From IMG/VR virus record IMGVR_UViG_3300027156_000002: a DNA stretch of 64,000 nt. The stretch is one strand, 5' to 3'. This DNA comes from a virus. Taxonomy: Duplodnaviria > Heunggongvirae > Uroviricota > Caudoviricetes. Position 1 is the first letter of the stretch. Each line of letters starts with the position of its first letter. Shown one piece after another: positions 1 through 64,000 of this stretch. The position numbers were made by a program, and so were the translations under genes. The notes beneath the pieces were generated by a model. It was given only the letters and a program-made list of their open reading frames with translations, did not search any database and had not been told where the DNA came from.

Positions 1-3000
1 ATATTGAGCATATTTTGCTGCAGCACGAGCAGAGTTGGTAGACGCTTTCTCAATAAGGTTTACGTTTTTCATTGTAAAGAATGGGCGTAACTCTCCTTTG
101 TTCATGTCAACTGAACAACGATAATCTACAGATTCCGCTGCACCAATTCCATGACCAGTAAAATTGTCAACAATAAATCCGTTTTTCATTCTATCCATAC
201 CAGTAGAATCTTGAATCTTCAATGATTCAGTTTGTTGTTCTAGTAGAGATAAAGAAGTGTAATATTCTAGATTGTCGATACGCTTTTCTAATTTACCGAT
301 GTCACGCATTGTATAGCGTTTATTGTCGATAGAGTCAATAATTACATTATTGTTTGTTGTATCAAATGTATATGGAGCAAGTGTTAACTTATAAAGAACC
401 ATACCTGTTGATGAATCTTCAGCATCACCTGGATTAATTGAAGATGTACCAGAGATATTAAAGAAATTGCCATTTACATCAACAGCAATCTTTTCTTTTC
501 TTGCCAAATAATAAGTGAAGTCTGTGGTAATGTTGGAACCACGTCTTGGTAATTGAGTTATTGAACTAAATGATACACCATCATCATCAATTCTTGGACG
601 GAAATCTAAACCATCACGTAAATCTGATGGAATCTGTGAGTAAGAGATAGTTGCAGGATATGAATTAACACTGCAATAGTCACCAACAGAATGTGTAAAG
701 TATTCAAAGGTTACTTGAATAGGTGCTGATGGTGGAGCATATGTATCTTTTAGTACAATTCTTCCAAGATCATAATGAGTTGCTCGTTGACCATTATCAA
801 AATCATAACGATCTGAAATGTCAATTGTATAAGAACCTGATGGTGAAGAGAAGGATCCAGAATCCATCTTAACACTATTGATCTTCCAGCAATCTGCCTT
901 ACCTAAAGATAAAATAGTTGGTGTTGCAGTTGCTTGAGTAGTAAATGATACAGTTGCACCAGTTACGTGAGTTTTAGTTTTCTCAGTAGAACTAGAACCA
1001 GTTTTATTTACAGTTGCAACGATAGTACATTGTTTTCCATCGTTTGCATTTCCTACGTTAATAACAGCAGAACTTCCTGTTACAGTTACGCTATTGATTG
1101 GAAGAACATCGCCATTATCATTTCTGGTTACAATAAAGTTTCCAGTAACAGCGCCAGATGCAAATGTTCCAGAAGCAGCATTAATATTAATGTTACCTGA
1201 CGCAACAGTTTCTGTGTATACTGCTGAAACTGTATACGCAGTATCATTTGTTGCTAAAGCACTTCTTAAAGAACGAACTGTACTGTAAGGTAGAGAGAAT
1301 ACAGTTTTCTCTAAGTTAGTCGCTAATATATTTGTCTTCACTAAACTAAATGCAGCATTTGTCGCAGTTAAAGAAGCTGAGATTGTTAATGATGTTTGAG
1401 AAGCGACTGCTGTAACTCTATAAGAAGCACCATTAACATAAATGTAATCACCGACAACTAATTGTGTCAAGAAAGAAGTACCATTACCTGTCACTGTTGT
1501 TCCAGCAGCAGTTACAGAACCGATTAATGGAGTAGTTATTGGGTTAATGTCAGCAGTGAATCCCCAAGAATTTAGCCCAATAGATTTAACGTTACGAGAG
1601 AACTCTTTACCTGCGTTCAAATTAACATCATATAAAAACAACTTATATGTTGCAGTATTAGAACCGATAGAACCATTGTCCCATTCAATTGCACGAACAC
1701 GTGCAGTACCGATAATAGTTCCTGCTTCAGTACCACGTGTGGTTGTTAATTGATCTCTTAGGTTTACAACAGAGTTGTAAATGATTGGAGGAATCTTACA
1801 TAGATTAGTTACTGTTACATAACTTCCCAATTCAGCAGAAATAAACGCATTATCTGCTTGGGCATATTCACGTGACTTGTTGACAGAAACATATTCTGTG
1901 GCGATCTTTTCAATCTCATATCCACGAACATATGCTTTTCCTGGTTCTAAACCGATTGCAAGTTTAGACTCATCTCCGTTTTTGTAAATACCACGATTAT
2001 ATTGAGGGGTTAATGTATATTCCCACTGAATACCAGTAGAACCTGGACCATCATATGCGATACCTGTAGTATGCACTGGCGCAGTAGTAACTGATGTTCC
2101 GCTATTCTTAGCTACATACGTTTTACCTGCGTTAGTTACAATGTCGCCGATTAAGAATGCAGTGTTTTGTGTCCATGCGCCACGATCATTGTTACGGTGC
2201 TCACGAATATCGATGTTAAAGTTTCTTACTGTATAATCGCCAGACTCGTCATATGTACGACGAGCCAATGTTTGTTCTAAAACAGAGTATTCTGTCTTAG
2301 TAGTAATCTTTTTATTGACACCATCTTCAACTCTTAGTAACTCAATAAAACTTGCGTCTGAAGCTGACTCTAAAGAGATCTTCTTTAGAGTTAAGTCGAT
2401 ATAATAACGATGCGATCCTGGAGCAGCATAGTTGTAGCTGTTTTGAGCATTATCCAACAACGTAGCATCTTCTTCAGGAGTTACAATTTTTTCTTCTACA
2501 TTCAAGCCAACACGATATGATGGCGTGTTGCTATATTTGTCAAGAATTATAGAATGGGATTCTACAAGAACGAAGAATCCATTAACATAATAAACACCAC
2601 GCTCGATAGAAACGATAGAACCAATACCAGTTGGGTTTTCTGCTACAGCCTGAAAAGAATATAAATTATCTTCTGTTGAGATTACCTCGCCAGCAGCAAA
2701 TACTTTTGTAGTTCCATTGTTACCAGAGTCTTTATAACGAATATAAATGGTTGATGGTTCATTTTGCTCAGCACTCTGAACCTTAATTACTTCTGCTTTA
2801 AGGTTTGAATTGGCACCAACAATAACCTTATTGTTAAGGCTATCTAAAAATGTCTCTACAGCAATACCATTGTACAATGGCTGCAATTTAACATATTGCG
2901 CATTCGTATCAATTGATATTTGTCCAGGTAGAACCATAGCACCCTGTTTGAAGATATTATCTCCATGGCGCTGGATCTGTTTCTGCAGAATACTCTGCAT

Positions 3001-3111
3001 TTGCGTGAGTTCACGAGCCTGTAAAGCGAAACTTGGGCGGAACAGAATTCTGTAGAATTTACTGTTCTCGTTATAGTCATCATTATATGGTTCGGTATTG
3101 AAATCGATCAT
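1..3111 (-). CDS. DUF4815/VrlC-like large virion structural protein (runs off the left edge of the window)
   Basis: Missing from the ORF track because it has no stop in the window. ATG at 3111 reads MIDFNTEPYNDDYNENSKFYRILFRPSFALQARELTQMQSILQKQIQRHGDNIFKQGAMV..., the typical N-terminus of this T4-like family; spot checks show the frame still open downstream. Confidence 0.85.
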   Translation of the reverse strand, partial: MIDFNTEPYNDDYNENSKFYRILFRPSFALQARELTQMQSILQKQIQRHGDNIFKQGAMVLPGQISIDTNAQYVKLQPLYNGIAVETFLDSLNNKVIVGANSNLKAEVIKVQSAEQNEPSTIYIRYKDSGNNGTTKVFAAGEVISTEDNLYSFQAVAENPTGIGSIVSIERGVYYVNGFFVLVESHSIILDKYSNTPSYRVGLNVEEKIVTPEEDATLLDNAQNSYNYAAPGSHRYYIDLTLKKISLESASDASFIELLRVEDGVNKKITTKTEYSVLEQTLARRTYDESGDYTVRNFNIDIREHRNNDRGAWTQNTAFLIGDIVTNAGKTYVAKNSGTSVTTAPVHTTGIAYDGPGSTGIQWEYTLTPQYNRGIYKNGDESKLAIGLEPGKAYVRGYEIEKIATEYVSVNKSREYAQADNAFISAELGSYVTVTNLCKIPPIIYNSVVNLRDQLTTTRGTEAGTIIGTARVRAIEWDNGSIGSNTATYKLFLYDVNLNAGKEFSRNVKSIGLNSWGFTADINPITTPLIGSVTAAGTTVTGNGTSFLTQLVVGDYIYVNGASYRVTAVASQTSLTISASLTATNAAFSLVKTNILATNLEKTVFSLPYSTVRSLRSALATNDTAYTVSAVYTETVASGNININAASGTFASGAVTGNFIVTRNDNGDVLPINSVTVTGSSAVINVGNANDGKQCTIVATVNKTGSSSTEKTKTHVTGATVSFTTQATATPTILSLGKADCWKINSVKMDSGSFSSPSGSYTIDISDRYDFDNGQRATHYDLGRIVLKDTYAPPSAPIQVTFEYFTHSVGDYCSVNSYPATISYSQIPSDLRDGLDFRPRIDDDGVSFSSITQLPRRGSNITTDFTYYLARKEKIAVDVNGNFFNISGTSSINPGDAEDSSTGMVLYKLTLAPYTFDTTNNNVIIDSIDNKRYTMRDIGKLEKRIDNLEYYTSLSLLEQQTESLKIQDSTGMDRMKNGFIVDNFTGHGIGAAESVDYRCSVDMNKGELRPFFTMKNVNLIEKASTNSARAAAKYAQY

Positions 3112-3143
3112 CTTTTACTCTTTTAGTTAATTACTATTATTTA

Positions 3144-5708
3144 TTAGAATTTTATAACAGTTCTAAGAGTTACTGTTTGGTCTGCTGTTGGCGTAAATGC
3201 TTGCTTATTATCAATGAAAAGCATATCACCAGAATATTTATCTACTGTTGGCAGAGTTAAACCAGAAACTGTAAAACTTTGTGATGCGTCATTTGTTAAA
3301 ACAGAACCTACTGTTGGTATAGCATTGTCTAAAGATTGTAATAATGCTGAGTTCGAGTTTAGGTTAACAATTCTAAATTTTGATCCAGTATTAGCCAAAT
3401 ATACAGTTTGATCTTTGGCAAAATTGTTAGTATTGATTGTTCCAGTAACAACGAAACACGCAGATGCTAACGTAGAATCTAAAGAATATGTTGATGCATA
3501 CTTTCTTGGGTTTTTGATAATGCCGATTTGACGGAAATCGTTATTCACATCAAATCCTTGGTTTTTATCTCTGGAGATACTTGAATAGAACATTAACGAT
3601 CTTGTATAAAGACCATTAATTGAGTCTTTTCCATGTCCGCCAAAGTCAGTCATAATTGCTCTTGCTGTGGCACCGAAACCAGAACCTGTAATTGTAACTC
3701 TTGCCCAGCGATATCCTTGACCATAATTAGTCATACGGATTTTTTTAATCTTACCGTTTTCTGTAATAGCTTCTGCAGCTGCGCCAGTACCATCACCTTC
3801 AATAGTTATTGTTGCTCCAGCATAACCAAATCCACCAGATATAACTTTAATAGACATAATACGTCCATCAATAGTCAACAATTCGGTGTTGGCTTGTAAA
3901 GTTGAAACGTCGCCTGGAGAAAGGTCTGCAGAAATTTCTGCGTTATCACCATCGCCATCTACAGTTAAGTTTGCATATGTATAACCGATACCACCATCAT
4001 CAATCTGAATACCAACTAATTCACCATTACTTAACAATGGTAGTAATTTAGCTTCTGATTTAACACCAGAAAGATATCCTGTTGCGCCAGTTCCAGTAGT
4101 TGAGTTAATAGTTAGGTTCGGTAGAACTGAATAACCAGTTCCATATCTAAGAATAACTGTTCCTGATGCTGGGCGACCAACGTACTGTAATGTTGCAGTT
4201 CCACTTGACGCAGATCCTGATGTATGAGTAGGAGCTACACTACCTGTAGTTCCTGCGGTAGTAACAGTATAAAGTCTGTTAGCCACATAAACTTGTTGCT
4301 GTAATGTTAATGATGTTGCTGCTGTCCATGCAGTACCAAAACTAACAGTTGGTGTAGATGTATAATCATCACCAGAGTTTGTAATAACTGTGGTTTGAAC
4401 AGATGTTCCCATCATAATAACAGAGCCAGTAGCACCACTTCCGCCACCACCACTAAATGAAACTGATGGAGCAGAAGTATAACCTAATCCGCCATCTGTC
4501 ATTACAACTTCTCTGACAGCGCCAATAAGATTAATTGCTGTCACTGTACCAGACGTAACAGTTGCTGTAGCTCTTACTGTTGTTCCAATATATTTTAAAG
4601 CAGCTGTTCCGTTGGAGATAATACCAGATCCATGAGTTGGTGCAGGCGACGCTAAAGTCCCTGGAAGTGTAACTTCATAGATGTTGTTGTTATGTCTAAA
4701 TCTTTGTCCAAGTAACACATTAATATTTGCTGCCCAAGTTGTAGCAGCAAAAGGTGGATCTATTTCTACTGTTGCATTTATGTATCCAGATCCATTGGAT
4801 GATAAGTTAGTTCCAATAATAAACAATGGGTCTAATTCTCTAGATCCGTCACCTTGTACAGAAATGTTCGCATAAGTATAATTTTGCCCACGTTTTTCAA
4901 TTTTAACTGTTTGTATTGCTCCACTAGAATAAAACTGTGGTCTTAATGCTGTAACAACTGGCATATATGTATCAGTCAAAAACTTATTACGTAGCGCAAT
5001 AGGAATACTATACATATATTTCCACATATATCCGTCTGGCATAATTACTGGATCAACAGTAGTACCAACAGGTTTATATGTAGATTGTGCATTATTATTG
5101 TTATCTAAACATTTGTATACGTTATATTCATCAGTAACCACATAGAAGTTACATTCTTCCATAGCCTGTTTACCAGAATATGATATTGGAAGGACTGCTG
5201 TTGCAGCAACACCTTCTCCACCGCCACCTGTAATAGTTACTGTTGGTGTACTAGTGTATCCACGACCTGGATTTGTTAATTCTATCTCAATTACAATACC
5301 GTTTGCAATATAAGCAGTTGCAGTAGCACCTGAGCCACCACCTCCAGTGATTGTTACTGTTGGTGGATCAGCGAAGCCATATCCACCAGAAATTAAATTA
5401 ATGCCATCTAATTCATCAGAATAATGATCGTCATACATATCATATATTCTACCACTCTCCCAATTTCTTCTTTCAACAATAAACGCTACGTCAGTTGAAC
5501 GAATCTCTTTCATAGTGATTATTTCATTGCGTGTTTTTAAATCATAATCAAGAGAATTAACTGGGAATGGAGGTTCCAACTCTTGAGCCCACTGAAGAGT
5601 TTTCCCTAAAAAATAATAATATTTGGCTGTGCGATTCTGAATCTCATTATAGAGACCTTTCGCAATTGAGTTGTGCAACCCAGATTTTAATAGTGCTGAA
5701 GATGCCAT
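3144..5708 (-). CDS. gp8: Baseplate wedge subunit, gp8-like, expanded with repeat insertions
   Basis: NFYVVTDEYNVYKCLDNN and DGYMWKYMYSIP motifs; C-terminal FRQIGIIKNP; lies next to gp7/gp6. Confidence 0.85.
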   Translation of the reverse strand: MASSALLKSGLHNSIAKGLYNEIQNRTAKYYYFLGKTLQWAQELEPPFPVNSLDYDLKTRNEIITMKEIRSTDVAFIVERRNWESGRIYDMYDDHYSDELDGINLISGGYGFADPPTVTITGGGGSGATATAYIANGIVIEIELTNPGRGYTSTPTVTITGGGGEGVAATAVLPISYSGKQAMEECNFYVVTDEYNVYKCLDNNNNAQSTYKPVGTTVDPVIMPDGYMWKYMYSIPIALRNKFLTDTYMPVVTALRPQFYSSGAIQTVKIEKRGQNYTYANISVQGDGSRELDPLFIIGTNLSSNGSGYINATVEIDPPFAATTWAANINVLLGQRFRHNNNIYEVTLPGTLASPAPTHGSGIISNGTAALKYIGTTVRATATVTSGTVTAINLIGAVREVVMTDGGLGYTSAPSVSFSGGGGSGATGSVIMMGTSVQTTVITNSGDDYTSTPTVSFGTAWTAATSLTLQQQVYVANRLYTVTTAGTTGSVAPTHTSGSASSGTATLQYVGRPASGTVILRYGTGYSVLPNLTINSTTGTGATGYLSGVKSEAKLLPLLSNGELVGIQIDDGGIGYTYANLTVDGDGDNAEISADLSPGDVSTLQANTELLTIDGRIMSIKVISGGFGYAGATITIEGDGTGAAAEAITENGKIKKIRMTNYGQGYRWARVTITGSGFGATARAIMTDFGGHGKDSINGLYTRSLMFYSSISRDKNQGFDVNNDFRQIGIIKNPRKYASTYSLDSTLASACFVVTGTINTNNFAKDQTVYLANTGSKFRIVNLNSNSALLQSLDNAIPTVGSVLTNDASQSFTVSGLTLPTVDKYSGDMLFIDNKQAFTPTADQTVTLRTVIKF

Positions 5709-5721
5709 TTAATTTTTTCTT

Positions 5722-6165
5722 TTAGCTTACGGTAATAACCCAAGTGATAGCGATGCTGTCACCTGCTGCTTTATTAACTACAGGGAATGTTGTTCTACAG
5801 AGCATAGTTCCTGCTGAGTTTGCATTTAAAATACCTGCTTCAGTAATTGCTCCAGTACCAGTACCAGCTGGGAAAGTTGCAGTGGCAGTTACAGTTGCGC
5901 CACTAGAAGAGAAAGAAGCCAAGGTAACACGACCAGCTTCAGTTCCTAAAACAGAATCTGCCACTGCAGGGGTTGCAGTTCCAGTTCCGATTGCCATATG
6001 TGACATTACGTTAGTTCCAGAACCTACCATGCGAGCAGCAATATATTGTTTACCTGCTGTTACAACTAAGTTTGGAACATTAATTACGTCTTTAATTTTA
6101 CCGTCAGCATTTTTGTGAATGATGGTTAATTCACCCTTCATTTTTAGATTTTCATTTAAGTCCAT
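5722..6165 (-). CDS. Small virion structural protein (tail-fibre/collar N-terminal-like)
   Basis: NLVVTAG..MAIGTG..ITEAGIL..RTTFPVVNK pattern seen in phage tail-fibre attachment domains; located in the baseplate operon. Confidence 0.6.
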   Translation of the reverse strand: MDLNENLKMKGELTIIHKNADGKIKDVINVPNLVVTAGKQYIAARMVGSGTNVMSHMAIGTGTATPAVADSVLGTEAGRVTLASFSSSGATVTATATFPAGTGTGAITEAGILNANSAGTMLCRTTFPVVNKAAGDSIAITWVITVS

Positions 6166-6174
6166 TTATATCTC

Positions 6175-7782
6175 CTAAGTGTTAAAGTTGGTCGGGTCAT
6201 TAACATATGATCCATCGTCGTTTAAGAACCAACCAGCGTCTGCATATGGGTTCAGTAACACGAAACCTGTGTCGACTGGAGTCGCTAAATCGTCTCCAAT
6301 TCCCGTTCTATCAATATATTTATCCATCGAAAATACATTACTATCGGGTGTAGTAATATAATCTTCAAGTCCTTTGGTTACACCTTTAGCCGTAATGTAA
6401 TCAATATTGACTGTAACTTCGTCTTGAGCTGTTACAGAAAGATTTTTAATCATCGCCTCAAGACTTAATGCAACATCAAATTCATTCTTAATTTCATATT
6501 CACCAAATACAGCCATACCAGCTGGGTGTAATAATGTTTTAACAATAGATTTGTAAGAATCTAAACTCTCATCAATTTTTAAAACATAAGAAAACGCTTG
6601 ATAGTATCTACTGTCTTGAATAAAGATAGCATCGTTTAAGAAGCTATCATTTGTAACATAATATCCTGGATACTTGGCGAGTGCTCCAAGATTAATCTTA
6701 ATAACTGCTGGATCATATGGGCTAGAGAGTTCATTGACTCCACCAGAAGATCCGAATTCACGAATAATTTCACCAGCATAGCTGCCATCCATAGCATCAG
6801 TTACGGCATAGTCCGATTTATTAATTGTACCTGTTTCTACAAAACCATCAGTTGCTTCAGCAACGCTAATATTTCCACCAATAATCTGTAGTGAACTTCC
6901 GCCAGTTCCAGTTGCCGATTGTCCCAAGTCTGCATAAATCGTTGATGCAAAATCCGTAGAATAACCAGTACCAAACTTAATAAACTCTGCGTCTAAGATA
7001 CCACCTTCTGTATTGGTTCTTGTAATCTTCATAATAGAACCAGTACCCTTACCATTTCTAATGGCGTAAAGCTGTCCAACTTTAAACCCAGTTCCTGGAG
7101 TCAATACTTTTAGCGTTGATGTTGTAGCTAGAATGTCTGCTGTGAAATAGATGTCCGCAGTTTTATAGCGAAGTCTATCACCAACACCGATATTACCGAA
7201 AAATCTGCGATCTACATAAAATTCATAGATGTCTTCTGCAATCTCAACAACACGCTCAACTTCAATTTCAATATACTGTCTTCTATCAATCTGAACACGA
7301 ATAATTTTAGTTGGAGTAATAACATCAACAAGTTTACCAACAATTTGGTCTGGATGGCCAGATGTAACTTTTGCAATAATAGAAACGTCTTGGTTCCACT
7401 TACCATCGGATACACGAAAAACTTGTTTAGATGGATAATCAATAGAAACTTCTTTATTGAATAAAAGTCTAAACAATAATTTATATGACGACTCAGATCC
7501 TTTTGCCAAATATTGGTCTTTGATTCTCTGTAAAAGAAATCTAGGATCTGCATTAATTTGAGTTGGCAAATTAATACCAACTTCATTCCTAAAGTGTTGT
7601 ATAAAAGAATCTAAAGTTGTATCTAGATCTCTTAAATCTCTAAGATCTGGAGAAGTAGTTTCCAAATATTCATAATACGCTTTTAAGAAAGCAACGAAAG
7701 TTTGATGATCTTCACGAACAAACTCAGGGAGTTGTCCTTCTACTAATGAAGATATCTTGCTTCTTCTTAATGGAGCTGTCAT
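6175..7782 (-). CDS. gp7: Baseplate wedge initiator gp7-like
   Basis: QLPEFVREDH..FLKAYYE, YLAKGSESSYKLLFRLLF, IQDSRYYQAFSYV..LHPAGMAVFG. Confidence 0.85.
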   Translation of the reverse strand: MTAPLRRSKISSLVEGQLPEFVREDHQTFVAFLKAYYEYLETTSPDLRDLRDLDTTLDSFIQHFRNEVGINLPTQINADPRFLLQRIKDQYLAKGSESSYKLLFRLLFNKEVSIDYPSKQVFRVSDGKWNQDVSIIAKVTSGHPDQIVGKLVDVITPTKIIRVQIDRRQYIEIEVERVVEIAEDIYEFYVDRRFFGNIGVGDRLRYKTADIYFTADILATTSTLKVLTPGTGFKVGQLYAIRNGKGTGSIMKITRTNTEGGILDAEFIKFGTGYSTDFASTIYADLGQSATGTGGSSLQIIGGNISVAEATDGFVETGTINKSDYAVTDAMDGSYAGEIIREFGSSGGVNELSSPYDPAVIKINLGALAKYPGYYVTNDSFLNDAIFIQDSRYYQAFSYVLKIDESLDSYKSIVKTLLHPAGMAVFGEYEIKNEFDVALSLEAMIKNLSVTAQDEVTVNIDYITAKGVTKGLEDYITTPDSNVFSMDKYIDRTGIGDDLATPVDTGFVLLNPYADAGWFLNDDGSYVNDPTNFNT

Positions 7783-7784
7783 TT

Positions 7785-9635
7785 TTAGCCTACTCTATCG
7801 CCTGTTACTGTTGCGTTGGAAGCACTGAATGTATAATTGTATCCAGCACGTAAGTCACCAACTGCAGTTTGATCTGGGATAGCAGTAACATATAAATGGT
7901 CTCTTGCTATTTTGGCGATTTGAGTTAGCGCAGAAACTACGTCATTGGATTTTGGTTTTATTGTAATTTCCCAATCGATATCTGCCAATGCAGTAATGTG
8001 TAAATTGCGAATATCTATAATACCTCTAGCATGATCGATTGTTCCAATCTGTTCGTCAATAATAAATTTCTGAGCATTGGAACCATATTTAAATAAGCGA
8101 ACATTGGTACCATTATCATCAAGGTAATGAATCTCATCACTACCATCAATATAAAATCCTGTAGTTCCTATTGATCCACCTGCAAATTCTGAATAGTAAA
8201 TTGGGTTGATAATGTTTAAAAGATATTGCGCAGAAACATTATAACGTGGAGCAATATTTCTTCTTAACAATACAGTCATAGTATTGTTGCTAATAGATTT
8301 TTCTGAAGCATCGATGGCAGCAGACAATTTGGAGAAACGGAACACGCCATCAAAAGTTTGCAATTCATTATCATCATAATCAAAAATAGTATTTGTTACA
8401 ATCGTTTCAATTTCTGGACCAGTTCTTGTTGTTTCTCTTGGGTTATAGTTAACACTAACATTGAGAGAAATATTCAAATATTCTGGATCAACAACTTCAG
8501 GAATAACAGAAACTACGTTTTTACTTTGTAAAATTGTATTAACGAGTTCTGACTTCTGCAGTTGCGTTAGTTTAGAAGAATCAATTGGTTTAACACAAAC
8601 GAAAATTTTACCATAAACAGGTGGGTTGTTATCTTCACCACCCCAAACAGAAACTGCTTTCGCTGTTGGGAATGCTGAATAAATTAATGCTTTATAGTCA
8701 TCTGGTGTTACGCAACGATTTTGCGCTGCATATGTTCTTGGTGCATTAAAACGAATTCTTTCAATATCTTCTGCGACTGATCCGCCAGAAGCTGGTGCTA
8801 AACATGTAACTAAATTAGAAGCATTACTAATTAGGGTTTGGCCAGTATATTGAAATAATCGTGCGCCATTCGGTGCGTCCAATGATGATGCCATATATTC
8901 AACGTGGATAATATTACCAGGAGATAACTCTCTACCAATAACACCATCGCCGAAATATAATTCATACAAACCATCATCAACTTCTTTTATAAAATATACT
9001 CTACTAGTTGCGTCGGCTGTAGTTATAGTTGATGCGTTTGTAAATGCTTCATATAAATCAGAATTCGCTGATTCTTGAACTTTTACCTTTAGTGTTGATA
9101 TATCAATATTTGCATTTGGAATAGTATACTTACTTCCTTCAGAATATTCCCATCTAAAAGTTAGTGGGGTTCCTTCAACAATTTTAATATTATCGAAAGT
9201 ATATGATGTTCCTGAACCAGTAATTGTATAAGATGCCGTATTATAAAACGAATATTGAATACCGTCAACAGTAGTTACAAATGTGCTATATGCAGGGAGA
9301 GTTAAAGAACTTGGACCAGTAATTCCACTATCAACTGTTAAACGAACAGTAGCAGTAGAACATGTGCAAGAACGAGGAACATATCCTAACATCTTCGCCA
9401 AAGAAACAACACTATTTCTTTTACTGGCTGAATCTAAAAACATTTCGTTAATAGTCAAGTTGTTATACAGTGCATTATAATGAGTATTATATGCCAAAAC
9501 GTCTAAAAGAATAGAAAGACCAGCACCTTCAAAATCATAGTCTTGGAATTGTTGCTGTCCTTTTAGGAAGTTCTTTAGATTTAGCTTAATTGCATCAAAA
9601 TCCAAATCTGTTACGTTTATCTTTTTATTTGCCAT
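7785..9635 (-). CDS. gp6: Baseplate wedge subunit gp6
   Basis: LDFDAIKLNLKNFL..DYDFEGAGLSILLDVLAYNTHY; AQNRCVTPDDY; AVSVWGGEDN. Confidence 0.95.
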   Translation of the reverse strand: MANKKINVTDLDFDAIKLNLKNFLKGQQQFQDYDFEGAGLSILLDVLAYNTHYNALYNNLTINEMFLDSASKRNSVVSLAKMLGYVPRSCTCSTATVRLTVDSGITGPSSLTLPAYSTFVTTVDGIQYSFYNTASYTITGSGTSYTFDNIKIVEGTPLTFRWEYSEGSKYTIPNANIDISTLKVKVQESANSDLYEAFTNASTITTADATSRVYFIKEVDDGLYELYFGDGVIGRELSPGNIIHVEYMASSLDAPNGARLFQYTGQTLISNASNLVTCLAPASGGSVAEDIERIRFNAPRTYAAQNRCVTPDDYKALIYSAFPTAKAVSVWGGEDNNPPVYGKIFVCVKPIDSSKLTQLQKSELVNTILQSKNVVSVIPEVVDPEYLNISLNVSVNYNPRETTRTGPEIETIVTNTIFDYDDNELQTFDGVFRFSKLSAAIDASEKSISNNTMTVLLRRNIAPRYNVSAQYLLNIINPIYYSEFAGGSIGTTGFYIDGSDEIHYLDDNGTNVRLFKYGSNAQKFIIDEQIGTIDHARGIIDIRNLHITALADIDWEITIKPKSNDVVSALTQIAKIARDHLYVTAIPDQTAVGDLRAGYNYTFSASNATVTGDRVG

Positions 9636-10027
9636 TATCGGGTTCTCTCTAATACAAGATCTAAACTTAAAGGTCTTTCTGTATTTCTTATTTTAAATTC
9701 TATGGTAACTCTGATAGCATTGCTATCTATCGCTACATTAACGTCCACGTTTAATAACTCAACACGAGGTTCAAAGTTATTTACAGTATCTACGATTGCA
9801 CGTTTCATAACAACAGCCAACATTGGTGTGGCTGGCTCGAACAACAAACGCTTGATTGGAGAACCTATTTCGCTATGAAAAGGTCTTTCGAAGTTTGATG
9901 TTAAAATTAGGTTTTTTAGACTGGTTTTTACCGCATTTTCATCGTATCTAAGAACGATGTCTTTCGTCACTGGATGAGCAGTGAAATTTAAGTCTAAATC
10001 CGAAAAGTTTCTTGTATTGCGTGCCAT
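9635..10027 (-). CDS. gp25: Baseplate wedge/sheath initiator gp25
   Basis: FSDLDLNF..NLILTSNFERPFHSEIGS..NFEPRV. Confidence 0.95.
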   Translation of the reverse strand: MARNTRNFSDLDLNFTAHPVTKDIVLRYDENAVKTSLKNLILTSNFERPFHSEIGSPIKRLLFEPATPMLAVVMKRAIVDTVNNFEPRVELLNVDVNVAIDSNAIRVTIEFKIRNTERPLSLDLVLERTR

Positions 10028-10041
10028 CTAATTATTTAGTC

Positions 10042-10344
10042 CTATTCTATGAAAGAATTTGAAGATCCTTGACCAATTGTATCACCACAAGCTATTGGGT
10101 CAGAGACTCTTGCTGCTTTATACCCTTCAATATATGTTTTGTTGGCTCCAGAAGTTGGGTATCTTTGATCTGAATTGTGAGTCTGATTACCACATGTATG
10201 AGCTGCCCATTTACAATTCGCACTAACAACACCAGCAAATTTTCCGTTAAAATAAGTTTTCGCCACTGGTGTGGTTATCATAACAGTTGGAGGAAAACAC
10301 CCATGCCCTGTAGTTTTATCGTCAAGTCTAGTTACTGCTGGCAT
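10042..10344 (-). CDS. PAAR spike-tip protein (gp5.4-like)
   Basis: MPAVTRLDD..GHGCFPP..HTCG..AARVSDPIACG. Confidence 0.9.
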   Translation of the reverse strand: MPAVTRLDDKTTGHGCFPPTVMITTPVAKTYFNGKFAGVVSANCKWAAHTCGNQTHNSDQRYPTSGANKTYIEGYKAARVSDPIACGDTIGQGSSNSFIE

Positions 10345-10843
10345 ATGACACCAATTCCTTTAAAGCCAACATACCTGGAGTCCAGTTCCTATCCTGACAA
10401 AGAACAGTATATGTTTGGCTAGCAATTACTGTATTTGGCATCAGTGGATTATACGCTTGAGCCAAATAACTAAAAGTTCTACTACGAGTCATATCTGGAT
10501 CAAATCCTATAACTTCGTGAACATTGGATCGATTAACTGCATCCCAAACACTTGCATTTGAACCTAATGTTGTAATTGTTGTTATATTTCCTTTACTGTC
10601 TCGAGTCGTCAAACCATCATTAAATATACCTCTATAAAAACCAGACAAAGTTGCTCCAGAAACAATAACACTACTTGGATTAGTTTCTTGTGGAATAATT
10701 CTCACTGAGTAATAAGTCCTACCACCAGAAGTTGGAGGTGTTGCAGTTGGATCTCCCTCTTCCTCTGTATAATATTCTATTGTGTGGCTAAACGAAGCCA
10801 TCTCGGCATAAGTGCCCAATAAAGTATTAACAGGTTCCCACAT
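10328..10843 (-). CDS. Hypothetical protein between gp5 and PAAR
   Basis: 171-aa ORF coupled to both neighbours. Confidence 0.6.
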   Translation of the reverse strand: MWEPVNTLLGTYAEMASFSHTIEYYTEEEGDPTATPPTSGGRTYYSVRIIPQETNPSSVIVSGATLSGFYRGIFNDGLTTRDSKGNITTITTLGSNASVWDAVNRSNVHEVIGFDPDMTRSRTFSYLAQAYNPLMPNTVIASQTYTVLCQDRNWTPGMLALKELVSYASSN

Positions 10844-13752
10844 TATGCTGTTCCAAACAAGAATAATCCTCGACTTCCAGCTTGCACTTGTCCTTGCGCA
10901 TTTACAGAAACATCATCAATCATTGTAAACGCTTGTCTTCTTGATGCTGCAGAATCATAAGATATATGAATCCAATTCATCCAACCAGTACCTTGATTAT
11001 GTTTAGATCCAGGTCTTCTATATTCAAGAATTAATTGGTCATATGGTAACAGTTTTTCTAACTGAAGTGAGAAGTCCCACATGGCTTTAAAGTCTCTTTT
11101 GGGGTTATATCTAATGTCAATAGCTTGACCACGTTCATGTTGCGATCTTCCAGCTCCATTTCTTAGACCAGAGTTAATGCACCAAGCACCCTTCGGAGAT
11201 TGTGGAGCAAATTTTCCGCTAGTTGGTCCAAGCAACTCATATAGTGGTTCACAAATATTCGTTGCAAGTGCTGCTAGGTTTGCAACAATGTCTTGTTTGG
11301 TTAACACCTTACCGCCAATAGCAACATCTCGTATTTCAACATCAGATTGAACCAGTTGAGCGATAGTAAAATGTTTTGACAACTTGAACGAAGCACCATA
11401 CTGCGTCGTGTTGTAAATCGGTGCAGTATCAACAGGTTTCTTGGCAGGTGCTGGCGATGGAGTAATTGTAGGTGGCACTTCTTGAGCCTCAGGTATTTTA
11501 ATGTTTTCTGGTTCTTTAAACTCGGGTGTGTTGTATACTTTTTCTTTTTCTTGAGCACCAGCTGGAGTTTCCCATTCGTCTGGTGTTTCAAACTTAGCTA
11601 TATCATCAAAAGATCTTTCTGGTGGTGATAAATTCTCAAACTCAGAAACTGTTGAGTTGAGTAGTTCTGGTGCTGTTAATTCTATTGCATCAACTTCGTC
11701 AACTTCTGCTGATGCTGCACCATTACCGAACTGACCCTCAGAATAATCAGCGTGTAATGTTCCGCCAGCTTTGATGTTCATTTCATCAGTAGAAGTGATA
11801 TAAACTTCTTGAGCGAGATTATGAATTGCCATATCAGATTTAACCTCAACATTGGAAGATGCATATGTCTGATGCTTTTCTTGTGCATAATTTGTAATGT
11901 TAGTTGCCATGACATTATAATCTCCCTCAACTTTTAAGTTGAAGTCTTTTCCAACAGTCATATCTAAATCGCCAGCTACGCCAACTTCAGCGTCGCCCTT
12001 TAACATAATATTACTTCTACCTTCTACTTCAATATTAGCATTACCTTGAACTAAAACACGCATATTTCCAGCAACAGTTACGTTACCAGAACCTTTAATG
12101 TAAAGATTATTGTTGCGTAATATAATTTGATAGTTATCACCAACAACGAAGTTTAGTTGTGAACCATTAGGATCCATCTCAAGATAAGTTCCCTTTCGAT
12201 GATATAAATGAATACGTTCTCCAGCAGGAGAATCGTCAAACTCCATTAAATGCCCAGATTCAGATTCAAATACCTTATTGAATGGATAAACAGTGTTGTA
12301 TGCAGAAACAGGTTGTGACCATTTAAATCCATTTGCAGTTGGAACAGATTTCTCACGCATCAAATCTTTAAATTGAAAACACGTTCCTTGGATAATACCA
12401 CGAGCAAGTCTGTTTGTATCAGACTCATTCATATGGTCACGCAATGGATATTTACCAGATGGATCTGTGAATCCATATTGTGTAGCATTACCAGATCGAT
12501 CTTCTTTATACGCTTCTTTCTTCTCTGGCGGAGCTGCGTCAATAGTTTTCTGATCTACGTTTGGTTCAATTGCAGTTGCATCTTTATTGGTTGGTTCAAT
12601 GCTAGTTGTTCCACCTAAAAAGTATTCATAAAATTGTTTTTTAACTAAAGCGATGTCTGGGCTATTTCTACCCACAGAAGTTTTCGCTGCTTCAAAGAAA
12701 CCTTCTTGATATTGAAGTTTTAATGAATCTTTAACTTTAACTTTTAAATATAAAGCTGCAACTAAAGCAGAAACTTCTAAGTCATCATTCAGAGAATCTG
12801 GATTATTGACGATATCAACATTTAACCCTTCTTTTAATGCTAATTTCTGAAAACGCTCGTAGTTCTCTCGACCAGTTAATTGGATTAGACCACGACCATA
12901 ATATTTTCCTGCATCATCGGCAGTTTTATTTCCTAAGAAATTTTTACCACGGAAGGTTGGACCATAGAAGAATGAGAAAAATTCTTCACGTCGCATTCCC
13001 TTCTTAACTGCATAAGAATATTGTTCAACAATTTCTGGTGTTGCGCCAGAGAATATTTGTTTAAGTCTTGTTGGGTTATAATTATAATCTTCTCTTTGTG
13101 GAACCCACTTCGACTCACCACCACAAATACCAAGTAAAGCAGCCTTTGCGTATTTTGTAGTTAACCCAACTTTATCACAAGCTGCAATAAGTGCTTTGAT
13201 ACCATCAGTTGCTTTATTACCTGCTCCAGATTTTGGTGGTGGTGTTGTAGGAATACTCGAATTAACATCAGTTGATGCTGGAGCTGCAGCTGGTTTGGGT
13301 GCTGGCGCAGGTGCAGGAACTGGAGCAGAATTATTTGCTGCGGGAGTTCCTGTTTTAATTTGATTACCTGAACCATCTACTACTGGATTACCTGAACCAT
13401 CAACCAATCCACCACCCTCTGTTGGCAGAATAGAATCGTTAGAATCGTCAGCTGCTCGTGAGCCAGATTTAGTTTGTGGTATTCCACCAACAGTACCCAG
13501 CATAATCGGTTGTTGCTGATCCTCATCACGGAACAAAATAACAACCCAAGTTCCAGGAACTGGACCAGTTGGCGAGTATCCCAAACCACTAATCGCAGCA
13601 GAAGTGACTGGTTGCATTGGATATGCCCATGGCAAATCTTCAGTTGGTAATAAAGTTTTATCGTCTGTATGAATACCTACTACACGAACTTGACAACGAC
13701 CAAGTTTTAGTGGATCTAATCTGTTCTCAACTACACCAGTATATAACTGCAT
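10843..13752 (-). CDS. gp5: Baseplate hub/spike gp5 with an inserted GH19 lysozyme domain and a C-terminal peptidase M15-like domain
   Basis: N-terminal OB-fold (GVVENRLDPLKLGRCQVRV); GH19 motif YYGRGLIQLTGRENY; beta-helix repeats; C-terminal INSGLR..SQHERGQAIDI..DQLILEY..WIHISY. Confidence 0.92.
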   Translation of the reverse strand: MQLYTGVVENRLDPLKLGRCQVRVVGIHTDDKTLLPTEDLPWAYPMQPVTSAAISGLGYSPTGPVPGTWVVILFRDEDQQQPIMLGTVGGIPQTKSGSRAADDSNDSILPTEGGGLVDGSGNPVVDGSGNQIKTGTPAANNSAPVPAPAPAPKPAAAPASTDVNSSIPTTPPPKSGAGNKATDGIKALIAACDKVGLTTKYAKAALLGICGGESKWVPQREDYNYNPTRLKQIFSGATPEIVEQYSYAVKKGMRREEFFSFFYGPTFRGKNFLGNKTADDAGKYYGRGLIQLTGRENYERFQKLALKEGLNVDIVNNPDSLNDDLEVSALVAALYLKVKVKDSLKLQYQEGFFEAAKTSVGRNSPDIALVKKQFYEYFLGGTTSIEPTNKDATAIEPNVDQKTIDAAPPEKKEAYKEDRSGNATQYGFTDPSGKYPLRDHMNESDTNRLARGIIQGTCFQFKDLMREKSVPTANGFKWSQPVSAYNTVYPFNKVFESESGHLMEFDDSPAGERIHLYHRKGTYLEMDPNGSQLNFVVGDNYQIILRNNNLYIKGSGNVTVAGNMRVLVQGNANIEVEGRSNIMLKGDAEVGVAGDLDMTVGKDFNLKVEGDYNVMATNITNYAQEKHQTYASSNVEVKSDMAIHNLAQEVYITSTDEMNIKAGGTLHADYSEGQFGNGAASAEVDEVDAIELTAPELLNSTVSEFENLSPPERSFDDIAKFETPDEWETPAGAQEKEKVYNTPEFKEPENIKIPEAQEVPPTITPSPAPAKKPVDTAPIYNTTQYGASFKLSKHFTIAQLVQSDVEIRDVAIGGKVLTKQDIVANLAALATNICEPLYELLGPTSGKFAPQSPKGAWCINSGLRNGAGRSQHERGQAIDIRYNPKRDFKAMWDFSLQLEKLLPYDQLILEYRRPGSKHNQGTGWMNWIHISYDSAASRRQAFTMIDDVSVNAQGQVQAGSRGLFLFGTA

Positions 13753-15029
13753 TATTTCGCCCCATCAAGATTAATTAATAAAGAGTCTTTTATCAACTCT
13801 AAAGTGCTTTCATGTTTTTCTTTTGTAATAAAATGATTTATTGCTGATATAATATAATTTCCAGAAAACATATTATCAGTTGTGTTTTTATCATTCTTAT
13901 TAAGAGGTTCTACTTTATTAAGTTTAACATAAACTTTTTTACCAACTGTATAATCACAACGACCTGGAACTACGATTTGTATTTTAGTAGACTCTGCTTG
14001 TTTTAGTAGAGATATTCTTTCTTGAACAATTTTTGTATTTGTGACATCGCCAAAGTTTGAAAAGTTGTTGTAATATTTGGGTTTGAACATAACAGTCGAA
14101 CTATAACGATAGATCACTTTCTTAGAAGCAGGAGGAAATGGATTTAAACGATTCTGCTTTTTAGCGTTCTTTAACATATCGAAGTTATTACTTGATATTT
14201 TCTTAGATGCGATATCATGTGTATACATCCTAGAACCATAGACACCAGAAGTAATCCTATCAATATAATCTATTCCTGTAGGAATTTTAATACCTATAAT
14301 TCTTTTATAATCTTCTTCTAAATTTTTAACGCTACCACTAAGTGCACGATCGTCACGAACGTAATTATCAAATTTAAATTCTGCAATAATAGGTTGTTTA
14401 TAAAGAAATTCTAAAGATACGAAATTATATCCGTCTCTATTTTCAAAAAACACATAACTTGGAGAATAGTTTTTATTGCTTGCGTGCTCCGTCAAATATA
14501 TTAAGTTTTTAATAGGCGACCAAAAATTTGAAGTATACTTTGTTTCATTAGAAGTTTCTTCAACAACATTTTTTCTTTTTGATTGTATACCATTAATTTT
14601 ATCTGTTAATAGTGTGTTTGCAATATCTGATATTTTTCCAGTAAAAGTTTTACTAATACTTTTATTCAAATCAATTAATGCATCTTGGGAGGTGAAATGC
14701 AACTGATAAACCATCTGTTTATCTTTAAGCATCTCTCGGTCTGTCATCTTATAGATGTAAAACTTTCCAGAGATATTTCCTGTTTTTAATGTTGGTGTTT
14801 TAATATCAAGTTCAACATATTCTTCACCAACAAACGGAAATAGGTTGATTAGATCTAGAGAATCTTTGACGATTAATGTACCCGTAATAAACGGAGATAA
14901 CAGATCTTCAAAAATTTGAATACCTGCAACTTGATTGGCGATATCCTGATAAAATCCGCTTTGAGATATTACCCTGATTCTACCTACTGATACATCACCA
15001 GCAAATTTTAATGTTTGTTTCGCTTGCAT
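13752..15029 (-). CDS. Baseplate hub protein (gp27-like)
   Basis: IFEDLLSPFITG..DSLDL; YVFFENRDGYNFVSL; VPGRCDYTVG..SGNYIISAINH; immediately upstream of gp5. Confidence 0.75.
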   Translation of the reverse strand: MQAKQTLKFAGDVSVGRIRVISQSGFYQDIANQVAGIQIFEDLLSPFITGTLIVKDSLDLINLFPFVGEEYVELDIKTPTLKTGNISGKFYIYKMTDREMLKDKQMVYQLHFTSQDALIDLNKSISKTFTGKISDIANTLLTDKINGIQSKRKNVVEETSNETKYTSNFWSPIKNLIYLTEHASNKNYSPSYVFFENRDGYNFVSLEFLYKQPIIAEFKFDNYVRDDRALSGSVKNLEEDYKRIIGIKIPTGIDYIDRITSGVYGSRMYTHDIASKKISSNNFDMLKNAKKQNRLNPFPPASKKVIYRYSSTVMFKPKYYNNFSNFGDVTNTKIVQERISLLKQAESTKIQIVVPGRCDYTVGKKVYVKLNKVEPLNKNDKNTTDNMFSGNYIISAINHFITKEKHESTLELIKDSLLINLDGAK

Positions 15030-15520
15030 TATAATAATTCATCGTAATTAAGTAATATTGTATTTAATATTTGAGGAGAAACTATTTTAATTCTTCTCTT
15101 TTTCTCATTTACATCTTCTTCGTATTGACGATTAGAAACAGAAGCAGCACCTGGATATGAAGAATGAACAATGTTACCTTTATCATCTTCATAGTGATGC
15201 GGTTCATCTGCTTCACTGCCATATTTGTCCTCGATGTAAGATGACAATCTTGGATAATCCATTACCCAATCAGATCTATAATCAAATCTTTCGTTGGCCA
15301 GCATAACTACCCAATGATATTGAGCATCGCCGTAAATTTTCTCTGCTACGATTTCTGGAGTTTCACCATCTATAACATCATATTCATCATATACAGTTAT
15401 GTTTGCTAGAACATCTCTACGGAAACGAATATTTCTTGTTATATCAGTAACAACAAATGCTCTGCGTTTACCTTTTATTTCGAAGTCGTATAAAAATTTT
15501 GGAAAATCTTCGAAGTACAT
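15029..15520 (-). CDS. gp53: Baseplate wedge gp53 (LysM-like)
   Basis: YFEDFP..DGETPEIVAEKIYGDAQYHWVVMLAN..HHYE. Confidence 0.93.
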   Translation of the reverse strand: MYFEDFPKFLYDFEIKGKRRAFVVTDITRNIRFRRDVLANITVYDEYDVIDGETPEIVAEKIYGDAQYHWVVMLANERFDYRSDWVMDYPRLSSYIEDKYGSEADEPHHYEDDKGNIVHSSYPGAASVSNRQYEEDVNEKKRRIKIVSPQILNTILLNYDELL

Positions 15521-16719
15521 TATAGTCCATCCTTAATCTTATCTTTAGTAAGAAGTGAAAGTTCACGGAAACTTAATGTTATATTAATTTGTGTCGGCAT
15601 ACCATCATCAAAACTATTAAACTGTCCATTCGGTGTATAGTTTACGTTCATTTCTGTTAGTACGCAAGAAGTGTGACGATGTAAATTTGGATTTTCTTGT
15701 CCATTTTGATAATATGCTATATCAAATTCAGATGGATAAACATACAAAAATTCATTATCATCTTTAAACTCTGGGTGCATATGATACTTAAATTCATAGA
15801 TAATATTCATTACATTTTTGGCTTCATCACTATTTCTAGGAAAGAATTGATAGTCAAACTGGAATGTTCTAAAATCAACATTCTTAAATACTTGTTCTTT
15901 CTTTGGGTTTGCTGCAAGACCAAAAGCTGCGCTGGCAGCTGCACCTTGTTTATCACTCTTTAAACCCATGGCTCCAACAATTGCTGCAGCATCATTACCA
16001 AGGTTTTTGGCTCCACCACCTTCTAGTGCTTTAAGAATTGCTTCTGCTCCAGCAGCTGCAGCTGCATAAGAAAATGTATCTTCTTCACCCCAAGAAACGC
16101 CATAACGAATATTTAATTGATTTGGAATATGTAAAGCGATTGCTGTTTTTAATCTTTTCTGTGCACGAGTTACAGATGCTGCTTGAGTTGCTGCAGCACC
16201 AATTCCAATCGCAGCTGGCGCAGCATTTAGTGCAGAACCAACTAATGCACCACCCTTTCCAGCAAGTAGCCCACCAGCCATAGCACCTTCAATAGCCTGA
16301 CCAGCAGCATTTATCCCAGTGAAAGCCATTTTTGCTTTTCCACTTCTAGGATCATCATATAATTTTTCGTTCATCGCGATAGTAGGACCTCTATCTCTGG
16401 CTGGTACATCAGCTACAGTTTGAACAGTTTTATCATTAAACAATTTAGAATCTTCAGCTACGTTAATATAAAAAATTACATAATTTCCGCCATATTGGAA
16501 ACTCATAATATCTTCAGGATATGAATGTTGTTCTATATTATATGTTTTGTCACTGAACGTAGTTCTTTCTCTGGAAGTATATAGAGGACCAGATAATTTT
16601 TTTGGTGGAACAGCTGGTTGTGATTTTGACGTTTTTGACGTTTCTTTAGATGGAGCTGTGCCATTCATTTCCGTGGCAACTTCGCCATAGTTAACACCCA
16701 TCTCGTCTGTGTATGACAT
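15520..16719 (-). CDS. gp48: Baseplate tail-tube cap gp48
   Basis: NPKKEQVFKNVDFRTFQFDYQFFPRN..MPTQINITLSFREL. Confidence 0.9.
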   Translation of the reverse strand: MSYTDEMGVNYGEVATEMNGTAPSKETSKTSKSQPAVPPKKLSGPLYTSRERTTFSDKTYNIEQHSYPEDIMSFQYGGNYVIFYINVAEDSKLFNDKTVQTVADVPARDRGPTIAMNEKLYDDPRSGKAKMAFTGINAAGQAIEGAMAGGLLAGKGGALVGSALNAAPAAIGIGAAATQAASVTRAQKRLKTAIALHIPNQLNIRYGVSWGEEDTFSYAAAAAGAEAILKALEGGGAKNLGNDAAAIVGAMGLKSDKQGAAASAAFGLAANPKKEQVFKNVDFRTFQFDYQFFPRNSDEAKNVMNIIYEFKYHMHPEFKDDNEFLYVYPSEFDIAYYQNGQENPNLHRHTSCVLTEMNVNYTPNGQFNSFDDGMPTQINITLSFRELSLLTKDKIKDGL

Positions 16720-16734
16720 ATTTGTATCCTGGAG

Positions 16735-16766
16735 CTAAATAGTTGATCGATTATCATATTATTTAG
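16735..16766. promoter_or_regulatory. Face-to-face pair of T4-type late-promoter-like CTAAATA elements
   Basis: CTAAATA at 16735-16741 (+, toward gp4) and at 16766-16760 (-, toward gp48). The same motif precedes genes at 10033-10039(-), 17207-17213(+), 27387-27393(-), 30480-30486(-) and 53936-53942(-). Variants: CATAAATA 18518(+), 49134(-); TATAAATA 58168(-). Confidence 0.7.
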
Positions 16767-16768
16767 GC

Positions 16769-17203
16769 ATGTTTCACAAAAGATTATTCAAACCAGTATT
16801 TCCAGAAAAATATGCTGGGGATCCAACAAACATAATTATGAGAAGTTCATGGGAGACCAGATTTGCGTCTTGGTGCGATAAAAATCCCTCAGTTATTAAA
16901 TGGAGATCAGAGGAAACTATAGTTCCCTATAGATGTCCCACAGATAACAAAATACATCGGTATTTCGTTGATTTTCAGATACAGGTTAAACAAAAAGATG
17001 GTATATTAAAAACGTATCTTATTGAAGTTAAGCCATTTAAGCAAACCCAACCACCCGAGTACCCAGGACGCCAGACTCAAAGGTATTTAACTGAATCTAT
17101 GACGTTTATCAAAAATCAGGCTAAATGGAAAGCAGCTACTGAATACGCCAAAGATCGTGGATGGGAATTTAAAATCATTACAGAAAACGAACTTGGCTTA
17201 TAA
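16769..17203 (+). CDS. gp4: Head completion protein gp4 (TnsA-like nuclease fold)
   Basis: KYAGDPTNIIMRSSWE..WCD..HRYFVDF..IEVKP..NQAKWKAA. Confidence 0.93.
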   Translation: MFHKRLFKPVFPEKYAGDPTNIIMRSSWETRFASWCDKNPSVIKWRSEETIVPYRCPTDNKIHRYFVDFQIQVKQKDGILKTYLIEVKPFKQTQPPEYPGRQTQRYLTESMTFIKNQAKWKAATEYAKDRGWEFKIITENELGL

Positions 17204-17218
17204 TGCCTAAATAATAAT

Positions 17219-17818
17219 ATGGCCAAAAATCCATCAACATTACTAGACGTGTTTGAGAAAAACCAATACGATCTAAAGACTGCAGCTAAAAAGTCTCGTG
17301 GTTGGTTTGAACAACAGGTTTTACTGTTAAATAAACAGAGAATAACACCACCTAAAGTGTTACAGGGTGATACATCGCAATTAAAAACGAGTATCACTCC
17401 AGGTAAACTTTACATGTATTTTTATGACCCAAAACTAAAAGACACCCTACCATACTATGACAGATTTCCTTTGGTATTTCCCTTCAGAAAGGTAGAAGGT
17501 GGGTTCTTAGGTTTAAATATGCATTATTTACCATATCAGCTTCGTGTTCGTTTGTTGGATCGTTTAATGATTTTTAAGAGTAACGATAAAATGAACGAAA
17601 CTACAAGAATCAAATATTCTTGGGCACTTATAGATGGAGTCTCTCGTTATAATGGAGCGATTCCTTGCGTTAAACATTATCTGCTAAATCATGTAAGATC
17701 TCCATTTAGAGAAATTCCTGCAAATGATTGGGCTACTGCAATGTTGCTCCCAGTTGAGAGATTTATGGGATCGTCTAAAGATGCAGTCTGGGCAGATTCA
17801 CTTAGAAAAATGGGCTAA
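17219..17818 (+). CDS. gp2: DNA end protector gp2
   Basis: GKLYMYFYDPKLKDTLPYYDRFPLV..GLNMHYLP..CVKHYL. Confidence 0.93.
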   Translation: MAKNPSTLLDVFEKNQYDLKTAAKKSRGWFEQQVLLLNKQRITPPKVLQGDTSQLKTSITPGKLYMYFYDPKLKDTLPYYDRFPLVFPFRKVEGGFLGLNMHYLPYQLRVRLLDRLMIFKSNDKMNETTRIKYSWALIDGVSRYNGAIPCVKHYLLNHVRSPFREIPANDWATAMLLPVERFMGSSKDAVWADSLRKMG

Positions 17819-17820
17819 AC

Positions 17821-18522
17821 ATGGCTGAACCAAAGAACGGTAACTTAAAGAATTTCGTCGCATTAGTTAAAACCGAAGGGTTGATGAGGACTTCGAGATA
17901 TAATGTATCTTTAAGAATTCCAAAGAGTATGTCATATTCTCCAAACATGAGAAAAATTCTTTTGTTTTGTTCAGATATAACCATTCCTGGAGTAACTATT
18001 GCAACCAACCAGATTAGAATACATGGTGAAGTTCGTGAAGCACCAAATGAAAAGATGTTTGACAATGCGAGTATGTCATTCTATGTAGACAATAACATGG
18101 AAGTTAAAAAGTTCTTCGATCAATGGATAGAGTCAATTCAAAACCCATTCACAAGAAATTTTAATTATTATGATGATTATATTAGCGAAATTAAAATTGA
18201 AGTAGAAGATACTAAAGATAGAAAACGCTATGAAATAACTATGGAAGAGTGTTATCCGAAAAATGTTGGGCAGATCCAAGTTGGATACGATCAGAAAGAA
18301 GTTATGAAATTGCAAGTTAGTATGAATTACAAATATTGGAATTCTAGATCATTCTCAGCTCCAAAAGAAACTAAAGAATCTCCTTGGGATCGTTTCTTAA
18401 AGATGCCAACAATTAATAACAGAGAATTAACTAGCCTACCAAGTGTTCCAGAACAGTACAGTTCTAATTTTAGCGGATTTCAGCAAGATTATAACACTAT
18501 GACTTTTGATGGTAGATCATAA
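17821..18522 (+). CDS. gp54: Tail-tube initiator gp54 (gp19-like fold)
   Basis: GLMRTSRY..LFCSDITIPG..FFDQWIESI..YYDDY..CYPKNVG. Confidence 0.8.
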   Translation: MAEPKNGNLKNFVALVKTEGLMRTSRYNVSLRIPKSMSYSPNMRKILLFCSDITIPGVTIATNQIRIHGEVREAPNEKMFDNASMSFYVDNNMEVKKFFDQWIESIQNPFTRNFNYYDDYISEIKIEVEDTKDRKRYEITMEECYPKNVGQIQVGYDQKEVMKLQVSMNYKYWNSRSFSAPKETKESPWDRFLKMPTINNRELTSLPSVPEQYSSNFSGFQQDYNTMTFDGRS

Positions 18523-18535
18523 ATAAAGGATTATT

Positions 18536-18961
18536 ATGAAAATTGATGATAAGTTGTCAGAAGTTTTTGACACAGTTAAGATTGAAAAGAAAACTGAAGT
18601 TGAAGTATTAGATTCATCTGGTAATACTATAACTCCAGTAAACGAAAAGATTGAGGATGACTATACAGTTGCCAGAAACAATCTTCGTGTGTTATTGCAG
18701 CAAGGACAGGTAGCTTTAACAGATGCTCTGGAAGTTGCTAAACAATCTGAACATCCACGTGCGTTTGAAGTTGTGGGTAATTTAATGAAACAATTAGCTG
18801 ACGTAAATCAACAATTAATGGATTTACATCAACAGAAACAAAAACTTGATGCACCTAGTAAAGCTGAAGCAGCTAAACAGGTGACTAATAATAACGCTAT
18901 CTTTGTTGGTAGCACCGCTGAGTTGAATAAACTTATTAAGAATATGACTAAAGGAGAGTGA
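18536..18961 (+). CDS. gp16: Terminase small subunit gp16
   Basis: DDYTVARNNL..AKQSEHPRAFEVVGNLMK..NNAIFVGSTAEL. Confidence 0.9.
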   Translation: MKIDDKLSEVFDTVKIEKKTEVEVLDSSGNTITPVNEKIEDDYTVARNNLRVLLQQGQVALTDALEVAKQSEHPRAFEVVGNLMKQLADVNQQLMDLHQQKQKLDAPSKAEAAKQVTNNNAIFVGSTAELNKLIKNMTKGE

Positions 18962-19677
18962 CCATGGCATTGCCGATGAGTAGTACGCCAACGTATACGT
19001 TGTCGATCCCATCTACTGGGAAAGAAGTAAAATATAGACCATTTCTGGTTCGTGAAGAAAAAGCATTAATGATGGCACAACAAAGCGAAGACCCACTGGT
19101 TATGGTCAATACGCTTAAAGATGTTATTAAAACTTGTGTCGTTGGAGATTTTAATGTCGATGACATTGCAACATTTGATATGGAATATATTTTCACTCAA
19201 TTACGTGCAAAGTCTGTTGGTGAAACTGTAGATTTAATTTTCCCATGCGATGTATGTGAGGATGAGAAAGCCAGAGTTCAAATCTCTTTTGATATTACAA
19301 AGCTGCAGGTAGAGAAATCGCCAGAACATAACAATAAAATTCACTTATTTGGCGATGTTGGTGTTGTGATGAAATACCCTACGATGCAAGTGCTAAAGAA
19401 ATTACAGAATCTTGATGTAAACAACCTTGATGATTTATTTAAAATTGTTGCTGAGTGTATTGATTACATTTATCAAGGTAACGAACTATTTTATGGAAAA
19501 GAACAAAGTCAAGAAGAACTATTAGACTTTATTAATAATTTAACGTCTGAGCAGTTTGCTAAAGTTCAAAAATTCTTTGAGACTATGCCGAGATTAAAAC
19601 AAGAAGTTAATTATAATTGTCCTGTTTGTAATCGTGCGCATCATAAAGTTTTGGAGGGACTCCAAAGTTTTTTTTAA
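18958..19677 (+). CDS. gp26: Baseplate hub assembly protein gp26
   Basis: MALP..PTYTL..YRPFLVREEKALM..DMEYIFTQLRAKSVGE..FFETMP..EGLQSFF. Confidence 0.92.
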   Translation: MTMALPMSSTPTYTLSIPSTGKEVKYRPFLVREEKALMMAQQSEDPLVMVNTLKDVIKTCVVGDFNVDDIATFDMEYIFTQLRAKSVGETVDLIFPCDVCEDEKARVQISFDITKLQVEKSPEHNNKIHLFGDVGVVMKYPTMQVLKKLQNLDVNNLDDLFKIVAECIDYIYQGNELFYGKEQSQEELLDFINNLTSEQFAKVQKFFETMPRLKQEVNYNCPVCNRAHHKVLEGLQSFF

Positions 19678-19862
19678 TAAACCTTTGTCATGATAGTTTG
19701 TTCAATTATTATAAAATGAATTTCGCTTTGATGCAGTACCACAAATACTCGCTAACGGAACTTGAGAATATGATTCCGTTTGAAAGAGAAGTGTATGTTG
19801 CCATGTTAATTAAGCATTTGGAAGAAGAAAAACAAAGATTAGAAGCACAGAAAAAAAGGTAA
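19668..19862 (+). CDS. gp51: gp51-like hub assembly ORF in the -1 frame relative to gp26 (first ATG at 19716)
   Basis: FFLINLCHDSLFNYYKMNFALMQYHKYSLTELENMIPFEREVYVAMLIKHLEEEKQRLEAQKKR*; NFALMQ.HKYSLTELENM.P.ER is the gp51 signature. Confidence 0.85.
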   Translation, partial: FFLINLCHDSLFNYYKMNFALMQYHKYSLTELENMIPFEREVYVAMLIKHLEEEKQRLEAQKKR

Positions 19863-19865
19863 AGT

Positions 19866-21659
19866 ATGGCTAAACCACCGATGATGGTCCACGTTCAATC
19901 GAGCGACTTTAAGAAACTGTTGGAAGTTCAACAGTTATCGCTGGAGCACGTTCAAACAATTAGAACACTCGTTGAAACTGGGTCTCCAGCTAAACGTGAA
20001 GAAGACATGCTTAAAGTTCAAAAGAAACAACTTGAACAACAACAAGAACTTGTTGAAGTAAGTAAAGTTTCTGCAGAAGAATTGAAACGCATCAAAGGCG
20101 AAGAGTCAGAAGCGATTGCAAATATTGCACAGACTGTTAAAACATTCGACTCAATTAAAGATAAATTTGCGAACTTCGGAAAGGGATTAGCTGATAAATT
20201 CGGATCAGTTAGAGCAACAGGAACAACCGCACTTAAAGCAATTAATGTTGGTGGTATCTTCGATAAGAAAATTGCTTCAAGAGAATTCGCTGATCAACAA
20301 AAGAAACTTGGAAGTGAAAAGTCTTATAAAGAACTTGGACAAGATTTCGAAGAACGAAACAAAACAGCAAAGAGTATTAAGTCCAATGAAGCTGAGTTGG
20401 AGAAGTTTAAAAAAGATACTGGATTAAATGATAAACAGATAGCTGGTACTAAAGAAGGACAGCGTTTATTGTCTAAACGTGAATCCTTATCTGATGCATT
20501 TGCTAAAACAGATTTACGTGCTAATCTTATAGCAAAACCACAACCAGCTGGAACTGAGAAGAGCAATAAAGAACAGAATGATGCGGTAAATGTTTCTGAA
20601 GAAGAAATGGAATCTTCTCGCAGAGAAGAAGCCCAAACTAAACTACTGCAAGAAATATCAAAGAACACATCTGCTCTTGGCGGAGATAAATCAAAAGCAG
20701 CTGCTCCTAGTGATGGTGGAGGAATGGGTGCTGGTTTGTTAGGTGGTCTTGGAGCAGGATTTAAAGCATTAGGTGCAGGTCTTTCTTCATTAGGTAAAGG
20801 TATTGGTGGCGCAATCAAGGGGATACTAATTGGTATTGCACAAGGTGTTTCTGCTTTGGCGAATCCAAAGGTAATGTTAGGTCTTGCTGCTGCAGTTTTA
20901 GCGTTTATGGGTATTGGTAAAGCACTTGAGTATGCTGCACCATTTATGGAAGCATTCGCACCAGTTCTAATCAAGGTAGCAGATGTAGTTCAAAACGTAT
21001 TCGTAGCTGCTATTCAACAAATTCCAAGTGTAATTACAGCAGTCGGTGATGTAGTTATGGGTGTTATTGGTACGATTTCTGAAGCAATCATTGGAACTAT
21101 TGATGCGATCACAAGTTCAATCGAAAGACTAGCTGCTATTGATGGTATGAATCTTATGCAGGTCGGTGCTGGTCTTCTATCAGTATCGTTTGGTATGGCT
21201 GCTTTTGCTGCAGCCAACGTTGCTAGTGGTTTAAGTAACTTGGTTACTGGTTTCCTATCATGGGCAGGTGGGCAAAAAACTCCTGTCGATCAAATTATTG
21301 CTCTTGGTGAACAAGGACAAAATATTGAGAAAGCAGGTATTGGTGTTGAGAAACTCGGTGCTGGTCTAAGAGTATTCTCTGACATTAAACCAGAAAACAT
21401 TAAAGCAATTGCTGCTTTACCTGTTGAAAAAATTGCTGCTATGGGTGCAGCGATGGGACAAGCGAACTTTGTTTCTAATCAATCAGCTGCCAATGACGGA
21501 GCTAGAACTGCAGCGATGGGTGCCAGCGCAAGTGGTGGTGGAAATACAGTTGTAGCACCAGTTACAAATAATCAAACCACTCAAAATTCAATAGTTCAAT
21601 TACCTGTTCGTAATCAAGAACAGACAATGAATCGTTATATAAGAACACGATTTGCATAA
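19866..21659 (+). CDS. gp29-like baseplate hub/tape-measure protein
   Basis: Long coiled-coil followed by Gly/Ala-rich amphipathic repeats; ends GGNTVVAPVTNN; follows gp26/gp51. Confidence 0.7.
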   Translation: MAKPPMMVHVQSSDFKKLLEVQQLSLEHVQTIRTLVETGSPAKREEDMLKVQKKQLEQQQELVEVSKVSAEELKRIKGEESEAIANIAQTVKTFDSIKDKFANFGKGLADKFGSVRATGTTALKAINVGGIFDKKIASREFADQQKKLGSEKSYKELGQDFEERNKTAKSIKSNEAELEKFKKDTGLNDKQIAGTKEGQRLLSKRESLSDAFAKTDLRANLIAKPQPAGTEKSNKEQNDAVNVSEEEMESSRREEAQTKLLQEISKNTSALGGDKSKAAAPSDGGGMGAGLLGGLGAGFKALGAGLSSLGKGIGGAIKGILIGIAQGVSALANPKVMLGLAAAVLAFMGIGKALEYAAPFMEAFAPVLIKVADVVQNVFVAAIQQIPSVITAVGDVVMGVIGTISEAIIGTIDAITSSIERLAAIDGMNLMQVGAGLLSVSFGMAAFAAANVASGLSNLVTGFLSWAGGQKTPVDQIIALGEQGQNIEKAGIGVEKLGAGLRVFSDIKPENIKAIAALPVEKIAAMGAAMGQANFVSNQSAANDGARTAAMGASASGGGNTVVAPVTNNQTTQNSIVQLPVRNQEQTMNRYIRTRFA

Positions 21660-21660
21660 C

Positions 21661-21690
21661 AAAAAAGGGAGCCGAAGCTCCCTTTTCTTT
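21661..21690. terminator. Bidirectional intrinsic terminator (cUUCGg loop on the minus strand)
   Basis: AAAAAA-GGGAGC-CGAA-GCTCCC-TTTTCTTT between the convergent gp29-like and gp32 genes. Confidence 0.9.
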
Positions 21691-21703
21691 TCTACTCTAA
21701 AGA

Positions 21704-22609
21704 TTAATCTTCTTTAGCAATCTTCTCAAAATAAGACATTACATCTTCATCATCGTCACTTGCTGACGCAATAGATGGTGCAGGTTTACTTGCGATCTTT
21801 GGTGCAGCAGCAACTGGACGTTCTTCTTCAGAAAGTTCTGCAGCAGATTTGCTAGCAAAAGAATCACCAGAAAGAACTTCCTCAAGTTTCTTCTTCAACT
21901 CATCATAAGACTTGAAGTTCTTACGATCGAGGAACTCTGCCAATTTGTGTTGCTGGTTTGCAATCTTGAGGATAGCTTCATCATCATTTGAAATTGCGGT
22001 AGGATCAGCAAACGCAGATTCGTCATAGTTAGTGTAACCATCTTTCTTACGCATACGCAGTTTGAAGTTGGCACCTTCCCAGAAGTCAAACACGTTTACT
22101 GGCTTCTCATCTTCAAAGGTTGGACGTGCTTTGTCCATAATCTTATCAAAGATTTTCTTACCAAATTTAAATAGGAATACTTTACCTTCGTTCTCTGGAT
22201 GCTTAGGATCAGAAACAACCAACACGTTAGCGATAAAACTTAGTTTACGCTTTTGTGCTTGAGCAATTTTCTTGTTCGCATCAGAACCAGAGTTCCACAG
22301 TTGAGTGTTCAATTCACCAACAGGGTCGTTCTCACCAAGAGTAGTGAGGGAATTTTCGATATACCATTTCCCAGTTGGACCTTGGAATCCATGAGAAAAG
22401 ATACGTACCCAAGGTAGCTCATCACCTTCTACACGTGGTAGGAAGCGAAGTGTGGCTGTGCCATTACCTGCTTTATCACCTTCTAGTTTCCAGAAGCGAT
22501 CGTCAGCGTATGACTTAGTTTGGGTTTGGGGATTTGCGATTTTCTCGAACTCTCCAGCGATTTTGCCGAAGTCAGAATTGCGCATCTTGCGAAGTGTTTG
22601 AATGTCCAT
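21704..22609 (-). CDS. gp32: Single-stranded DNA-binding protein gp32
   Basis: DDRFWKL..AGNG.ATLRFLP..GFQGPTGKWYIENSLTTLG..FDFWEGANFKL; acidic tail. Confidence 0.97.
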   Translation of the reverse strand: MDIQTLRKMRNSDFGKIAGEFEKIANPQTQTKSYADDRFWKLEGDKAGNGTATLRFLPRVEGDELPWVRIFSHGFQGPTGKWYIENSLTTLGENDPVGELNTQLWNSGSDANKKIAQAQKRKLSFIANVLVVSDPKHPENEGKVFLFKFGKKIFDKIMDKARPTFEDEKPVNVFDFWEGANFKLRMRKKDGYTNYDESAFADPTAISNDDEAILKIANQQHKLAEFLDRKNFKSYDELKKKLEEVLSGDSFASKSAAELSEEERPVAAAPKIASKPAPSIASASDDDEDVMSYFEKIAKED

Positions 22610-22626
22610 TTTATTACCTTTCGTAT

Positions 22627-22851
22627 TTACGGAGTATCGTCGTTTGTATTAGTATTATGTTGTATAAAAATCTCATCATGAATTTCAAGTTCATCCTCGA
22701 AAGGATCATCATAATCTTCTTCAACATAACTATTTAGCGTTTTCATACCTCCACTCTTTTTGTTGTTAGAATGTTTGGCATGTTTACCAGATCGCTTACT
22801 GGTTTGCTCATCATCGAATTTCTTCGAATGATTATTCCAAGTCTTACCCAT
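22627..22851 (-). CDS. Hypothetical protein (basic N-terminus, acidic C-terminus)
   Basis: 74-aa ORF in operon order between gp59 and gp32. Confidence 0.55.
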   Translation of the reverse strand: MGKTWNNHSKKFDDEQTSKRSGKHAKHSNNKKSGGMKTLNSYVEEDYDDPFEDELEIHDEIFIQHNTNTNDDTP

Positions 22852-22852
22852 T

Positions 22853-23467
22853 TTATAACTCTTTTACTTCTTCCAAGAAATTATCAAAAACCTTTTTAAT
22901 TTTAACATTTTCGTATTTCACGAAACCTTTAGATTTTTCTATTCTACGTATTTCATTTTCCCAAAGTAATATCATTGATGAGTTAGTTTTCCAAGAATCA
23001 ATCATAGGATGAAAGTCGTCAATAATTCTGACAGTTTCAAGTGTTATCTGATTACCAAGGAATAATTTAAGTATACTACAATAACCTTTATTTGTCAAGT
23101 TAAAAATAGAATCTTCTTTAAATTTGTTCTTGCAAGCATCCAATAAAATTCTATTGCAATCATCAGAAAAGATTTTAGTAATACTCTGCTTTCTTCGATT
23201 CCACTCAATTAAATTACTATCTGCTTCTTCCATTGAATAAACCGCAGTATCGCTACCGTAAGCAAAGTTTGCAACATAGTATTGTATTAGTTCTTTGTCT
23301 ACTGGATATTTTCTTGCAAGTTTCTCAAACATAAGACGATCATTCCTAGCATTAAATGCATCACGTGTTCCCTTTAGGTTACCACGATTTTTAAATACAT
23401 CGAAATTGTCTTTAGTGAAATGGAGTCTGACAGCTATGTAATACTTATACGCTTTGAATCCGTCCAT
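22853..23467 (-). CDS. gp59: Helicase loader gp59
   Basis: YKYYIAVRLHFTKDNFDVFK..FEKLARKY..ITLET. Confidence 0.88.
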   Translation of the reverse strand: MDGFKAYKYYIAVRLHFTKDNFDVFKNRGNLKGTRDAFNARNDRLMFEKLARKYPVDKELIQYYVANFAYGSDTAVYSMEEADSNLIEWNRRKQSITKIFSDDCNRILLDACKNKFKEDSIFNLTNKGYCSILKLFLGNQITLETVRIIDDFHPMIDSWKTNSSMILLWENEIRRIEKSKGFVKYENVKIKKVFDNFLEEVKEL

Positions 23468-23682
23468 TAGACATCCAGTTGTGCTTTCTTAGGGAGATAA
23501 TTAAGTTCTTGCATATTGAGTGCTACCTTTTCCTTCAAAGACTTGTTGACTAACTTAGCAATGTCTTGTGGTTCAAGATAGTTTTCTTTACAGTATTCAA
23601 GAATAGCGTCCATATGAGTGATACGCTTTTCATTGACAACCTGTTCAATGTAAAGAGAAAATTCGTTTGATGTTTTAAACAT
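23467..23682 (-). CDS. gp33: Late transcription coactivator gp33
   Basis: Start moved to ATG 23682: MFKTSNEFSLYIE..MDAILEYC..KSLKEKV..LNYLPK. Confidence 0.88.
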   Translation of the reverse strand: MFKTSNEFSLYIEQVVNEKRITHMDAILEYCKENYLEPQDIAKLVNKSLKEKVALNMQELNYLPKKAQLDV

Positions 23683-23947
23683 TCGTAGTGTGTTTATTGA
23701 GGTAGTAATTGGCTGTTCTAATAGCATGATTAAGTTCAGAATATTCTTTCGATTTAATATTATAAAGTTTCCAGATGTTAGTATCTGTTTTTTCGGGATC
23801 CATTTTGTTACCGAATTTATCAAGATACAAACTGAAAAATTTGTCAAGTTTCATCTTGTCATTCAATAGGCTAATGTAAAGATCTTGCACTTCCTTTACG
23901 TCGCCCATATGACTTGCAGATACAATTTTATTCAATTTAGCGTTCAT
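23675..23947 (-). CDS. Hypothetical protein
   Basis: 90-aa ORF overlapping the gp33 start. Confidence 0.6.
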   Translation of the reverse strand: MNAKLNKIVSASHMGDVKEVQDLYISLLNDKMKLDKFFSLYLDKFGNKMDPEKTDTNIWKLYNIKSKEYSELNHAIRTANYYLNKHTTNV

Positions 23948-24186
23948 TATTTAGTCTTTCGTTGTATATAATCAATAACTTCTATTGCGTCTTTATATCC
24001 AGACAACTCTACTGCTTGTTCCAGATAATCTTGGGACTGCTCAATGTATTTGGCACGTTGCATTTTAGCAAGTTCAACAATGTTCAGTTCATAAAACTCT
24101 TGATCCGTAGAACCATCGTTATAAACATGTTCCCAAGTGCCATCTTGCTTCAAGCGAATCTTCATCAGGATTTTCTTTTCCATCAA
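23947..24186 (-). CDS. Hypothetical protein
   Basis: 79-aa ORF coupled to both neighbours. Confidence 0.55.
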   Translation of the reverse strand: MMEKKILMKIRLKQDGTWEHVYNDGSTDQEFYELNIVELAKMQRAKYIEQSQDYLEQAVELSGYKDAIEVIDYIQRKTK

Positions 24187-24533
24187 CCTCTCCTCATTCT
24201 AGCAATGTCAACTGCTTGTTCATCAGAAAAAATAGGAACAGCATTCGACTTATGCATGGTGCCAATACCTTTGATCGCAGTACCAGTATACACTTTATCA
24301 GGTGCTTTAGTACATGGACCACCAGTAAAGGGGAGACTCGGAATCTTAGGTGTCTCACGACAAGCAGGTGTACCGAGTGAGTATACATCACTGAGTGATT
24401 GTTCTTTCCTAGGAGCAACCTTCTTTGTGGCATACTTCTTCAACATGGCTTCCCATGATGCTTGCAACTCACGTTGCTTTGCATTTTGTTTACGTTTCTT
24501 GGATCGACCAAGACTGGTGTGAATAAGAATCAT
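24183..24533 (-). CDS. Conserved T4-like hypothetical protein
   Basis: KVYTGT..GIGTMHKSNAVPIFS.EQA.DIARMRR motif; start placed just below the promoter. Confidence 0.75.
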   Translation of the reverse strand: MILIHTSLGRSKKRKQNAKQRELQASWEAMLKKYATKKVAPRKEQSLSDVYSLGTPACRETPKIPSLPFTGGPCTKAPDKVYTGTAIKGIGTMHKSNAVPIFSDEQAVDIARMRRG

Positions 24534-24539
24534 AATATA

Positions 24540-24568
24540 ATTATACCTCAATATTGAATTAAAGTAAA
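24540..24568 (-). promoter_or_regulatory. Sigma70-type early promoter
   Basis: TTTACT-17-TATAAT with TTAATTCA directly after the -35. Confidence 0.8.
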
Positions 24569-24572
24569 GCAG

Positions 24573-25127
24573 TTATTTGCAAAGTTCTTTAAAGGTTTTG
24601 ACCTCGAATTCACCCCATCTTTTATAGGATCTGGGTGCCAAATCTCCAGTCTTAGATGAGAATGCAAAGTCAACTCCACCTTTCATCATTCTGGTTTTCC
24701 AATCATGAAGTGGAATAAGAAACATTCTATAATTTGTTTTATTACGTCGGTCGTCTAAGTGTGTTATGAATATACGTAAATGACCATGTTTATTTTTTAA
24801 TGCTGCTGGGGATAATACTGCAGCGTTGTTTGTATACTGATGCTTATCTTTATATTTGTTATGTTTTCTGGCACGAGCAGTCATATATTTTGCATCAGAA
24901 CCATCTGTATAATCTTCGCCATCTTTATTAGATTTTTTCAATTTTTTATTGTTGTCGAGAATAGCTTGTTCTAGAAGATTACTTACAGAAACACCACCCC
25001 ATATCGCCAGTGTTTTTGCTTGTTCAAGACTGATACCAGCAGTACTAGATTTACTTAATTTTTTCCACAAAAATTCTATTGCTGCTTGATCTGAAATGGT
25101 TGTATTTTCACTATGGTTAGTTGACAT
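24573..25127 (-). CDS. Hypothetical protein, possible PD-(D/E)XK nuclease
   Basis: DYTDGSDAKY resembles a D-x(n)-D-x-K catalytic motif. Confidence 0.45.
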   Translation of the reverse strand: MSTNHSENTTISDQAAIEFLWKKLSKSSTAGISLEQAKTLAIWGGVSVSNLLEQAILDNNKKLKKSNKDGEDYTDGSDAKYMTARARKHNKYKDKHQYTNNAAVLSPAALKNKHGHLRIFITHLDDRRNKTNYRMFLIPLHDWKTRMMKGGVDFAFSSKTGDLAPRSYKRWGEFEVKTFKELCK

Positions 25128-25136
25128 AATATATCC

Positions 25137-25349
25137 TTAAACGATTTTACTAATCGAAACATCATACGTCACTCTTTCCATTTTGTGATCATAAACGTGC
25201 ATTCTGGAAGAAATGCCAACAGCATTAAACATATTTTCGAACAGTTGACGCACAACTGTATTGACAGCAACAAAATCGCCAACGCCACGTTTGATAGCAG
25301 CACCTGTAGTATAAAAAGATACGCCATTCACAATAACACGATATTTCAT
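25137..25349 (-). CDS. Hypothetical early protein
   Basis: Preceded by an AAAAGGA SD and a promoter. Confidence 0.65.
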   Translation of the reverse strand: MKYRVIVNGVSFYTTGAAIKRGVGDFVAVNTVVRQLFENMFNAVGISSRMHVYDHKMERVTYDVSISKIV

Positions 25350-25378
25350 AACAGTTCCTTTTCAATCATCATAAGACT

Positions 25379-25466
25379 ATTATACACTGGATCTGAATTA
25401 TTGTAAACCCCCCAAAAAACCCCTATAAAATCAACGACTTAGATACCCTACGATCTGTAGGGTTAT
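25379..25466 (-). promoter_or_regulatory. Early promoter cassette with upstream IHF-consensus site and palindrome
   Basis: TTTACA-17-TATAAT at 25407-25379; AATCAACGACTTA (WATCAANNNNTTR) at 25429-25441; ACCCT-N9-AGGGT at 25445-25463. Confidence 0.75.
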
Positions 25467-25735
25467 TTTTTAGTAGGGGTATTTCCTTGTCCATGAGCCA
25501 CTGCGTAGGCTACGCACATAACATCACCACTGGAATATGCACATTTTACTGCCACTGGGTCAATACCTTTAACGATTGCTGATTCAATATTTGACTTAAT
25601 AGCGTTGGTTTGATGATAACTATAAAACGTAAAACATACTAATGCTGTCATAACGATTAATGTTATACCAATGATAAACCCAAGTTTATCTTTACTGTTG
25701 TTAGTTAATTCTGGCATTTTAGTTCTCCTTACCAT
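25463..25735 (-). CDS. Small single-TM hypothetical protein
   Basis: Hydrophobic stretch FIIGITLIVMTALVCFTF. Confidence 0.6.
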   Translation of the reverse strand: MVRRTKMPELTNNSKDKLGFIIGITLIVMTALVCFTFYSYHQTNAIKSNIESAIVKGIDPVAVKCAYSSGDVMCVAYAVAHGQGNTPTKK

Positions 25736-25920
25736 GTTCCATCATCTATAATACCTCGAATCCAAACTGGACCGAGACTAATAAAAATCCCACGCATTGC
25801 AGGATTTAAATCATCTGGATGTAAAAAATCAAAACGCAGTTCCCAATGACATGGGTTAACAACTACACCAAACCACATTCCTGAATATCTTGCGTATTTA
25901 ATTAATGTCTTTAACTGCAT
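25729..25920 (-). CDS. Hypothetical protein
   Basis: MQLKTLIKYARYSGMWFG..DDGTW; start moved to 25920. Confidence 0.55.
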   Translation of the reverse strand: MQLKTLIKYARYSGMWFGVVVNPCHWELRFDFLHPDDLNPAMRGIFISLGPVWIRGIIDDGTW

Positions 25921-26464
25921 CACATAACCCCAAATCTTTTGCTTCGGTTGCTGATAACCACATATCTTGTGGAGGTAAAAGCACTTCACGAATTTTCTTC
26001 TCAGATAATCCTGTGCATTTTTTATAATGACTAATCATACGTTTGGTCGTCAAGTCAAACTCTTTGACTGTTGCGAACAACTCATGTTCTTTGCCGAACG
26101 CACCCCATGAATACTGGTGTGACAGAATAGAAGTATTCGGTGTAAGAATACGATTTCCCTTTTCGCCAGCAATAAAAATCATAAGACCAGCTGAAGCGAT
26201 TTGACCAAGACCAATTGTTCTAATTGGAATGGCTGAACCACGCATAGTATCAACTAATGCAAATGCTGCATTTAAATCTCCGCCTGGAGAAGTGATTACC
26301 ATGTTAAGTAAGTCAGCACGATCTTCTTGGAAATTGTTTTCAAAGATCCATTCTACTGCTTGTTTACAAGTTGCTAATGTAACTTCTTCCATTAACAAGA
26401 AGAACGAATGACGTGAGTGTTCTTCTTTTACCTGTAAATTCAATTTTTGCATCATATTTTGCAC
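25898..26464 (-). CDS. clpP: ClpP-family serine protease subunit
   Basis: ITSPGGD, GQIASAG (catalytic Ser), SHQ (His), DMWLSATEAKDLGLCD. Confidence 0.9.
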   Translation of the reverse strand: MQNMMQKLNLQVKEEHSRHSFFLLMEEVTLATCKQAVEWIFENNFQEDRADLLNMVITSPGGDLNAAFALVDTMRGSAIPIRTIGLGQIASAGLMIFIAGEKGNRILTPNTSILSHQYSWGAFGKEHELFATVKEFDLTTKRMISHYKKCTGLSEKKIREVLLPPQDMWLSATEAKDLGLCDAVKDIN

Positions 26465-26466
26465 CT

Positions 26467-26994
26467 TTAATCCTTGTAAAAAATGTGTCTACCAATTACT
26501 GTAGTCTTCTGTAAATTCTTCCAATTTGGTCGTACATAATCCGCATGATAAAATTTTGCGCCATATGTATTATCTTCTAGTACCTCATAATTAGCATAAA
26601 CATATAACGCAACTTCTAAATTTTTGTTATATACTTCTTGATTTATAGATTTTCTTGGCTCACAAAACCAAGAAAATTGACAAGCAATTCTTGTGTCGCC
26701 GATTGATTCTACCTTAGTTTTTTGTTTAACTACGCTACAAATATCTTTCGGAAACCTTGGATCTAATACTCTATTCATCGTTACCATAGCAACAGCGACT
26801 TGACCATCTCGGGGTTCATGCCCTGCTTCATAATAAATGTTTTCAGCCAAACAATCAACTTGTTGTCTAGCGTCAGTGGTTAACTGTCCATACTTAATGT
26901 TAAGTATAGTGTATCCTTTACTATAAAATGTAGCAGCAGCTGTTAGTGCTACCATTACTGCTATCGAAATAAATGTAACTCGGATTAAATTCAT
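26467..26994 (-). CDS. SleB/CwlJ-like cell wall hydrolase (Hydrolase_2) with N-terminal anchor
   Basis: CLAENIYYEAGHE..GQVAVAMVTMNRV..CQFSW..FYHADYVRPNW..IGRHIFY. Confidence 0.92.
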   Translation of the reverse strand: MNLIRVTFISIAVMVALTAAATFYSKGYTILNIKYGQLTTDARQQVDCLAENIYYEAGHEPRDGQVAVAMVTMNRVLDPRFPKDICSVVKQKTKVESIGDTRIACQFSWFCEPRKSINQEVYNKNLEVALYVYANYEVLEDNTYGAKFYHADYVRPNWKNLQKTTVIGRHIFYKD

Positions 26995-27048
26995 AAATCT
27001 CCTTAGTAAGTTAAAGAGTGTGCATGTGACTGCACACTCCGATCCCTA

Positions 27049-27318
27049 TCAGGTGGACTTCTTAGTCTTTGTATCTAGTGGGATGTTGGAAACGAAACCA
27101 TTCAGGGCAGTAGCCTTAGCAATAATTTCAGTTTCTGTTGGGATAGCAGGAAAACCTGGATGATCAGGAATCGTGCCACCATTGAGTTTAGCAGATTCGA
27201 CTTTCATATGCCAGTCGTTGCTAATTTGTTCACGCTTACCGTAATATTCATCGTTAAGCATGTCTTTCGCCATTTTTAATAGTTCAAGGCGAATCTCGAA
27301 CGGAGTCATGTTACTCAT
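27049..27318 (-). CDS. Conserved phage hypothetical protein
   Basis: TPFEIRLELLKMAKDML..IIAKATALNGFVS. Confidence 0.7.
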   Translation of the reverse strand: MSNMTPFEIRLELLKMAKDMLNDEYYGKREQISNDWHMKVESAKLNGGTIPDHPGFPAIPTETEIIAKATALNGFVSNIPLDTKTKKST

Positions 27319-27396
27319 ATTTTACTACCTTTCTGTGTTGTGTGTAAAAAGGTGGTTTTATTGGGTTCCACCAACCCACTGTCTATTATTTAGGTA

Positions 27397-27597
27397 TTAC
27401 TTTTTCGCTGCGTCAGCTTTTGGCTCTACTTTCTTAGGAGTAGGTTTCTCAGACTTAGGTGCAGGAGGACATTTACCTTGTTTGTCCTTAGTTACGCAGT
27501 TTGTTTCTTCTTTCTTTGCTTCTGGCTTCTTTGCAGGTTCTGCTGCGAAAGAAACAGTTGCGAATGACAACATTACTAATGCGATAATCGATTTCAT
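27397..27597 (-). CDS. Small secreted Pro/Lys-rich protein
   Basis: Signal peptide MKSIIALVMLSFATVSFA; AAGGA SD. Confidence 0.7.
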   Translation of the reverse strand: MKSIIALVMLSFATVSFAAEPAKKPEAKKEETNCVTKDKQGKCPPAPKSEKPTPKKVEPKADAAKK

Positions 27598-27699
27598 GAT
27601 AGTTCCTTGTAAAAGTTAATATGATCCACTGCATAATTAATGTCGCCACTTTAGTTAGTACAAGAGCCAATTGGGCATCGGTTGCTAACATCGAGCAAA

Positions 27700-28000
27700 G
27701 ACTTCACTAATTCGTGGTAGGTTATTCTGTTACGAGGAAACCTACCGAAACCCTAAGCAGTGTTTAGGCTGCTAATGCGAACTGTGCGTCGTTTGCGTTT
27801 ACGTTGTTTACTTTTTACGACTCTCTGTGTCGTGCTGTCCACTCTGTTACTTATTGCCCTGTCGAAACCATGGCACCCCCAACTGAACATACTCAGCGTT
27901 TCGCTTTGCTACCGATAACTCGGTTCGGAATATGTTCAGGTGGAGGTGGTGGGAGTCGAACCCACGTCCAGAACACCTTTCTCATTGCTTCATACAGCAA
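27700..28000 (-). ncRNA. ssrA: Circularly permuted (two-piece) tmRNA
   Basis: Acceptor piece about 28000-27939 (T arm GTGGGTTCGACTCCCAC, then CACCTCC-A-CC) lies upstream of the coding piece starting GGGGGTG at 27880 (G3.U70, A73). Tag GCA AAC GAC GCA CAG TTC GCA TTA GCA GCC TAA = ANDAQFALAA* at 27796-27764. The 3' end of the coding piece is approximate. Confidence 0.92.
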
Positions 28001-28003
28001 TTC

Positions 28004-28174
28004 TTACATTACGCCATCTTTTGTTGACTTGATTAGCGTAACTTGTCCGTTCGCACCAATAACAACTTTAAACATATCTCCCTCTTTCCATCCTTCAGGA
28101 AGTTCTTTCTGTTCAAATATAATTATATTTGGTGCAATCTCAGCATTTAATACCATTATACCCTGCTTTCTCAT
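28004..28174 (-). CDS. Small hypothetical protein (56 aa)
   Basis: MRKQGIMVLNAE..LPEGWKEGDMFKV..; read manually, below the track cutoff. Confidence 0.5.
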   Translation of the reverse strand: MRKQGIMVLNAEIAPNIIIFEQKELPEGWKEGDMFKVVIGANGQVTLIKSTKDGVM

Positions 28175-28179
28175 TAATG

Positions 28180-28833
28180 TCAAATATTCTTTATTCGTTT
28201 ATAATCTTGTCGCAACTTTTTAAATTCTCCGATCCAGTCATCTCTCTTCTCTTCAAAGATTAATGGTTCGTTGTCATCAACACCCATAATAATAACTAAC
28301 TTACCAACAGGAATTCCTGTTCGTTCTTCGAAAGCAACTGCATAAGCAGATGTTTGCATAAAGTATCCGTAAATATTATCACGAGTCTTAACTCTTGCAG
28401 AAGTTTTAAAGTCAATAACTGCAAGTTTCCCATCATACTCTGCAATACAATCAACTGTTCCTGCAACTTCCAGATGATCTGAATAAAGCGGATCTTCTAA
28501 CGCATGTATGTTATTTATCTTGTCTAGATGTGGAATTAACGACCTGTAAACTTCTTGATCGAATATATCTGGTTCAGCAGACTCTCCACGCAAATAGGAT
28601 TCGCAGAGGGTGTGAATTCTTGTTCCACGTGTTGCTGCTCGATTTGAGATTCGGTTGGCTTCTGCTTCTCCGACTTTTTTTCGCCAAGCGATGATTGCTG
28701 CTTTTGAGTGCAATCCTGTAACTGTGGTGATGCTTGGATAGGCTCGACCCGATGGCGTTTTATATACCCTCGTACCATCGGGTTTTGTGTCACGTTCAAG
28801 TTTGGGTAAATCATGATGTATAAAATTTTTCAT
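28180..28833 (-). CDS. PD-(D/E)XK exonuclease (Cas4/lambda-exo-like)
   Basis: YPSITTV..RGTRIH..AGTVDCIAE..IDFKTS..YFMQTSAYA. Confidence 0.9.
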   Translation of the reverse strand: MKNFIHHDLPKLERDTKPDGTRVYKTPSGRAYPSITTVTGLHSKAAIIAWRKKVGEAEANRISNRAATRGTRIHTLCESYLRGESAEPDIFDQEVYRSLIPHLDKINNIHALEDPLYSDHLEVAGTVDCIAEYDGKLAVIDFKTSARVKTRDNIYGYFMQTSAYAVAFEERTGIPVGKLVIIMGVDDNEPLIFEEKRDDWIGEFKKLRQDYKRIKNI

Positions 28834-29453
28834 TATGTAAGTAAATGTATAGCCTCATTGTAGTGTTTAATGCGATCGTCAAGACCAATGTATCCACCAT
28901 TGATTTTACGTGTCATTGTCTTGATATCGCCTGCGTCTGCTTCTCTGTTTAATGCATTTTTATTCCAGAACCAAATAGCTGACATCAATGCGAAGTCTCT
29001 ATCAGCAGTAACCCAATCTGGGTTATCAAATAAGTTCTGCCAGTCGTCAAACATATCTTTGGCAAACTGCATGTAATTGTTTTTACCAGTTAATTGAATC
29101 GGACCACGTCCACGATATTTCCATCCATCGCCTGATTCTTCTGGACCATTACCCATACGATTAGCATAAACTTTGTTAGCAATCATTTCAGGTTTGCGTG
29201 CATAAGGTGTCGCTGATTCAAGAGTAGGGAAATACTTCTTGAAAATACTACATAAACCTTGTGCGGAGTAATTTAAGTTTTCTTCAAATACTGTCCAACC
29301 ACCAGACTCGTGACCACACTGTGCGAGGAAAGCTGCAACACGATGTGGTGTATTAATCTCATATGTTGGAAACACATTATTCATTGATGTAGCCCAAGAT
29401 GCTGGATCTTGTGCTCTTGGGAATAAATGTTTGAATTGTTCTGCTGTTATCAT
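28833..29453 (-). CDS. GH19 endolysin
   Basis: AAFLAQCGHESGG..ENLNYS..YRGRGPIQLTGKNNY..INGGYIGLDDR. Confidence 0.95.
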   Translation of the reverse strand: MITAEQFKHLFPRAQDPASWATSMNNVFPTYEINTPHRVAAFLAQCGHESGGWTVFEENLNYSAQGLCSIFKKYFPTLESATPYARKPEMIANKVYANRMGNGPEESGDGWKYRGRGPIQLTGKNNYMQFAKDMFDDWQNLFDNPDWVTADRDFALMSAIWFWNKNALNREADAGDIKTMTRKINGGYIGLDDRIKHYNEAIHLLT

Positions 29454-30220
29454 TTCTTGTTATCCTCGTAATCTTCGTACTTTAACTTAGCCAAGATATA
29501 ATCTTTAACTAACGATGAACGAACGATATCATCTACAGTAAACTCGATGCGAGTAAACGCTTTCATGTGTTGAGCAATATCAAAGAATTTCAAAATACCT
29601 GTAACATCGTTCTTTCTTTTATTTAGATCGGTTTGACGATAATCGCCACACCAAATAATTTTAGACATATGCCCGACACGTGTCATAACTGTATCGATCT
29701 CTTCATATGTCAAGTTTTGCATTTCGTCAACGATAATAATTGCATTATCGAAAGACATACCACGAATAAAAGAAGTTGAAATAAAGGTTACATAACCCTG
29801 TTCTTCTAAACGATCCCATGCGTCTTTACGATCAAATAACTGATGACAGATCTGACGATATGGTTGTTCATAGATTTCCATCTTTTCACCAACGTCGCCA
29901 GGAAGATGACCAATCTCTCTAGATTGAACAGCAGAGCGAACTACAATGATTTTATTGAATGGGTTTGATTTATCGAGAACTTCTTCTATTGCTTTATAGA
30001 GTGCAATAAAAGTTTTACCAGTACCTGCTACTCCATGTAATGCTATAAAATAATCACCTGTTTTATATGCGTCAAAAAATAATTTCTGATTATCGGTGAG
30101 TGGCTGAAATGTTTTTAAATTATCTAAACGTAATTTTAACTGATTACTGGTAACAGGTTTTGTTTCACGCTCGTCATTATGAATGTCTACTACTTTCTTT
30201 GCAGCTGATGTGCGAGCCAT
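29450..30220 (-). CDS. phoH: PhoH-family ATPase
   Basis: GVAGTGKT, IGHLPGD, FIRGMSF..IIVDEMQN, CGDYRQTD. Confidence 0.95.
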   Translation of the reverse strand: MARTSAAKKVVDIHNDERETKPVTSNQLKLRLDNLKTFQPLTDNQKLFFDAYKTGDYFIALHGVAGTGKTFIALYKAIEEVLDKSNPFNKIIVVRSAVQSREIGHLPGDVGEKMEIYEQPYRQICHQLFDRKDAWDRLEEQGYVTFISTSFIRGMSFDNAIIIVDEMQNLTYEEIDTVMTRVGHMSKIIWCGDYRQTDLNKRKNDVTGILKFFDIAQHMKAFTRIEFTVDDIVRSSLVKDYILAKLKYEDYEDNKK

Positions 30221-30234
30221 TAAAAATCCTTGAG

Positions 30235-30474
30235 TTATAATTGTGAGGAAGTTTTACTTAAATCGTTATGTGGATTTCTTTCGTTAATTTTTTGCAGCAC
30301 CTCCTTGAATCCTGTATCCTTTTTAACAGAAACGTGATCGCCTGTAATTGCTGGCGCAGTTATAACAGATTGAATATGAGGGTTGTCGTTGAGAAATTGC
30401 TCACGATCCGCAATTTTCAGAAATTTGTCAAACTTCTCGCCAGTGTTTGTATCGATAAAAGTGTATGTAGGCAT
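30235..30474 (-). CDS. Small FmdB-like (MPTY) phage protein
   Basis: MPTYTFIDTNTGE..FLNDNPH..GFKEVLQKI; CTAAATA just upstream. Confidence 0.7.
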   Translation of the reverse strand: MPTYTFIDTNTGEKFDKFLKIADREQFLNDNPHIQSVITAPAITGDHVSVKKDTGFKEVLQKINERNPHNDLSKTSSQL

Positions 30475-30482
30475 AATTGTAT

Positions 30483-31019
30483 TTAGCAAATCCAAGACGG
30501 AGTTGGACGATTTTTCCAAGAAAACATTCTCGTCTTATCGCCGAGATAATAATTTTTGTATGATGTGATAGAATCTCCTGCTACTTTATAGTGGTCTGGC
30601 ATGGCAGGAGTCGGTTCAGTAAATGGTTTATCTTTGGGGATATTGTTGGGTGGATACTGCAACTCACCAAGCAACATAGAACACTTATGCACTTTACCGT
30701 AGCGATAATTATATTCCTTAATCAAATCACGGAACATATTGTATAGCCATTGATAATTTTCAAGAGACTGTCTCACCCAAATAGCCGAAGGATGATTAAT
30801 ATGGGTAGCACTGTAAAGGACATCGTTGCGATGATCGCTAATAGTCCAAGTTTTTTTCTTACGCCCAGAAACCGAAGTAGTAATGGACTCGTGACCATCA
30901 AGGACACGATGAGCAGTAGATAATAGTTGAGCATATTCCAGAATCATCTTTACGCAATGTTTGTCAACGTGCATTTCTGCACAAATTTTTGTATCGTGGT
31001 GTAGATAAAATATATTCAT
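30483..31019 (-). CDS. Pyrimidine-dimer glycosylase (DenV-like) family protein
   Basis: MNIFYL..HVDKHCVKMILEYAQLLSTAH..THINHPSAIW..PTPAMPD. Confidence 0.75.
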   Translation of the reverse strand: MNIFYLHHDTKICAEMHVDKHCVKMILEYAQLLSTAHRVLDGHESITTSVSGRKKKTWTISDHRNDVLYSATHINHPSAIWVRQSLENYQWLYNMFRDLIKEYNYRYGKVHKCSMLLGELQYPPNNIPKDKPFTEPTPAMPDHYKVAGDSITSYKNYYLGDKTRMFSWKNRPTPSWIC

Positions 31020-31025
31020 AATATA

Positions 31026-31054
31026 ATTATACTCCAATATTGAATTAAAGTAAA
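31026..31054 (-). promoter_or_regulatory. Sigma70-type early promoter
   Basis: TTTACT-TTAATTCA..-TATAAT, 17-bp spacer. Confidence 0.8.
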
Positions 31055-31055
31055 G

Positions 31056-31226
31056 CTACCAATGTCGTACAACACCTGCAATAATAAACAAGTTTGTAAT
31101 AATGTAAACAGCTAAAATGAAAGTTCGAACGTATGCAATCTGATCTGACTCTTGGTCTGTTCTACCGCTCTTCTCACCAATCGCTTTAGCCCAAATTCTC
31201 CAAAGATTTTTGATGTTTGTATTCAC
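31056..31226 (-). CDS. Small membrane protein
   Basis: GTG start; LWRIWAKAIGEK..D..A..RTFI..TNLFIIAGVVRHW, a pattern familiar from T4-like phages. Confidence 0.6.
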   Translation of the reverse strand: MNTNIKNLWRIWAKAIGEKSGRTDQESDQIAYVRTFILAVYIITNLFIIAGVVRHW

Positions 31227-31353
31227 GTTTCAACCAATACTTATATTTACTAAAATATTCTTGCGCAGATGCTTCTGGGATAGCCATTCCTAACTCCATA
31301 TATTCATCTTTATGTTGCATCCACATTTCTTGAATCCAAAATCTAAATGTCAT
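31186..31353 (-). CDS. Small hypothetical protein (55 aa)
   Basis: MTFRFWIQEMW..YFSKYKYWLKREY; read manually. Confidence 0.5.
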   Translation of the reverse strand: MTFRFWIQEMWMQHKDEYMELGMAIPEASAQEYFSKYKYWLKREYKHQKSLENLG

Positions 31354-31637
31354 GTTAGCATCCTTATTAAGCCAATAAAGTCAATCGTCACCAAGAGCAT
31401 GTAGTTAGCCAGCATCCCAAATGATTTCCTAGTATAAGCAGCCCAAGCATACATAGCACAACCACTAATCCAAATAGGATAAAGAATAAGTAATGGCGGA
31501 GTGGGAACAGTAAGAGCCATAGTGATACTGCACCCAATACTAATAGCCCAAGCAAGTAATTCAATGATGAAACGAACTGGGTGAGAGTACCAATCATCCT
31601 TTATCCATTTAAATGTTGTTGTGAGTAAATCATTCAT
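31350..31637 (-). CDS. Small multi-TM membrane protein
   Basis: Three hydrophobic segments. Confidence 0.65.
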   Translation of the reverse strand: MNDLLTTTFKWIKDDWYSHPVRFIIELLAWAISIGCSITMALTVPTPPLLILYPIWISGCAMYAWAAYTRKSFGMLANYMLLVTIDFIGLIRMLT

Positions 31638-32155
31638 CCTAGCCTTAATCCGTCAATTGCACGAAGTTGTGTAATAGTTGTGTCAAGCAGAGGGATTGTT
31701 GCTGCTGCACTGGTGTGCAAAATTCCACGACCACCTGCTCTATTGAATGGGTCAATACATCCTGCTGAATCGTCCACTAAAATGTTTGGGAACATGCTTC
31801 CGTATGGATGTAATGCATATTTTGATTTCTCTGACTTAGAACGAACAAAATTTGGTTTGTAATTAATGTTCTTTTCTTTGAGCCAGTTTTTCTTTTGCTT
31901 TTTAACTTCATCGCCAACAAATGGATCGAATGTTCCAACTGATGTTAGAATTTCAATATCAATATCATCAATTGTTTTTACATGCGTCAACAGTTGTTCT
32001 GCGTCTGGCATAAAATTTAAATCTCTAAAAATTTTATATTCCATTACAGCTTTTCTAAATTTTCTTCCATTGTCGATTGTGCCACCAATTTCTTGGTATG
32101 CTGTGTTAAAATCTGACAATACGCCATCCATATCTAAATAAAGTTTAATTCTCAT
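31634..32155 (-). CDS. HAD-family 5'(3')-deoxyribonucleotidase-like
   Basis: YLDMDGVLSDF; ILVDD; GGRGILH. Confidence 0.85.
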   Translation of the reverse strand: MRIKLYLDMDGVLSDFNTAYQEIGGTIDNGRKFRKAVMEYKIFRDLNFMPDAEQLLTHVKTIDDIDIEILTSVGTFDPFVGDEVKKQKKNWLKEKNINYKPNFVRSKSEKSKYALHPYGSMFPNILVDDSAGCIDPFNRAGGRGILHTSAAATIPLLDTTITQLRAIDGLRLG

Positions 32156-32167
32156 GGTAATACCTTT

Positions 32168-32542
32168 TTATTTTTTTACTTTTACAAATTTGTGGAAATT
32201 TGGTGGTTTCCATCCTTCTGGTTTTAAGATCTTACCATCTTCTCTGCGAATAACTTTTCCAGTCACCTTATCAATTTTGGCAAGATTGGATTCTGCACCC
32301 TCGTCCCAGATTTTTTCACAATCCCAGCCACGTGAATGCATGTAGCCTACGATAACCCAAATCATATCAAAACATGCATCAATTGTTTCTGCGTCATCTT
32401 TAGCACGAAGTGCATCAATATATTCACGATACTCTTCGTCAATTAAACTAGAGTAAAGATCTGCTTGGTCATAATTATCTTCTCCAACTTTTTGTCCAGC
32501 TGAACGCATGAAAACATGAACATCGGTAAATACTTTACTCAT
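32168..32542 (-). CDS. MazG-like/PRA-PH nucleotide pyrophosphohydrolase
   Basis: LIDEEYRE..DACFDMIWV..SNLAKI..REDGKILKPEGW.PP. Confidence 0.85.
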   Translation of the reverse strand: MSKVFTDVHVFMRSAGQKVGEDNYDQADLYSSLIDEEYREYIDALRAKDDAETIDACFDMIWVIVGYMHSRGWDCEKIWDEGAESNLAKIDKVTGKVIRREDGKILKPEGWKPPNFHKFVKVKK

Positions 32543-32829
32543 TTGTTTCTCTCCGTATCAAAATAAAATCCTGAATGGTTTATTTCATCGGGGTTGTATT
32601 TAGTTTCAGTAGGTGTTTGGAATTCTTCATTGTACCATTCTTGGTCTGAAGGTTCATCTACGATGTAATCTAAAACTCCTTGCGGATAATATCCACAACC
32701 ACGAATAAACAAATCAAAATGTTCTAGAACATTGTCTAGACTATCAACGTAAAATTCATAATTTACTTTGGTGCCATCTGGCTTACCATAAAGATCTGTA
32801 TGTTCTGCAATTAGTGTAAACTTAGGCAT
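32539..32829 (-). CDS. Hypothetical protein
   Basis: 96-aa ORF in operon. Confidence 0.6.
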   Translation of the reverse strand: MPKFTLIAEHTDLYGKPDGTKVNYEFYVDSLDNVLEHFDLFIRGCGYYPQGVLDYIVDEPSDQEWYNEEFQTPTETKYNPDEINHSGFYFDTERNK

Positions 32830-32969
32830 AGTCCTGCTCCATAAATTTAATTTTATCTTTAAGTTCTTGGTTTTCGTCTGTAAGTCTCAAAACTTGAGCA
32901 TAAAGATATGCTACAGCTTCCTCGATCTCATTGGGACAAATTTTGTTATTGATATCTTCAATATGATTC

Positions 32970-33155
32970 TCAATCTGTTTTTGTGTTTTCATCTTTCTTC
33001 CTCAAAGTCCAACTTCCATCTTTATTGTCAATCCATTCGAGGACATCTCCCTCTTTCCATCCTGCAGATTCCATCAGGTCGTCAGGGAATTCCAAAATTT
33101 GCTCGCCAGTTGCAGGGTCTTCCTGTACTTCTATGGTCCATCGTGTCTTACTCAT
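32970..33155 (-). CDS. AbrB/MazE-like small protein
   Basis: ILEFPDDLMESAGWKEGDVLEW..DGSWTL; start moved to 33155. Confidence 0.65.
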   Translation of the reverse strand: MSKTRWTIEVQEDPATGEQILEFPDDLMESAGWKEGDVLEWIDNKDGSWTLRKKDENTKTD

Positions 33156-33483
33156 AATGTATCTCCAACCAATTAGTTTCTTCTGGTAGAATCTCCATGG
33201 AGACTCCATTCTTTTCAGCTCGATCAATCATACCATTGAGTACAGAACCACCATACGCATTCGTTCCATAACAACCTTTATGACAATCATAGATTGAACC
33301 AGAACTACCCTCAAAGGAATACATGTTCCCCTCAAGAGTAGCTCTAGTAATACCACTGTTTAGTTTCCAAGAGTCAGACCCAGCATATCCACCATACCAA
33401 CAAGCAAAAACTTTATGAATAGGTGGAACATCCTTGCCAGTAATCTTAACGACTACCCATTTGTCTGGTGTATAATCACTCAT
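33148..33483 (-). CDS. Conserved phage hypothetical protein
   Basis: YTPDKWVVV..WYGGYAGSDSWKLNSGI..SGSIY.C. Confidence 0.7.
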   Translation of the reverse strand: MSDYTPDKWVVVKITGKDVPPIHKVFACWYGGYAGSDSWKLNSGITRATLEGNMYSFEGSSGSIYDCHKGCYGTNAYGGSVLNGMIDRAEKNGVSMEILPEETNWLEIHYE

Positions 33484-34412
33484 ACTTCAACCACTTTCAA
33501 TTCAAAACGATCTGCACGATCTTCGTAGTTGATATAACCACGAGGATTGCACACAACACGAGTGGAACCAATCATGTAGTCAAAGTCTTCATGAGTATGA
33601 CCATGAGTCCACAACTTAATTCCTGGACGCTGCAAAATAAATTCGTTTAGATTGCTGCTATATCCACCATTCATCAGTGTCTCATCTTTGTAACGAGGAT
33701 GGGTAGAAGATTTACTTGGAGCATGGTGACCAACCACAACAATTTTCATTGATAGTGGCGTATCCAAATACACATGCTCAACAAACTTAATCATCTTCTT
33801 GTGGTCTTCAACTGCATCTTCAGGACACCATGTCGCAGGTTCTTCTTTGAATTTGAATCCATCTTGAACAGTGCGATTGATGTCTCCAACTTTCTCAGTG
33901 ACGTAGTTACCATTCTCATCTTTCTTGTAAACGGGAACTTTACGTGTAAGTATACGATTACTGTTTGCACAAATACGGAAGTCATTCATCATGCCACGGA
34001 TATGTGCAAGAGTTACAGGATCTTCGTTATTCATATCAGTCCACAAAGTGCCACCGATGAAACGAACACCATCAATGTCAACAGTTTCTTTATCAAGAAA
34101 ATGGACATTACTTAGCATGTTTGATGCCAGCATCGAGCGAATTTTGTTGGCACTCTCAGCAACGTCGCCATGATAATGCTCATGGTTACCCATTACATAA
34201 ACCACATGAGGAAACTGAAAACTGCAACGCTTAAAGAAGTCAACGATGCGACTGCTCCGTGAACCTTCCATAAAATTGTTAGGATCTGGGCGACCGATGT
34301 CTCTGGCAACACAAATGTCACCACTTAAAATTAATACGTCAGCATTCTGATCGTTCTTCAGATTGATATCTCCGAACTCAAGATGCAGATCGCTACAGAT
34401 TGCTACTTTCAT
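33480..34412 (-). CDS. Calcineurin-like metallophosphoesterase
   Basis: SDLHLE, GDI, GNHE, GHHAP, HGHTH. Confidence 0.92.
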   Translation of the reverse strand: MKVAICSDLHLEFGDINLKNDQNADVLILSGDICVARDIGRPDPNNFMEGSRSSRIVDFFKRCSFQFPHVVYVMGNHEHYHGDVAESANKIRSMLASNMLSNVHFLDKETVDIDGVRFIGGTLWTDMNNEDPVTLAHIRGMMNDFRICANSNRILTRKVPVYKKDENGNYVTEKVGDINRTVQDGFKFKEEPATWCPEDAVEDHKKMIKFVEHVYLDTPLSMKIVVVGHHAPSKSSTHPRYKDETLMNGGYSSNLNEFILQRPGIKLWTHGHTHEDFDYMIGSTRVVCNPRGYINYEDRADRFELKVVEV

Positions 34413-34575
34413 TTCACTTCCTCATAAAATTTATCCAGAGTTCCCTCGTGGATCATATGTGCTTTCTTACGACCAATTTTCATGGAGTTCCAGTGACCAT
34501 TACCATTCTTTTTAGAGATTAACTTGATAACGATTCCTGATGTCTTGGCTTTCAACATCATTCCTGGCTTGTATG

Positions 34576-34785
34576 TCATTTACAATTACCACCAAAATAT
34601 TCAATTAAAACTTCCAATGAAGGAAGCAACTTAAACTGTGAGTTATACGCATCATCTTTATGAAGATACTTACCTTCCTCAACGTGAGCACGCAGTTCTT
34701 CTTTTAGATAAGCATACTGATCTTGCAATGTTGCAAGAGTAATGCCATCGGCGACTTCGAAGGGAATAGTTAAACCTTTGTTCAT
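34576..34785 (-). CDS. Hypothetical protein
   Basis: 69-aa ORF directly below a promoter (TTTACA-17-TATAAT, 34820-34792). Confidence 0.6.
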   Translation of the reverse strand: MNKGLTIPFEVADGITLATLQDQYAYLKEELRAHVEEGKYLHKDDAYNSQFKLLPSLEVLIEYFGGNCK

Positions 34786-34803
34786 AATATAATTATACCT
34801 TAA

Positions 34804-35508
34804 TTACCAATAAATGTAAAGAACTTTATTTTTCCTCACGCCATGTCCTTGCAAAGTTATTCTTTGGTCTTTTGCAAAGGTAGAAGCACCTACACGATGT
34901 AGGTAACGATCTTTTGCAATAATTAAATCGCCCTTTTTGTATGACAATGTAACTGGGTCTTTGAGATCGCAGTCGCAGTCATCGCCAAGAAGTCCATGAT
35001 GTTTTTTGCAATAAAACTCAGGTTCTTCTTTATACTTGGAATATGTCTGAGGATAATATTCATAGGTAAAATTCCCCTCAGTGAGCATTAGCGTATACGT
35101 AAACACTTCATCAAAGTAGTCAAATCTCATGTAATCGGGAAACGCATGCTCATATGGGTAACGCAACTTCTCATCATCATAGTGCCAGATGCGTGGAGTT
35201 TCCTGTGTGACGATTTGATATCCAGGTCTACTAAAACCCTTCATGTATCGAACAGCATATACACCATAAAGATCCTGTAGTTTTGTATGTAAGATTGATT
35301 GCCCAAAACTATCCGTGTCAAATGTTTCTGAATAGTTTTTCCATGCAGCGTCACGATCGAAGTTCGTTGAGATTAAATGACGATAGAAACTATTACCAAG
35401 TACGTGAATGTCCTTGTAGAATTTCCAACTATTCTCACGTTCTTTGACTTCTGCTACAATCAAGTCGCAGTCAGCGTCAGAAATGAAAGACTCTTTAATC
35501 TCAACCAT
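34804..35508 (-). CDS. 2OG-Fe(II) oxygenase-like protein
   Basis: HYD..HRVG..RITLQGH facial-triad/2OG-binding pattern. Confidence 0.65.
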   Translation of the reverse strand: MVEIKESFISDADCDLIVAEVKERENSWKFYKDIHVLGNSFYRHLISTNFDRDAAWKNYSETFDTDSFGQSILHTKLQDLYGVYAVRYMKGFSRPGYQIVTQETPRIWHYDDEKLRYPYEHAFPDYMRFDYFDEVFTYTLMLTEGNFTYEYYPQTYSKYKEEPEFYCKKHHGLLGDDCDCDLKDPVTLSYKKGDLIIAKDRYLHRVGASTFAKDQRITLQGHGVRKNKVLYIYW

Positions 35509-35510
35509 AA

Positions 35511-35729
35511 TCAGTGCACCGAAACTTCTTTTTCAGTTACAGGGAGAACTGCTTCATGGATCAGACGATTGAAGTCTTCTCTATTACCAACAAACATATT
35601 CATCAGTGCAAGTCTTGCCAGAACTACGCTGGACAAACTTAGCATATTAATCTCATAACGAATCCCAAGATCGCCAAGCATATCATCGATCTCATGGGAT
35701 AACTTCTCTAGGTTTTCATCACTTATCAT
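35511..35729 (-). CDS. Hypothetical protein
   Basis: 72-aa ORF in operon. Confidence 0.55.
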   Translation of the reverse strand: MISDENLEKLSHEIDDMLGDLGIRYEINMLSLSSVVLARLALMNMFVGNREDFNRLIHEAVLPVTEKEVSVH

Positions 35730-36000
35730 TTAATTTCTCCATAAATTCTGCCAACTCTTTTTGATACTGCTCCCCATCCTTGGGGTCATAATCTTCCATG
35801 AAATATTCCACATATCGCATGGCTTCAGCTGCTTCTTCTTCGGTACAGCCATAGACAGCTTGAATCTCTTCTGCAGTGATGGTCTTACAATCCTCATAGT
35901 CAATATCGATCGTGTGATCCATATCATACCACAAAGACAGTTTACCATTTACGTTATAAAACGCATACCAAGCACTATTACTCCAACGTGCGTAACTCAT
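35719..36000 (-). CDS. Hypothetical protein
   Basis: MSYARWSNSAWY motif. Confidence 0.6.
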   Translation of the reverse strand: MSYARWSNSAWYAFYNVNGKLSLWYDMDHTIDIDYEDCKTITAEEIQAVYGCTEEEAAEAMRYVEYFMEDYDPKDGEQYQKELAEFMEKLNDK

Positions 36001-36185
36001 TACATCAAATCCTCATCATAAACTTCCATCTCCTCGTAGGAGTCCCCATCGTCCAGGGTATCGTATACTTCCTGGAGTGTAATATTTAAGAGCGCAGCGA
36101 TTGTGACTGGACGGAGTCCCTCGTCCCAGAGTTTCCAAATTTCTTGGTACATATCCTTCGGTTCCCAGCGTCCAATCAATCCCAT
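36000..36185 (-). CDS. Small hypothetical protein (possible HTH)
   Basis: LWDEGLRPVTIAALLNITLQEVY. Confidence 0.5.
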   Translation of the reverse strand: MGLIGRWEPKDMYQEIWKLWDEGLRPVTIAALLNITLQEVYDTLDDGDSYEEMEVYDEDLM

Positions 36186-36186
36186 C

Positions 36187-36417
36187 TTAATCTCCGTAAT
36201 GTCTCATAACCAACGTTGCACTTTCAATAAATCCTAAGCTATCGGATACCTCTTGAGGAGTCATACTGTCATACCCCATGGCATGATTCAGCAACTCACG
36301 TTCTAAATTAGAACAATGCTTCCTAAGCGAAGCGACCACGACTTGCTCTTCCTGTTTAATCGATAACTTAACATTCACTGACTTTAAATTAAATCCACAC
36401 ATAGCCATAATCCACAC
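36187..36417 (-). CDS. Hypothetical protein
   Basis: ORF below a TTTACT-17-TAGAAT promoter (36489-36461). Confidence 0.5.
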   Translation of the reverse strand: MWIMAMCGFNLKSVNVKLSIKQEEQVVVASLRKHCSNLERELLNHAMGYDSMTPQEVSDSLGFIESATLVMRHYGD

Positions 36418-36497
36418 CTTTGATACTTTCTAAAACCCAGCCAAAATCGACTGTAAGGAAATTCTACTGAAAAACCTTATTAAAGTAAAGGATATCG

Positions 36498-36731
36498 TTA
36501 CTGCAATTTCTCCATTCTTGTTTTCATGTGTTGCAATAGATCAAACATACGATCCACAGACATAGTTCCTGCAACACCCATATCTACATCCACTCGAACT
36601 GGAATCTTGGCAACACAAAAGGAGTCCCGCACTCTATTGGATGCTTCTTGACAATCTTTAAGCGAAGCGAAAGTATAACCCTCTGATACCCCTACCCCTG
36701 TTACAATCATCAACGCAAATAAGGTATTCAT
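36498..36731 (-). CDS. Small exported hypothetical protein
   Basis: Signal-like N-terminus; F.S..DC..A...C pattern. Confidence 0.55.
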   Translation of the reverse strand: MNTLFALMIVTGVGVSEGYTFASLKDCQEASNRVRDSFCVAKIPVRVDVDMGVAGTMSVDRMFDLLQHMKTRMEKLQ

Positions 36732-36837
36732 TTAAATATACTCTTTACAAAAGCATTAAGTGCACAGCCAAGGAGTCCCGCAAGGAATCCTAGCCCCAAA
36801 ACGTATAGAATTACAATATGCAAATTAGTATCCAACA

Positions 36838-37101
36838 TTAGTCTTCTCCGTAATAACCATAATCTTCGTCAGTTCCAAATCCAGCGGAAGCCATTGCAGA
36901 ATCATGGTCTCCATCCATTGAATCATTGTAATAATCGTCGTCTACCTCTTCCTCGAAATACCCAGAGTCAATCTCCTCGGAGTCCCAAGATGTATAGTCG
37001 GAGTCCCTAAGATTCCCCACTACTTCCTCAGGATCCTGTCCGTCTTCCAGTGGTACGTCCATCCAATAATTAACAGTTTTAAATACACGAATAGATTTCA
37101 T
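36838..37101 (-). CDS. Acidic hypothetical protein
   Basis: C-terminal DSMDGDHDSAMASAGFGTDEDYG motif; start moved to 37101. Confidence 0.6.
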   Translation of the reverse strand: MKSIRVFKTVNYWMDVPLEDGQDPEEVVGNLRDSDYTSWDSEEIDSGYFEEEVDDDYYNDSMDGDHDSAMASAGFGTDEDYGYYGED

Positions 37102-37118
37102 AATATAGCCTGAGTCCC

Positions 37119-37553
37119 TTAAACTAAAAATAATGCAACAATAAACAAAATCAAATATGCCCACCAAAGAACAAATGCACCAAATACTGGAGTAAAATAC
37201 TGCAGCATAACATCAGCTTTATTCACGTTCCAATAAGATGCAACAATGAAGGTATGAATGCCAATATACACTATGTAAGCGGAAAGGAGTCCCGCAAGAA
37301 TAGATCCCGAAAGATAACTAAACCCAAGGAATCCTAGAGCCATTACCCCCATATTCCAGAAAACCCCTGTCATCCATGGCGTATCCTCACTATCATAGTT
37401 AGAGTAAGTTTCTTCAGGAGTCCCCTTACTCTTATATGGTCTATGATAAGAAAGCACAACATCGCCAAATCTCTTATAGCCAGTGACGCCATTCTTACCG
37501 AATAACATTTTAGTGCCACCAATCTTCTTCACTACTCTAACTCTTAGTCCCAT
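37119..37553 (-). CDS. Membrane hypothetical protein
   Basis: Three hydrophobic segments; start uncertain. Confidence 0.55.
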   Translation of the reverse strand: MGLRVRVVKKIGGTKMLFGKNGVTGYKRFGDVVLSYHRPYKSKGTPEETYSNYDSEDTPWMTGVFWNMGVMALGFLGFSYLSGSILAGLLSAYIVYIGIHTFIVASYWNVNKADVMLQYFTPVFGAFVLWWAYLILFIVALFLV

Positions 37554-37656
37554 AAGGAGTCCCTTCGTTTAAAATTAGGGGTCGGGGTTTCACCGAGCAT
37601 AGGGAAAAGACCCAGGAGTCCCTTTAATCCCTTCGACTCATTTTTACCCCTACCCC

Positions 37657-37881
37657 CTATAGCATAAATTTATCCAAGTACGCCAACGCTTTGTCACAAT
37701 CGCAATCTGCAATTTCATCTGATTGCGCAAGTAAGACCATTTGCTCCAATGTATCCACCATATTCATAGTTTCTTCATCAAGACTATCTCTCCACTGCTC
37801 ATAGTCCTCCATGTCCTTTAGATCCCACATGGTGTCCAATAGCTCTACTTGTCGCTTAGTCAGTCCACTAATAGTAATCAT
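37657..37881 (-). CDS. Hypothetical protein
   Basis: ITISGLTKRQVELLDTMW. Confidence 0.6.
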   Translation of the reverse strand: MITISGLTKRQVELLDTMWDLKDMEDYEQWRDSLDEETMNMVDTLEQMVLLAQSDEIADCDCDKALAYLDKFML

Positions 37882-38092
37882 AGTATATCTCTATAGTCCT
37901 TTGCAATTGCACGTACATCACTAACACTCATGTTCAATTTGTATGCTACATAATCATAGTCATATGCATGCATACGTAGCATGTATAGTATGTCATGTAT
38001 CAAGTGTTTCACTGCAGCCATAATATCCTTTCTATACAGAGGGGTAGTGTATAGAGACCCCCCTCTATGGAGACCCCCCTATGGAGGAGTCG

Positions 38093-38200
38093 TTAAACCA
38101 GAACACGCAAAATGCTCGCTGCAACGTAAGCCACTGCAGAGATCACACCCCAAGACCAAGCGAAATAAACAACAGTAACCAGACCGATCAATTTCAACAT
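38093..38200 (-). CDS. Small hydrophobic peptide (35 aa)
   Basis: MLKLIGLVTVVYFAWSWG..; AAGGA SD upstream. Confidence 0.4.
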   Translation of the reverse strand: MLKLIGLVTVVYFAWSWGVISAVAYVAASILRVLV

Positions 38201-38316
38201 TTTTGTGTCCTTTCTTTCGACTACAGAGGGAGTATACTCCAATTGCAATTTTCTGTAAAGCACTTTCGCAAAAGACCCTGTACAGTGTAGGGTCATAGTG
38301 GAGTACCCCACCCCCA

Positions 38317-39249
38317 TTAAGCAGTCAACATGTAAGTAGCCAGATCTTTCCAGTCAGTGTTGGAAGCACGAACCTTGGAAACCGAGATCAGTGTACGGAG
38401 ACTGATTTCCTTGCACTCGGCACTGATTTCACGAATCAGACCCAACGCATCACGAACGATCTGCTTGTCGTACTCAGGGAGAAACTCGTCAGACAGAGCG
38501 ATCGTTTCCATACGCTCGATTTTCTGCTCAGTGGTCATGGACAGATCGATCATCATGGAACGACTACGAATGGCTTGGTCAATCTTACCATCGTCCATGT
38601 TAGAGATGAAAATTACACGACCTTCGAAATTGAAGCTACGTGGCAGATCTTCGTCTTTCATATCGGCATTCCAGGAGATGATACGCTTACCGTAAGAATC
38701 AAGGGCTGATTTCAACAGGTTCAACGCAACTGGGTCTTTCAGAACAGAGTCACAGTCATCGAACACGATAATGGACTTGTTGTTTTCGAACAGAGTACGG
38801 TAGAGACCTTTAGGAGTCGAGTAACCCTTAACCATGGTGAAGCACTTGCGAGTGTTAATCACAGAGCCCACTTGGAAGTCAGCCAGATCGCTAATGTCTT
38901 TGTAACCCTTGTTTTCAAGAGTCTTGGTCACAGTGTAGGTCTTACCGAGACCACCTTCGCCAGTGATAATGGCAGAGGGCTGAACAGAGTCAGCAACCAT
39001 ACCGACCAACTTCTCAACAAACGAGAAACGCTGATTGATGTCAAATTTGGTAGACTTGGACTCTTCGATAGGAGTGCTACCAACGATAAGATTGAAAGGA
39101 GCTTTCACACCAGTGATTTTCTTGTAGTGAAACTCGACAACTTCCTCAAGACCACGACCAGTTTTGCCAGTGGTGACTTTCTTATCACCGAGCATAATGA
39201 TAGATTTACCATCACGGAGGGTCTTAATGGAGATTTTTAGAGTATTCAC
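38317..39249 (-). CDS. AAA+ ATPase (early gene)
   Basis: Walker A GEGGLGKT, Walker B IIVFDD, ISN, RSRS. GTG start at 39249 follows an AAAGGA SD; the track's longer start lies upstream of the promoter. Confidence 0.85.
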   Translation of the reverse strand: MNTLKISIKTLRDGKSIIMLGDKKVTTGKTGRGLEEVVEFHYKKITGVKAPFNLIVGSTPIEESKSTKFDINQRFSFVEKLVGMVADSVQPSAIITGEGGLGKTYTVTKTLENKGYKDISDLADFQVGSVINTRKCFTMVKGYSTPKGLYRTLFENNKSIIVFDDCDSVLKDPVALNLLKSALDSYGKRIISWNADMKDEDLPRSFNFEGRVIFISNMDDGKIDQAIRSRSMMIDLSMTTEQKIERMETIALSDEFLPEYDKQIVRDALGLIREISAECKEISLRTLISVSKVRASNTDWKDLATYMLTA

Positions 39250-39279
39250 AGAGTTCCTTTCACATTTCATCATAAGACT

Positions 39280-39385
39280 ATTATACGGCAGATCTGAATT
39301 GTTGTAAAGGACTTTTTTCACAGCAAAAACTCGTTTAAAATCAACGACTTAGACTCGAAAATAACCCTACAGACTACAGGGTTAT
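39280..39385 (-). promoter_or_regulatory. Early promoter cassette, second copy (IHF consensus and palindrome)
   Basis: TTTACA-17-TATAAT 39308-39280; AATCAACGACTTA 39339-39351; ATAACCCT-N9-AGGGTTAT 39361-39385. Confidence 0.75.
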
Positions 39386-39506
39386 CGCTTTTCTGGTCTA
39401 AAAACATCTCAAAATCAGGATTTCTACTCTTTTTATCAACCCTAACACCGTAAGTTTACCCTAAAGTCAAATAAAAATCAAATTTATTTCACAAAAAGTC
39501 TTGCAA

Positions 39507-39845
39507 TCAGTCTTTTTCGGTCCAAAGGTCGCCTGAAGCCACGAACTGATTCACAGGGAGAGCAGGTTTCATGGGTTCAAGGTAGATATCATTGGGATCA
39601 GTGAGTAATTCTTCGTGTTTGGGTAGGGTTTTATTACGTGCAGCCAGTTGATTTCGAGTAAGTACTTCCCATTCTCCAGGGGTTTTCTCTCGATTGGCAT
39701 GTGATTTTGCTTGAGCATGAGACATATTGGCTTTCTGTGTCTCGGTAATAGTACGACCACGATTAGAGCAGGACTTTGAGCAGTACGGTCCACGCTTTTT
39801 ATGCTGAGTAGAACAGTATGGGCAGGTCTTTTGGCGATAAGTCAT
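39507..39845 (-). CDS. Cys-motif (Zn-binding) hypothetical protein
   Basis: CPYC..RGPYCSKSC. Confidence 0.6.
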   Translation of the reverse strand: MTYRQKTCPYCSTQHKKRGPYCSKSCSNRGRTITETQKANMSHAQAKSHANREKTPGEWEVLTRNQLAARNKTLPKHEELLTDPNDIYLEPMKPALPVNQFVASGDLWTEKD

Positions 39846-40043
39846 AATAATTGCGGTAGTAGAACACAATCCTCACTTTTACTCTTTTTCATTTTCTCCT
39901 CACCTTAAATAATCCCCAGCGAGATTCCTTCATGTATTCATCTCCGTAGCAATCCACATAGAGCGATACCATTTTACCTGATACGCTGTCTCTGAATAGA
40001 TTACATTTCCATTGCAAGGATAGATAAGATTTAATGGCTTTCA

Positions 40044-40265
40044 TTACCAATGGCTTTCATCAGTTATATTGGTAGTCCACTCTCCCCAGCGATCTGCTTG
40101 CTTTACAGGGAAAGTTGCTTTAAGTATTGAACCGATACCACTTGAGTTATCCATGGTAATTGTAACTGTACCACTTGCAAGTAATAGAGTATCGGGTGGG
40201 TTCAGTGTTTCCACCAGTTCCAGTAGTTCTTTCAGTTCTCTATGATGTAGGGTTATATGTTGCAT
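40044..40265 (-). CDS. Hypothetical protein
   Basis: 73-aa ORF. Confidence 0.55.
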   Translation of the reverse strand: MQHITLHHRELKELLELVETLNPPDTLLLASGTVTITMDNSSGIGSILKATFPVKQADRWGEWTTNITDESHW

Positions 40266-40434
40266 TGTTTCTCTCTTGGTAATATCGATATATTCTTACT
40301 TGCCACTCGAATCTTCTTGGTTCTTGCTCTGGGTTAGCCAGCTTATCTCCGTAGTGTTCTTGGAGTTTATTGTAATAATTGGTTACTTCTTCGTCAGTCA
40401 TGGGCAAACCTCGCTTCGCTTAGAGAATAGTATA

Positions 40435-40821
40435 TCATAATTCATTTGGCTTCCAGCTATCCCAGTCGTAGTTTCGTTTCTTTGCAAACTCTTGTTGCTT
40501 CTCATGAGTGGATAATGAATATTGAATGGTTTCTTCCGTGTTTTGTTGTGCGCCAGCATGGAGATTGAGCAGTGCAATTGACTTCATAATACCTGACTTT
40601 ACACCAACGTGGAAACCCAGATCTCGTGGGCTCATTCCTTCAGTTGATAATGCATTGAGGCGATACCATTCTTTACGTAGAATATTAATCTGTTCTTTGT
40701 GTTCCATTTGAGTGTCTGTCTCTCTGTTCATCGATATTTTGGAATAATTTCTGTTCTTGAATAGTGAGTTCTTTAAAGGTTTTTCTTGGATTGGCACACA
40801 TGTGGCACTTTGGATTACCAC
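40435..40821 (-). CDS. Hypothetical protein (true start probably downstream)
   Basis: Open frame; the 5' part overlaps the upstream ORF. Confidence 0.45.
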   Translation of the reverse strand: MVIQSATCVPIQEKPLKNSLFKNRNYSKISMNRETDTQMEHKEQINILRKEWYRLNALSTEGMSPRDLGFHVGVKSGIMKSIALLNLHAGAQQNTEETIQYSLSTHEKQQEFAKKRNYDWDSWKPNEL

Positions 40822-40963
40822 AGTTCATTGGTGATTTCTTTGCAAGTCTATGGGGATCGTCCACTGGTACGTGGTTTTGTTTGGCTATTCGAGTTTCTTT
40901 TCGAATATGATTTTCTTTTTGTTGGAGTCGCTTGGAATGTTTGATTTTGGATTCTTCGTCCAT
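40685..40963 (-). CDS. Basic Cys-containing hypothetical protein
   Basis: HRLAKK..CGNPKCHMCANPRK. Confidence 0.65.
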   Translation of the reverse strand: MDEESKIKHSKRLQQKENHIRKETRIAKQNHVPVDDPHRLAKKSPMNCGNPKCHMCANPRKTFKELTIQEQKLFQNIDEQRDRHSNGTQRTD

Positions 40964-40980
40964 GATTCACCTCGCTTCGC

Positions 40981-41175
40981 TTAGTTGGATTTGTTTTCGA
41001 TCTTTGTGCAGGTCAGATGATCCGTGAGTTCACAGCGTTCCATGCTACCATTTTGTGTATTGAAACGATAAACCTTATTCTCGTGGATTGTATAGGAAAA
41101 CTTTGCGTTGTCCACTGCTGGCATGGATACTTGATAACCCAGCAGTGCAACCATAAGTGCTGTCAGTGCGATCAT
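40981..41175 (-). CDS. Small exported hypothetical protein
   Basis: Signal-like N-terminus; YRFNTQNGSMERC. Confidence 0.55.
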   Translation of the reverse strand: MIALTALMVALLGYQVSMPAVDNAKFSYTIHENKVYRFNTQNGSMERCELTDHLTCTKIENKSN

Positions 41176-41390
41176 TTTTGCTCCAGTTTGTTGATTCTCA
41201 GGGATAAATCTCTGGTCTCTGATATAGATTGATTGTGTATCATTTGTAGTCTGTCATGAATACGCTTGAGTTTGATATAGACCATGACGAAACCAAGGAT
41301 AAGAACAGTGGCTGTAACACCCAGTCCAGCGATTACACCAGTGATCCATGACCATAATGAACCGACCTCTGCAATGATATTGGTCAGCAT
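41172..41390 (-). CDS. Small membrane protein with coiled-coil tail
   Basis: One long TM segment. Confidence 0.55.
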   Translation of the reverse strand: MLTNIIAEVGSLWSWITGVIAGLGVTATVLILGFVMVYIKLKRIHDRLQMIHNQSISETRDLSLRINKLEQK

Positions 41391-41486
41391 GGAGTGATTG
41401 AAATTAGTCGTTTACCAAGGTCGTTGGCGAACTTTGTTGCAGTTGCTTCGTCTTTGAATAACTTAACCAGAGCTACAGTGTGTCGT

Positions 41487-41672
41487 TCATTGGTGTCTGG
41501 CACGTACTTTACTTTCCACATAATACATCCTTTCGTTCAAATGTTTCCTACACGTTTTCAGATAGATTGGCTTACCTGTCTTACCTTTGGCTCCAAATGC
41601 TTGTGCAAACCGATCGCATCCTTTATGTTTGCAGAGTGGAGGTGGATTATTGAGTAGATCCGCCATAGACAT
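41487..41672 (-). CDS. Small Cys/His hypothetical protein
   Basis: CKHKGC..CRKH. Confidence 0.5.
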   Translation of the reverse strand: MSMADLLNNPPPLCKHKGCDRFAQAFGAKGKTGKPIYLKTCRKHLNERMYYVESKVRARHQ

Positions 41673-41786
41673 TGGATTCTAGCTGTCTCACTCGTTCATT
41701 GGCTTGTGCCAATAATTGTTCCAACTCTTTAATGCGTTGAGCCATCGCTAGGATGGCTTCGGTTTCTTGTTGCTGTAGGGTTTTCA

Positions 41787-41969
41787 TTACTCAGTCATAA
41801 CATCAGTTGGATTTGCAATAATCAAACCACCATTTTCATCGATGGCGTAGACTTGTCCCCAGACTGCTTCGTTACCTTGATATTCCATTACCTGTGTCTT
41901 CACTGTTGCTTTGATACCTTTGATGGTGACTTTGTCGCCTTCGTTGAATGTTGGGTTTCCGATTGACAT
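41787..41969 (-). CDS. Hypothetical protein
   Basis: 60-aa ORF with AGGAG SD. Confidence 0.55.
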   Translation of the reverse strand: MSIGNPTFNEGDKVTIKGIKATVKTQVMEYQGNEAVWGQVYAIDENGGLIIANPTDVMTE

Positions 41970-42131
41970 TTCATTTTCTCCTAAAAAAATTATTTATGGC
42001 TTGTAGTAAATTATAGAATCGAGACCAATGGGGTGGATGGTGCGGACATCTACCCTGTCTCCAGTCGCAATCTGACTGGTAGTATCGTCCGCAGACTTTG
42101 CATCGATCCATTCCGTCAGTTGGAAAAGGTT

Positions 42132-43016
42132 TCATTTACTGGCTTCCTCGATTTCTTTGCGATATCTGTTTTGTTGTATACGTACCACGCTGACAGATGC
42201 TTTGTAAAACTCTTCTGCTGATTCAGTTGGGACTTTCATACCTGACAACTTAAAGAGTTCATCCGCTCCAATCTTATTCTGAGCATCGTTCAGAATAATT
42301 GAGATAACTTTACGCTTGGCAGGGTTCATGTCTTTGTGAGCCACAGTAATATTGAATACGTATGGTGCTTTAATTCCGTTTTCTCCTAGTGTCTTCAGCT
42401 TGGGTGCTTGTGGCAGTCTGGATGGGCAGGATGCTGCAAATGCTTCCAGTTTTGGATTCTTGGTCTTCATGGACTCATACGCTTCATAGCGATCCACGAC
42501 CATGGTCACACCATTATTTCCAGCCATGTTAATCAATGCATCGTTGTTGGACTTGAAAACGATATAGCGAACTGGAAACTTATATTTCTCGCCCATTGCC
42601 AGTCCAGTCAGGTGTGCTGCATTACCGAAACCTACACCACCAATAGTCATCTCTTTGATACCTTTGACTGGTCCATTGGTAATCACTACCCAACATGCAT
42701 CGCCCTGTGCGTGGATAGGGATATAATCTTCTTCCTTTACTGCACCTTTGTTTACGTTCTCAACGAATGCTGGTGCAATAATAGCCAGACTGTTCTCGTC
42801 CATGGATTTCAGTGCAATAACCTGATTACCTCCAGGTTTGAATTCAAGGATAAACTTGTAAATGTTCTGTGACTTGTTGGCTTCATCCACGATACGTAGC
42901 ATTCCTGGAGTTCCAGAATGCGATGGACTGTATGGTGAGTAAATTCTAACTGTCTCTTGTGCGTATACGTTCAGACTAAACAACGCACCGATAATTAAAC
43001 TGGCTAACTTCATCAA
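42132..43016 (-). CDS. Bug/TctC-family tripartite tricarboxylate transporter substrate-binding protein
   Basis: Signal peptide; VRIYSPYSP, FKPGGNQVIA, GGVGFGNAAHL, SRLPQAP.LKTLGE.GI. Confidence 0.75.
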   Translation of the reverse strand: MMKLASLIIGALFSLNVYAQETVRIYSPYSPSHSGTPGMLRIVDEANKSQNIYKFILEFKPGGNQVIALKSMDENSLAIIAPAFVENVNKGAVKEEDYIPIHAQGDACWVVITNGPVKGIKEMTIGGVGFGNAAHLTGLAMGEKYKFPVRYIVFKSNNDALINMAGNNGVTMVVDRYEAYESMKTKNPKLEAFAASCPSRLPQAPKLKTLGENGIKAPYVFNITVAHKDMNPAKRKVISIILNDAQNKIGADELFKLSGMKVPTESAEEFYKASVSVVRIQQNRYRKEIEEASK

Positions 43017-43198
43017 CCACCTCTCCCTGCTGCTCGTGTAACTGGTTTATTTGAAGCAATACGTCCAACTGCTTTCTTGACTGCACTGCTGGCTTCTTTC
43101 TTACTCATGCCATATTCCTTCATAGCATTATTACGTGCTTTCTTTTTGGCTTTCTTAAGCAATTTCTTTGCTTCCCACTGCTCTTTAAATGTACTCAT
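43013..43198 (-). CDS. Small basic protein
   Basis: Lys/Ala-rich; lies below a consensus TTGACA-17-TATAAT promoter (43246-43218). Confidence 0.6.
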   Translation of the reverse strand: MSTFKEQWEAKKLLKKAKKKARNNAMKEYGMSKKEASSAVKKAVGRIASNKPVTRAAGRGG

Positions 43199-43235
43199 AT
43201 TTTAATCTCCTGTAACAATTATACTACAACCTCGT

Positions 43236-43940
43236 TTATTTGTCAAATACAAAACCAAACGTATAGCTGGTTTCAGATTTTGCAAGTTCATTGCAAGATT
43301 CCATAATACCATAGTAAGTGTATTCTTTTGCAATAATACTTTCTCCCACGTTCACTGCTATAACTCTGTCTGGTTTTAATTGGCTCACAACATCACATAA
43401 ACTTACATTGTATATATTTTGTAGACACGAGAATATGGTGACCTTATTTCTATCTATACTTTGGTTATGCATGAGAACGAAGTCGTCATAATAATTTCTA
43501 ATTTCTGTCTGCAAACCAGTCATCTCGCCAATAAGTTCAGCTGCTATTTGTGGTGCACCTTTGGTGTCAATAACTTCAATATCATCATAAGCAGATAATA
43601 ACACTTTACTTATTGCATCATCCAAATATGGACTGCCAGGAGTAAATAACACTGCACGTTCAAACAATAATTCAGAGTGCAGTTTCTTTAACTGGCTCAA
43701 TAAGTTTATGGTTGCTTTGGCAGGATCTCTATCTGAATCCCATATATTAAGAACTGTATAATCAACACCCATATTATGTATTATCTTATATCCTGCAGGT
43801 GCATTCTTTTCGTCATTACTAACCATAATGCCGATCCAATTTTTGTTCTGCTTCAGACTGGTTACTATATCACGAAACTCTTGCGTTACAGTTGCGTTGG
43901 TAATTGGTAAACCAACTCTGCTTATATCATATCTACTCAT
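43236..43940 (-). CDS. Possible tetrapyrrole-methylase-fold (class III SAM) protein
   Basis: AVLFTPGSPYLDD..IEVI resembles the GDP-loop region of TP methylases; weak. Confidence 0.35.
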   Translation of the reverse strand: MSRYDISRVGLPITNATVTQEFRDIVTSLKQNKNWIGIMVSNDEKNAPAGYKIIHNMGVDYTVLNIWDSDRDPAKATINLLSQLKKLHSELLFERAVLFTPGSPYLDDAISKVLLSAYDDIEVIDTKGAPQIAAELIGEMTGLQTEIRNYYDDFVLMHNQSIDRNKVTIFSCLQNIYNVSLCDVVSQLKPDRVIAVNVGESIIAKEYTYYGIMESCNELAKSETSYTFGFVFDK

Positions 43941-44193
43941 CGAATTTAATCTTATTCAAGATTGGATCGTCTGGATGTTCTTCCTTCATTCTCTTGATAA
44001 AATCAACTACCTTTTGCAGCACGATAAACCCAAACAACTGTGGTATAAATGCATGCAATAACATTGCCAATGCCCAAATAATAAACACCAGTGCCATGTG
44101 CAATGCCCAGAACATGTGTTTAAAATAGAACAACAATCCTGTCGTTGTTCTGGAATATTTGGCTGCTTCTTTTAAATGATTTTCAAACCACAT
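43933..44193 (-). CDS. DUF6356-like small membrane protein
   Basis: HL..YFKHMFWA..LLHAFIPQLF. Confidence 0.55.
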   Translation of the reverse strand: MWFENHLKEAAKYSRTTTGLLFYFKHMFWALHMALVFIIWALAMLLHAFIPQLFGFIVLQKVVDFIKRMKEEHPDDPILNKIKFDE

Positions 44194-44194
44194 A

Positions 44195-44719
44195 TTAGTA
44201 TTCAGTTATGTTTAGGGTTTTCATAAAACTTAAAGTATCCTCGTAGGAAGATTCTCTAACACACAAACTTAATATAATTCTTTCTTCATTACATGGATTG
44301 ACTACGCAATGTTCTTTCTTAACATTTAAAATTGTAGGTTTACCGATGATGTATTTAACTGTATGTGTCTTATAATATATGATTTCTTTAACATCATACA
44401 TTGGTTTTCTGTATAATGCAACTGCATTATCACCTTGTTTGATTACAAAGTTAATGGAGCATTTCCTAATGTCTTTGTCGATATGCCAATTATAGAATGT
44501 GTTTGGTGGATTCTTAATCCAGAGAGCAGTAACTTCTCCTATGTTTTGCTTGAGTATTTGCATAAACTTGCTATCGTTAAACGAACACTTAGTTCCACGA
44601 AAATCATGTGGATGAAAATGTTCTTTGTAGGTAGCATTTAAAGCATCTGCGAACAAAGCTGACGATAATGTGGGATAATTTTCGAAACAGTAATAAAGAT
44701 CTTCCATTATTTCTCGCAA
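44195..44719 (-). CDS. Cupin/2OG-Fe(II) oxygenase-like protein
   Basis: WHID..CSINF..HCVVN..ERIILSL. Confidence 0.65.
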   Translation of the reverse strand: MREIMEDLYYCFENYPTLSSALFADALNATYKEHFHPHDFRGTKCSFNDSKFMQILKQNIGEVTALWIKNPPNTFYNWHIDKDIRKCSINFVIKQGDNAVALYRKPMYDVKEIIYYKTHTVKYIIGKPTILNVKKEHCVVNPCNEERIILSLCVRESSYEDTLSFMKTLNITEY

Positions 44720-46143
44720 TAAAATGTAACAAAACTAAATCTACTATTAATTATTTGAATTGACTTGAATCCTATATCTTTAAGAGTTTGCATATACCAT
44801 TCAACTGGCATCAAATTCATATATCCTTTTAATTTTTCTTCTTTCCCATATATGTATTCGTTGGTCACACCATTGTTGCGTTTGAAGTCATAATACATTT
44901 CTTTAATAATTTGATCCTGCGGTGTCTTGTCTGATAAAATAAACACACCATTGTGTTTCATATTATCGTATATATCTTGAATGTATTGTTTACGCTCATC
45001 GACAAAATGTAATGTCCAGTTTGCCAACACCATATCATAATTTCCTTTTGGCAGCTTACTTGACATAACTACTTTATGTTTGTATAAACTGTTTGTAATC
45101 ATTTCTGCTGAGTTATCAACACCAGATATATTTTTGAATCCGTCTTTTACAAAAATATCCATAGTGTGCCCCAGAGCAGAACCCACATCAATAATAGAGA
45201 TGTTTTTATCAAACTTTTTGTTGGCGACTCCAAGACACATACCAAGAACTCTCTCGTAATCTGGTATATTGGTCATTGCTTCTTGCTGGAATCGTTTTGC
45301 TACAGAATCATCAAAAGACCACTGGGGTGTTCCAGGAAGTTCTTTAAACTGTGAGGATGTGGTATTGGATTGTAAAGAAACTTTTTTAGTTTCCTGTTTT
45401 TTAAATCTACCGATGTATCTCTCAACTGTAATCGTGGACGCATCTTTGGAGCTATCAGTTTTATAATCATAAATCGGTGTATTGTATGCATCTAAACTTG
45501 AATTTATTTTTTCTGGTTCAAGTTTACCACCATCGTTAACGAATCCATTTTCATGTAAGATAAATGATACTGCTTTAAATCCAGCAATAGCAGTAAATCC
45601 TTCAGAATATCTGTAATTACTTTCTGGTGTTTCTTTTGGAACAACCATTCTGTATGGCTTAAACTCAATTCTTGGGTATACTGGTTCTTCTACTTCCATA
45701 GATTCAATAATGATATATTCATTTGCTACAAGACTCATATGTCTAATAAGTTCAATTACATCAGTGAATCCATGAATCACTCCTGCAGCTATAATTATAT
45801 CGTATTTGTCATTCAAATAAGATGCGTCTCTTAAAAATTGTAAAGCATCCTTTTCAATTATAGAAAAATTTGTATGATATTTCGATAACATCTGACTAGA
45901 TGAACGTGCGAACTCTTTTTGTAATTCAACACCAGTGTAATTTTTAGCACCATTCATTAATGCCCATTGACCATATGCACCATAACAACTACCAAGATCT
46001 AAAATGGTTTTACCTTCGATTAACCATTTAGGTAAACTCACCTCACATCGTTTAGTCATAGTTTCATAATTAACCTGAACCATGGAACGATCTTTTCTTG
46101 GATCGGCATCAACAAATTCTTTATACTTCTCGAAGAACATCAT
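44707..46143 (-). CDS. Two-domain class I SAM enzyme: N-terminal CmoB-like plus C-terminal CmoA-like (carboxy-SAM synthase)
   Basis: C-domain WSFDDSVA..IPDY..DVGSALG..GVDNSAEM..NWTLHF..LSDK..YDFKRNNG matches the CmoA pattern closely. N-domain GKTILDLGS..GVIH..IIES is CmoB-like (weaker). Confidence 0.72.
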   Translation of the reverse strand: MMFFEKYKEFVDADPRKDRSMVQVNYETMTKRCEVSLPKWLIEGKTILDLGSCYGAYGQWALMNGAKNYTGVELQKEFARSSSQMLSKYHTNFSIIEKDALQFLRDASYLNDKYDIIIAAGVIHGFTDVIELIRHMSLVANEYIIIESMEVEEPVYPRIEFKPYRMVVPKETPESNYRYSEGFTAIAGFKAVSFILHENGFVNDGGKLEPEKINSSLDAYNTPIYDYKTDSSKDASTITVERYIGRFKKQETKKVSLQSNTTSSQFKELPGTPQWSFDDSVAKRFQQEAMTNIPDYERVLGMCLGVANKKFDKNISIIDVGSALGHTMDIFVKDGFKNISGVDNSAEMITNSLYKHKVVMSSKLPKGNYDMVLANWTLHFVDERKQYIQDIYDNMKHNGVFILSDKTPQDQIIKEMYYDFKRNNGVTNEYIYGKEEKLKGYMNLMPVEWYMQTLKDIGFKSIQIINSRFSFVTFYCEK

Positions 46144-46832
46144 ACCTCGATACTCCCCATTTTATATACTTGTTGTTCATTCTTCTCAAGTTCTTTAATG
46201 AAGTCTGAGTGCTTCCAATGAATATTGGATACAACTGCGTTTCTATAATCATAACGTGCGTTATCATAATCAGTCGGCTCAACGAAGTGAACCAGATAAC
46301 CTGGATGAATAACCATCAGTCCACGTTCAACAGCAATGCGTTTGAATGGTGTAAATTGATTGTGCCACATAACACCACCACGTGGATCAAGTAACACCAA
46401 ATTACCTGCGTTGCGTTTAGGTACTGTGAGATAGATAATACCTACACCCAAAGTCTGGGCATGCTTGTGTGGTGAAATGCGATACACACTGTTCTGTTTG
46501 ATATCTCTGAAGTAACCCTTCGAGCAGAACAATGGTGGCAATGGCATCTCAGTTAGTGGGCGATAGTATTTGTCTGTTAACTCAACAAACTTTTTCTCTA
46601 CTTCTCTAAAACTATCAGGTAGATCTGGTAGTTCCCATATATTAGTTTTGTTAAATGTAGCAGGTGATCCTGGCTTCAACAAATATTTCGTATCAGCTTC
46701 CAGTTGTTGAATAAATTCTTCAGTGAATGGTCTGGCTGTGACGACTGGTGTCTGCCAAAGATTATGTACCTCATCAACAACTTCATCGTTATGTCTTACA
46801 TAAGTGATTGGTTTCTGTTCCATTGATTCCAT
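46140..46832 (-). CDS. 2OG-Fe(II) oxygenase (TIGR02466-like)
   Basis: PHKH..IIYL..GNLVLLDPRG..PGYLVHFVEP..RNAVVSN. Confidence 0.78.
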   Translation of the reverse strand: MESMEQKPITYVRHNDEVVDEVHNLWQTPVVTARPFTEEFIQQLEADTKYLLKPGSPATFNKTNIWELPDLPDSFREVEKKFVELTDKYYRPLTEMPLPPLFCSKGYFRDIKQNSVYRISPHKHAQTLGVGIIYLTVPKRNAGNLVLLDPRGGVMWHNQFTPFKRIAVERGLMVIHPGYLVHFVEPTDYDNARYDYRNAVVSNIHWKHSDFIKELEKNEQQVYKMGSIEV

Positions 46833-47743
46833 TATATTCCTCTCAATAGGTTCATTACTCGATCTCTACTGCCAAGATAATCTACTTCAGTTTGCGGTGT
46901 AGTAATAAATCTTCGCTTTCTATTTTCTTCTTGCAACAGTGGTTCTGTTCTCCAAAAATATTCTGGATATCCTACATTTTTTGGTCTCCTGTCGCACCCC
47001 ATTATTCTTGCTTTATTAACTGCACTGTCGAAATTTAAATCATATTCTTTTATGTAGCTATAAACAATCTGCGGATTCCATTCCAGAAAGTTTATCGGCA
47101 TTTCTGGATTGAGTTGGTGACTAACTAAAAAAGGTAGGTGGGTGTAATAACCATCCTCAACGATCCTGTAGTCGTCATACTTATAAACATCCTGGCTAGT
47201 TTTCTTCATCTGCGATAAGACCAGATCTGGGTAATGTGTATAATTACCCGAACCTGTTGTCAAAACACCACCATTTTTCTTAGCATATTCAGCACACTGG
47301 TTTATCGCATATACACCTGGAAACCAACGCACACCAAACATGCGTGACTGTTTAATCAATCCATCACAGAATTGTTTGATTGATTGTTTAATTATTATTG
47401 GTTCTCTGTTATTCGCCTTACACCATTCAATAGCCCACCAAACATCTAGTTCGTTTAGATCTTCTGCTTTGAATATAATTGGTTGAAAGTGAATCTTGTT
47501 TCGTAGGAATGTATTTGCCACATACTCGGAGTCTATTCCTCCGCTCATTGCTACGTATATTTTACCGTAAGTTTGATATAATTCTTTTGCAACATTATCT
47601 GATGCTTGCGTAAAATTTATATCTTCTTTGGCTAATGATGTTGGTTTCAGCTTTACTGAGAATGTAGCACGCTGATTGACTATGCTGTAATCATAATGTA
47701 CCCAGTCGTCACTACCATAACGAAATTTCATGTTATTTTCCAA
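46832..47743 (-). CDS. PP-loop (adenine nucleotide alpha-hydrolase / asparagine-synthase-like) protein
   Basis: YVAMSGGIDSE PP-loop. Confidence 0.72.
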   Translation of the reverse strand: MENNMKFRYGSDDWVHYDYSIVNQRATFSVKLKPTSLAKEDINFTQASDNVAKELYQTYGKIYVAMSGGIDSEYVANTFLRNKIHFQPIIFKAEDLNELDVWWAIEWCKANNREPIIIKQSIKQFCDGLIKQSRMFGVRWFPGVYAINQCAEYAKKNGGVLTTGSGNYTHYPDLVLSQMKKTSQDVYKYDDYRIVEDGYYTHLPFLVSHQLNPEMPINFLEWNPQIVYSYIKEYDLNFDSAVNKARIMGCDRRPKNVGYPEYFWRTEPLLQEENRKRRFITTPQTEVDYLGSRDRVMNLLRGI

Positions 47744-48362
47744 ACAATGCTTTCCGTGCGTCTTTAAAATAAAAAGTTCCAGGATTATTAACTCTAAGTG
47801 TTAACATCGCACGATGCTGATTCGATTTGTTTACCCAACGATGCCATATATCTGTGTTGAACAATATAACATCATTTTGTTTAGCGCACATATGTTTAAC
47901 TGGTTTGTGTTTAGTTTCATCGAAATCATCAAACTCTCGTGAGTCGATTTTTTTCGCAGCTTTCACACCACCAACTTTATGTTTCTCGGTAAGGTCAACT
48001 AGATCTGGGGAATAACCTGGAGAGATAACATCTGGATACCAACTTGTAGTGCACTTATCATCAAGAACTTTAACAGCAAAGTTAATACTGATTCTGTGAT
48101 CTCTACCATCTTTATGCACAGGTGATTTATATCCACCATTTGTATAAAATATTGATACACGACGTTTCATTAAATCAAGATATGGAAGTAATTGTGTTTC
48201 TTCCAATATCTGTTGTCCTGTTTCGTCATCAAATGTCAGAAATCTATCATGATCGAATTTATAGTTTTCCAAATGGTAATTGCATAAGTCAATTACTTTC
48301 TGTGCTGCTGGATAAGTGAATCTAATATAATAAGGACTACAGTCCTCCAATATAGTAAACAT
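47733..48362 (-). CDS. Cupin/2OG-Fe(II) oxygenase-like protein
   Basis: VHKD..ISINF..FNTDIWHRWVN..RAMLTLR. Confidence 0.65.
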   Translation of the reverse strand: MFTILEDCSPYYIRFTYPAAQKVIDLCNYHLENYKFDHDRFLTFDDETGQQILEETQLLPYLDLMKRRVSIFYTNGGYKSPVHKDGRDHRISINFAVKVLDDKCTTSWYPDVISPGYSPDLVDLTEKHKVGGVKAAKKIDSREFDDFDETKHKPVKHMCAKQNDVILFNTDIWHRWVNKSNQHRAMLTLRVNNPGTFYFKDARKALFGK

Positions 48363-48363
48363 A

Positions 48364-49107
48364 CTACTCCTTTAATCGAACTCTAAATGCTAATGAGTAT
48401 CTAAAACATTCTGCCCATTCAGCTACAGGTCTGGTTGTGTGTAATGTCCTACCATCATAAAGGATGATTCGACCTGGAAGTGTTGGGATTGTTGCGTATG
48501 GGAAGCCAACAGAGAAACCTCTGGATTGTCCCCATCCTTTTTGGAACTGCTGATGATCGCCTGTTGGATCATCGTTCTCATAGAATATATTTTCACCGAA
48601 CCACGTTGGATGCCAAACTGGATTGGCTAGGTATAGTAACGTGTAGTTTCTGGTTTCATTCATATCGATGGTGTCACGATGAACACCATGAGATCTTTTA
48701 ATCTCTTCGTTACCTTGCACGTTCACATAAACACGCTGCAAGAAATTTGGATTATTTTTAGACCAGCATCCTTCTTTATCGCCATCAATGATGAATCTAT
48801 TACCGAGATGCTTGTTTATTTCTTTCCAGAGTTTGTAGATTGGTCGATGACGAAACTCTAAATCATTCTCAGAGTTGCCAAACGTAACCCTGTGCATGAA
48901 CTGACTATTCCATGATGGAAGGTCTTTATTGTTGTATTCTTTTTTGTTTTCTTCTGGGAAATATGTTACAACAGTGCCAACTTTTGGATAGTTGGCATCC
49001 TTCATCATGGCATAGTGCTCAAGTCCACGGATATATTTCCAAACTTCTTCTTGCTGCTGTTTTGATATCACATCATCGTGTACTTCGTACTTAAATTGTT
49101 TTTCCAT
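48364..49107 (-). CDS. 2OG-Fe(II) oxygenase (prolyl-hydroxylase-like)
   Basis: HRD..TLLYLAN..W.GE..F..PGRIILYDG..LH..RYSLAFR. Confidence 0.8.
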   Translation of the reverse strand: MEKQFKYEVHDDVISKQQQEEVWKYIRGLEHYAMMKDANYPKVGTVVTYFPEENKKEYNNKDLPSWNSQFMHRVTFGNSENDLEFRHRPIYKLWKEINKHLGNRFIIDGDKEGCWSKNNPNFLQRVYVNVQGNEEIKRSHGVHRDTIDMNETRNYTLLYLANPVWHPTWFGENIFYENDDPTGDHQQFQKGWGQSRGFSVGFPYATIPTLPGRIILYDGRTLHTTRPVAEWAECFRYSLAFRVRLKE

Positions 49108-49136
49108 AATATCCTCACATAGTAGTATACTACTAT

Positions 49137-49613
49137 TTATGCAGCTTGCATGAACGACTTATATCTGTCAGCAGCATATGATGCAGCAAATGCTTTTGGT
49201 TTCACCATAGGAACTACGTTACACATTCCTTTGATGTAACCAACTGCTTCGTTTATCACACAAGATGATCCATACATTTCATCTGGGTTAATATCCAAAT
49301 GAACTTGCACTTCTCTATCTTCTAGTACGTCATGAATTTTGGTGTATAGATCTGCAATCTTATAAACTTCATTCATAAGACGCATACGTGGTCTATCACG
49401 TTTCTGATCCCAGTCACGTTCACGTTGCACTTCACCAAAAATCTTACAGCCATTGTTTCCATTGATATGGACAACAACAACCATAATGTAATCTGCGTAC
49501 CAATCTTTTCCAATTAAAAATCGTTCAGAATCTCCACCGATATAAACTTTTGTTTCTGGAGTCTGTGCCATGATGAAATCTCTAACTTCATCAATGTCAA
49601 TTGCTTTACGCAT
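49137..49613 (-). CDS. RNase H-like protein, YkuK/DUF458 family
   Basis: VYIGGDS..RLMNEV..VHLDINP..KPKAFAASYAAD. Confidence 0.82.
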   Translation of the reverse strand: MRKAIDIDEVRDFIMAQTPETKVYIGGDSERFLIGKDWYADYIMVVVVHINGNNGCKIFGEVQRERDWDQKRDRPRMRLMNEVYKIADLYTKIHDVLEDREVQVHLDINPDEMYGSSCVINEAVGYIKGMCNVVPMVKPKAFAASYAADRYKSFMQAA

Positions 49614-49634
49614 ATTACACCTCTATTATTAGAA

Positions 49635-49708
49635 TGGAGCGGAGTGAGAGAATCGAACTCTCAACCGAAGATTGGAAATCTGCTGTTTTACCATTAAACT
49701 AACCCCGC
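49635..49708 (-). tRNA. tRNA-Gly(TCC)
   Basis: Cloverleaf; loop TT-TCC-AA; CCA encoded. Confidence 0.93.
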
Positions 49709-49710
49709 AT

Positions 49711-49790
49711 TGGGTGCAGGGTTTTCACCTGCTGCTAATCAAACCTTTCGGTGATTAATCTGCCACCTCTTTATATTCAGTGGACTTTTC
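49711..49790 (-). ncRNA. Putative small structured RNA ending in a T-arm-like hairpin plus ACCCA
   Basis: Hairpins CCAC/GTGG; TAATCA-ACC-GAAA-GGT-TGATTA; GCAGG-TGAAAAC-CCTGC-ACCCA. Confidence 0.4.
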
Positions 49791-49864
49791 TGGCATCCCG
49801 ATAGGGACTCGAACCCCAACCAACAGTTTTGGAGACTGCTATGCTGCCATTACACCATCGAGAC
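49791..49864 (-). tRNA. tRNA-Trp(CCA)
   Basis: Loop CT-CCA-AA; G73; CCA end. Confidence 0.92.
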
Positions 49865-49867
49865 ATT

Positions 49868-49943
49868 TGGTGCCCACGGAGAGACTCGAACTCCCGACCT
49901 CCTGATTACTAATCAGATGCTCTACCAACTGAGCTACGTGGGC
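49868..49943 (-). tRNA. tRNA-Thr(AGT), A34
   Basis: Stem TCTGA/TCAGG, loop TT-AGT-AA; canonical D and T arms; CCA end. Confidence 0.9.
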
Positions 49944-49947
49944 GATT

Positions 49948-50021
49948 TGGTGGAGGATGAGAGAATCGAACTCTCAATCTCGGCTTGCAAAGCCGATGTT
50001 ATCCCATTTAACTAATCCCCC
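49948..50021 (-). tRNA. tRNA-Ala(TGC)
   Basis: G3.U70; loop TT-TGC-AA. Confidence 0.93.
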
Positions 50022-50023
50022 AA

Positions 50024-50242
50024 TTATTTTGATCTTGGAGTAGTACAACTATCACTCCAAAGATCTTGTGCTTGTTTCTTATATTCTTCTAATTCATCAG
50101 CCATTTGCATAGTAGCTAATCTTTTTGCTTCTGACTTACTCACAACATCATCTCGTTGAAAGATTGCATTCCAACGATTATCATATTCATCTTGTGTTAC
50201 ACTAAATGGTCTTGGTTTACTTCCTTTGCCACCATCAGTCAT
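50024..50242 (-). CDS. Small hypothetical protein within the tRNA array
   Basis: MTDGGKGSKPRP..YDNRWNAIF motif. Confidence 0.6.
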   Translation of the reverse strand: MTDGGKGSKPRPFSVTQDEYDNRWNAIFQRDDVVSKSEAKRLATMQMADELEEYKKQAQDLWSDSCTTPRSK

Positions 50243-50367
50243 CTTCCTTGTCCCCTATATTTCTTGTGAGTCTTTTTAGATTTATTTAAGGTGCTTGTTT
50301 TACTTCCATTCTGGGAAGTTTTCTTAACAACTCTTTGATGCTTACTAACACTGCCTTTACCTGCCAT
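50239..50367 (-). CDS. Small basic protein (42 aa) ending KKYRGQGR
   Basis: Read manually; AAGGAGA SD; C-terminal motif familiar from T4-like phages. Confidence 0.6.
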   Translation of the reverse strand: MAGKGSVSKHQRVVKKTSQNGSKTSTLNKSKKTHKKYRGQGR

Positions 50368-50386
50368 GTTATCTCCTTTTATATAT

Positions 50387-50461
50387 TGGCTCCGAAGGGT
50401 GGGATCGAACCACCGACCAATTGATTAACAGTCAACTGCACTACCGCTGTGCTACTTCGGA
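50387..50461 (-). tRNA. tRNA-Asn(GTT)
   Basis: Loop CT-GTT-AA. Confidence 0.93.
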
Positions 50462-50469
50462 ATAAACTT

Positions 50470-50543
50470 TGGTGCCCCATGAGAGAATCGAACTCCCGTC
50501 CTCGGATTACAAAACCGATGTTCTACCATTTAACTAATAGGGC
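50470..50543 (-). tRNA. tRNA-Thr(TGT)
   Basis: Loop TT-TGT-AA. Confidence 0.92.
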
Positions 50544-50553
50544 TATTATATAT

Positions 50554-50630
<77 letters not shown>

Positions 50631-50637
50631 ATAAAAC

Positions 50638-50712
50638 TGGTGGTGATGGTTGGATTCGAGCCAACGACCTACTGCGTATGAAGCAGTTGCACTACCACTG
50701 TGCTACATCACC
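50638..50712 (-). tRNA. tRNA-CAT, probably elongator Met
   Basis: G1-C72 paired; loop TT-CAT-AC; Met versus Ile2 not certain. Confidence 0.8.
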
Positions 50713-50718
50713 GAAATT

Positions 50719-50801
50719 TGGTGCCCCAAGCGAGACTCGAACTCGCACACCGAAGTACTGGCTTCTAAGACCAGCGTGTCTACCAATTCCACCATCGGGG
50801 C
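50719..50801 (-). tRNA. tRNA-Leu(TAG)
   Basis: Loop CT-TAG-AA; long variable arm. Confidence 0.93.
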
Positions 50802-50804
50802 TAA

Positions 50805-50981
50805 CATTGTTGAAAGTACTGTTGTATGTTTAAGAGTCGGATAATAAAGACTCTCCTAATCGCATCGTTCACGTAGCGTCAGCAAGCTACTATTTCCTAG
50901 ATATCGGGCTGACTTGATTAGGATGGTGATCTTCCATAACAGTTTGGATTGCTTATTCTTTCGCACACACTTTCAACAATG
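50805..50981 (-). ncRNA. Putative structured RNA A (177 nt)
   Basis: 13-bp terminal helix CATTGTTGAAAGT/ACTTTCAACAATG; nested TCCTAATC/GATTAGGA and GTCAGC/GCTGAC. Confidence 0.6.
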
Positions 50982-51167
50982 CCCTCTGTCCCTACACAGA
51001 GAACCTTGTGTCTTGCTAATGTTGGACGACGATCCTCAGGTCTTGACATCCGTATGCGAAGTCCACCATCACTCGCATATTTTTAATGATGGGACTTACA
51101 CCCACCTCGCAGAAGTGTGGATAACAGAATAGGGATTATCTGTCATAGCCATTGCGGGACTAATTTC

Positions 51168-51241
51168 TGGTTGCGGATGATGGACTCGAACCACCAACTG
51201 CAGCGTATGAGACTGCTGAGATACCTTTTCTCTAATCCGCT
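51168..51241 (-). tRNA. tRNA-CAT, initiator (fMet)-like
   Basis: A1.A72 mismatch, A73; loop CT-CAT-AC. Confidence 0.8.
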
Positions 51242-51242
51242 A

Positions 51243-51602
51243 TTAACCTGCATTTCTCGTAATAAAATTCATTCGCATCTTACGAGAATCAAAAAACTTT
51301 TCTACTACACGTTTGACCACACTTGGATCAAACTCTTTACAACTAAACACATCTAGGTATATATGTCTATCGTGATCAATAAAATGTCCAGTGATAGATG
51401 ATGTAGTAATCAACTGCATCAAACTATACCCTTCTTTATCAGGATCTCCTGGACAAAGAAATTCAATAATTGGCTCACCATGAGCAACCATATCAATTTC
51501 CTTCACCAATGTCTTGACAAAATTATAAATGTTTTGCTTATCTTTGATCGAATCAACATCACATTCAGAACAATCAAGCATTAAGTGATAACCCCAATAC
51601 AT
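51243..51602 (-). CDS. speD: S-adenosylmethionine decarboxylase proenzyme (SpeD-like)
   Basis: GYHLMLD..GYSLMQLITTSSITGHF..YLDVFSC. Confidence 0.8.
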   Translation of the reverse strand: MYWGYHLMLDCSECDVDSIKDKQNIYNFVKTLVKEIDMVAHGEPIIEFLCPGDPDKEGYSLMQLITTSSITGHFIDHDRHIYLDVFSCKEFDPSVVKRVVEKFFDSRKMRMNFITRNAG

Positions 51603-51620
51603 ATTTTCCTTTCACTAACT

Positions 51621-51695
51621 TGGCGACTCGTGGGAGAATCGAACTCCCATGATCGGATAGACAATCCGACGTAATGACCATTATACGAACGAGCC
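51621..51695 (-). tRNA. tRNA-Asp(GTC)
   Basis: Loop TT-GTC-TA. Confidence 0.92.
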
Positions 51696-51703
51696 AAATA
51701 ATT

Positions 51704-51791
51704 TGGTGGGTGCTCTCCGATTCGAACAGAGAAGGCACTAAGACAAGAGATTTACAGTCTCCCCCCGATACCATTACGGGACTAAGCACCC
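51704..51791 (-). tRNA. tRNA-Tyr(GTA)
   Basis: Loop CT-GTA-AA; long variable arm. Confidence 0.9.
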
Positions 51792-51795
51792 ATGA

Positions 51796-51915
51796 TATTA
51801 GTTTTGCTGACGCACTATTTGCTATGCTCAACGGAATTAGCTGCAGCATTTACCGTTTATGTACATAGTTACTCAGGCATGATCAAGCCCATGGCTTACA
51901 TCAGCAAAACTAATA
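51796..51915 (-). ncRNA. Putative structured RNA B (120 nt)
   Basis: Perfect 15-bp terminal inverted repeat TATTAGTTTTGCTGA/TCAGCAAAACTAATA. Confidence 0.55.
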
Positions 51916-51919
51916 CCAC

Positions 51920-52146
51920 ATTTAATTGCACTGGGATGTTTGGCAACAACTACCACTCGGTAGCTAACCACGTCATCGTCTGACGATTGGTTCCCATCCA
52001 CATTACGTTCCAACTAACTCCAGCGTGACCACCGTATCCGTCCATAGACTTCGTTTCCATCTTTCCTGATACATGACGCACCCATCTCCGTCGAGACAGC
52101 CAATGCTCATGCATCCTACTGGTTTGGTAACCCAATGCAATTAAAT
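51920..52146 (-). ncRNA. Putative structured RNA C (227 nt)
   Basis: 16-bp terminal helix (ATTTAATTGCA-U.G-TGGG) with several internal hairpins. Confidence 0.55.
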
Positions 52147-52147
52147 C

Positions 52148-52222
52148 TGGTACACGATAGGAGAATCGAACTCCTCTTCCTGCCGTGAAAGGGCAGTGTC
52201 CTAACCGATAGACGAATCGTGC
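52148..52222 (-). tRNA. tRNA-Glu(TTC)
   Basis: Loop CT-TTC-AC. Confidence 0.93.
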
Positions 52223-52241
52223 ATTTCAATCAAGAACATTA

Positions 52242-52270
52242 ATTATACATGATACTTGAATTAAAGTAAA
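52242..52270 (-). promoter_or_regulatory. Internal sigma70-type promoter of the tRNA array
   Basis: TTTACT-TTAATTCA..-TATAAT, 17-bp spacer, 20 nt upstream of tRNA-Glu. Confidence 0.8.
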
Positions 52271-52292
52271 GCAATATTTTATTGCAACATCT

Positions 52293-52369
52293 TGGAGTGA
52301 GTGACAGGACTCGAACCTGCATGAAACGGATTTGCAATCCGTCGCCTAACCATTCAGCAGCACACTCAC
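52293..52369 (-). tRNA. tRNA-Cys(GCA)
   Basis: Loop TT-GCA-AA; U73. Confidence 0.92.
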
Positions 52370-52375
52370 ATATTC

Positions 52376-52454
52376 TGGTACCCCTGCTCAGATTCGAACT
52401 GAGAACAACTTCTCCTTTTGAGAGAGACGACTTTACCAATTTGTCCACAAGGGC
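52376..52454 (-). tRNA. tRNA-Leu(CAA)
   Basis: Loop CT-CAA-AA; short variable arm. Confidence 0.88.
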
Positions 52455-52456
52455 AT

Positions 52457-52531
52457 TGGTGGGCTGAGAGAGAATTGAACTCTCACTCAATCGATTATGA
52501 GTCGACTGCTTTACCATTAAGCTATCAGCCC
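52457..52531 (-). tRNA. tRNA-CAT, Ile2 (lysidine)-like
   Basis: GCAGTCGA-CT-CAT-AA-TCG context resembles bacterial Ile2. Confidence 0.78.
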
Positions 52532-52537
52532 AACAAC

Positions 52538-52612
52538 TGGCACCCCCACGAGGAATCGAACCTCGATTCGCAGTTTAGAAGACTGCTGCATTATCCATTA
52601 TACTATGGGGAT
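52538..52612 (-). tRNA. tRNA-Arg(TCT)
   Basis: Loop CT-TCT-AA. Confidence 0.92.
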
Positions 52613-52617
52613 AAACT

Positions 52618-52700
52618 TGGTGCGAATGGTCGGACTCGAACCGACAAGCCGAAGCGGGAGATTTTAAGTCTCCTGTGTTTACCAATTTCACCACACTCGC
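52618..52700 (-). tRNA. tRNA-Leu(TAA)
   Basis: Loop CT-TAA-AA; long variable arm. Confidence 0.93.
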
Positions 52701-52708
52701 AAAAACTT

Positions 52709-52798
52709 TGGCGGAAGATGTGAGAGTCGAACTCACTCAGCTGCTTTCACAACTGTACGGATTAGCAATCCGCTGCATTACCATCCTGCCCATCTTCC
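52709..52798 (-). tRNA. tRNA-Ser(GCT)
   Basis: Loop TT-GCT-AA; long variable arm. Confidence 0.93.
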
Positions 52799-52805
52799 AA
52801 AACTT

Positions 52806-52881
52806 TGGCACCCAATGAAGGAATCGAACCTCCACTTCTGCGTTCGTAGCACAGCGTGATCATCCATTTCACCAATCGGGT
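52806..52881 (-). tRNA. tRNA-Arg(ACG)
   Basis: Loop CT-ACG-AA. Confidence 0.92.
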
Positions 52882-52886
52882 AAATT

Positions 52887-52976
52887 TGGCGGAAGCGGTG
52901 AGATTCGAACTCACGGACCATTTCTGATCGTCTGTTTTCAAGACAGGTGCAATAAACCAGACTCTGCCACACTTCC
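52887..52976 (-). tRNA. tRNA-Ser(TGA)
   Basis: Loop CT-TGA-AA; long variable arm. Confidence 0.93.
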
Positions 52977-52981
52977 ATATT

Positions 52982-53057
52982 TGGTGGGACGTGAGAGACT
53001 CGAACTCCCGACAGCCTGCGTGTAAGGCAGGAACTCTACCAACTGAGTTAACGTCCC
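52982..53057 (-). tRNA. tRNA-Val(TAC)
   Basis: Loop CT-TAC-AC. Confidence 0.93.
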
Positions 53058-53065
53058 ATAATAAC

Positions 53066-53140
53066 TGGAGCAGGATATCGGGTTCGAACCGATGACATTT
53101 TCGTTGGCAACGAAACATTCTACCACTGAATTAATCCTGC
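53066..53140 (-). tRNA. tRNA-Gly(GCC)
   Basis: Loop TT-GCC-AA. Confidence 0.92.
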
Positions 53141-53147
53141 ATAAACT

Positions 53148-53222
53148 TGGTACCCGATAGTGGTAACGATCCACTCACCTATCGCTTATCAAGCGATTGC
53201 TCTACCACTGAGCTAATCGGGT
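53148..53222 (-). tRNA. tRNA-Ile(GAT), atypical T-loop
   Basis: Loop TT-GAT-AA; T-loop ATCGTTA. Confidence 0.88.
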
Positions 53223-53223
53223 A

Positions 53224-53299
53224 TGGTGCTGCCTAGTAGAATCGAACTACTTTCCGAGGTTCTTCAGACCCCTGCTATGACCACATCAGCTAAAGCAGC
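53224..53299 (-). tRNA. tRNA-Phe(GAA)
   Basis: Loop CT-GAA-GA. Confidence 0.9.
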
Positions 53300-53301
53300 A
53301 T

Positions 53302-53377
53302 TGGGGTGTTTAATGAGGATTGAACTCATACTATCTCGGTCACAGCGAGATGTGCAGACCACTACACTATAAACACC
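53302..53377 (-). tRNA. tRNA-His(GTG)
   Basis: G-1:C73 encoded; loop CT-GTG-AC. Confidence 0.92.
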
Positions 53378-53387
53378 ATAGTAACTT

Positions 53388-53461
53388 TGGTAGGAGCACA
53401 GAGAATTGAACTCTGATTTGCTGGTTAAAAGCCAGCTACTTTACCATTAAGTTATACTCCC
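53388..53461 (-). tRNA. tRNA-Lys(TTT)
   Basis: Loop CT-TTT-AA. Confidence 0.93.
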
Positions 53462-53545
53462 ATATTAAAACACACTACATCCAGTCCACGGACACTCTTG
53501 CGAATGCGACTCATACTTACAGACCCACTGCAATATGTTTTAATA
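53462..53545 (-). ncRNA. Putative structured RNA D in the Gln-Lys spacer
   Basis: 12-bp inverted repeat CATATTAAAACA/TGTTTTAATATG abutting both tRNAs; internal GCATTC-GCAA-GAGTGT GNRA hairpin. Confidence 0.45.
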
Positions 53546-53619
53546 TGGCACCCGAAATAAGAATCGAACTTATACTAACAGAGTCAAAGTCTGCTGTGCT
53601 ACCACTACACCATTCGGGA
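53546..53619 (-). tRNA. tRNA-Gln(TTG)
   Basis: Loop CT-TTG-AC; U1.U72. Confidence 0.9.
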
Positions 53620-53664
53620 ACATTTGGTACGCAAATTTTTAAAGAACAGATGGGACGATGCCCT

Positions 53665-53705
53665 AAAAACAAAAAACCCCTGGATTTTCATCGCAGGGGT
53701 TTTGG
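53665..53705 (-). terminator. Intrinsic terminator (attenuator) upstream of the tRNA array
   Basis: AAAACCCCTG-CGATGAAAATC-CAGGGGTTTT followed by TTGTTTTT. Confidence 0.85.
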
Positions 53706-53744
53706 AAAACAAACTTTGTATTAGTTTACTTTACAAAACCCCCA
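53694..53744 (-). promoter_or_regulatory. Antiterminator hairpin overlapping the leader-peptide end and the terminator 5' arm
   Basis: TGGGGGTTTTG-T-AAAGTAAACT [AATACAA] AGTTTGTTTT-C-CAAAACCCCTG: about 21 pairs (4 G.U) with one mismatch. Confidence 0.75.
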
Positions 53745-53845
53745 GTGTCTAACTCAATCGCAAATGTATACTGTGGGCGTGAGCATGACCATCCACTATT
53801 AAGTGGTAGATGCTTTCTGCCTAAGGATATCATTTTCGAGTTCAT
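53726..53845 (-). CDS. Leader peptide containing all 20 amino acids (putative attenuator sensor)
   Basis: MNSKMISLGRKHLPLNSGWSCSRPQYTFAIELDTGGFVK*; the ATG lies 7 nt past the -10 hexamer (leaderless). Confidence 0.7.
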   Translation of the reverse strand: MNSKMISLGRKHLPLNSGWSCSRPQYTFAIELDTGGFVK

Positions 53846-53851
53846 GTAAGA

Positions 53852-53917
53852 ATTATACACCTTTTCTGAATTAAAGTAAAGCACTAAATTTAATAACCCT
53901 ACTTCTTGCAGGGTTAT
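53852..53917 (-). promoter_or_regulatory. Main promoter of the tRNA array with upstream palindrome
   Basis: TTTACT-17-TATAAT 53880-53852; ATAACCCT-N9-AGGGTTAT 53893-53917. Confidence 0.8.
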
Positions 53918-53991
53918 TATTTTCAGCCAGTAATCTATTTAGTCAAATTTTACCTGTGTTTTGAATAAAAGTAAAATAAATGTGAAAAAAT

Positions 53992-54073
53992 CTGTTGTTA
54001 TCGGACAACAGAAAAACCGACGTCTGTTTAGGTAGTACGCTTACCTTAAATTATTGTTGTTTTCGGACAACAA
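53992..54073. repeat. Two tandem palindromes TGTTGT-N6-ACAACA
   Basis: CTGTTGT-TATCGG-ACAACAG (53992-54011) and TTGTTGT-TTTCGG-ACAACAA (54054-54073). Confidence 0.7.
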
Positions 54074-54091
54074 TCAAACCGAGAATGGTTA

Positions 54092-54364
54092 TCACGCTTC
54101 TTGTGCTTTCGCTGCGTGCTTCGCCATTCTATCTGCGATGTATGTGTAGTGTTTCATTGTGAGAGTGTCTCCATCATCACTTTCTTGCACAACTGCATCT
54201 ACCAAGTGTACGATATCATCGTCACTCTTTGCATATGCCATTGACCAAGATAATAGACGATGCAACAAATTGTGATCTATACAAATAGTTCCATCATCCA
54301 TTTTTTCTACAACAATGGTTTTTACCATTTTTTTCATTTTCGTTCTCCTTAAATTATACGCCAA
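54092..54364 (-). CDS. Hypothetical protein
   Basis: Likely start MKKMVKT, after an AAGGAG SD. Confidence 0.55.
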   Translation of the reverse strand: MAYNLRRTKMKKMVKTIVVEKMDDGTICIDHNLLHRLLSWSMAYAKSDDDIVHLVDAVVQESDDGDTLTMKHYTYIADRMAKHAAKAQEA

Positions 54365-54846
54365 CCATCTCTAAACAATAATCTTACCGTTTCATTGGAA
54401 ACTTGTATGATGCAGTTTTGATATCCATCGATCAATGTTCCATCATCTGTAGTAATTGTAATTTTACGATTACCCAGTGGTGGTTTCATTTCAGCTTTAA
54501 CAATAATAACTTTACCCTTTACAGGATTTGTTGGTAATGTTATTGTAGTAGCTTTTTCTGCATCAACACCAATATAACAATCATCTTCAGCAACGTTGTA
54601 AGATTCGCTTACAAGTGTAGCATTTAAAATACAGTTTGAATCGTCTTCTCCTGTGACGGAAATAAGACCATCCTCTGTTACTTCAATTCCGCTGCCGATT
54701 TGAACAACACCTAACTGATTCTTTGAAGCAATCTCAACATCCAAAGATACTGGCAATACACCAGTTGGTTGTATGGGAGATGGCTCAGGATTCTGCTTTA
54801 ATGCTCTTCCAGCAAGGACTGCATTTGGCGGTCTAGTGTAAGACAT
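54349..54846 (-). CDS. Paralog 4 of a small fibre/adhesin-like domain family
   Basis: YIGVD..TITLP..GKVIIVK..IDG..VRLLFRDGWRII. Confidence 0.65.
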   Translation of the reverse strand: MSYTRPPNAVLAGRALKQNPEPSPIQPTGVLPVSLDVEIASKNQLGVVQIGSGIEVTEDGLISVTGEDDSNCILNATLVSESYNVAEDDCYIGVDAEKATTITLPTNPVKGKVIIVKAEMKPPLGNRKITITTDDGTLIDGYQNCIIQVSNETVRLLFRDGWRII

Positions 54847-54858
54847 CTATTTCTCCAA

Positions 54859-55383
54859 TTAAATAATATTCCACTTACCATTACGGAACACAACTGAGAG
54901 ACTTGCATAGCTAGTCAATGTTTTTGTCGCAGTTCCATCAATAAATTCAGCACCAGTACCCTTTACAGTTGTGTTACCAGATGCAGCTTCATTTTTAATA
55001 ATGTATGTTTTGCCAACAACACCTGCAGGTAATGTAATTAAAGCAGGGGTGGCAGTAACACCAATATATTCATCAGTGGCTGTTGCTGTGTAGTTTGTAG
55101 CAGTTCCAGTTGTTTTAAGAATACCTTCAGTTGCTGCAGATATTGTTACAACACCACTTGCAGCAGATAAACTAATGTTATCTCCAGCTAGAAGTTTGTA
55201 AACAACTGGTGTTCCATTGAGGGTTATGGCAGTGGTTGCATCAATCTCATCAAATGTAACATCAGATGTAATTTCAATGCTTTGTGGAATGGATATGATA
55301 CCATTTAAATCAACGTTAATATTGGATCCAACTTGAAGTTGACCAAGATCAGTTGTCGTTCCTATTGGGACTAGATATGACAT
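54859..55383 (-). CDS. Paralog 3 of a small fibre/adhesin-like domain family
   Basis: YTATATDEYIGV..ITLPAG..GKTYIIKN..IDG..SLSVVF..W.II. Confidence 0.65.
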   Translation of the reverse strand: MSYLVPIGTTTDLGQLQVGSNINVDLNGIISIPQSIEITSDVTFDEIDATTAITLNGTPVVYKLLAGDNISLSAASGVVTISAATEGILKTTGTATNYTATATDEYIGVTATPALITLPAGVVGKTYIIKNEAASGNTTVKGTGAEFIDGTATKTLTSYASLSVVFRNGKWNII

Positions 55384-55392
55384 ATTTTATCC

Positions 55393-55791
55393 TTATAAAA
55401 TTTTCCACTCAACACCAGAATACACTAGTGCCAATGAACCATATGGGACGTTGATAGTTGCAGTGGCTGCGCCATCAATAGTTCCTGCTGCTGGAGTAAT
55501 GGTGATTGGATTTGGATTATTTGCCAAACCCAACCCATCTTTAATATTAAATACACGACCTGTAACTCCAGCTGGTAGTGTCACTGCAACTGGTACTTGT
55601 GGGGTTACTTCAACTGAAACTACATCATCATCATTAGTCACTGCTACTGGAGTTGTGGTTGCAATACGAACTGCCAGAGTTTGTATGCCAGTTGCTGATA
55701 TGGTAATTTGATTTGAACCTGTTCCCGATGTCGGCGAAACAGAAATACCTGTTCCCGCAAGAATCGAGGTAGGATTATTTGAATAAGACAT
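55393..55791 (-). CDS. Paralog 2 of a small fibre/adhesin-like domain family
   Basis: VTLPAGVTGRVFNIKDG..PITI..IDG..YGSLALVYSGVEW. Confidence 0.65.
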   Translation of the reverse strand: MSYSNNPTSILAGTGISVSPTSGTGSNQITISATGIQTLAVRIATTTPVAVTNDDDVVSVEVTPQVPVAVTLPAGVTGRVFNIKDGLGLANNPNPITITPAAGTIDGAATATINVPYGSLALVYSGVEWKIL

Positions 55792-55815
55792 ATTGTTTCC
55801 TTAATCTTTTAGAGC

Positions 55816-56094
55816 TTAATGTTTAACAAAATCAGAAATCATAATACCGAGAGAAACTGCAGAAGATAGCAAAGCAAATGCTGCTGTTGTAATAGTCTTG
55901 AGAATATAAGATCGCAGATCGCTTTCTCTACTTTCAAGTTTAATCTGTCTGTCTTCAATTTCATCCATACGTGATTGAATGGAATCGTGTCTCTGACGAG
56001 AAAGAATTACATGGGCAGCAAGATTCTCGCCCTCGATGCTCTCTGGAGATTCAACCTTAGTTTTGGTGAAGATTAACATCACACAATACTCCAC
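55816..56094 (-). CDS. Coiled-coil protein with C-terminal TM helix
   Basis: SRQRHDSIQSRMDEIE..TAAFALLSSAVSLGIMI; resembles XhlA/hemolysin-like small proteins. Confidence 0.55.
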   Translation of the reverse strand: MEYCVMLIFTKTKVESPESIEGENLAAHVILSRQRHDSIQSRMDEIEDRQIKLESRESDLRSYILKTITTAAFALLSSAVSLGIMISDFVKH

Positions 56095-56513
56095 GCATCT
56101 CCATTAAAGATTACGGTGATGCTACCAAACGATGTGTTAATAGTGGCAGTGCCAATATCAACATTTTCACCTGTTCCTTGAACTATAATTGGTGTTGTTG
56201 GTGATGCATTACCATCACAATCCTTAATGATATACACAGTTCCCGTAATTCCAGTTGGTAGTGTAATAACTACTTGTCCTGCATGAGTTACACATAAAAA
56301 ATAATCTGCAAGTGTAGCAGTATACTCTGGTGTGGTGACTTCAGTTACAGGAACTGGACTTGGTTTTGCATAGTTAACGACATTGATAACATCGTTATCA
56401 TTACCACATGCTGTAGTAGGTAAAACTGGGAATGGTGGGAATGGTGGAAAATAAACCAATGGATTAATTCCCTGATATTGACTTTGATCCATACAAGCTC
56501 CAAACACACCCAC
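56079..56513 (-). CDS. Paralog 1 of a small fibre/adhesin-like domain family
   Basis: YTATLADYFLCV..ITLPTG..GTVYIIKD..PII..FGSITVIFNGDAW. Confidence 0.65.
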   Translation of the reverse strand: MGVFGACMDQSQYQGINPLVYFPPFPPFPVLPTTACGNDNDVINVVNYAKPSPVPVTEVTTPEYTATLADYFLCVTHAGQVVITLPTGITGTVYIIKDCDGNASPTTPIIVQGTGENVDIGTATINTSFGSITVIFNGDAWSIV

Positions 56514-56533
56514 CGAAGTGGGTGTTTGTTAGA

Positions 56534-57298
56534 TTATCTAATGTTAGTGTTGGTGTTAACTGGGTTAGCAGTTAGAGTACCAGAACCTACATTGATTGCT
56601 TCATTGTTGGAACGAATAGATTGTGCAAGACCCCAGATGGCATTGTATAGGTGGCCATACTGTTGTTGTTGCTGCTGTTGTTGTTGCATCTGATTGATGT
56701 TGTTAGTTGTAGTCACTTCAACACCACGAGTGCGTTCTGCTGTATCGAAACGTGCTTGTAAAGCAATTACTGCTGCGTTAGCATCAGACAACTGACGATT
56801 CAATGTTGCTTCGTATTGAGCAGTAATCAATGCACGAGTTTTGTCGCCATCATTGTTGATGTCTTGTGCCAACTGGTAACGATTTTCCATTACTTGTTGC
56901 TGAACACCATTCAACTGCTGAGCAAGAACCATAGTACCAGAGTTAACTGCTGCTTTAGTGTCATCAATACGATTCGCAAGTGATGAAGTCACATTGTTCA
57001 GTTGACTTGTAATACCGATAGTTTGAGTTGCTTGGCTCGCTTCCATTGCTGCTGTACCAACTGCTACTGCTTTATCAACAGCACCAACTGCTTGCATCAA
57101 TGACATGTTAGCCGTTACTTGCTCTGGTGGTGAACGAAGAGCTGCACCTGCTGCTCCACCATCTGCGCCGAAGAGATTTCCGTTGTTGCGTAGTAGAGAA
57201 CCGAGGATAAGACCACCGATTAAACCACCACCTCCACCGAAAAGACCATCGTTGCTGCCACCCATTAACATACCTGTTGGGGATAATACTTCTGCCAT
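56534..57298 (-). CDS. Gly-rich N-terminus / coiled-coil / poly-Gln protein
   Basis: GLFGGGGGLIGGLILG, long heptad region, QQQQQQQQ; AAAGGAAG SD. Confidence 0.65.
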   Translation of the reverse strand: MAEVLSPTGMLMGGSNDGLFGGGGGLIGGLILGSLLRNNGNLFGADGGAAGAALRSPPEQVTANMSLMQAVGAVDKAVAVGTAAMEASQATQTIGITSQLNNVTSSLANRIDDTKAAVNSGTMVLAQQLNGVQQQVMENRYQLAQDINNDGDKTRALITAQYEATLNRQLSDANAAVIALQARFDTAERTRGVEVTTTNNINQMQQQQQQQQQYGHLYNAIWGLAQSIRSNNEAINVGSGTLTANPVNTNTNIR

Positions 57299-57475
57299 TT
57301 TACTTCCTTTAAAACTTTATGAGATTTTACTACAGTGGTAGGGATACCACGTTCTAGCATGATGAATTGACGTCATTCAATGGGAAAGGTCGTGAACCTC
57401 GCCCTCTAGAACTACTTATAAAATGTAAGTGGAAAGTTTTACTTCAGGATAAAAAGTAGTGACGACTCACTATTT

Positions 57476-57778
57476 TTATGCAGCGAAGGAAGAACCGCAT
57501 CCGCAAGTTTGCTTTGCGTTGGGATTTGTGATTTTGAACGCTTGTTCAAATGCTTTGGTTTCATAATCAACTGTTGCACCAGTCAAATATTGCATGCTCA
57601 TATAGTCTACGACTACATTGTCTATAAGAAAATCATCTTCTTCTTTGTCTGAGAATTCAAACGTGTATGAATATCCAGAACAACCACCACCTTTAACAGC
57701 GATGCGAAGATAACTTTCTTGATTTTCAGCAAGTAAGTCTGTGATTTTGTTTATTGCGTTTTCTGTAACTGTAATCAT
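57476..57778 (-). CDS. iscA: A-type Fe-S carrier (IscA/ErpA, HesB family)
   Basis: GGGCSGYSY..NPNAKQTCGCGSSF. Confidence 0.93.
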   Translation of the reverse strand: MITVTENAINKITDLLAENQESYLRIAVKGGGCSGYSYTFEFSDKEEDDFLIDNVVVDYMSMQYLTGATVDYETKAFEQAFKITNPNAKQTCGCGSSFAA

Positions 57779-58161
57779 TTACATGAACACTTTAGTTCGT
57801 AGTCTTTAACTGCTGCTTTAATTGCATCTTCTGCTAAAATCGAGCAGTGAATTTTAACAGGAGGTAGTGCAAGTTCGTCAGCTATCTGGCTATTTTTAAT
57901 TTGGGATGCATCTTTGATAGACATACCCTTAACCATTTCTGTTACCAGCGATGACGAAGCAATTGCACTTCCGCAACCATATGTTTTAAACTTGGCATCA
58001 GTAATAATACCATTATCGTCAACCTTAATTTGGAGTTTCATTACGTCACCGCATGCTGGTGCACCAACCATTCCAGTTCCAACTGTTGGGTCGTTTTTAT
58101 CCAAAGAACCCACGTTGCGTGGATTCTCGTAGTGATCGATAACTTTGTTTGAATATGCCAT
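57775..58161 (-). CDS. iscU: Fe-S scaffold IscU
   Basis: HYENPRNVG..GAPACGDVMKLQI..GCGSAIASSS..LPPVKIHCS. Confidence 0.97.
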   Translation of the reverse strand: MAYSNKVIDHYENPRNVGSLDKNDPTVGTGMVGAPACGDVMKLQIKVDDNGIITDAKFKTYGCGSAIASSSLVTEMVKGMSIKDASQIKNSQIADELALPPVKIHCSILAEDAIKAAVKDYELKCSCK

Positions 58162-58170
58162 AAGAACTAT

Positions 58171-58587
58171 TTATAACTTCTTATGTGTTCTATATGCAAC
58201 TGGCTTCATTCCAACGGAATTCATACTATCAACACGACTTTTATTATTGATAGAAACAAAACTAGACAAATGAGACGCACCCAGTTTTTTACTGGATTCT
58301 TCTAAAACTTTATAGCATAGTTTATTCACACCCTGTCTACGATAATCTTTATGTGTGAAACTTAGAATTATCCAACCACAGTTTATGTCAGGTTTATACT
58401 CCCAAACAATACCACCTATAACAACCCCATGTTTTTCAACCCAAATAATTCTACTATCATTGTTAAAGGTAATAAATGGAACTGCCAAATTAGATTGTAT
58501 TAACTCAGCATATGTAGTTAGAACTAATGGCAAAGCAGGAGTCATTGCCAATTTTTCTGATGAGTGCACAACGAAGTTCTCGTTCAT
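58171..58587 (-). CDS. GNAT acetyltransferase
   Basis: SFTHKDYRRQGV acetyl-CoA-binding motif. Confidence 0.8.
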   Translation of the reverse strand: MNENFVVHSSEKLAMTPALPLVLTTYAELIQSNLAVPFITFNNDSRIIWVEKHGVVIGGIVWEYKPDINCGWIILSFTHKDYRRQGVNKLCYKVLEESSKKLGASHLSSFVSINNKSRVDSMNSVGMKPVAYRTHKKL

Positions 58588-59732
58588 TTTAATAACCCTA
58601 TGTCTTTCCTGTAACGATATTGCCCCAAATATTGATTATCAAGATAATCGTAAATAATTTTACTGGCTTTTTCTTTGGTTTCTGATACAGCAGTCAATAC
58701 TCCATGTTTTAATCCATCAGCAAAATGATCTTTACTATATGTTATATTACTTGGGATATCTTTTAAATCTGGTAAGTCGTAAGCTGGGATTGTCCAGTCA
58801 TAGTGTTTATTAATTAATGAAATAGTTACAGCTTGCTTACCATTAAATTTAATTTCTGGTAATCTATAATCACAGCTAGCATCAAGAAATAATCTTGCTA
58901 GATCGTTCTCTATACACTCAACCATCACCTGCAATTCTGGATCACCACTTCTGGTATTAATCTCCAGAATCATCGGAGTTCCATCTTTTCTAACACCAAT
59001 TCCCAAGAATATAAACCCACGATACATAAGATTCAATTTCTTGAAATGTTTGTAAATTTTATCAGCGTATTCGTGAACAATCTTATCAACGTCTTGAGTT
59101 GAATATGCGCCACAACTTACGGAGTTATACCCCACATCGCCATCATCAATTTTCTTATAATCTCTGGCTGCTCCAAAGAATCTCCAAGAATTATAATTGA
59201 ACAGCGCATGATATGAGTATTCTCTTTCCAACTCAACAAATTCTTCAACAACAACACTCGCATTATCTTTTATATGATACAGACTTTTACCGAACAAAGA
59301 GTTATAAACATCTTCTCTATTTTCTTCAGTTACAATTACAGTCTGTCTACCATAAAAATATGCGTAGTTGACTTTAACTACGAATGGTGTTTTATAATTT
59401 CTAAAATTAGTTTTTAGTTCTGCACCATTAACAAGTTCACCATTTGGCGTTGGGATATTTAAAGATCTCAACATCTTTTTGGTGACAAATTTATCATTCT
59501 CATACTCTGTGCATTTATTATTAACAAAGAAATATGGTATTTTATTATTTGTTAAAAGTGTATGAACATAACTGTCTCTACAAACAGGAATACCAGAAGC
59601 CATCACAAATTTTGGTATAGTTGTCAATTTAAGTGCTTGGTCGTAGAAAACTTCTACACTATGTCCTTGCTTTTGAAATTTTGAAGCAAGATGGTCATAA
59701 CTAGAAGATTTGGAAATAAGTGCAATATTCAT
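58584..59732 (-). CDS. Divergent PurD-like ATP-grasp amide ligase
   Basis: DK..K..IPTP, PFVVK, VVEEF, RDYKK..G.N..CGAY, GFIFLG, LEINTRSGDPE. Confidence 0.78.
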   Translation of the reverse strand: MNIALISKSSSYDHLASKFQKQGHSVEVFYDQALKLTTIPKFVMASGIPVCRDSYVHTLLTNNKIPYFFVNNKCTEYENDKFVTKKMLRSLNIPTPNGELVNGAELKTNFRNYKTPFVVKVNYAYFYGRQTVIVTEENREDVYNSLFGKSLYHIKDNASVVVEEFVELEREYSYHALFNYNSWRFFGAARDYKKIDDGDVGYNSVSCGAYSTQDVDKIVHEYADKIYKHFKKLNLMYRGFIFLGIGVRKDGTPMILEINTRSGDPELQVMVECIENDLARLFLDASCDYRLPEIKFNGKQAVTISLINKHYDWTIPAYDLPDLKDIPSNITYSKDHFADGLKHGVLTAVSETKEKASKIIYDYLDNQYLGQYRYRKDIGLLK

Positions 59733-60895
59733 ATCTTAACTATAAAATTTGGTTTCATTCTTCCGATTAAGTATTCGTGTTTAAATTGTTTCATGGCATC
59801 AGGTCTACCTTTAGAATCATAAGTTATGTATTCTGGTAGTTGCTGAGCCAAATAATCTATACCACGACTCCACATGCTCAATTCTTTTTTCATACTGGGG
59901 TTAGTTTTAAACCATATATCAAATTCAGTATTAAACCAACTCGTAGATTTATTTACTTGGAACCAATTATCATCCCAAGTTGTATATATTAAATTTCTAA
60001 GAAGCTGTTCTTGATGCGTTCTGACTGTGGCGAATGTGCTTGATTTCCAATACTGCTGAAATTTTGGATTAGTTTCTAACCAGCGTTTAACCGTATGTGC
60101 TTGTTTAGCTAACATCGGTAGAGTTTCTTTGCCCCAGTAGAATAACTCTGTTGTTAAATTGGTGTAGTCTTGATTGAAGTCATTGATAGTTGTAATGTTT
60201 ACAACTGAGTCTGGGAAATAGATATAGAAATTGTTGTCACCTTTGATTACCAACTTTGGTTTATCAAGACCAACTATCAATCCAATCTTTAAGTTTTTAT
60301 CGAATTGATTCTTCATTTCACCAAAATGGAAATAGTTGTATCTGAATAGTTGACCAATAGAAAGGTGATCGTTTCTATGAAGAACCCAATCAACATCATC
60401 AAACACATTCATTGAATTGAGGACTACTTGACTTACATCGAGAACTGTTATCTTAGTCCCTGGACATTTTTCTCTAATGTATTTTAATCTTGGAACTGCT
60501 TGGAGATCGTGTTCTGCAGCAAAGTTCCAACTGTCTTTAACATTTGGATCTAATACTGTAGTTGATTTTGTTGCTGACGTGATATGGTTAGTTACAACTT
60601 CATCAATATGCAATCCTTGACGAATGAAACTTTCAAGAATATTATTTGTGTCTGAACCACCAGAGAAACTCAAGATAATATAATCATACTTCTCTCTGAG
60701 TTCTCTGGCTCTTCTATCATACAACTGGTCAAGTGTTTCTAGTGGCTCGATATTCCATGGGAATCTTGAAAACTCATCATTATGAAAAACCCACTCAACA
60801 GGTTTGTTTACAGTCTTACCATAAAGGCAAGCATCAACCTTTGATGAAAACTCAATACCACCGCAAACATAATAACCCAAGTTTTTGTTAATCAC
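59729..60895 (-). CDS. PP-loop (asparagine-synthase-like) protein
   Basis: ARELREKYDYIILSFSGGSDT; GLDKP. Confidence 0.72.
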   Translation of the reverse strand: MINKNLGYYVCGGIEFSSKVDACLYGKTVNKPVEWVFHNDEFSRFPWNIEPLETLDQLYDRRARELREKYDYIILSFSGGSDTNNILESFIRQGLHIDEVVTNHITSATKSTTVLDPNVKDSWNFAAEHDLQAVPRLKYIREKCPGTKITVLDVSQVVLNSMNVFDDVDWVLHRNDHLSIGQLFRYNYFHFGEMKNQFDKNLKIGLIVGLDKPKLVIKGDNNFYIYFPDSVVNITTINDFNQDYTNLTTELFYWGKETLPMLAKQAHTVKRWLETNPKFQQYWKSSTFATVRTHQEQLLRNLIYTTWDDNWFQVNKSTSWFNTEFDIWFKTNPSMKKELSMWSRGIDYLAQQLPEYITYDSKGRPDAMKQFKHEYLIGRMKPNFIVKI

Positions 60896-60899
60896 ACTA

Positions 60900-61460
60900 T
60901 CACCAACTTATAATGTTCGTTGCTAAACTAATCCTCGTTTCATTCGATTTATTCTGCTCTACCATGTGACCAACATATCCTGGGAACAATATCAGTTTTC
61001 CAGTTTTGGGTTTTATCCGTTGATATTTAATTCCATCAACTTTGTGTTCAGAAATTCTATCCCATAGTGGAGCATTTCTTGGATCAACTAAAAGTAAGTC
61101 GCCACAGTTTTCTGGAGTGTATATGTAATATACAACTGCCATAACTGTGTTTCCATGATCGTGTAATGGTATATATTCGTGCTGTTTCTGACGATTAACC
61201 CATCCTCTTGTTAATTGCGGATTGAATTTAAAATATGGGTTGAATATATTCTTAGTTGATTCTTGAACTACTTTAAGAATCTTTTGTCTCAATATAGAAA
61301 TATTCTGTGTTTTCGTGTCCCATATATTAAAATTGTATGGCGAACCAACAACCTGTATATTTGCAATTTCTTGTAACAGTTTATTATTAAATTGATCGTC
61401 AAACCCAGTCTCTACTTCCCAGACTGGGGTTGACCACCATTCATGTTTTGTTACGCTCAT
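60900..61460 (-). CDS. 2OG-Fe(II) oxygenase (TIGR02466-like)
   Basis: HDH..VYY..GDLLLVDPR..LILFPGYVGHMV..RISLATN. Confidence 0.82.
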   Translation of the reverse strand: MSVTKHEWWSTPVWEVETGFDDQFNNKLLQEIANIQVVGSPYNFNIWDTKTQNISILRQKILKVVQESTKNIFNPYFKFNPQLTRGWVNRQKQHEYIPLHDHGNTVMAVVYYIYTPENCGDLLLVDPRNAPLWDRISEHKVDGIKYQRIKPKTGKLILFPGYVGHMVEQNKSNETRISLATNIISW

Positions 61461-61966
61461 TAACTATTCAAAACTTTAGCAGCAGAATTCATCACAGCAG
61501 CAATACGACCGATATCACGAAGTTGTTCTACTGTATAACCTTCCTTCTTCAATGTCTCATAATGTGCTTTAACGCAGAAGTGACACTTACCAACGATTGA
61601 AGCAGCAAGTGAGTATGCTTCGAATCTGGCTTTGGTAGTTCCACCATGTGTAGCGATTGCGTTCATGCGTAGTTGAGCAGGTAGACCAGCAAGTGCAGGA
61701 TCGTCAGCCATCTCAACATATGGATACCATACATTGTTCTGAGCCATCAGACTTGCAGCTGTCATAGCTGCATTAGCATCAGCAGGTGCATCGGCAAGCA
61801 ACACACCCAGTAGTTTACCATTACCTGTAGCAGCCAATGCAGCAACAGCACAGCCCATTGCTTCATCAACAGGTAGAGTGCTACGCAAAAGGACTGCGTC
61901 CAAGTTTAACTTGGTGTCCTTTGCGTAATCAGGTAATGCTTCTTTGACTGTGTCAATGAAAGCCAT
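61460..61966 (-). CDS. ahpD: Alkyl hydroperoxidase AhpD
   Basis: LPDYAKD.KLNL..MAQNNVWY..ASIVGKCHFCVKAH. Confidence 0.92.
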   Translation of the reverse strand: MAFIDTVKEALPDYAKDTKLNLDAVLLRSTLPVDEAMGCAVAALAATGNGKLLGVLLADAPADANAAMTAASLMAQNNVWYPYVEMADDPALAGLPAQLRMNAIATHGGTTKARFEAYSLAASIVGKCHFCVKAHYETLKKEGYTVEQLRDIGRIAAVMNSAAKVLNS

Positions 61967-62502
61967 TACAGAGTCTCCCCACCCACAGTACGATTACATG
62001 CGCATAGTTCGCCAGTCTGAAGTGCGTCAAGAACACGCAATGTTTCTTCAGGTGAACGACCTACGTTCAAGTTGTTTACAGTGATGTGTTGAATCTCATT
62101 GTTTGGATCTACAATAAATGTAGCACGTAAAGCTGCGCCAGCAGGTGCATAGAATACACCGAGTTGGTCAATCAAAGATTTATCCCATTCACGCTGAGTA
62201 TCAGCAAACTGGATATGTTTAATCTTAGAAAGATCTGGGTGTGCTTTCTGCCATGCCAGTTTACAGAACTCGTTATCTGTAGAACCAGTTAATAGAACTG
62301 CATCACGATCTGCAAAATCTTGGAATAACTTATCATATGCAACGATCTCTGTTGGGCATACGAATGTGAAGTCTTTTGGATAGTAAACGATTACTTTCCA
62401 CTTTCCTTCGAATGATTTTTCTGTAATATCAAAGAACTGATCGCTGCCTGGATTAACACCAGTGACAACGAATGGCTCCAATTTATCTCCAACTGTCTTC
62501 AT
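61966..62502 (-). CDS. ahpC: Peroxiredoxin AhpC
   Basis: YPKDFTFVCPTE..ALRATFIVDP..LQTGELCAC. Confidence 0.96.
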   Translation of the reverse strand: MKTVGDKLEPFVVTGVNPGSDQFFDITEKSFEGKWKVIVYYPKDFTFVCPTEIVAYDKLFQDFADRDAVLLTGSTDNEFCKLAWQKAHPDLSKIKHIQFADTQREWDKSLIDQLGVFYAPAGAALRATFIVDPNNEIQHITVNNLNVGRSPEETLRVLDALQTGELCACNRTVGGETL

Positions 62503-62617
62503 TAAAACTCCTTATAGGTTAAAAAATAAAATATACACTATTACTTAGTCATTGAATATATCAATTATATAACTTTTTTATATAAAATTTTTCAATGACG
62601 ATAATTTATAAAACCGA

Positions 62618-63052
62618 TCACGAAACTTTTTCGAGTTCGATACCACATTTTTCTAAAAAGTCTAAACCGATGGTATCTCGATATGAATGTCTGTAGTAGA
62701 CTTTTTTGATTCCTGCACCATGAACTAACTTAGCGCAATGGATACAAGGAGCATGAGTACAGAATAGACTACTGCCATTTCCGCTCTCGCCATCACGTGC
62801 CAATTTAAGAATAGCATTCGCTTCAGCATGAATTACCTCGTCTTTCGTTTTAGTTACAACACCACCATCCTCATGAACCTCAACGATCTCTTCGCATTCA
62901 TTAGTCCAACCAGATGGCATACCATTATATCCGATTGAGATAATGCGATTATCTTTAACAACACACGCACCGACCTGCAATCGCTTTGCACTGGACAGCT
63001 GAGCAAATCTCTCAGCTGTATCCATAAATGCATCAATCCACTTTTGTTTCAT
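62618..63052 (-). CDS. dCMP deaminase (ComEB family)
   Basis: VGAC..GYNG..HAEANAI..THAPCIHCAK. Confidence 0.92.
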   Translation of the reverse strand: MKQKWIDAFMDTAERFAQLSSAKRLQVGACVVKDNRIISIGYNGMPSGWTNECEEIVEVHEDGGVVTKTKDEVIHAEANAILKLARDGESGNGSSLFCTHAPCIHCAKLVHGAGIKKVYYRHSYRDTIGLDFLEKCGIELEKVS

Positions 63053-63782
63053 TGTGTGCTTTCATTGCAGTTTCTATAATATTCAACTCTGCAGGTTCTT
63101 TCAAACCTCTCCAGAAAGCAATAGGATCTTTGGGTTTCTTGTTATCGATTGTCCACTTCTTACCATTCCACTTTGCAAATTTGTAGAATGGCCAATTGTT
63201 GTTTTCTTTTGTTTCGTAGTAACCGACCTGCTCAGGATTAATCTCAACAGGATACCATTCAGTAACAGTTTCCTCATACGCTTCGTTCTCTGCTTCCATC
63301 TGCAGTTCTTCCTGGCGACTATGATAGTAGTCAATTAGACCAGTAAAATCTTTAATTTCTTCAGGGAGTGCTTCTAGAGATTCAAGATCGTCCATGTTAT
63401 ATTCATATTGATCGTCTTCACCATCTTCCCACTTACCGCAGTATCCCATACCACCTTCATGATAAACAGCATCTACGTGCCAGTTATTTTCAAACAGGAA
63501 TTCATACAATGCAATCGGTGGTGCCCATGCAGTTTCAAATGAGATCCAAACAGTTTCATCATCATAACGATCCCAGTCAATAACAGAAATATCCCACTTG
63601 GTTCCCCAGTAGTTTACATTCCACTCATACCAATTTTCTTCTTCAGATTCTGGACGTGGACGTAGATGTTGGAAAACTTGTTGATTGTCTTTATCTTCCA
63701 AGACAGCAACAAGAGCATCAATGTTCTCTTTACTCGAAGTTAGAGTTGCAGCATTATCACACCAATTAGGCATTTTGGTCAC
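63033..63782 (-). CDS. YubB/Api92-like ferredoxin-fold hypothetical protein
   Basis: MPNWCDN..WYEWNVNYWGTKWD..FETAWAPP..EGGMGYCG; consensus TTGACA-17-TATAAT promoter at 63833-63805. Confidence 0.7.
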   Translation of the reverse strand: MTKMPNWCDNAATLTSSKENIDALVAVLEDKDNQQVFQHLRPRPESEEENWYEWNVNYWGTKWDISVIDWDRYDDETVWISFETAWAPPIALYEFLFENNWHVDAVYHEGGMGYCGKWEDGEDDQYEYNMDDLESLEALPEEIKDFTGLIDYYHSRQEELQMEAENEAYEETVTEWYPVEINPEQVGYYETKENNNWPFYKFAKWNGKKWTIDNKKPKDPIAFWRGLKEPAELNIIETAMKAHNETKVD

Positions 63783-64000
63783 CTTTCAAAAATTTCATAA
63801 TAAAATTATACAGGAAAACTACAATTTTGTCAAGTATAGTTTTCTTAGTTGCAAACCTCGCAGTTAAGCTGTGGCTCCACTTGCTGGAGCCTGAGAGTTT
63901 TTTGCTTTCTTTTCCTTCGTAGCTGGTGCAGGAACAGTGGGGAAAAATTCAGAAACTAATTTCTGTGTAATCTTTGGATACATCTTGGTAAGTTTCTGAT

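What the first reader, a model, noticed from the sequence alone, without database searches (positions are those of the whole stretch)
53665..53880. All-20-amino-acid leader peptide and attenuator at the head of the phage tRNA array: a candidate general tRNA-shortage sensor
Seen in sequence (minus strand): a TTTACT-17-TATAAT promoter (53880-53852) has an ATG at the expected +1 position (53845), so the ORF would be leaderless. It opens a 39-codon ORF, MNSKMISLGRKHLPLNSGWSCSRPQYTFAIELDTGGFVK*, containing all 20 amino acids and 33 different codons, including rare ATA, AGA, CTA, TTA and TCG. By standard pairing, 27 of the 28 downstream tRNAs have a codon in it; only Leu TTG is absent. Its last codons and stop (GGG GGT TTT GTA AAG TAA ACT) form a hairpin of about 21 bp with AGTTTGTTTTCCAAAACCCCTG, which contains the 5' arm of a strong intrinsic terminator (53705-53665) lying 46 nt before tRNA-Gln. 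Established knowledge: in trp/his/thr attenuators a ribosome stalled early leaves the antiterminator free, and one that reaches the end melts it so the terminator forms; those leaders are enriched for one amino acid. Inference: this leader samples nearly every isoacceptor, so loss of any charged host tRNA (starvation or an anticodon nuclease) would switch on the first 15 phage tRNAs (Gln to Cys). An internal promoter at 52270 would drive the rest independently. I know of no description of such an attenuator, but could not search the literature.
Basis: partly seen in the sequence, partly recalled or inferred. Interest (0 to 1): 0.95.

Follow-up and report, generated by a model that had tools for sequence, protein, structure and literature searches.

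The report
All-amino-acid leader gating phage tRNA genes
At the head of its tRNA gene array, this uncultured freshwater T4-like phage and its relatives carry a tiny translated gene that spells nearly all 20 amino acids and is wired to a switchable transcription stop, most likely a trp-operon-style sensor that turns on phage tRNA genes when decoding slows for lack of almost any tRNA.

Summary

I found 55 distinct homologous loci, with 55 distinct peptides of 33-45 aa falling into six clusters (median identity between clusters 29%).
- 41 peptides contain all 20 amino acids and 12 contain 19. Random 39-mers of this phage's composition do so 0.3% of the time.
- Both codon boxes of Ser, Leu and Arg, plus Ile ATA, are covered far more often than synonymous-codon nulls predict.
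- The terminator (at least nine stem sequences) and the antiterminator covary.
- A search for the leader's own motif, without a tRNA anchor, found 17 leaders, all at the head of a tRNA array.

Best reading (0.6): ribosome-mediated attenuation that samples nearly every isoacceptor.

Caveats:
- Half the relatives have a second promoter after the terminator.
- Codons overlapping the antiterminator (Asp and Val in this window) should not be sensed.
- No experiment exists.

I found no published description. This scan has noted codon-matched leader attenuators before tRNA blocks in other phage genomes; this is a single-leader, leaderless version of that.

The parts
53947..53975 (-). Upstream promoter-like site (TTTACT-17-TAAAAT), conserved in close relatives
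   Evidence: an RNA contig of run X17 reaches 53974
53892..53918 (-). PeSL-type stem-loop just upstream of the leader promoter (9-bp stem, 9-nt loop)
   Evidence: present in most relatives; RNA contigs of three runs end at 53913-53919; PeSL cassettes are described in PMC2839356
53852..53880 (-). Leader promoter, TTTACTTTAATTCA-N9-TATAAT, one of a phage early-promoter family
   Evidence: 5 copies against 0.25 expected
53726..53845 (-). Leaderless 39-codon leader ORF (ATG 53845, TAA 53728-53726) with all 20 amino acids, 33 codons, and both codon boxes of Ser, Leu and Arg plus Ile ATA
53783..53813 (-). Mid-ORF hairpin whose 3' arm holds the Trp codon; possible RNA polymerase pause or 'region 1' element
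   Evidence: present in all 18 representatives; interior of the ORF has mean z -1.56
53723..53743 (-). Region 2: 5' arm of the antiterminator, made of the last five codons, the stop codon and 3 nt beyond
53695..53715 (-). Region 3: 3' arm of the antiterminator; 53704-53695 is shared with the terminator's 5' arm
   Evidence: 7 of 11 pairs show compensatory changes
53665..53703 (-). Intrinsic terminator: 10-bp stem with a CCCCTG/CAGGGG core, 11-nt loop, then TTGTTTTT after the 3' arm
   Evidence: -17.4 kcal/mol; RNA contigs of two runs end at 53659 and 53671
53621..53648 (-). Conserved block directly 5' of tRNA-Gln, kept in nearly all relatives with or without a second promoter; probably the pre-tRNA 5' leader
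53546..53619 (-). tRNA-Gln, first gene of the array (27 tRNAs found by ARAGORN down to 49635)
52242..52270 (-). Second copy of the same promoter family inside the array, 19 nt before tRNA-Glu, with no leader ORF

Best explanation
This is a ribosome-mediated transcription attenuator placed before the phage's tRNA array.

Proposed mechanism:
1. An early sigma-70-type promoter starts the RNA at the A of the ATG, so a 70S ribosome can load as soon as the 5' end emerges.
2. The 39-codon ORF uses all 20 amino acids and nearly every isoacceptor class.
3. If the ribosome keeps pace with RNA polymerase, it sits on the last codons and the stop codon (region 2) while regions 3 and 4 are made. The terminator then forms and transcription ends 45 nt before tRNA-Gln.
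4. If the ribosome is held up at a codon in roughly the first 30 codons, or never starts, region 2 stays free. It pairs with region 3 (-20.8 against -17.4 kcal/mol for the terminator). The terminator cannot form and polymerase runs into the tRNA genes.

The result would be feedback: phage tRNAs are made when decoding is slow, whether from starvation, decay of host tRNAs during infection, or tRNA-cutting defence nucleases.

Shown: the anatomy, its conservation, covariation, amino-acid and codon-box coverage, synteny with tRNA arrays, and transcription of the leader in nature.
Inferred: translation of the ORF, the direction of the switch, and the natural trigger.
For: - Anatomy matches the description.
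- Leaderless start: the same promoter and spacing open four long ORFs in the window. 50 of the 55 distinct relatives have a -10 box (TATAAT in all but two) followed by 5-9 nt, almost always 6-7, and ATG. One clade (4 loci) has instead a purine-rich 5' UTR and GTG and still keeps the ORF; one more (L026) has an ATG without such a box.
- Family: 98 loci anchored on tRNA-Gln (42 + 56, some of them copies of one record) and 17 found through the leader motif. They give 55 distinct peptides in six clusters, with median between-cluster identity 29%. 41 have all 20 amino acids and 12 have 19.
- Nulls: 0.3% for random peptides. Neutral drift from an all-20 ancestor keeps all 20 in 3% of cases at 60% identity and about 1% at 30-40%.
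- Isoacceptor coverage: 132 of 144 codon boxes in 18 representatives, against 109-113 +/- 3.5 under phage, uniform or pooled-leader codon usage.
- Constraint on the peptide itself is weak: variable sites by codon position are 30/28/45. Amino acids change place, for example Cys and Val.
- Every locus has a terminator, with at least nine different stems. Every locus also has a 2:3 hairpin whose 5' arm is the ORF's end, at -16 to -31 kcal/mol against -10 to -20 for the terminator.
- Covariation of the 2:3 helix: 86.5% of cells paired against 77.7 +/- 1.1 in shuffles, 7 of 11 pairs with double changes, slid controls 32-68%.
- In the motif search that did not use a tRNA anchor, 17 of 17 leaders head a tRNA array.
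- River metatranscriptome contigs cover the leader in four runs. Two of them end at the terminator without loose ends, which is only a weak hint.
Against: - 29 of 55 distinct loci have a good sigma-70 promoter between terminator and tRNA-Gln. There the array does not depend on read-through.
- In a strict sensing window (A site at least 13 nt upstream of region 2), only 2 of 18 representatives hold all 20 amino acids. The tail overlapping region 2 supplies the rest (Asp and Val in this window). The classical geometry would not sense those codons.
- Internal Met codons are not enriched (my count).
- RNA contigs extend to 53913-53974, upstream of the predicted +1, so some transcripts are not leaderless.
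- The number of distinct codons exceeds a uniform-usage null only weakly (P = 0.08).
- I did not establish a region-1 partner for region 2, and there is no demonstrated pause site.
- There is no cultured relative and no functional data.
Confidence: 0.6

Rival explanations
1. It is a general translation-coupling sensor or infection timer. The attenuator reports only whether ribosomes follow polymerase at all (host shut-off, ribosome-targeting toxins, late-infection decline). The identity of individual codons does not matter.
For: The default fold without a ribosome is the antiterminator. Leaderless initiation makes output depend on free 70S ribosomes and fMet-tRNA. Tail codons that complete the amino-acid set lie where they cannot be sensed. 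Antibiotic-sensing attenuators work this way (my own knowledge).
Against: This does not explain why 41 of 55 divergent peptides keep all 20 amino acids. It also does not explain why both codon boxes of Ser, Leu and Arg plus ATA are over-represented, or why rare residues reappear at new positions when lost.
Confidence: 0.15
2. It is an autonomous early mini-gene: a PeSL-flanked ORFan with its own promoter and terminator. The peptide has a function of its own, and its position before the tRNA array is historical.
For: T4-type phages are rich in small early genes flanked by promoter/stem-loop cassettes (PMC2839356). Half of the relatives have a separate promoter for the tRNAs after the terminator. 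Some motifs, such as HLPL..GW and RP, are conserved within the largest cluster.
Against: Third-position excess is weak (30/28/45) and clusters diverge to 29% identity. There is no PHROG family. A functional peptide gives no reason for complete amino-acid and codon-box coverage, or for a covarying hairpin that links the stop codon to the terminator's 5' arm. Synteny with tRNA arrays was 17 of 17 in an anchor-free search.
Confidence: 0.12
3. The terminated RNA of about 180 nt is a trans-acting small RNA, possibly dual-function, and the ORF is secondary.
For: A promoter-to-terminator unit of sRNA size is transcribed in nature at depths equal to or above its neighbours. Attenuator-derived sRNAs are known (rnTrpL, PMC6614838, listed).
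Against: There is no Rfam family. Sequence outside the paired arms is poorly conserved between clusters. The reading frame is kept across all clusters with in-frame indels. Coverage statistics point to decoding, not base pairing.
Confidence: 0.05
4. It is a chance ORF next to an ordinary terminator.
Against:: the property recurs in six deeply divergent clusters against null rates of 0.3-1%.
Confidence: 0.01

Closest known systems
Leader-peptide transcription attenuators of amino-acid operons (trpL, hisL, leuL, thrL, pheL; multivalent ilvGMEDA leader)
   Same: A short translated ORF in the 5' leader, an intrinsic terminator, and an antiterminator that shares the terminator's 5' arm. A ribosome reaching the ORF's end masks that antiterminator, and a stalled ribosome gives read-through.
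   Different: There is no run of one or a few regulatory codons; each amino acid and most isoacceptor classes appear about once. The mRNA is leaderless. The genes controlled are tRNA genes of a phage, not biosynthetic or synthetase genes. A 1:2 anti-antiterminator was not demonstrated, so the untranslated default is read-through. There is no Rfam leader family match.
Ribosome-stalling attenuators that sense translation inhibitors (ermC/cat type and the Term-seq class of antibiotic-responsive leaders; my own knowledge)
   Same: Any slowing of the leader's ribosome flips a terminator/antiterminator or sequestering hairpin; the signal is the state of translation.
   Different: Those depend on drug- and peptide-specific arrest and control resistance genes. 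Here the conserved feature is codon coverage, and the target is the tRNA supply.
T-box riboswitches
   Same: Transcription antitermination in response to shortage of charged tRNA.
   Different: A T-box binds one specific uncharged tRNA directly, without translation, and controls aaRS or amino-acid genes. This element has no T-box features or Rfam hit and would read the whole pool through the ribosome.
Leaderless polycysteine short ORFs acting as Cys-responsive attenuators in mycobacteria (bioRxiv 10.1101/834739, found)
   Same: A leaderless short ORF at the 5' end of an operon whose translation tunes downstream expression.
   Different: Those have a single-amino-acid run, belong to the host and control Cys-related genes; according to that abstract, control is of operonic gene expression.
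PeSL cassettes of T4-type phages (Arbiol et al. 2010, PMC2839356)
   Same: A stem-loop followed by a strong sigma-70-like early promoter between genes of a T4-type phage; the hairpin at 53918-53892 plus the promoter at 53880-53852 fit this.
   Different: Published PeSLs end in a Shine-Dalgarno sequence and start codon. Here the ATG sits at +1. A PeSL explains the promoter but not the ORF/antiterminator/terminator logic.
Codon-matched leader-peptide attenuators before tRNA blocks noted earlier in this scan in crAss-like and giant phages (e1-1919666, e1-5365171 and others; AI notes, unpublished)
   Same: A mini-ORF plus switchable terminator in front of phage tRNA genes.
   Different: Those are reported to use several leaders, each spelled in the amino acids of its own tRNA block. 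Here one leaderless ORF covers all 20 before a single large array, in a different phage lineage. Coverage is kept even where the array has shrunk to six tRNAs (L109, L110).

Membership tests
Ribosome-mediated leader-peptide transcription attenuator (trpL/hisL kind) | Short ORF in the 5' leader that is conserved as an ORF | tested here: met
   The ORF has 33-45 codons in all 55 distinct full-length loci. Indels are in frame, and two initiation designs occur (leaderless ATG; GTG after a purine-rich UTR).
Ribosome-mediated leader-peptide transcription attenuator (trpL/hisL kind) | The ORF is actually translated | not testable with these tools
   The evidence is indirect only: four long genes use the same promoter-ATG spacing and the frame is conserved. 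No ribosome profiling exists for an uncultured phage.
Ribosome-mediated leader-peptide transcription attenuator (trpL/hisL kind) | Intrinsic terminator between the leader ORF and the controlled genes | tested here: met
   A perfect GC-rich stem plus T-run was found in every locus, with at least nine stem sequences. Two RNA contigs end there (weak).
Ribosome-mediated leader-peptide transcription attenuator (trpL/hisL kind) | Mutually exclusive antiterminator whose 5' arm lies under a ribosome at the ORF's end | tested here: met
   Covariation: 7 of 11 pairs with double changes, 86.5% paired against 77.7% shuffled.
Ribosome-mediated leader-peptide transcription attenuator (trpL/hisL kind) | Cluster of regulatory codons for the amino acid(s) tied to the controlled genes | tested here: not met
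   There is no run of any codon. Instead, 17-20 amino acids appear in the first 25-37 codons (sum 323 against 270 expected, z about 9).
Ribosome-mediated leader-peptide transcription attenuator (trpL/hisL kind) | Pause or 1:2 hairpin that synchronises ribosome and polymerase and sequesters region 2 without translation | tested here: inconclusive
   All representatives have a mid-ORF hairpin that contains the Trp codon. Pairing with region 2 was not shown, and the untranslated fold is the antiterminator.
Ribosome-mediated leader-peptide transcription attenuator (trpL/hisL kind) | Read-through responds to supply of charged tRNA | not testable with these tools
   This needs reporter or in-vitro coupled assays.
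Rfam leader and T-box families (Trp_leader, His_leader, Leu_leader, Thr_leader, T-box) | Match to the covariance model | tested here: not met
   cmscan at E <= 1 over 49000-55000 gave only tRNAs and a 31-nt terminator-like fragment hit (RF02744, 24 bits against a gathering score of 88).
PeSL cassette (T4-type promoter-early stem-loop) | Stem-loop plus strong sigma-70-like promoter in an intergenic region of a T4-type phage | tested here: met
   Hairpin 53918-53892 and promoter 53880-53852. The phage is T4-like by its baseplate proteins.
PeSL cassette (T4-type promoter-early stem-loop) | Shine-Dalgarno sequence and start codon at the 3' end of the cassette | tested here: not met
   The ATG lies 6 nt after the -10 box, with no room for an SD. 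The definition was read in PMC2839356.

The most novel reading that the evidence does not exclude
This would be the first described pan-tRNA sensor: one leaderless 'pangram' leader ORF that lets the ribosome test nearly every isoacceptor in a second or two and converts any shortfall into transcription of a phage's own tRNA set. It would be an inducible counter-measure to tRNA depletion, whether from starvation, host-tRNA decay during infection or anticodon-nuclease defences. The fact that tail codons also complete the set hints that full-length translation matters in a way the trp model does not capture.
Probability: 0.5. Interest if true: 0.92.

Novelty: new variant of a known kind. Interest (0 to 1): 0.86.

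Why it matters
Why phages carry tRNA genes is still debated. The candidates are codon compensation, replacement of decaying host tRNAs, and escape from tRNA-cleaving defences (for example PMC10264068, found). Almost nothing is known about how phage tRNA arrays are regulated.

A conserved attenuator whose leader samples the whole genetic code would show that these phages make tRNAs on demand. It would also give a direct read-out of what the phage treats as a translation problem.

The element extends leader-peptide attenuation, a textbook mechanism tied to single amino acids, to a general sensor and to RNA genes. It is compact (about 230 nt) and could be tested or reused as a reporter of tRNA availability.

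The comparative signal (complete amino-acid and codon-box coverage in a 40-codon ORF) is also a simple search criterion for finding more such elements.

Tried and rejected
- Own genome: none is held.
- INPHARED phages: there is no relative of the leader using the window's, L028's or L025's version. Hits were only tRNA-Gln or promoter-like matches.
- Cultured T4-type phages Acj61 and 133: tRNA-Gln sits inside the array, and the head of the Acj61 array follows an ordinary 60-aa gene with no terminator.
- T4: tRNA-Gln is also first, but only 97 nt with a MotA-box-like promoter precede it, and there is no leader.
- Rfam and PHROGs gave no family for the RNA or the peptides.
The 52-aa extended frame found two relatives.
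- An internal Met codon is present in only about 60% of groups, which is what chance gives, so elongator Met is not specially covered (count).
- Distinct-codon count against a uniform synonymous null reached only P = 0.08. The box test is the robust one.
- Codon-position bias is weak (P = 0.08), so I do not use it as proof of coding.
- RNA contigs: no contig of this phage's own sequence lies over 53470-53650 in any of the four runs. Such holes prove nothing, and contigs cannot give starts, ends or levels.
- A MotA-type or sigma-70 promoter in the conserved block 53648-53621 was considered and rejected: no acceptable -10 box, and the start site would fall inside the tRNA.
- One anchored locus (L064) has no leader next to tRNA-Gln, but another tRNA lies upstream and the contig ends, so it is uninformative.
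- Structure and complex prediction were not used, because they are not relevant to a 39-aa leader.

Full report
**What is in the window**

All elements are on the minus strand.
- A promoter TTTACT-17-TATAAT lies at 53880-53852 (10 of 12 consensus positions).
- Six bases later comes ATG 53845, opening a 39-codon ORF that stops at TAA 53728-53726.
- The ORF has all 20 amino acids and 33 different codons.
- Its last five codons, the stop codon and three further bases (53743-53723) pair with 53715-53695 in a hairpin of about 21 bp.
- The outer ten bases of that 3' arm (53704-53695) all but coincide with the 5' arm (53703-53694) of an intrinsic terminator (53703-53665).
- tRNA-Gln starts 45 nt further on, at 53619. 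It is the first of 27 tRNAs found by ARAGORN. A probable tRNA-Tyr is hinted at only by Rfam.
- Folding the RNA up to the terminator's 5' arm gives the long hairpin at -46.3 kcal/mol (z = -4.05). With the 3' arm added, the two structures compete.
- No Rfam family matches.

The description is accurate to the base.

**Is the promoter real, and is the ORF leaderless?**

The extended motif TTTACTTTAATTCA..TATAAT occurs five times on this strand, against 0.25 expected. At 24568 and 31054 it is followed, after the same six bases, by ATGs that open ORFs of 116 and 178 codons with PHROG matches. Looser copies do the same for ORFs of 318 and 69 codons.

Leaderless early genes are therefore a habit of this phage. 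The phage is T4-like by its baseplate proteins and by earlier notes on the same genome. The copy at 52270 runs straight into tRNA-Glu with no ORF.

**Relatives**

No genome is held for the window, and no cultured phage in INPHARED has the element. Public metagenomes do. Sources of the family:
- Two hits in the protein database.
- 21 loci from an exact pre-tRNA anchor.
- 42 viral and 56 metagenome loci anchored only on the 5' half of tRNA-Gln.
- 17 more from a leader motif search that did not use a tRNA anchor.

After removing duplicates and truncated contigs, there are 55 distinct loci. There are also 55 distinct peptides of 33-45 residues, counting those from the motif search. They form six clusters at 50% identity, with median identity between clusters of 29%.

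50 of the 55 distinct loci have a -10 box (TATAAT in all but two) followed by 5-9 nt, almost always 6-7, and ATG. One clade (4 loci) instead has a 28-nt purine-rich 5' UTR and GTG, yet keeps the ORF; one more (L026) has an ATG without such a box.

**Amino-acid coverage**

41 of the 55 peptides contain all 20 amino acids, 12 contain 19 (Val or Cys is usually the one missing), and two contain 17-18. The nulls:

| Null | Rate of all 20 amino acids |
|---|---|
| Random 39-mers of this phage's composition | 0.31% |
| Real 39-residue windows of its proteins | 0.10% |
| The 76 ATG ORFs of 35-45 codons in the window | 1 of 76 (this one) |
| Neutral drift from an all-20 ancestor, 90% identity | 35% |
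| Neutral drift, 60% identity | 3% |
| Neutral drift, 30-40% identity | about 1% |

Residues also move. Cys is lost from its usual column after Trp in several lineages and reappears near the N-terminus in two of them. In L004 the only Val is replaced, and a Val codon is inserted elsewhere by an in-frame 3-nt insertion.

The peptide sequence itself is only weakly constrained: variable sites by codon position are 30/28/45. What is conserved is the set of residues, not the sequence.

**Codon coverage**

In 18 representatives below 70% similarity, I scored eight classes: both boxes of Ser, Leu and Arg, plus Ile ATA and Ile ATH. 132 of 144 were present. Resampling synonymous codons gives 109-113 +/- 3.5, whether by phage usage, uniform usage or the leaders' own pooled usage (0 of 3000-5000 simulations reach 132).

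It is what a sensor of tRNA species, rather than of amino acids, would need. The representatives share ancestry, so the z-scores are inflated, but the deep clusters each score 7-8 of 8.

**Switch structure**

- Every locus has a perfect GC-rich stem plus T-run, with at least nine different stem sequences.
- In every locus, the ORF's last codons pair with the flank and 5' arm of that terminator. These hairpins fold at -16 to -31 kcal/mol, against -10 to -20 for the terminator.
- The arm sequences differ between clusters.
- On a 41-sequence alignment, the 11 outer pairs are 86.5% paired, against 77.7 +/- 1.1 in shuffles and 32-68% when slid. Seven pairs show changes on both sides.
- The stop codon lies inside or just after the 5' arm, except in one clade with an eight-codon extension.
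- A mid-ORF hairpin that always contains the Trp codon is also present. It could be a pause element, but I could not show that.

**Link to tRNA genes**

The anchored searches are biased towards tRNA-Gln, so I also searched for the leader's own motif. All 17 genuine hits head a tRNA array: 14 lie directly before tRNA-Gln, two lie before tRNA-Arg(TCT) of a reduced six-tRNA array, and one has a gene inserted in between.

T4 also starts its array with tRNA-Gln, but there only 97 nt with a MotA-box-like promoter precede it, and there is no leader. Acj61 and phage 133 lack the element too.

**Expression**

Six river metatranscriptome runs hold part of the stretch. In the four I laid, contigs cover the leader with no mismatches. 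Two end at 53659 and 53671, at the terminator's T-run, without loose ends, and none of them continues to tRNA-Gln.

These are contigs, so this is only a weak hint of termination. The contigs also reach 53913-53974, upstream of the predicted +1. Some transcripts therefore start further up, or are processed at the foot of the upstream stem-loop.

**Mechanism and its weak points**

The best reading is classical ribosome-mediated attenuation with a leader that samples the whole code. A ribosome on the ORF's end allows the terminator to form. A delayed or absent ribosome leaves region 2 free to form the antiterminator, so the array is transcribed. Three things do not fit neatly.
1. 29 of 55 distinct loci have a good promoter between terminator and tRNA-Gln; the window and 25 others have none. 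In half of the family, read-through can only add to a constitutive supply.
2. Geometry. With the A site at least 13 nt upstream of region 2 as the sensing window, the leaders still show 16-20 amino acids in 25-37 codons (sum 323 against 270 expected, z about 9). But only two of 18 have all 20 there. The tail that overlaps region 2 supplies exactly the missing ones, which in this window are Asp33 and Val38. Region 2's G/T-rich sequence gives Gly, Val, Phe and Cys for free. That does not explain Asp, Lys, His or Trp in other tails, and I leave this unexplained.
3. Nothing has been tested at the bench.

**Comparison and novelty**

It works like trpL/hisL/ilv leaders, but it fails their defining feature of a regulatory codon run, it matches no Rfam leader, and it controls RNA genes.
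- Drug-sensing stalling attenuators share the logic that any delay induces.
- T-boxes share the signal but not the mechanism.
- Mycobacterial leaderless poly-Cys ORFs share the leaderless design.
- The promoter and upstream hairpin are a PeSL-type cassette without the Shine-Dalgarno sequence.

Five full-text searches found no paper linking leader peptides or attenuation to phage tRNA genes. Earlier AI notes of this scan report codon-matched leader attenuators before tRNA blocks in crAss-like and giant phages. I did not test those. If they hold, the present element is the single-leader, all-amino-acid, leaderless form in a T4-like lineage.

**Verdict**

- Observation confirmed.
- Confidence in the attenuator-sensor mechanism: 0.6.
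- Novelty: a new variant of a known kind of control.
- Interest is high.

Noticed in passing
window 39273, 34785, 31019, 24533 (minus strand ATGs): Four protein genes (318, 69, 178 and 116 codons) start exactly 6 nt after the -10 box of T(T/G)TAC(A/T)-17-TATAAT promoters. This T4-like phage seems to make leaderless early mRNAs routinely, unlike published PeSL cassettes, which carry a Shine-Dalgarno sequence.
   Followed up: partly
window 53783-53813 and equivalent places in L005, L014, L025, L027, L028, L056, L060, L077: Every leader has a mid-ORF hairpin whose 3' arm contains the single Trp codon. This may explain why Trp is almost never lost, and it could be a polymerase pause hairpin.
   Followed up: partly
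window 53621-53648: A block of about 28 nt (GTTCTTTAAAAATTTG...) directly 5' of tRNA-Gln is conserved across nearly all relatives, whether or not a promoter precedes it. It is probably the pre-tRNA 5' leader or a processing signal.
   Followed up: no
window 53913-53919: RNA contigs from three river metatranscriptome runs end at the 5' foot of the stem-loop 53918-53892. This could be a processed, hairpin-protected 5' end or a start from the weak TTGACT-16-GAAAAT site at 53946-53919.
   Followed up: no
window 51708-51791: Rfam gives a tRNA-Sec-like hit (27.8 bits, below threshold) in a gap of the array where ARAGORN finds nothing. It is probably the phage's long-arm tRNA-Tyr, which relatives encode at the same place (for example L111, L119).
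   Followed up: no
window 54349-56513: Four tandem paralogous small proteins (165, 174, 132 and 144 aa) all end in a G-x-W-x-I-(I/V/L) motif, just upstream of the leader. Neither the 165-aa copy nor the 90-aa ORF next to it had a PHROG or INPHARED match.
   Followed up: partly
L026 about 7250-7600: Between the leader's terminator and tRNA-Gln, this relative carries three tandem copies of a stem-loop + TTTACT promoter + short repeat unit (357 nt). This looks like PeSL cassettes multiplying in place.
   Followed up: no
L109 1848-2053, L110 2324-2529: These phages have an array of only six tRNAs starting with tRNA-Arg(TCT), yet they keep a 41-residue leader with 19 amino acids. Leader coverage therefore does not simply mirror the array's content.
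   Followed up: partly
L135 (phage T4) 4032-4128: T4's tRNA array also begins with tRNA-Gln. The 97-nt spacer has a MotA-box-like TGCTTTA and a TATTAT -10 box but no mini-ORF or terminator. The position is syntenic but the control differs.
   Followed up: yes
window 27673-28030: ARAGORN reports a permuted tmRNA (tag ANDAQFALAA) in the same phage, which fits a genome heavily invested in keeping translation running.
   Followed up: no
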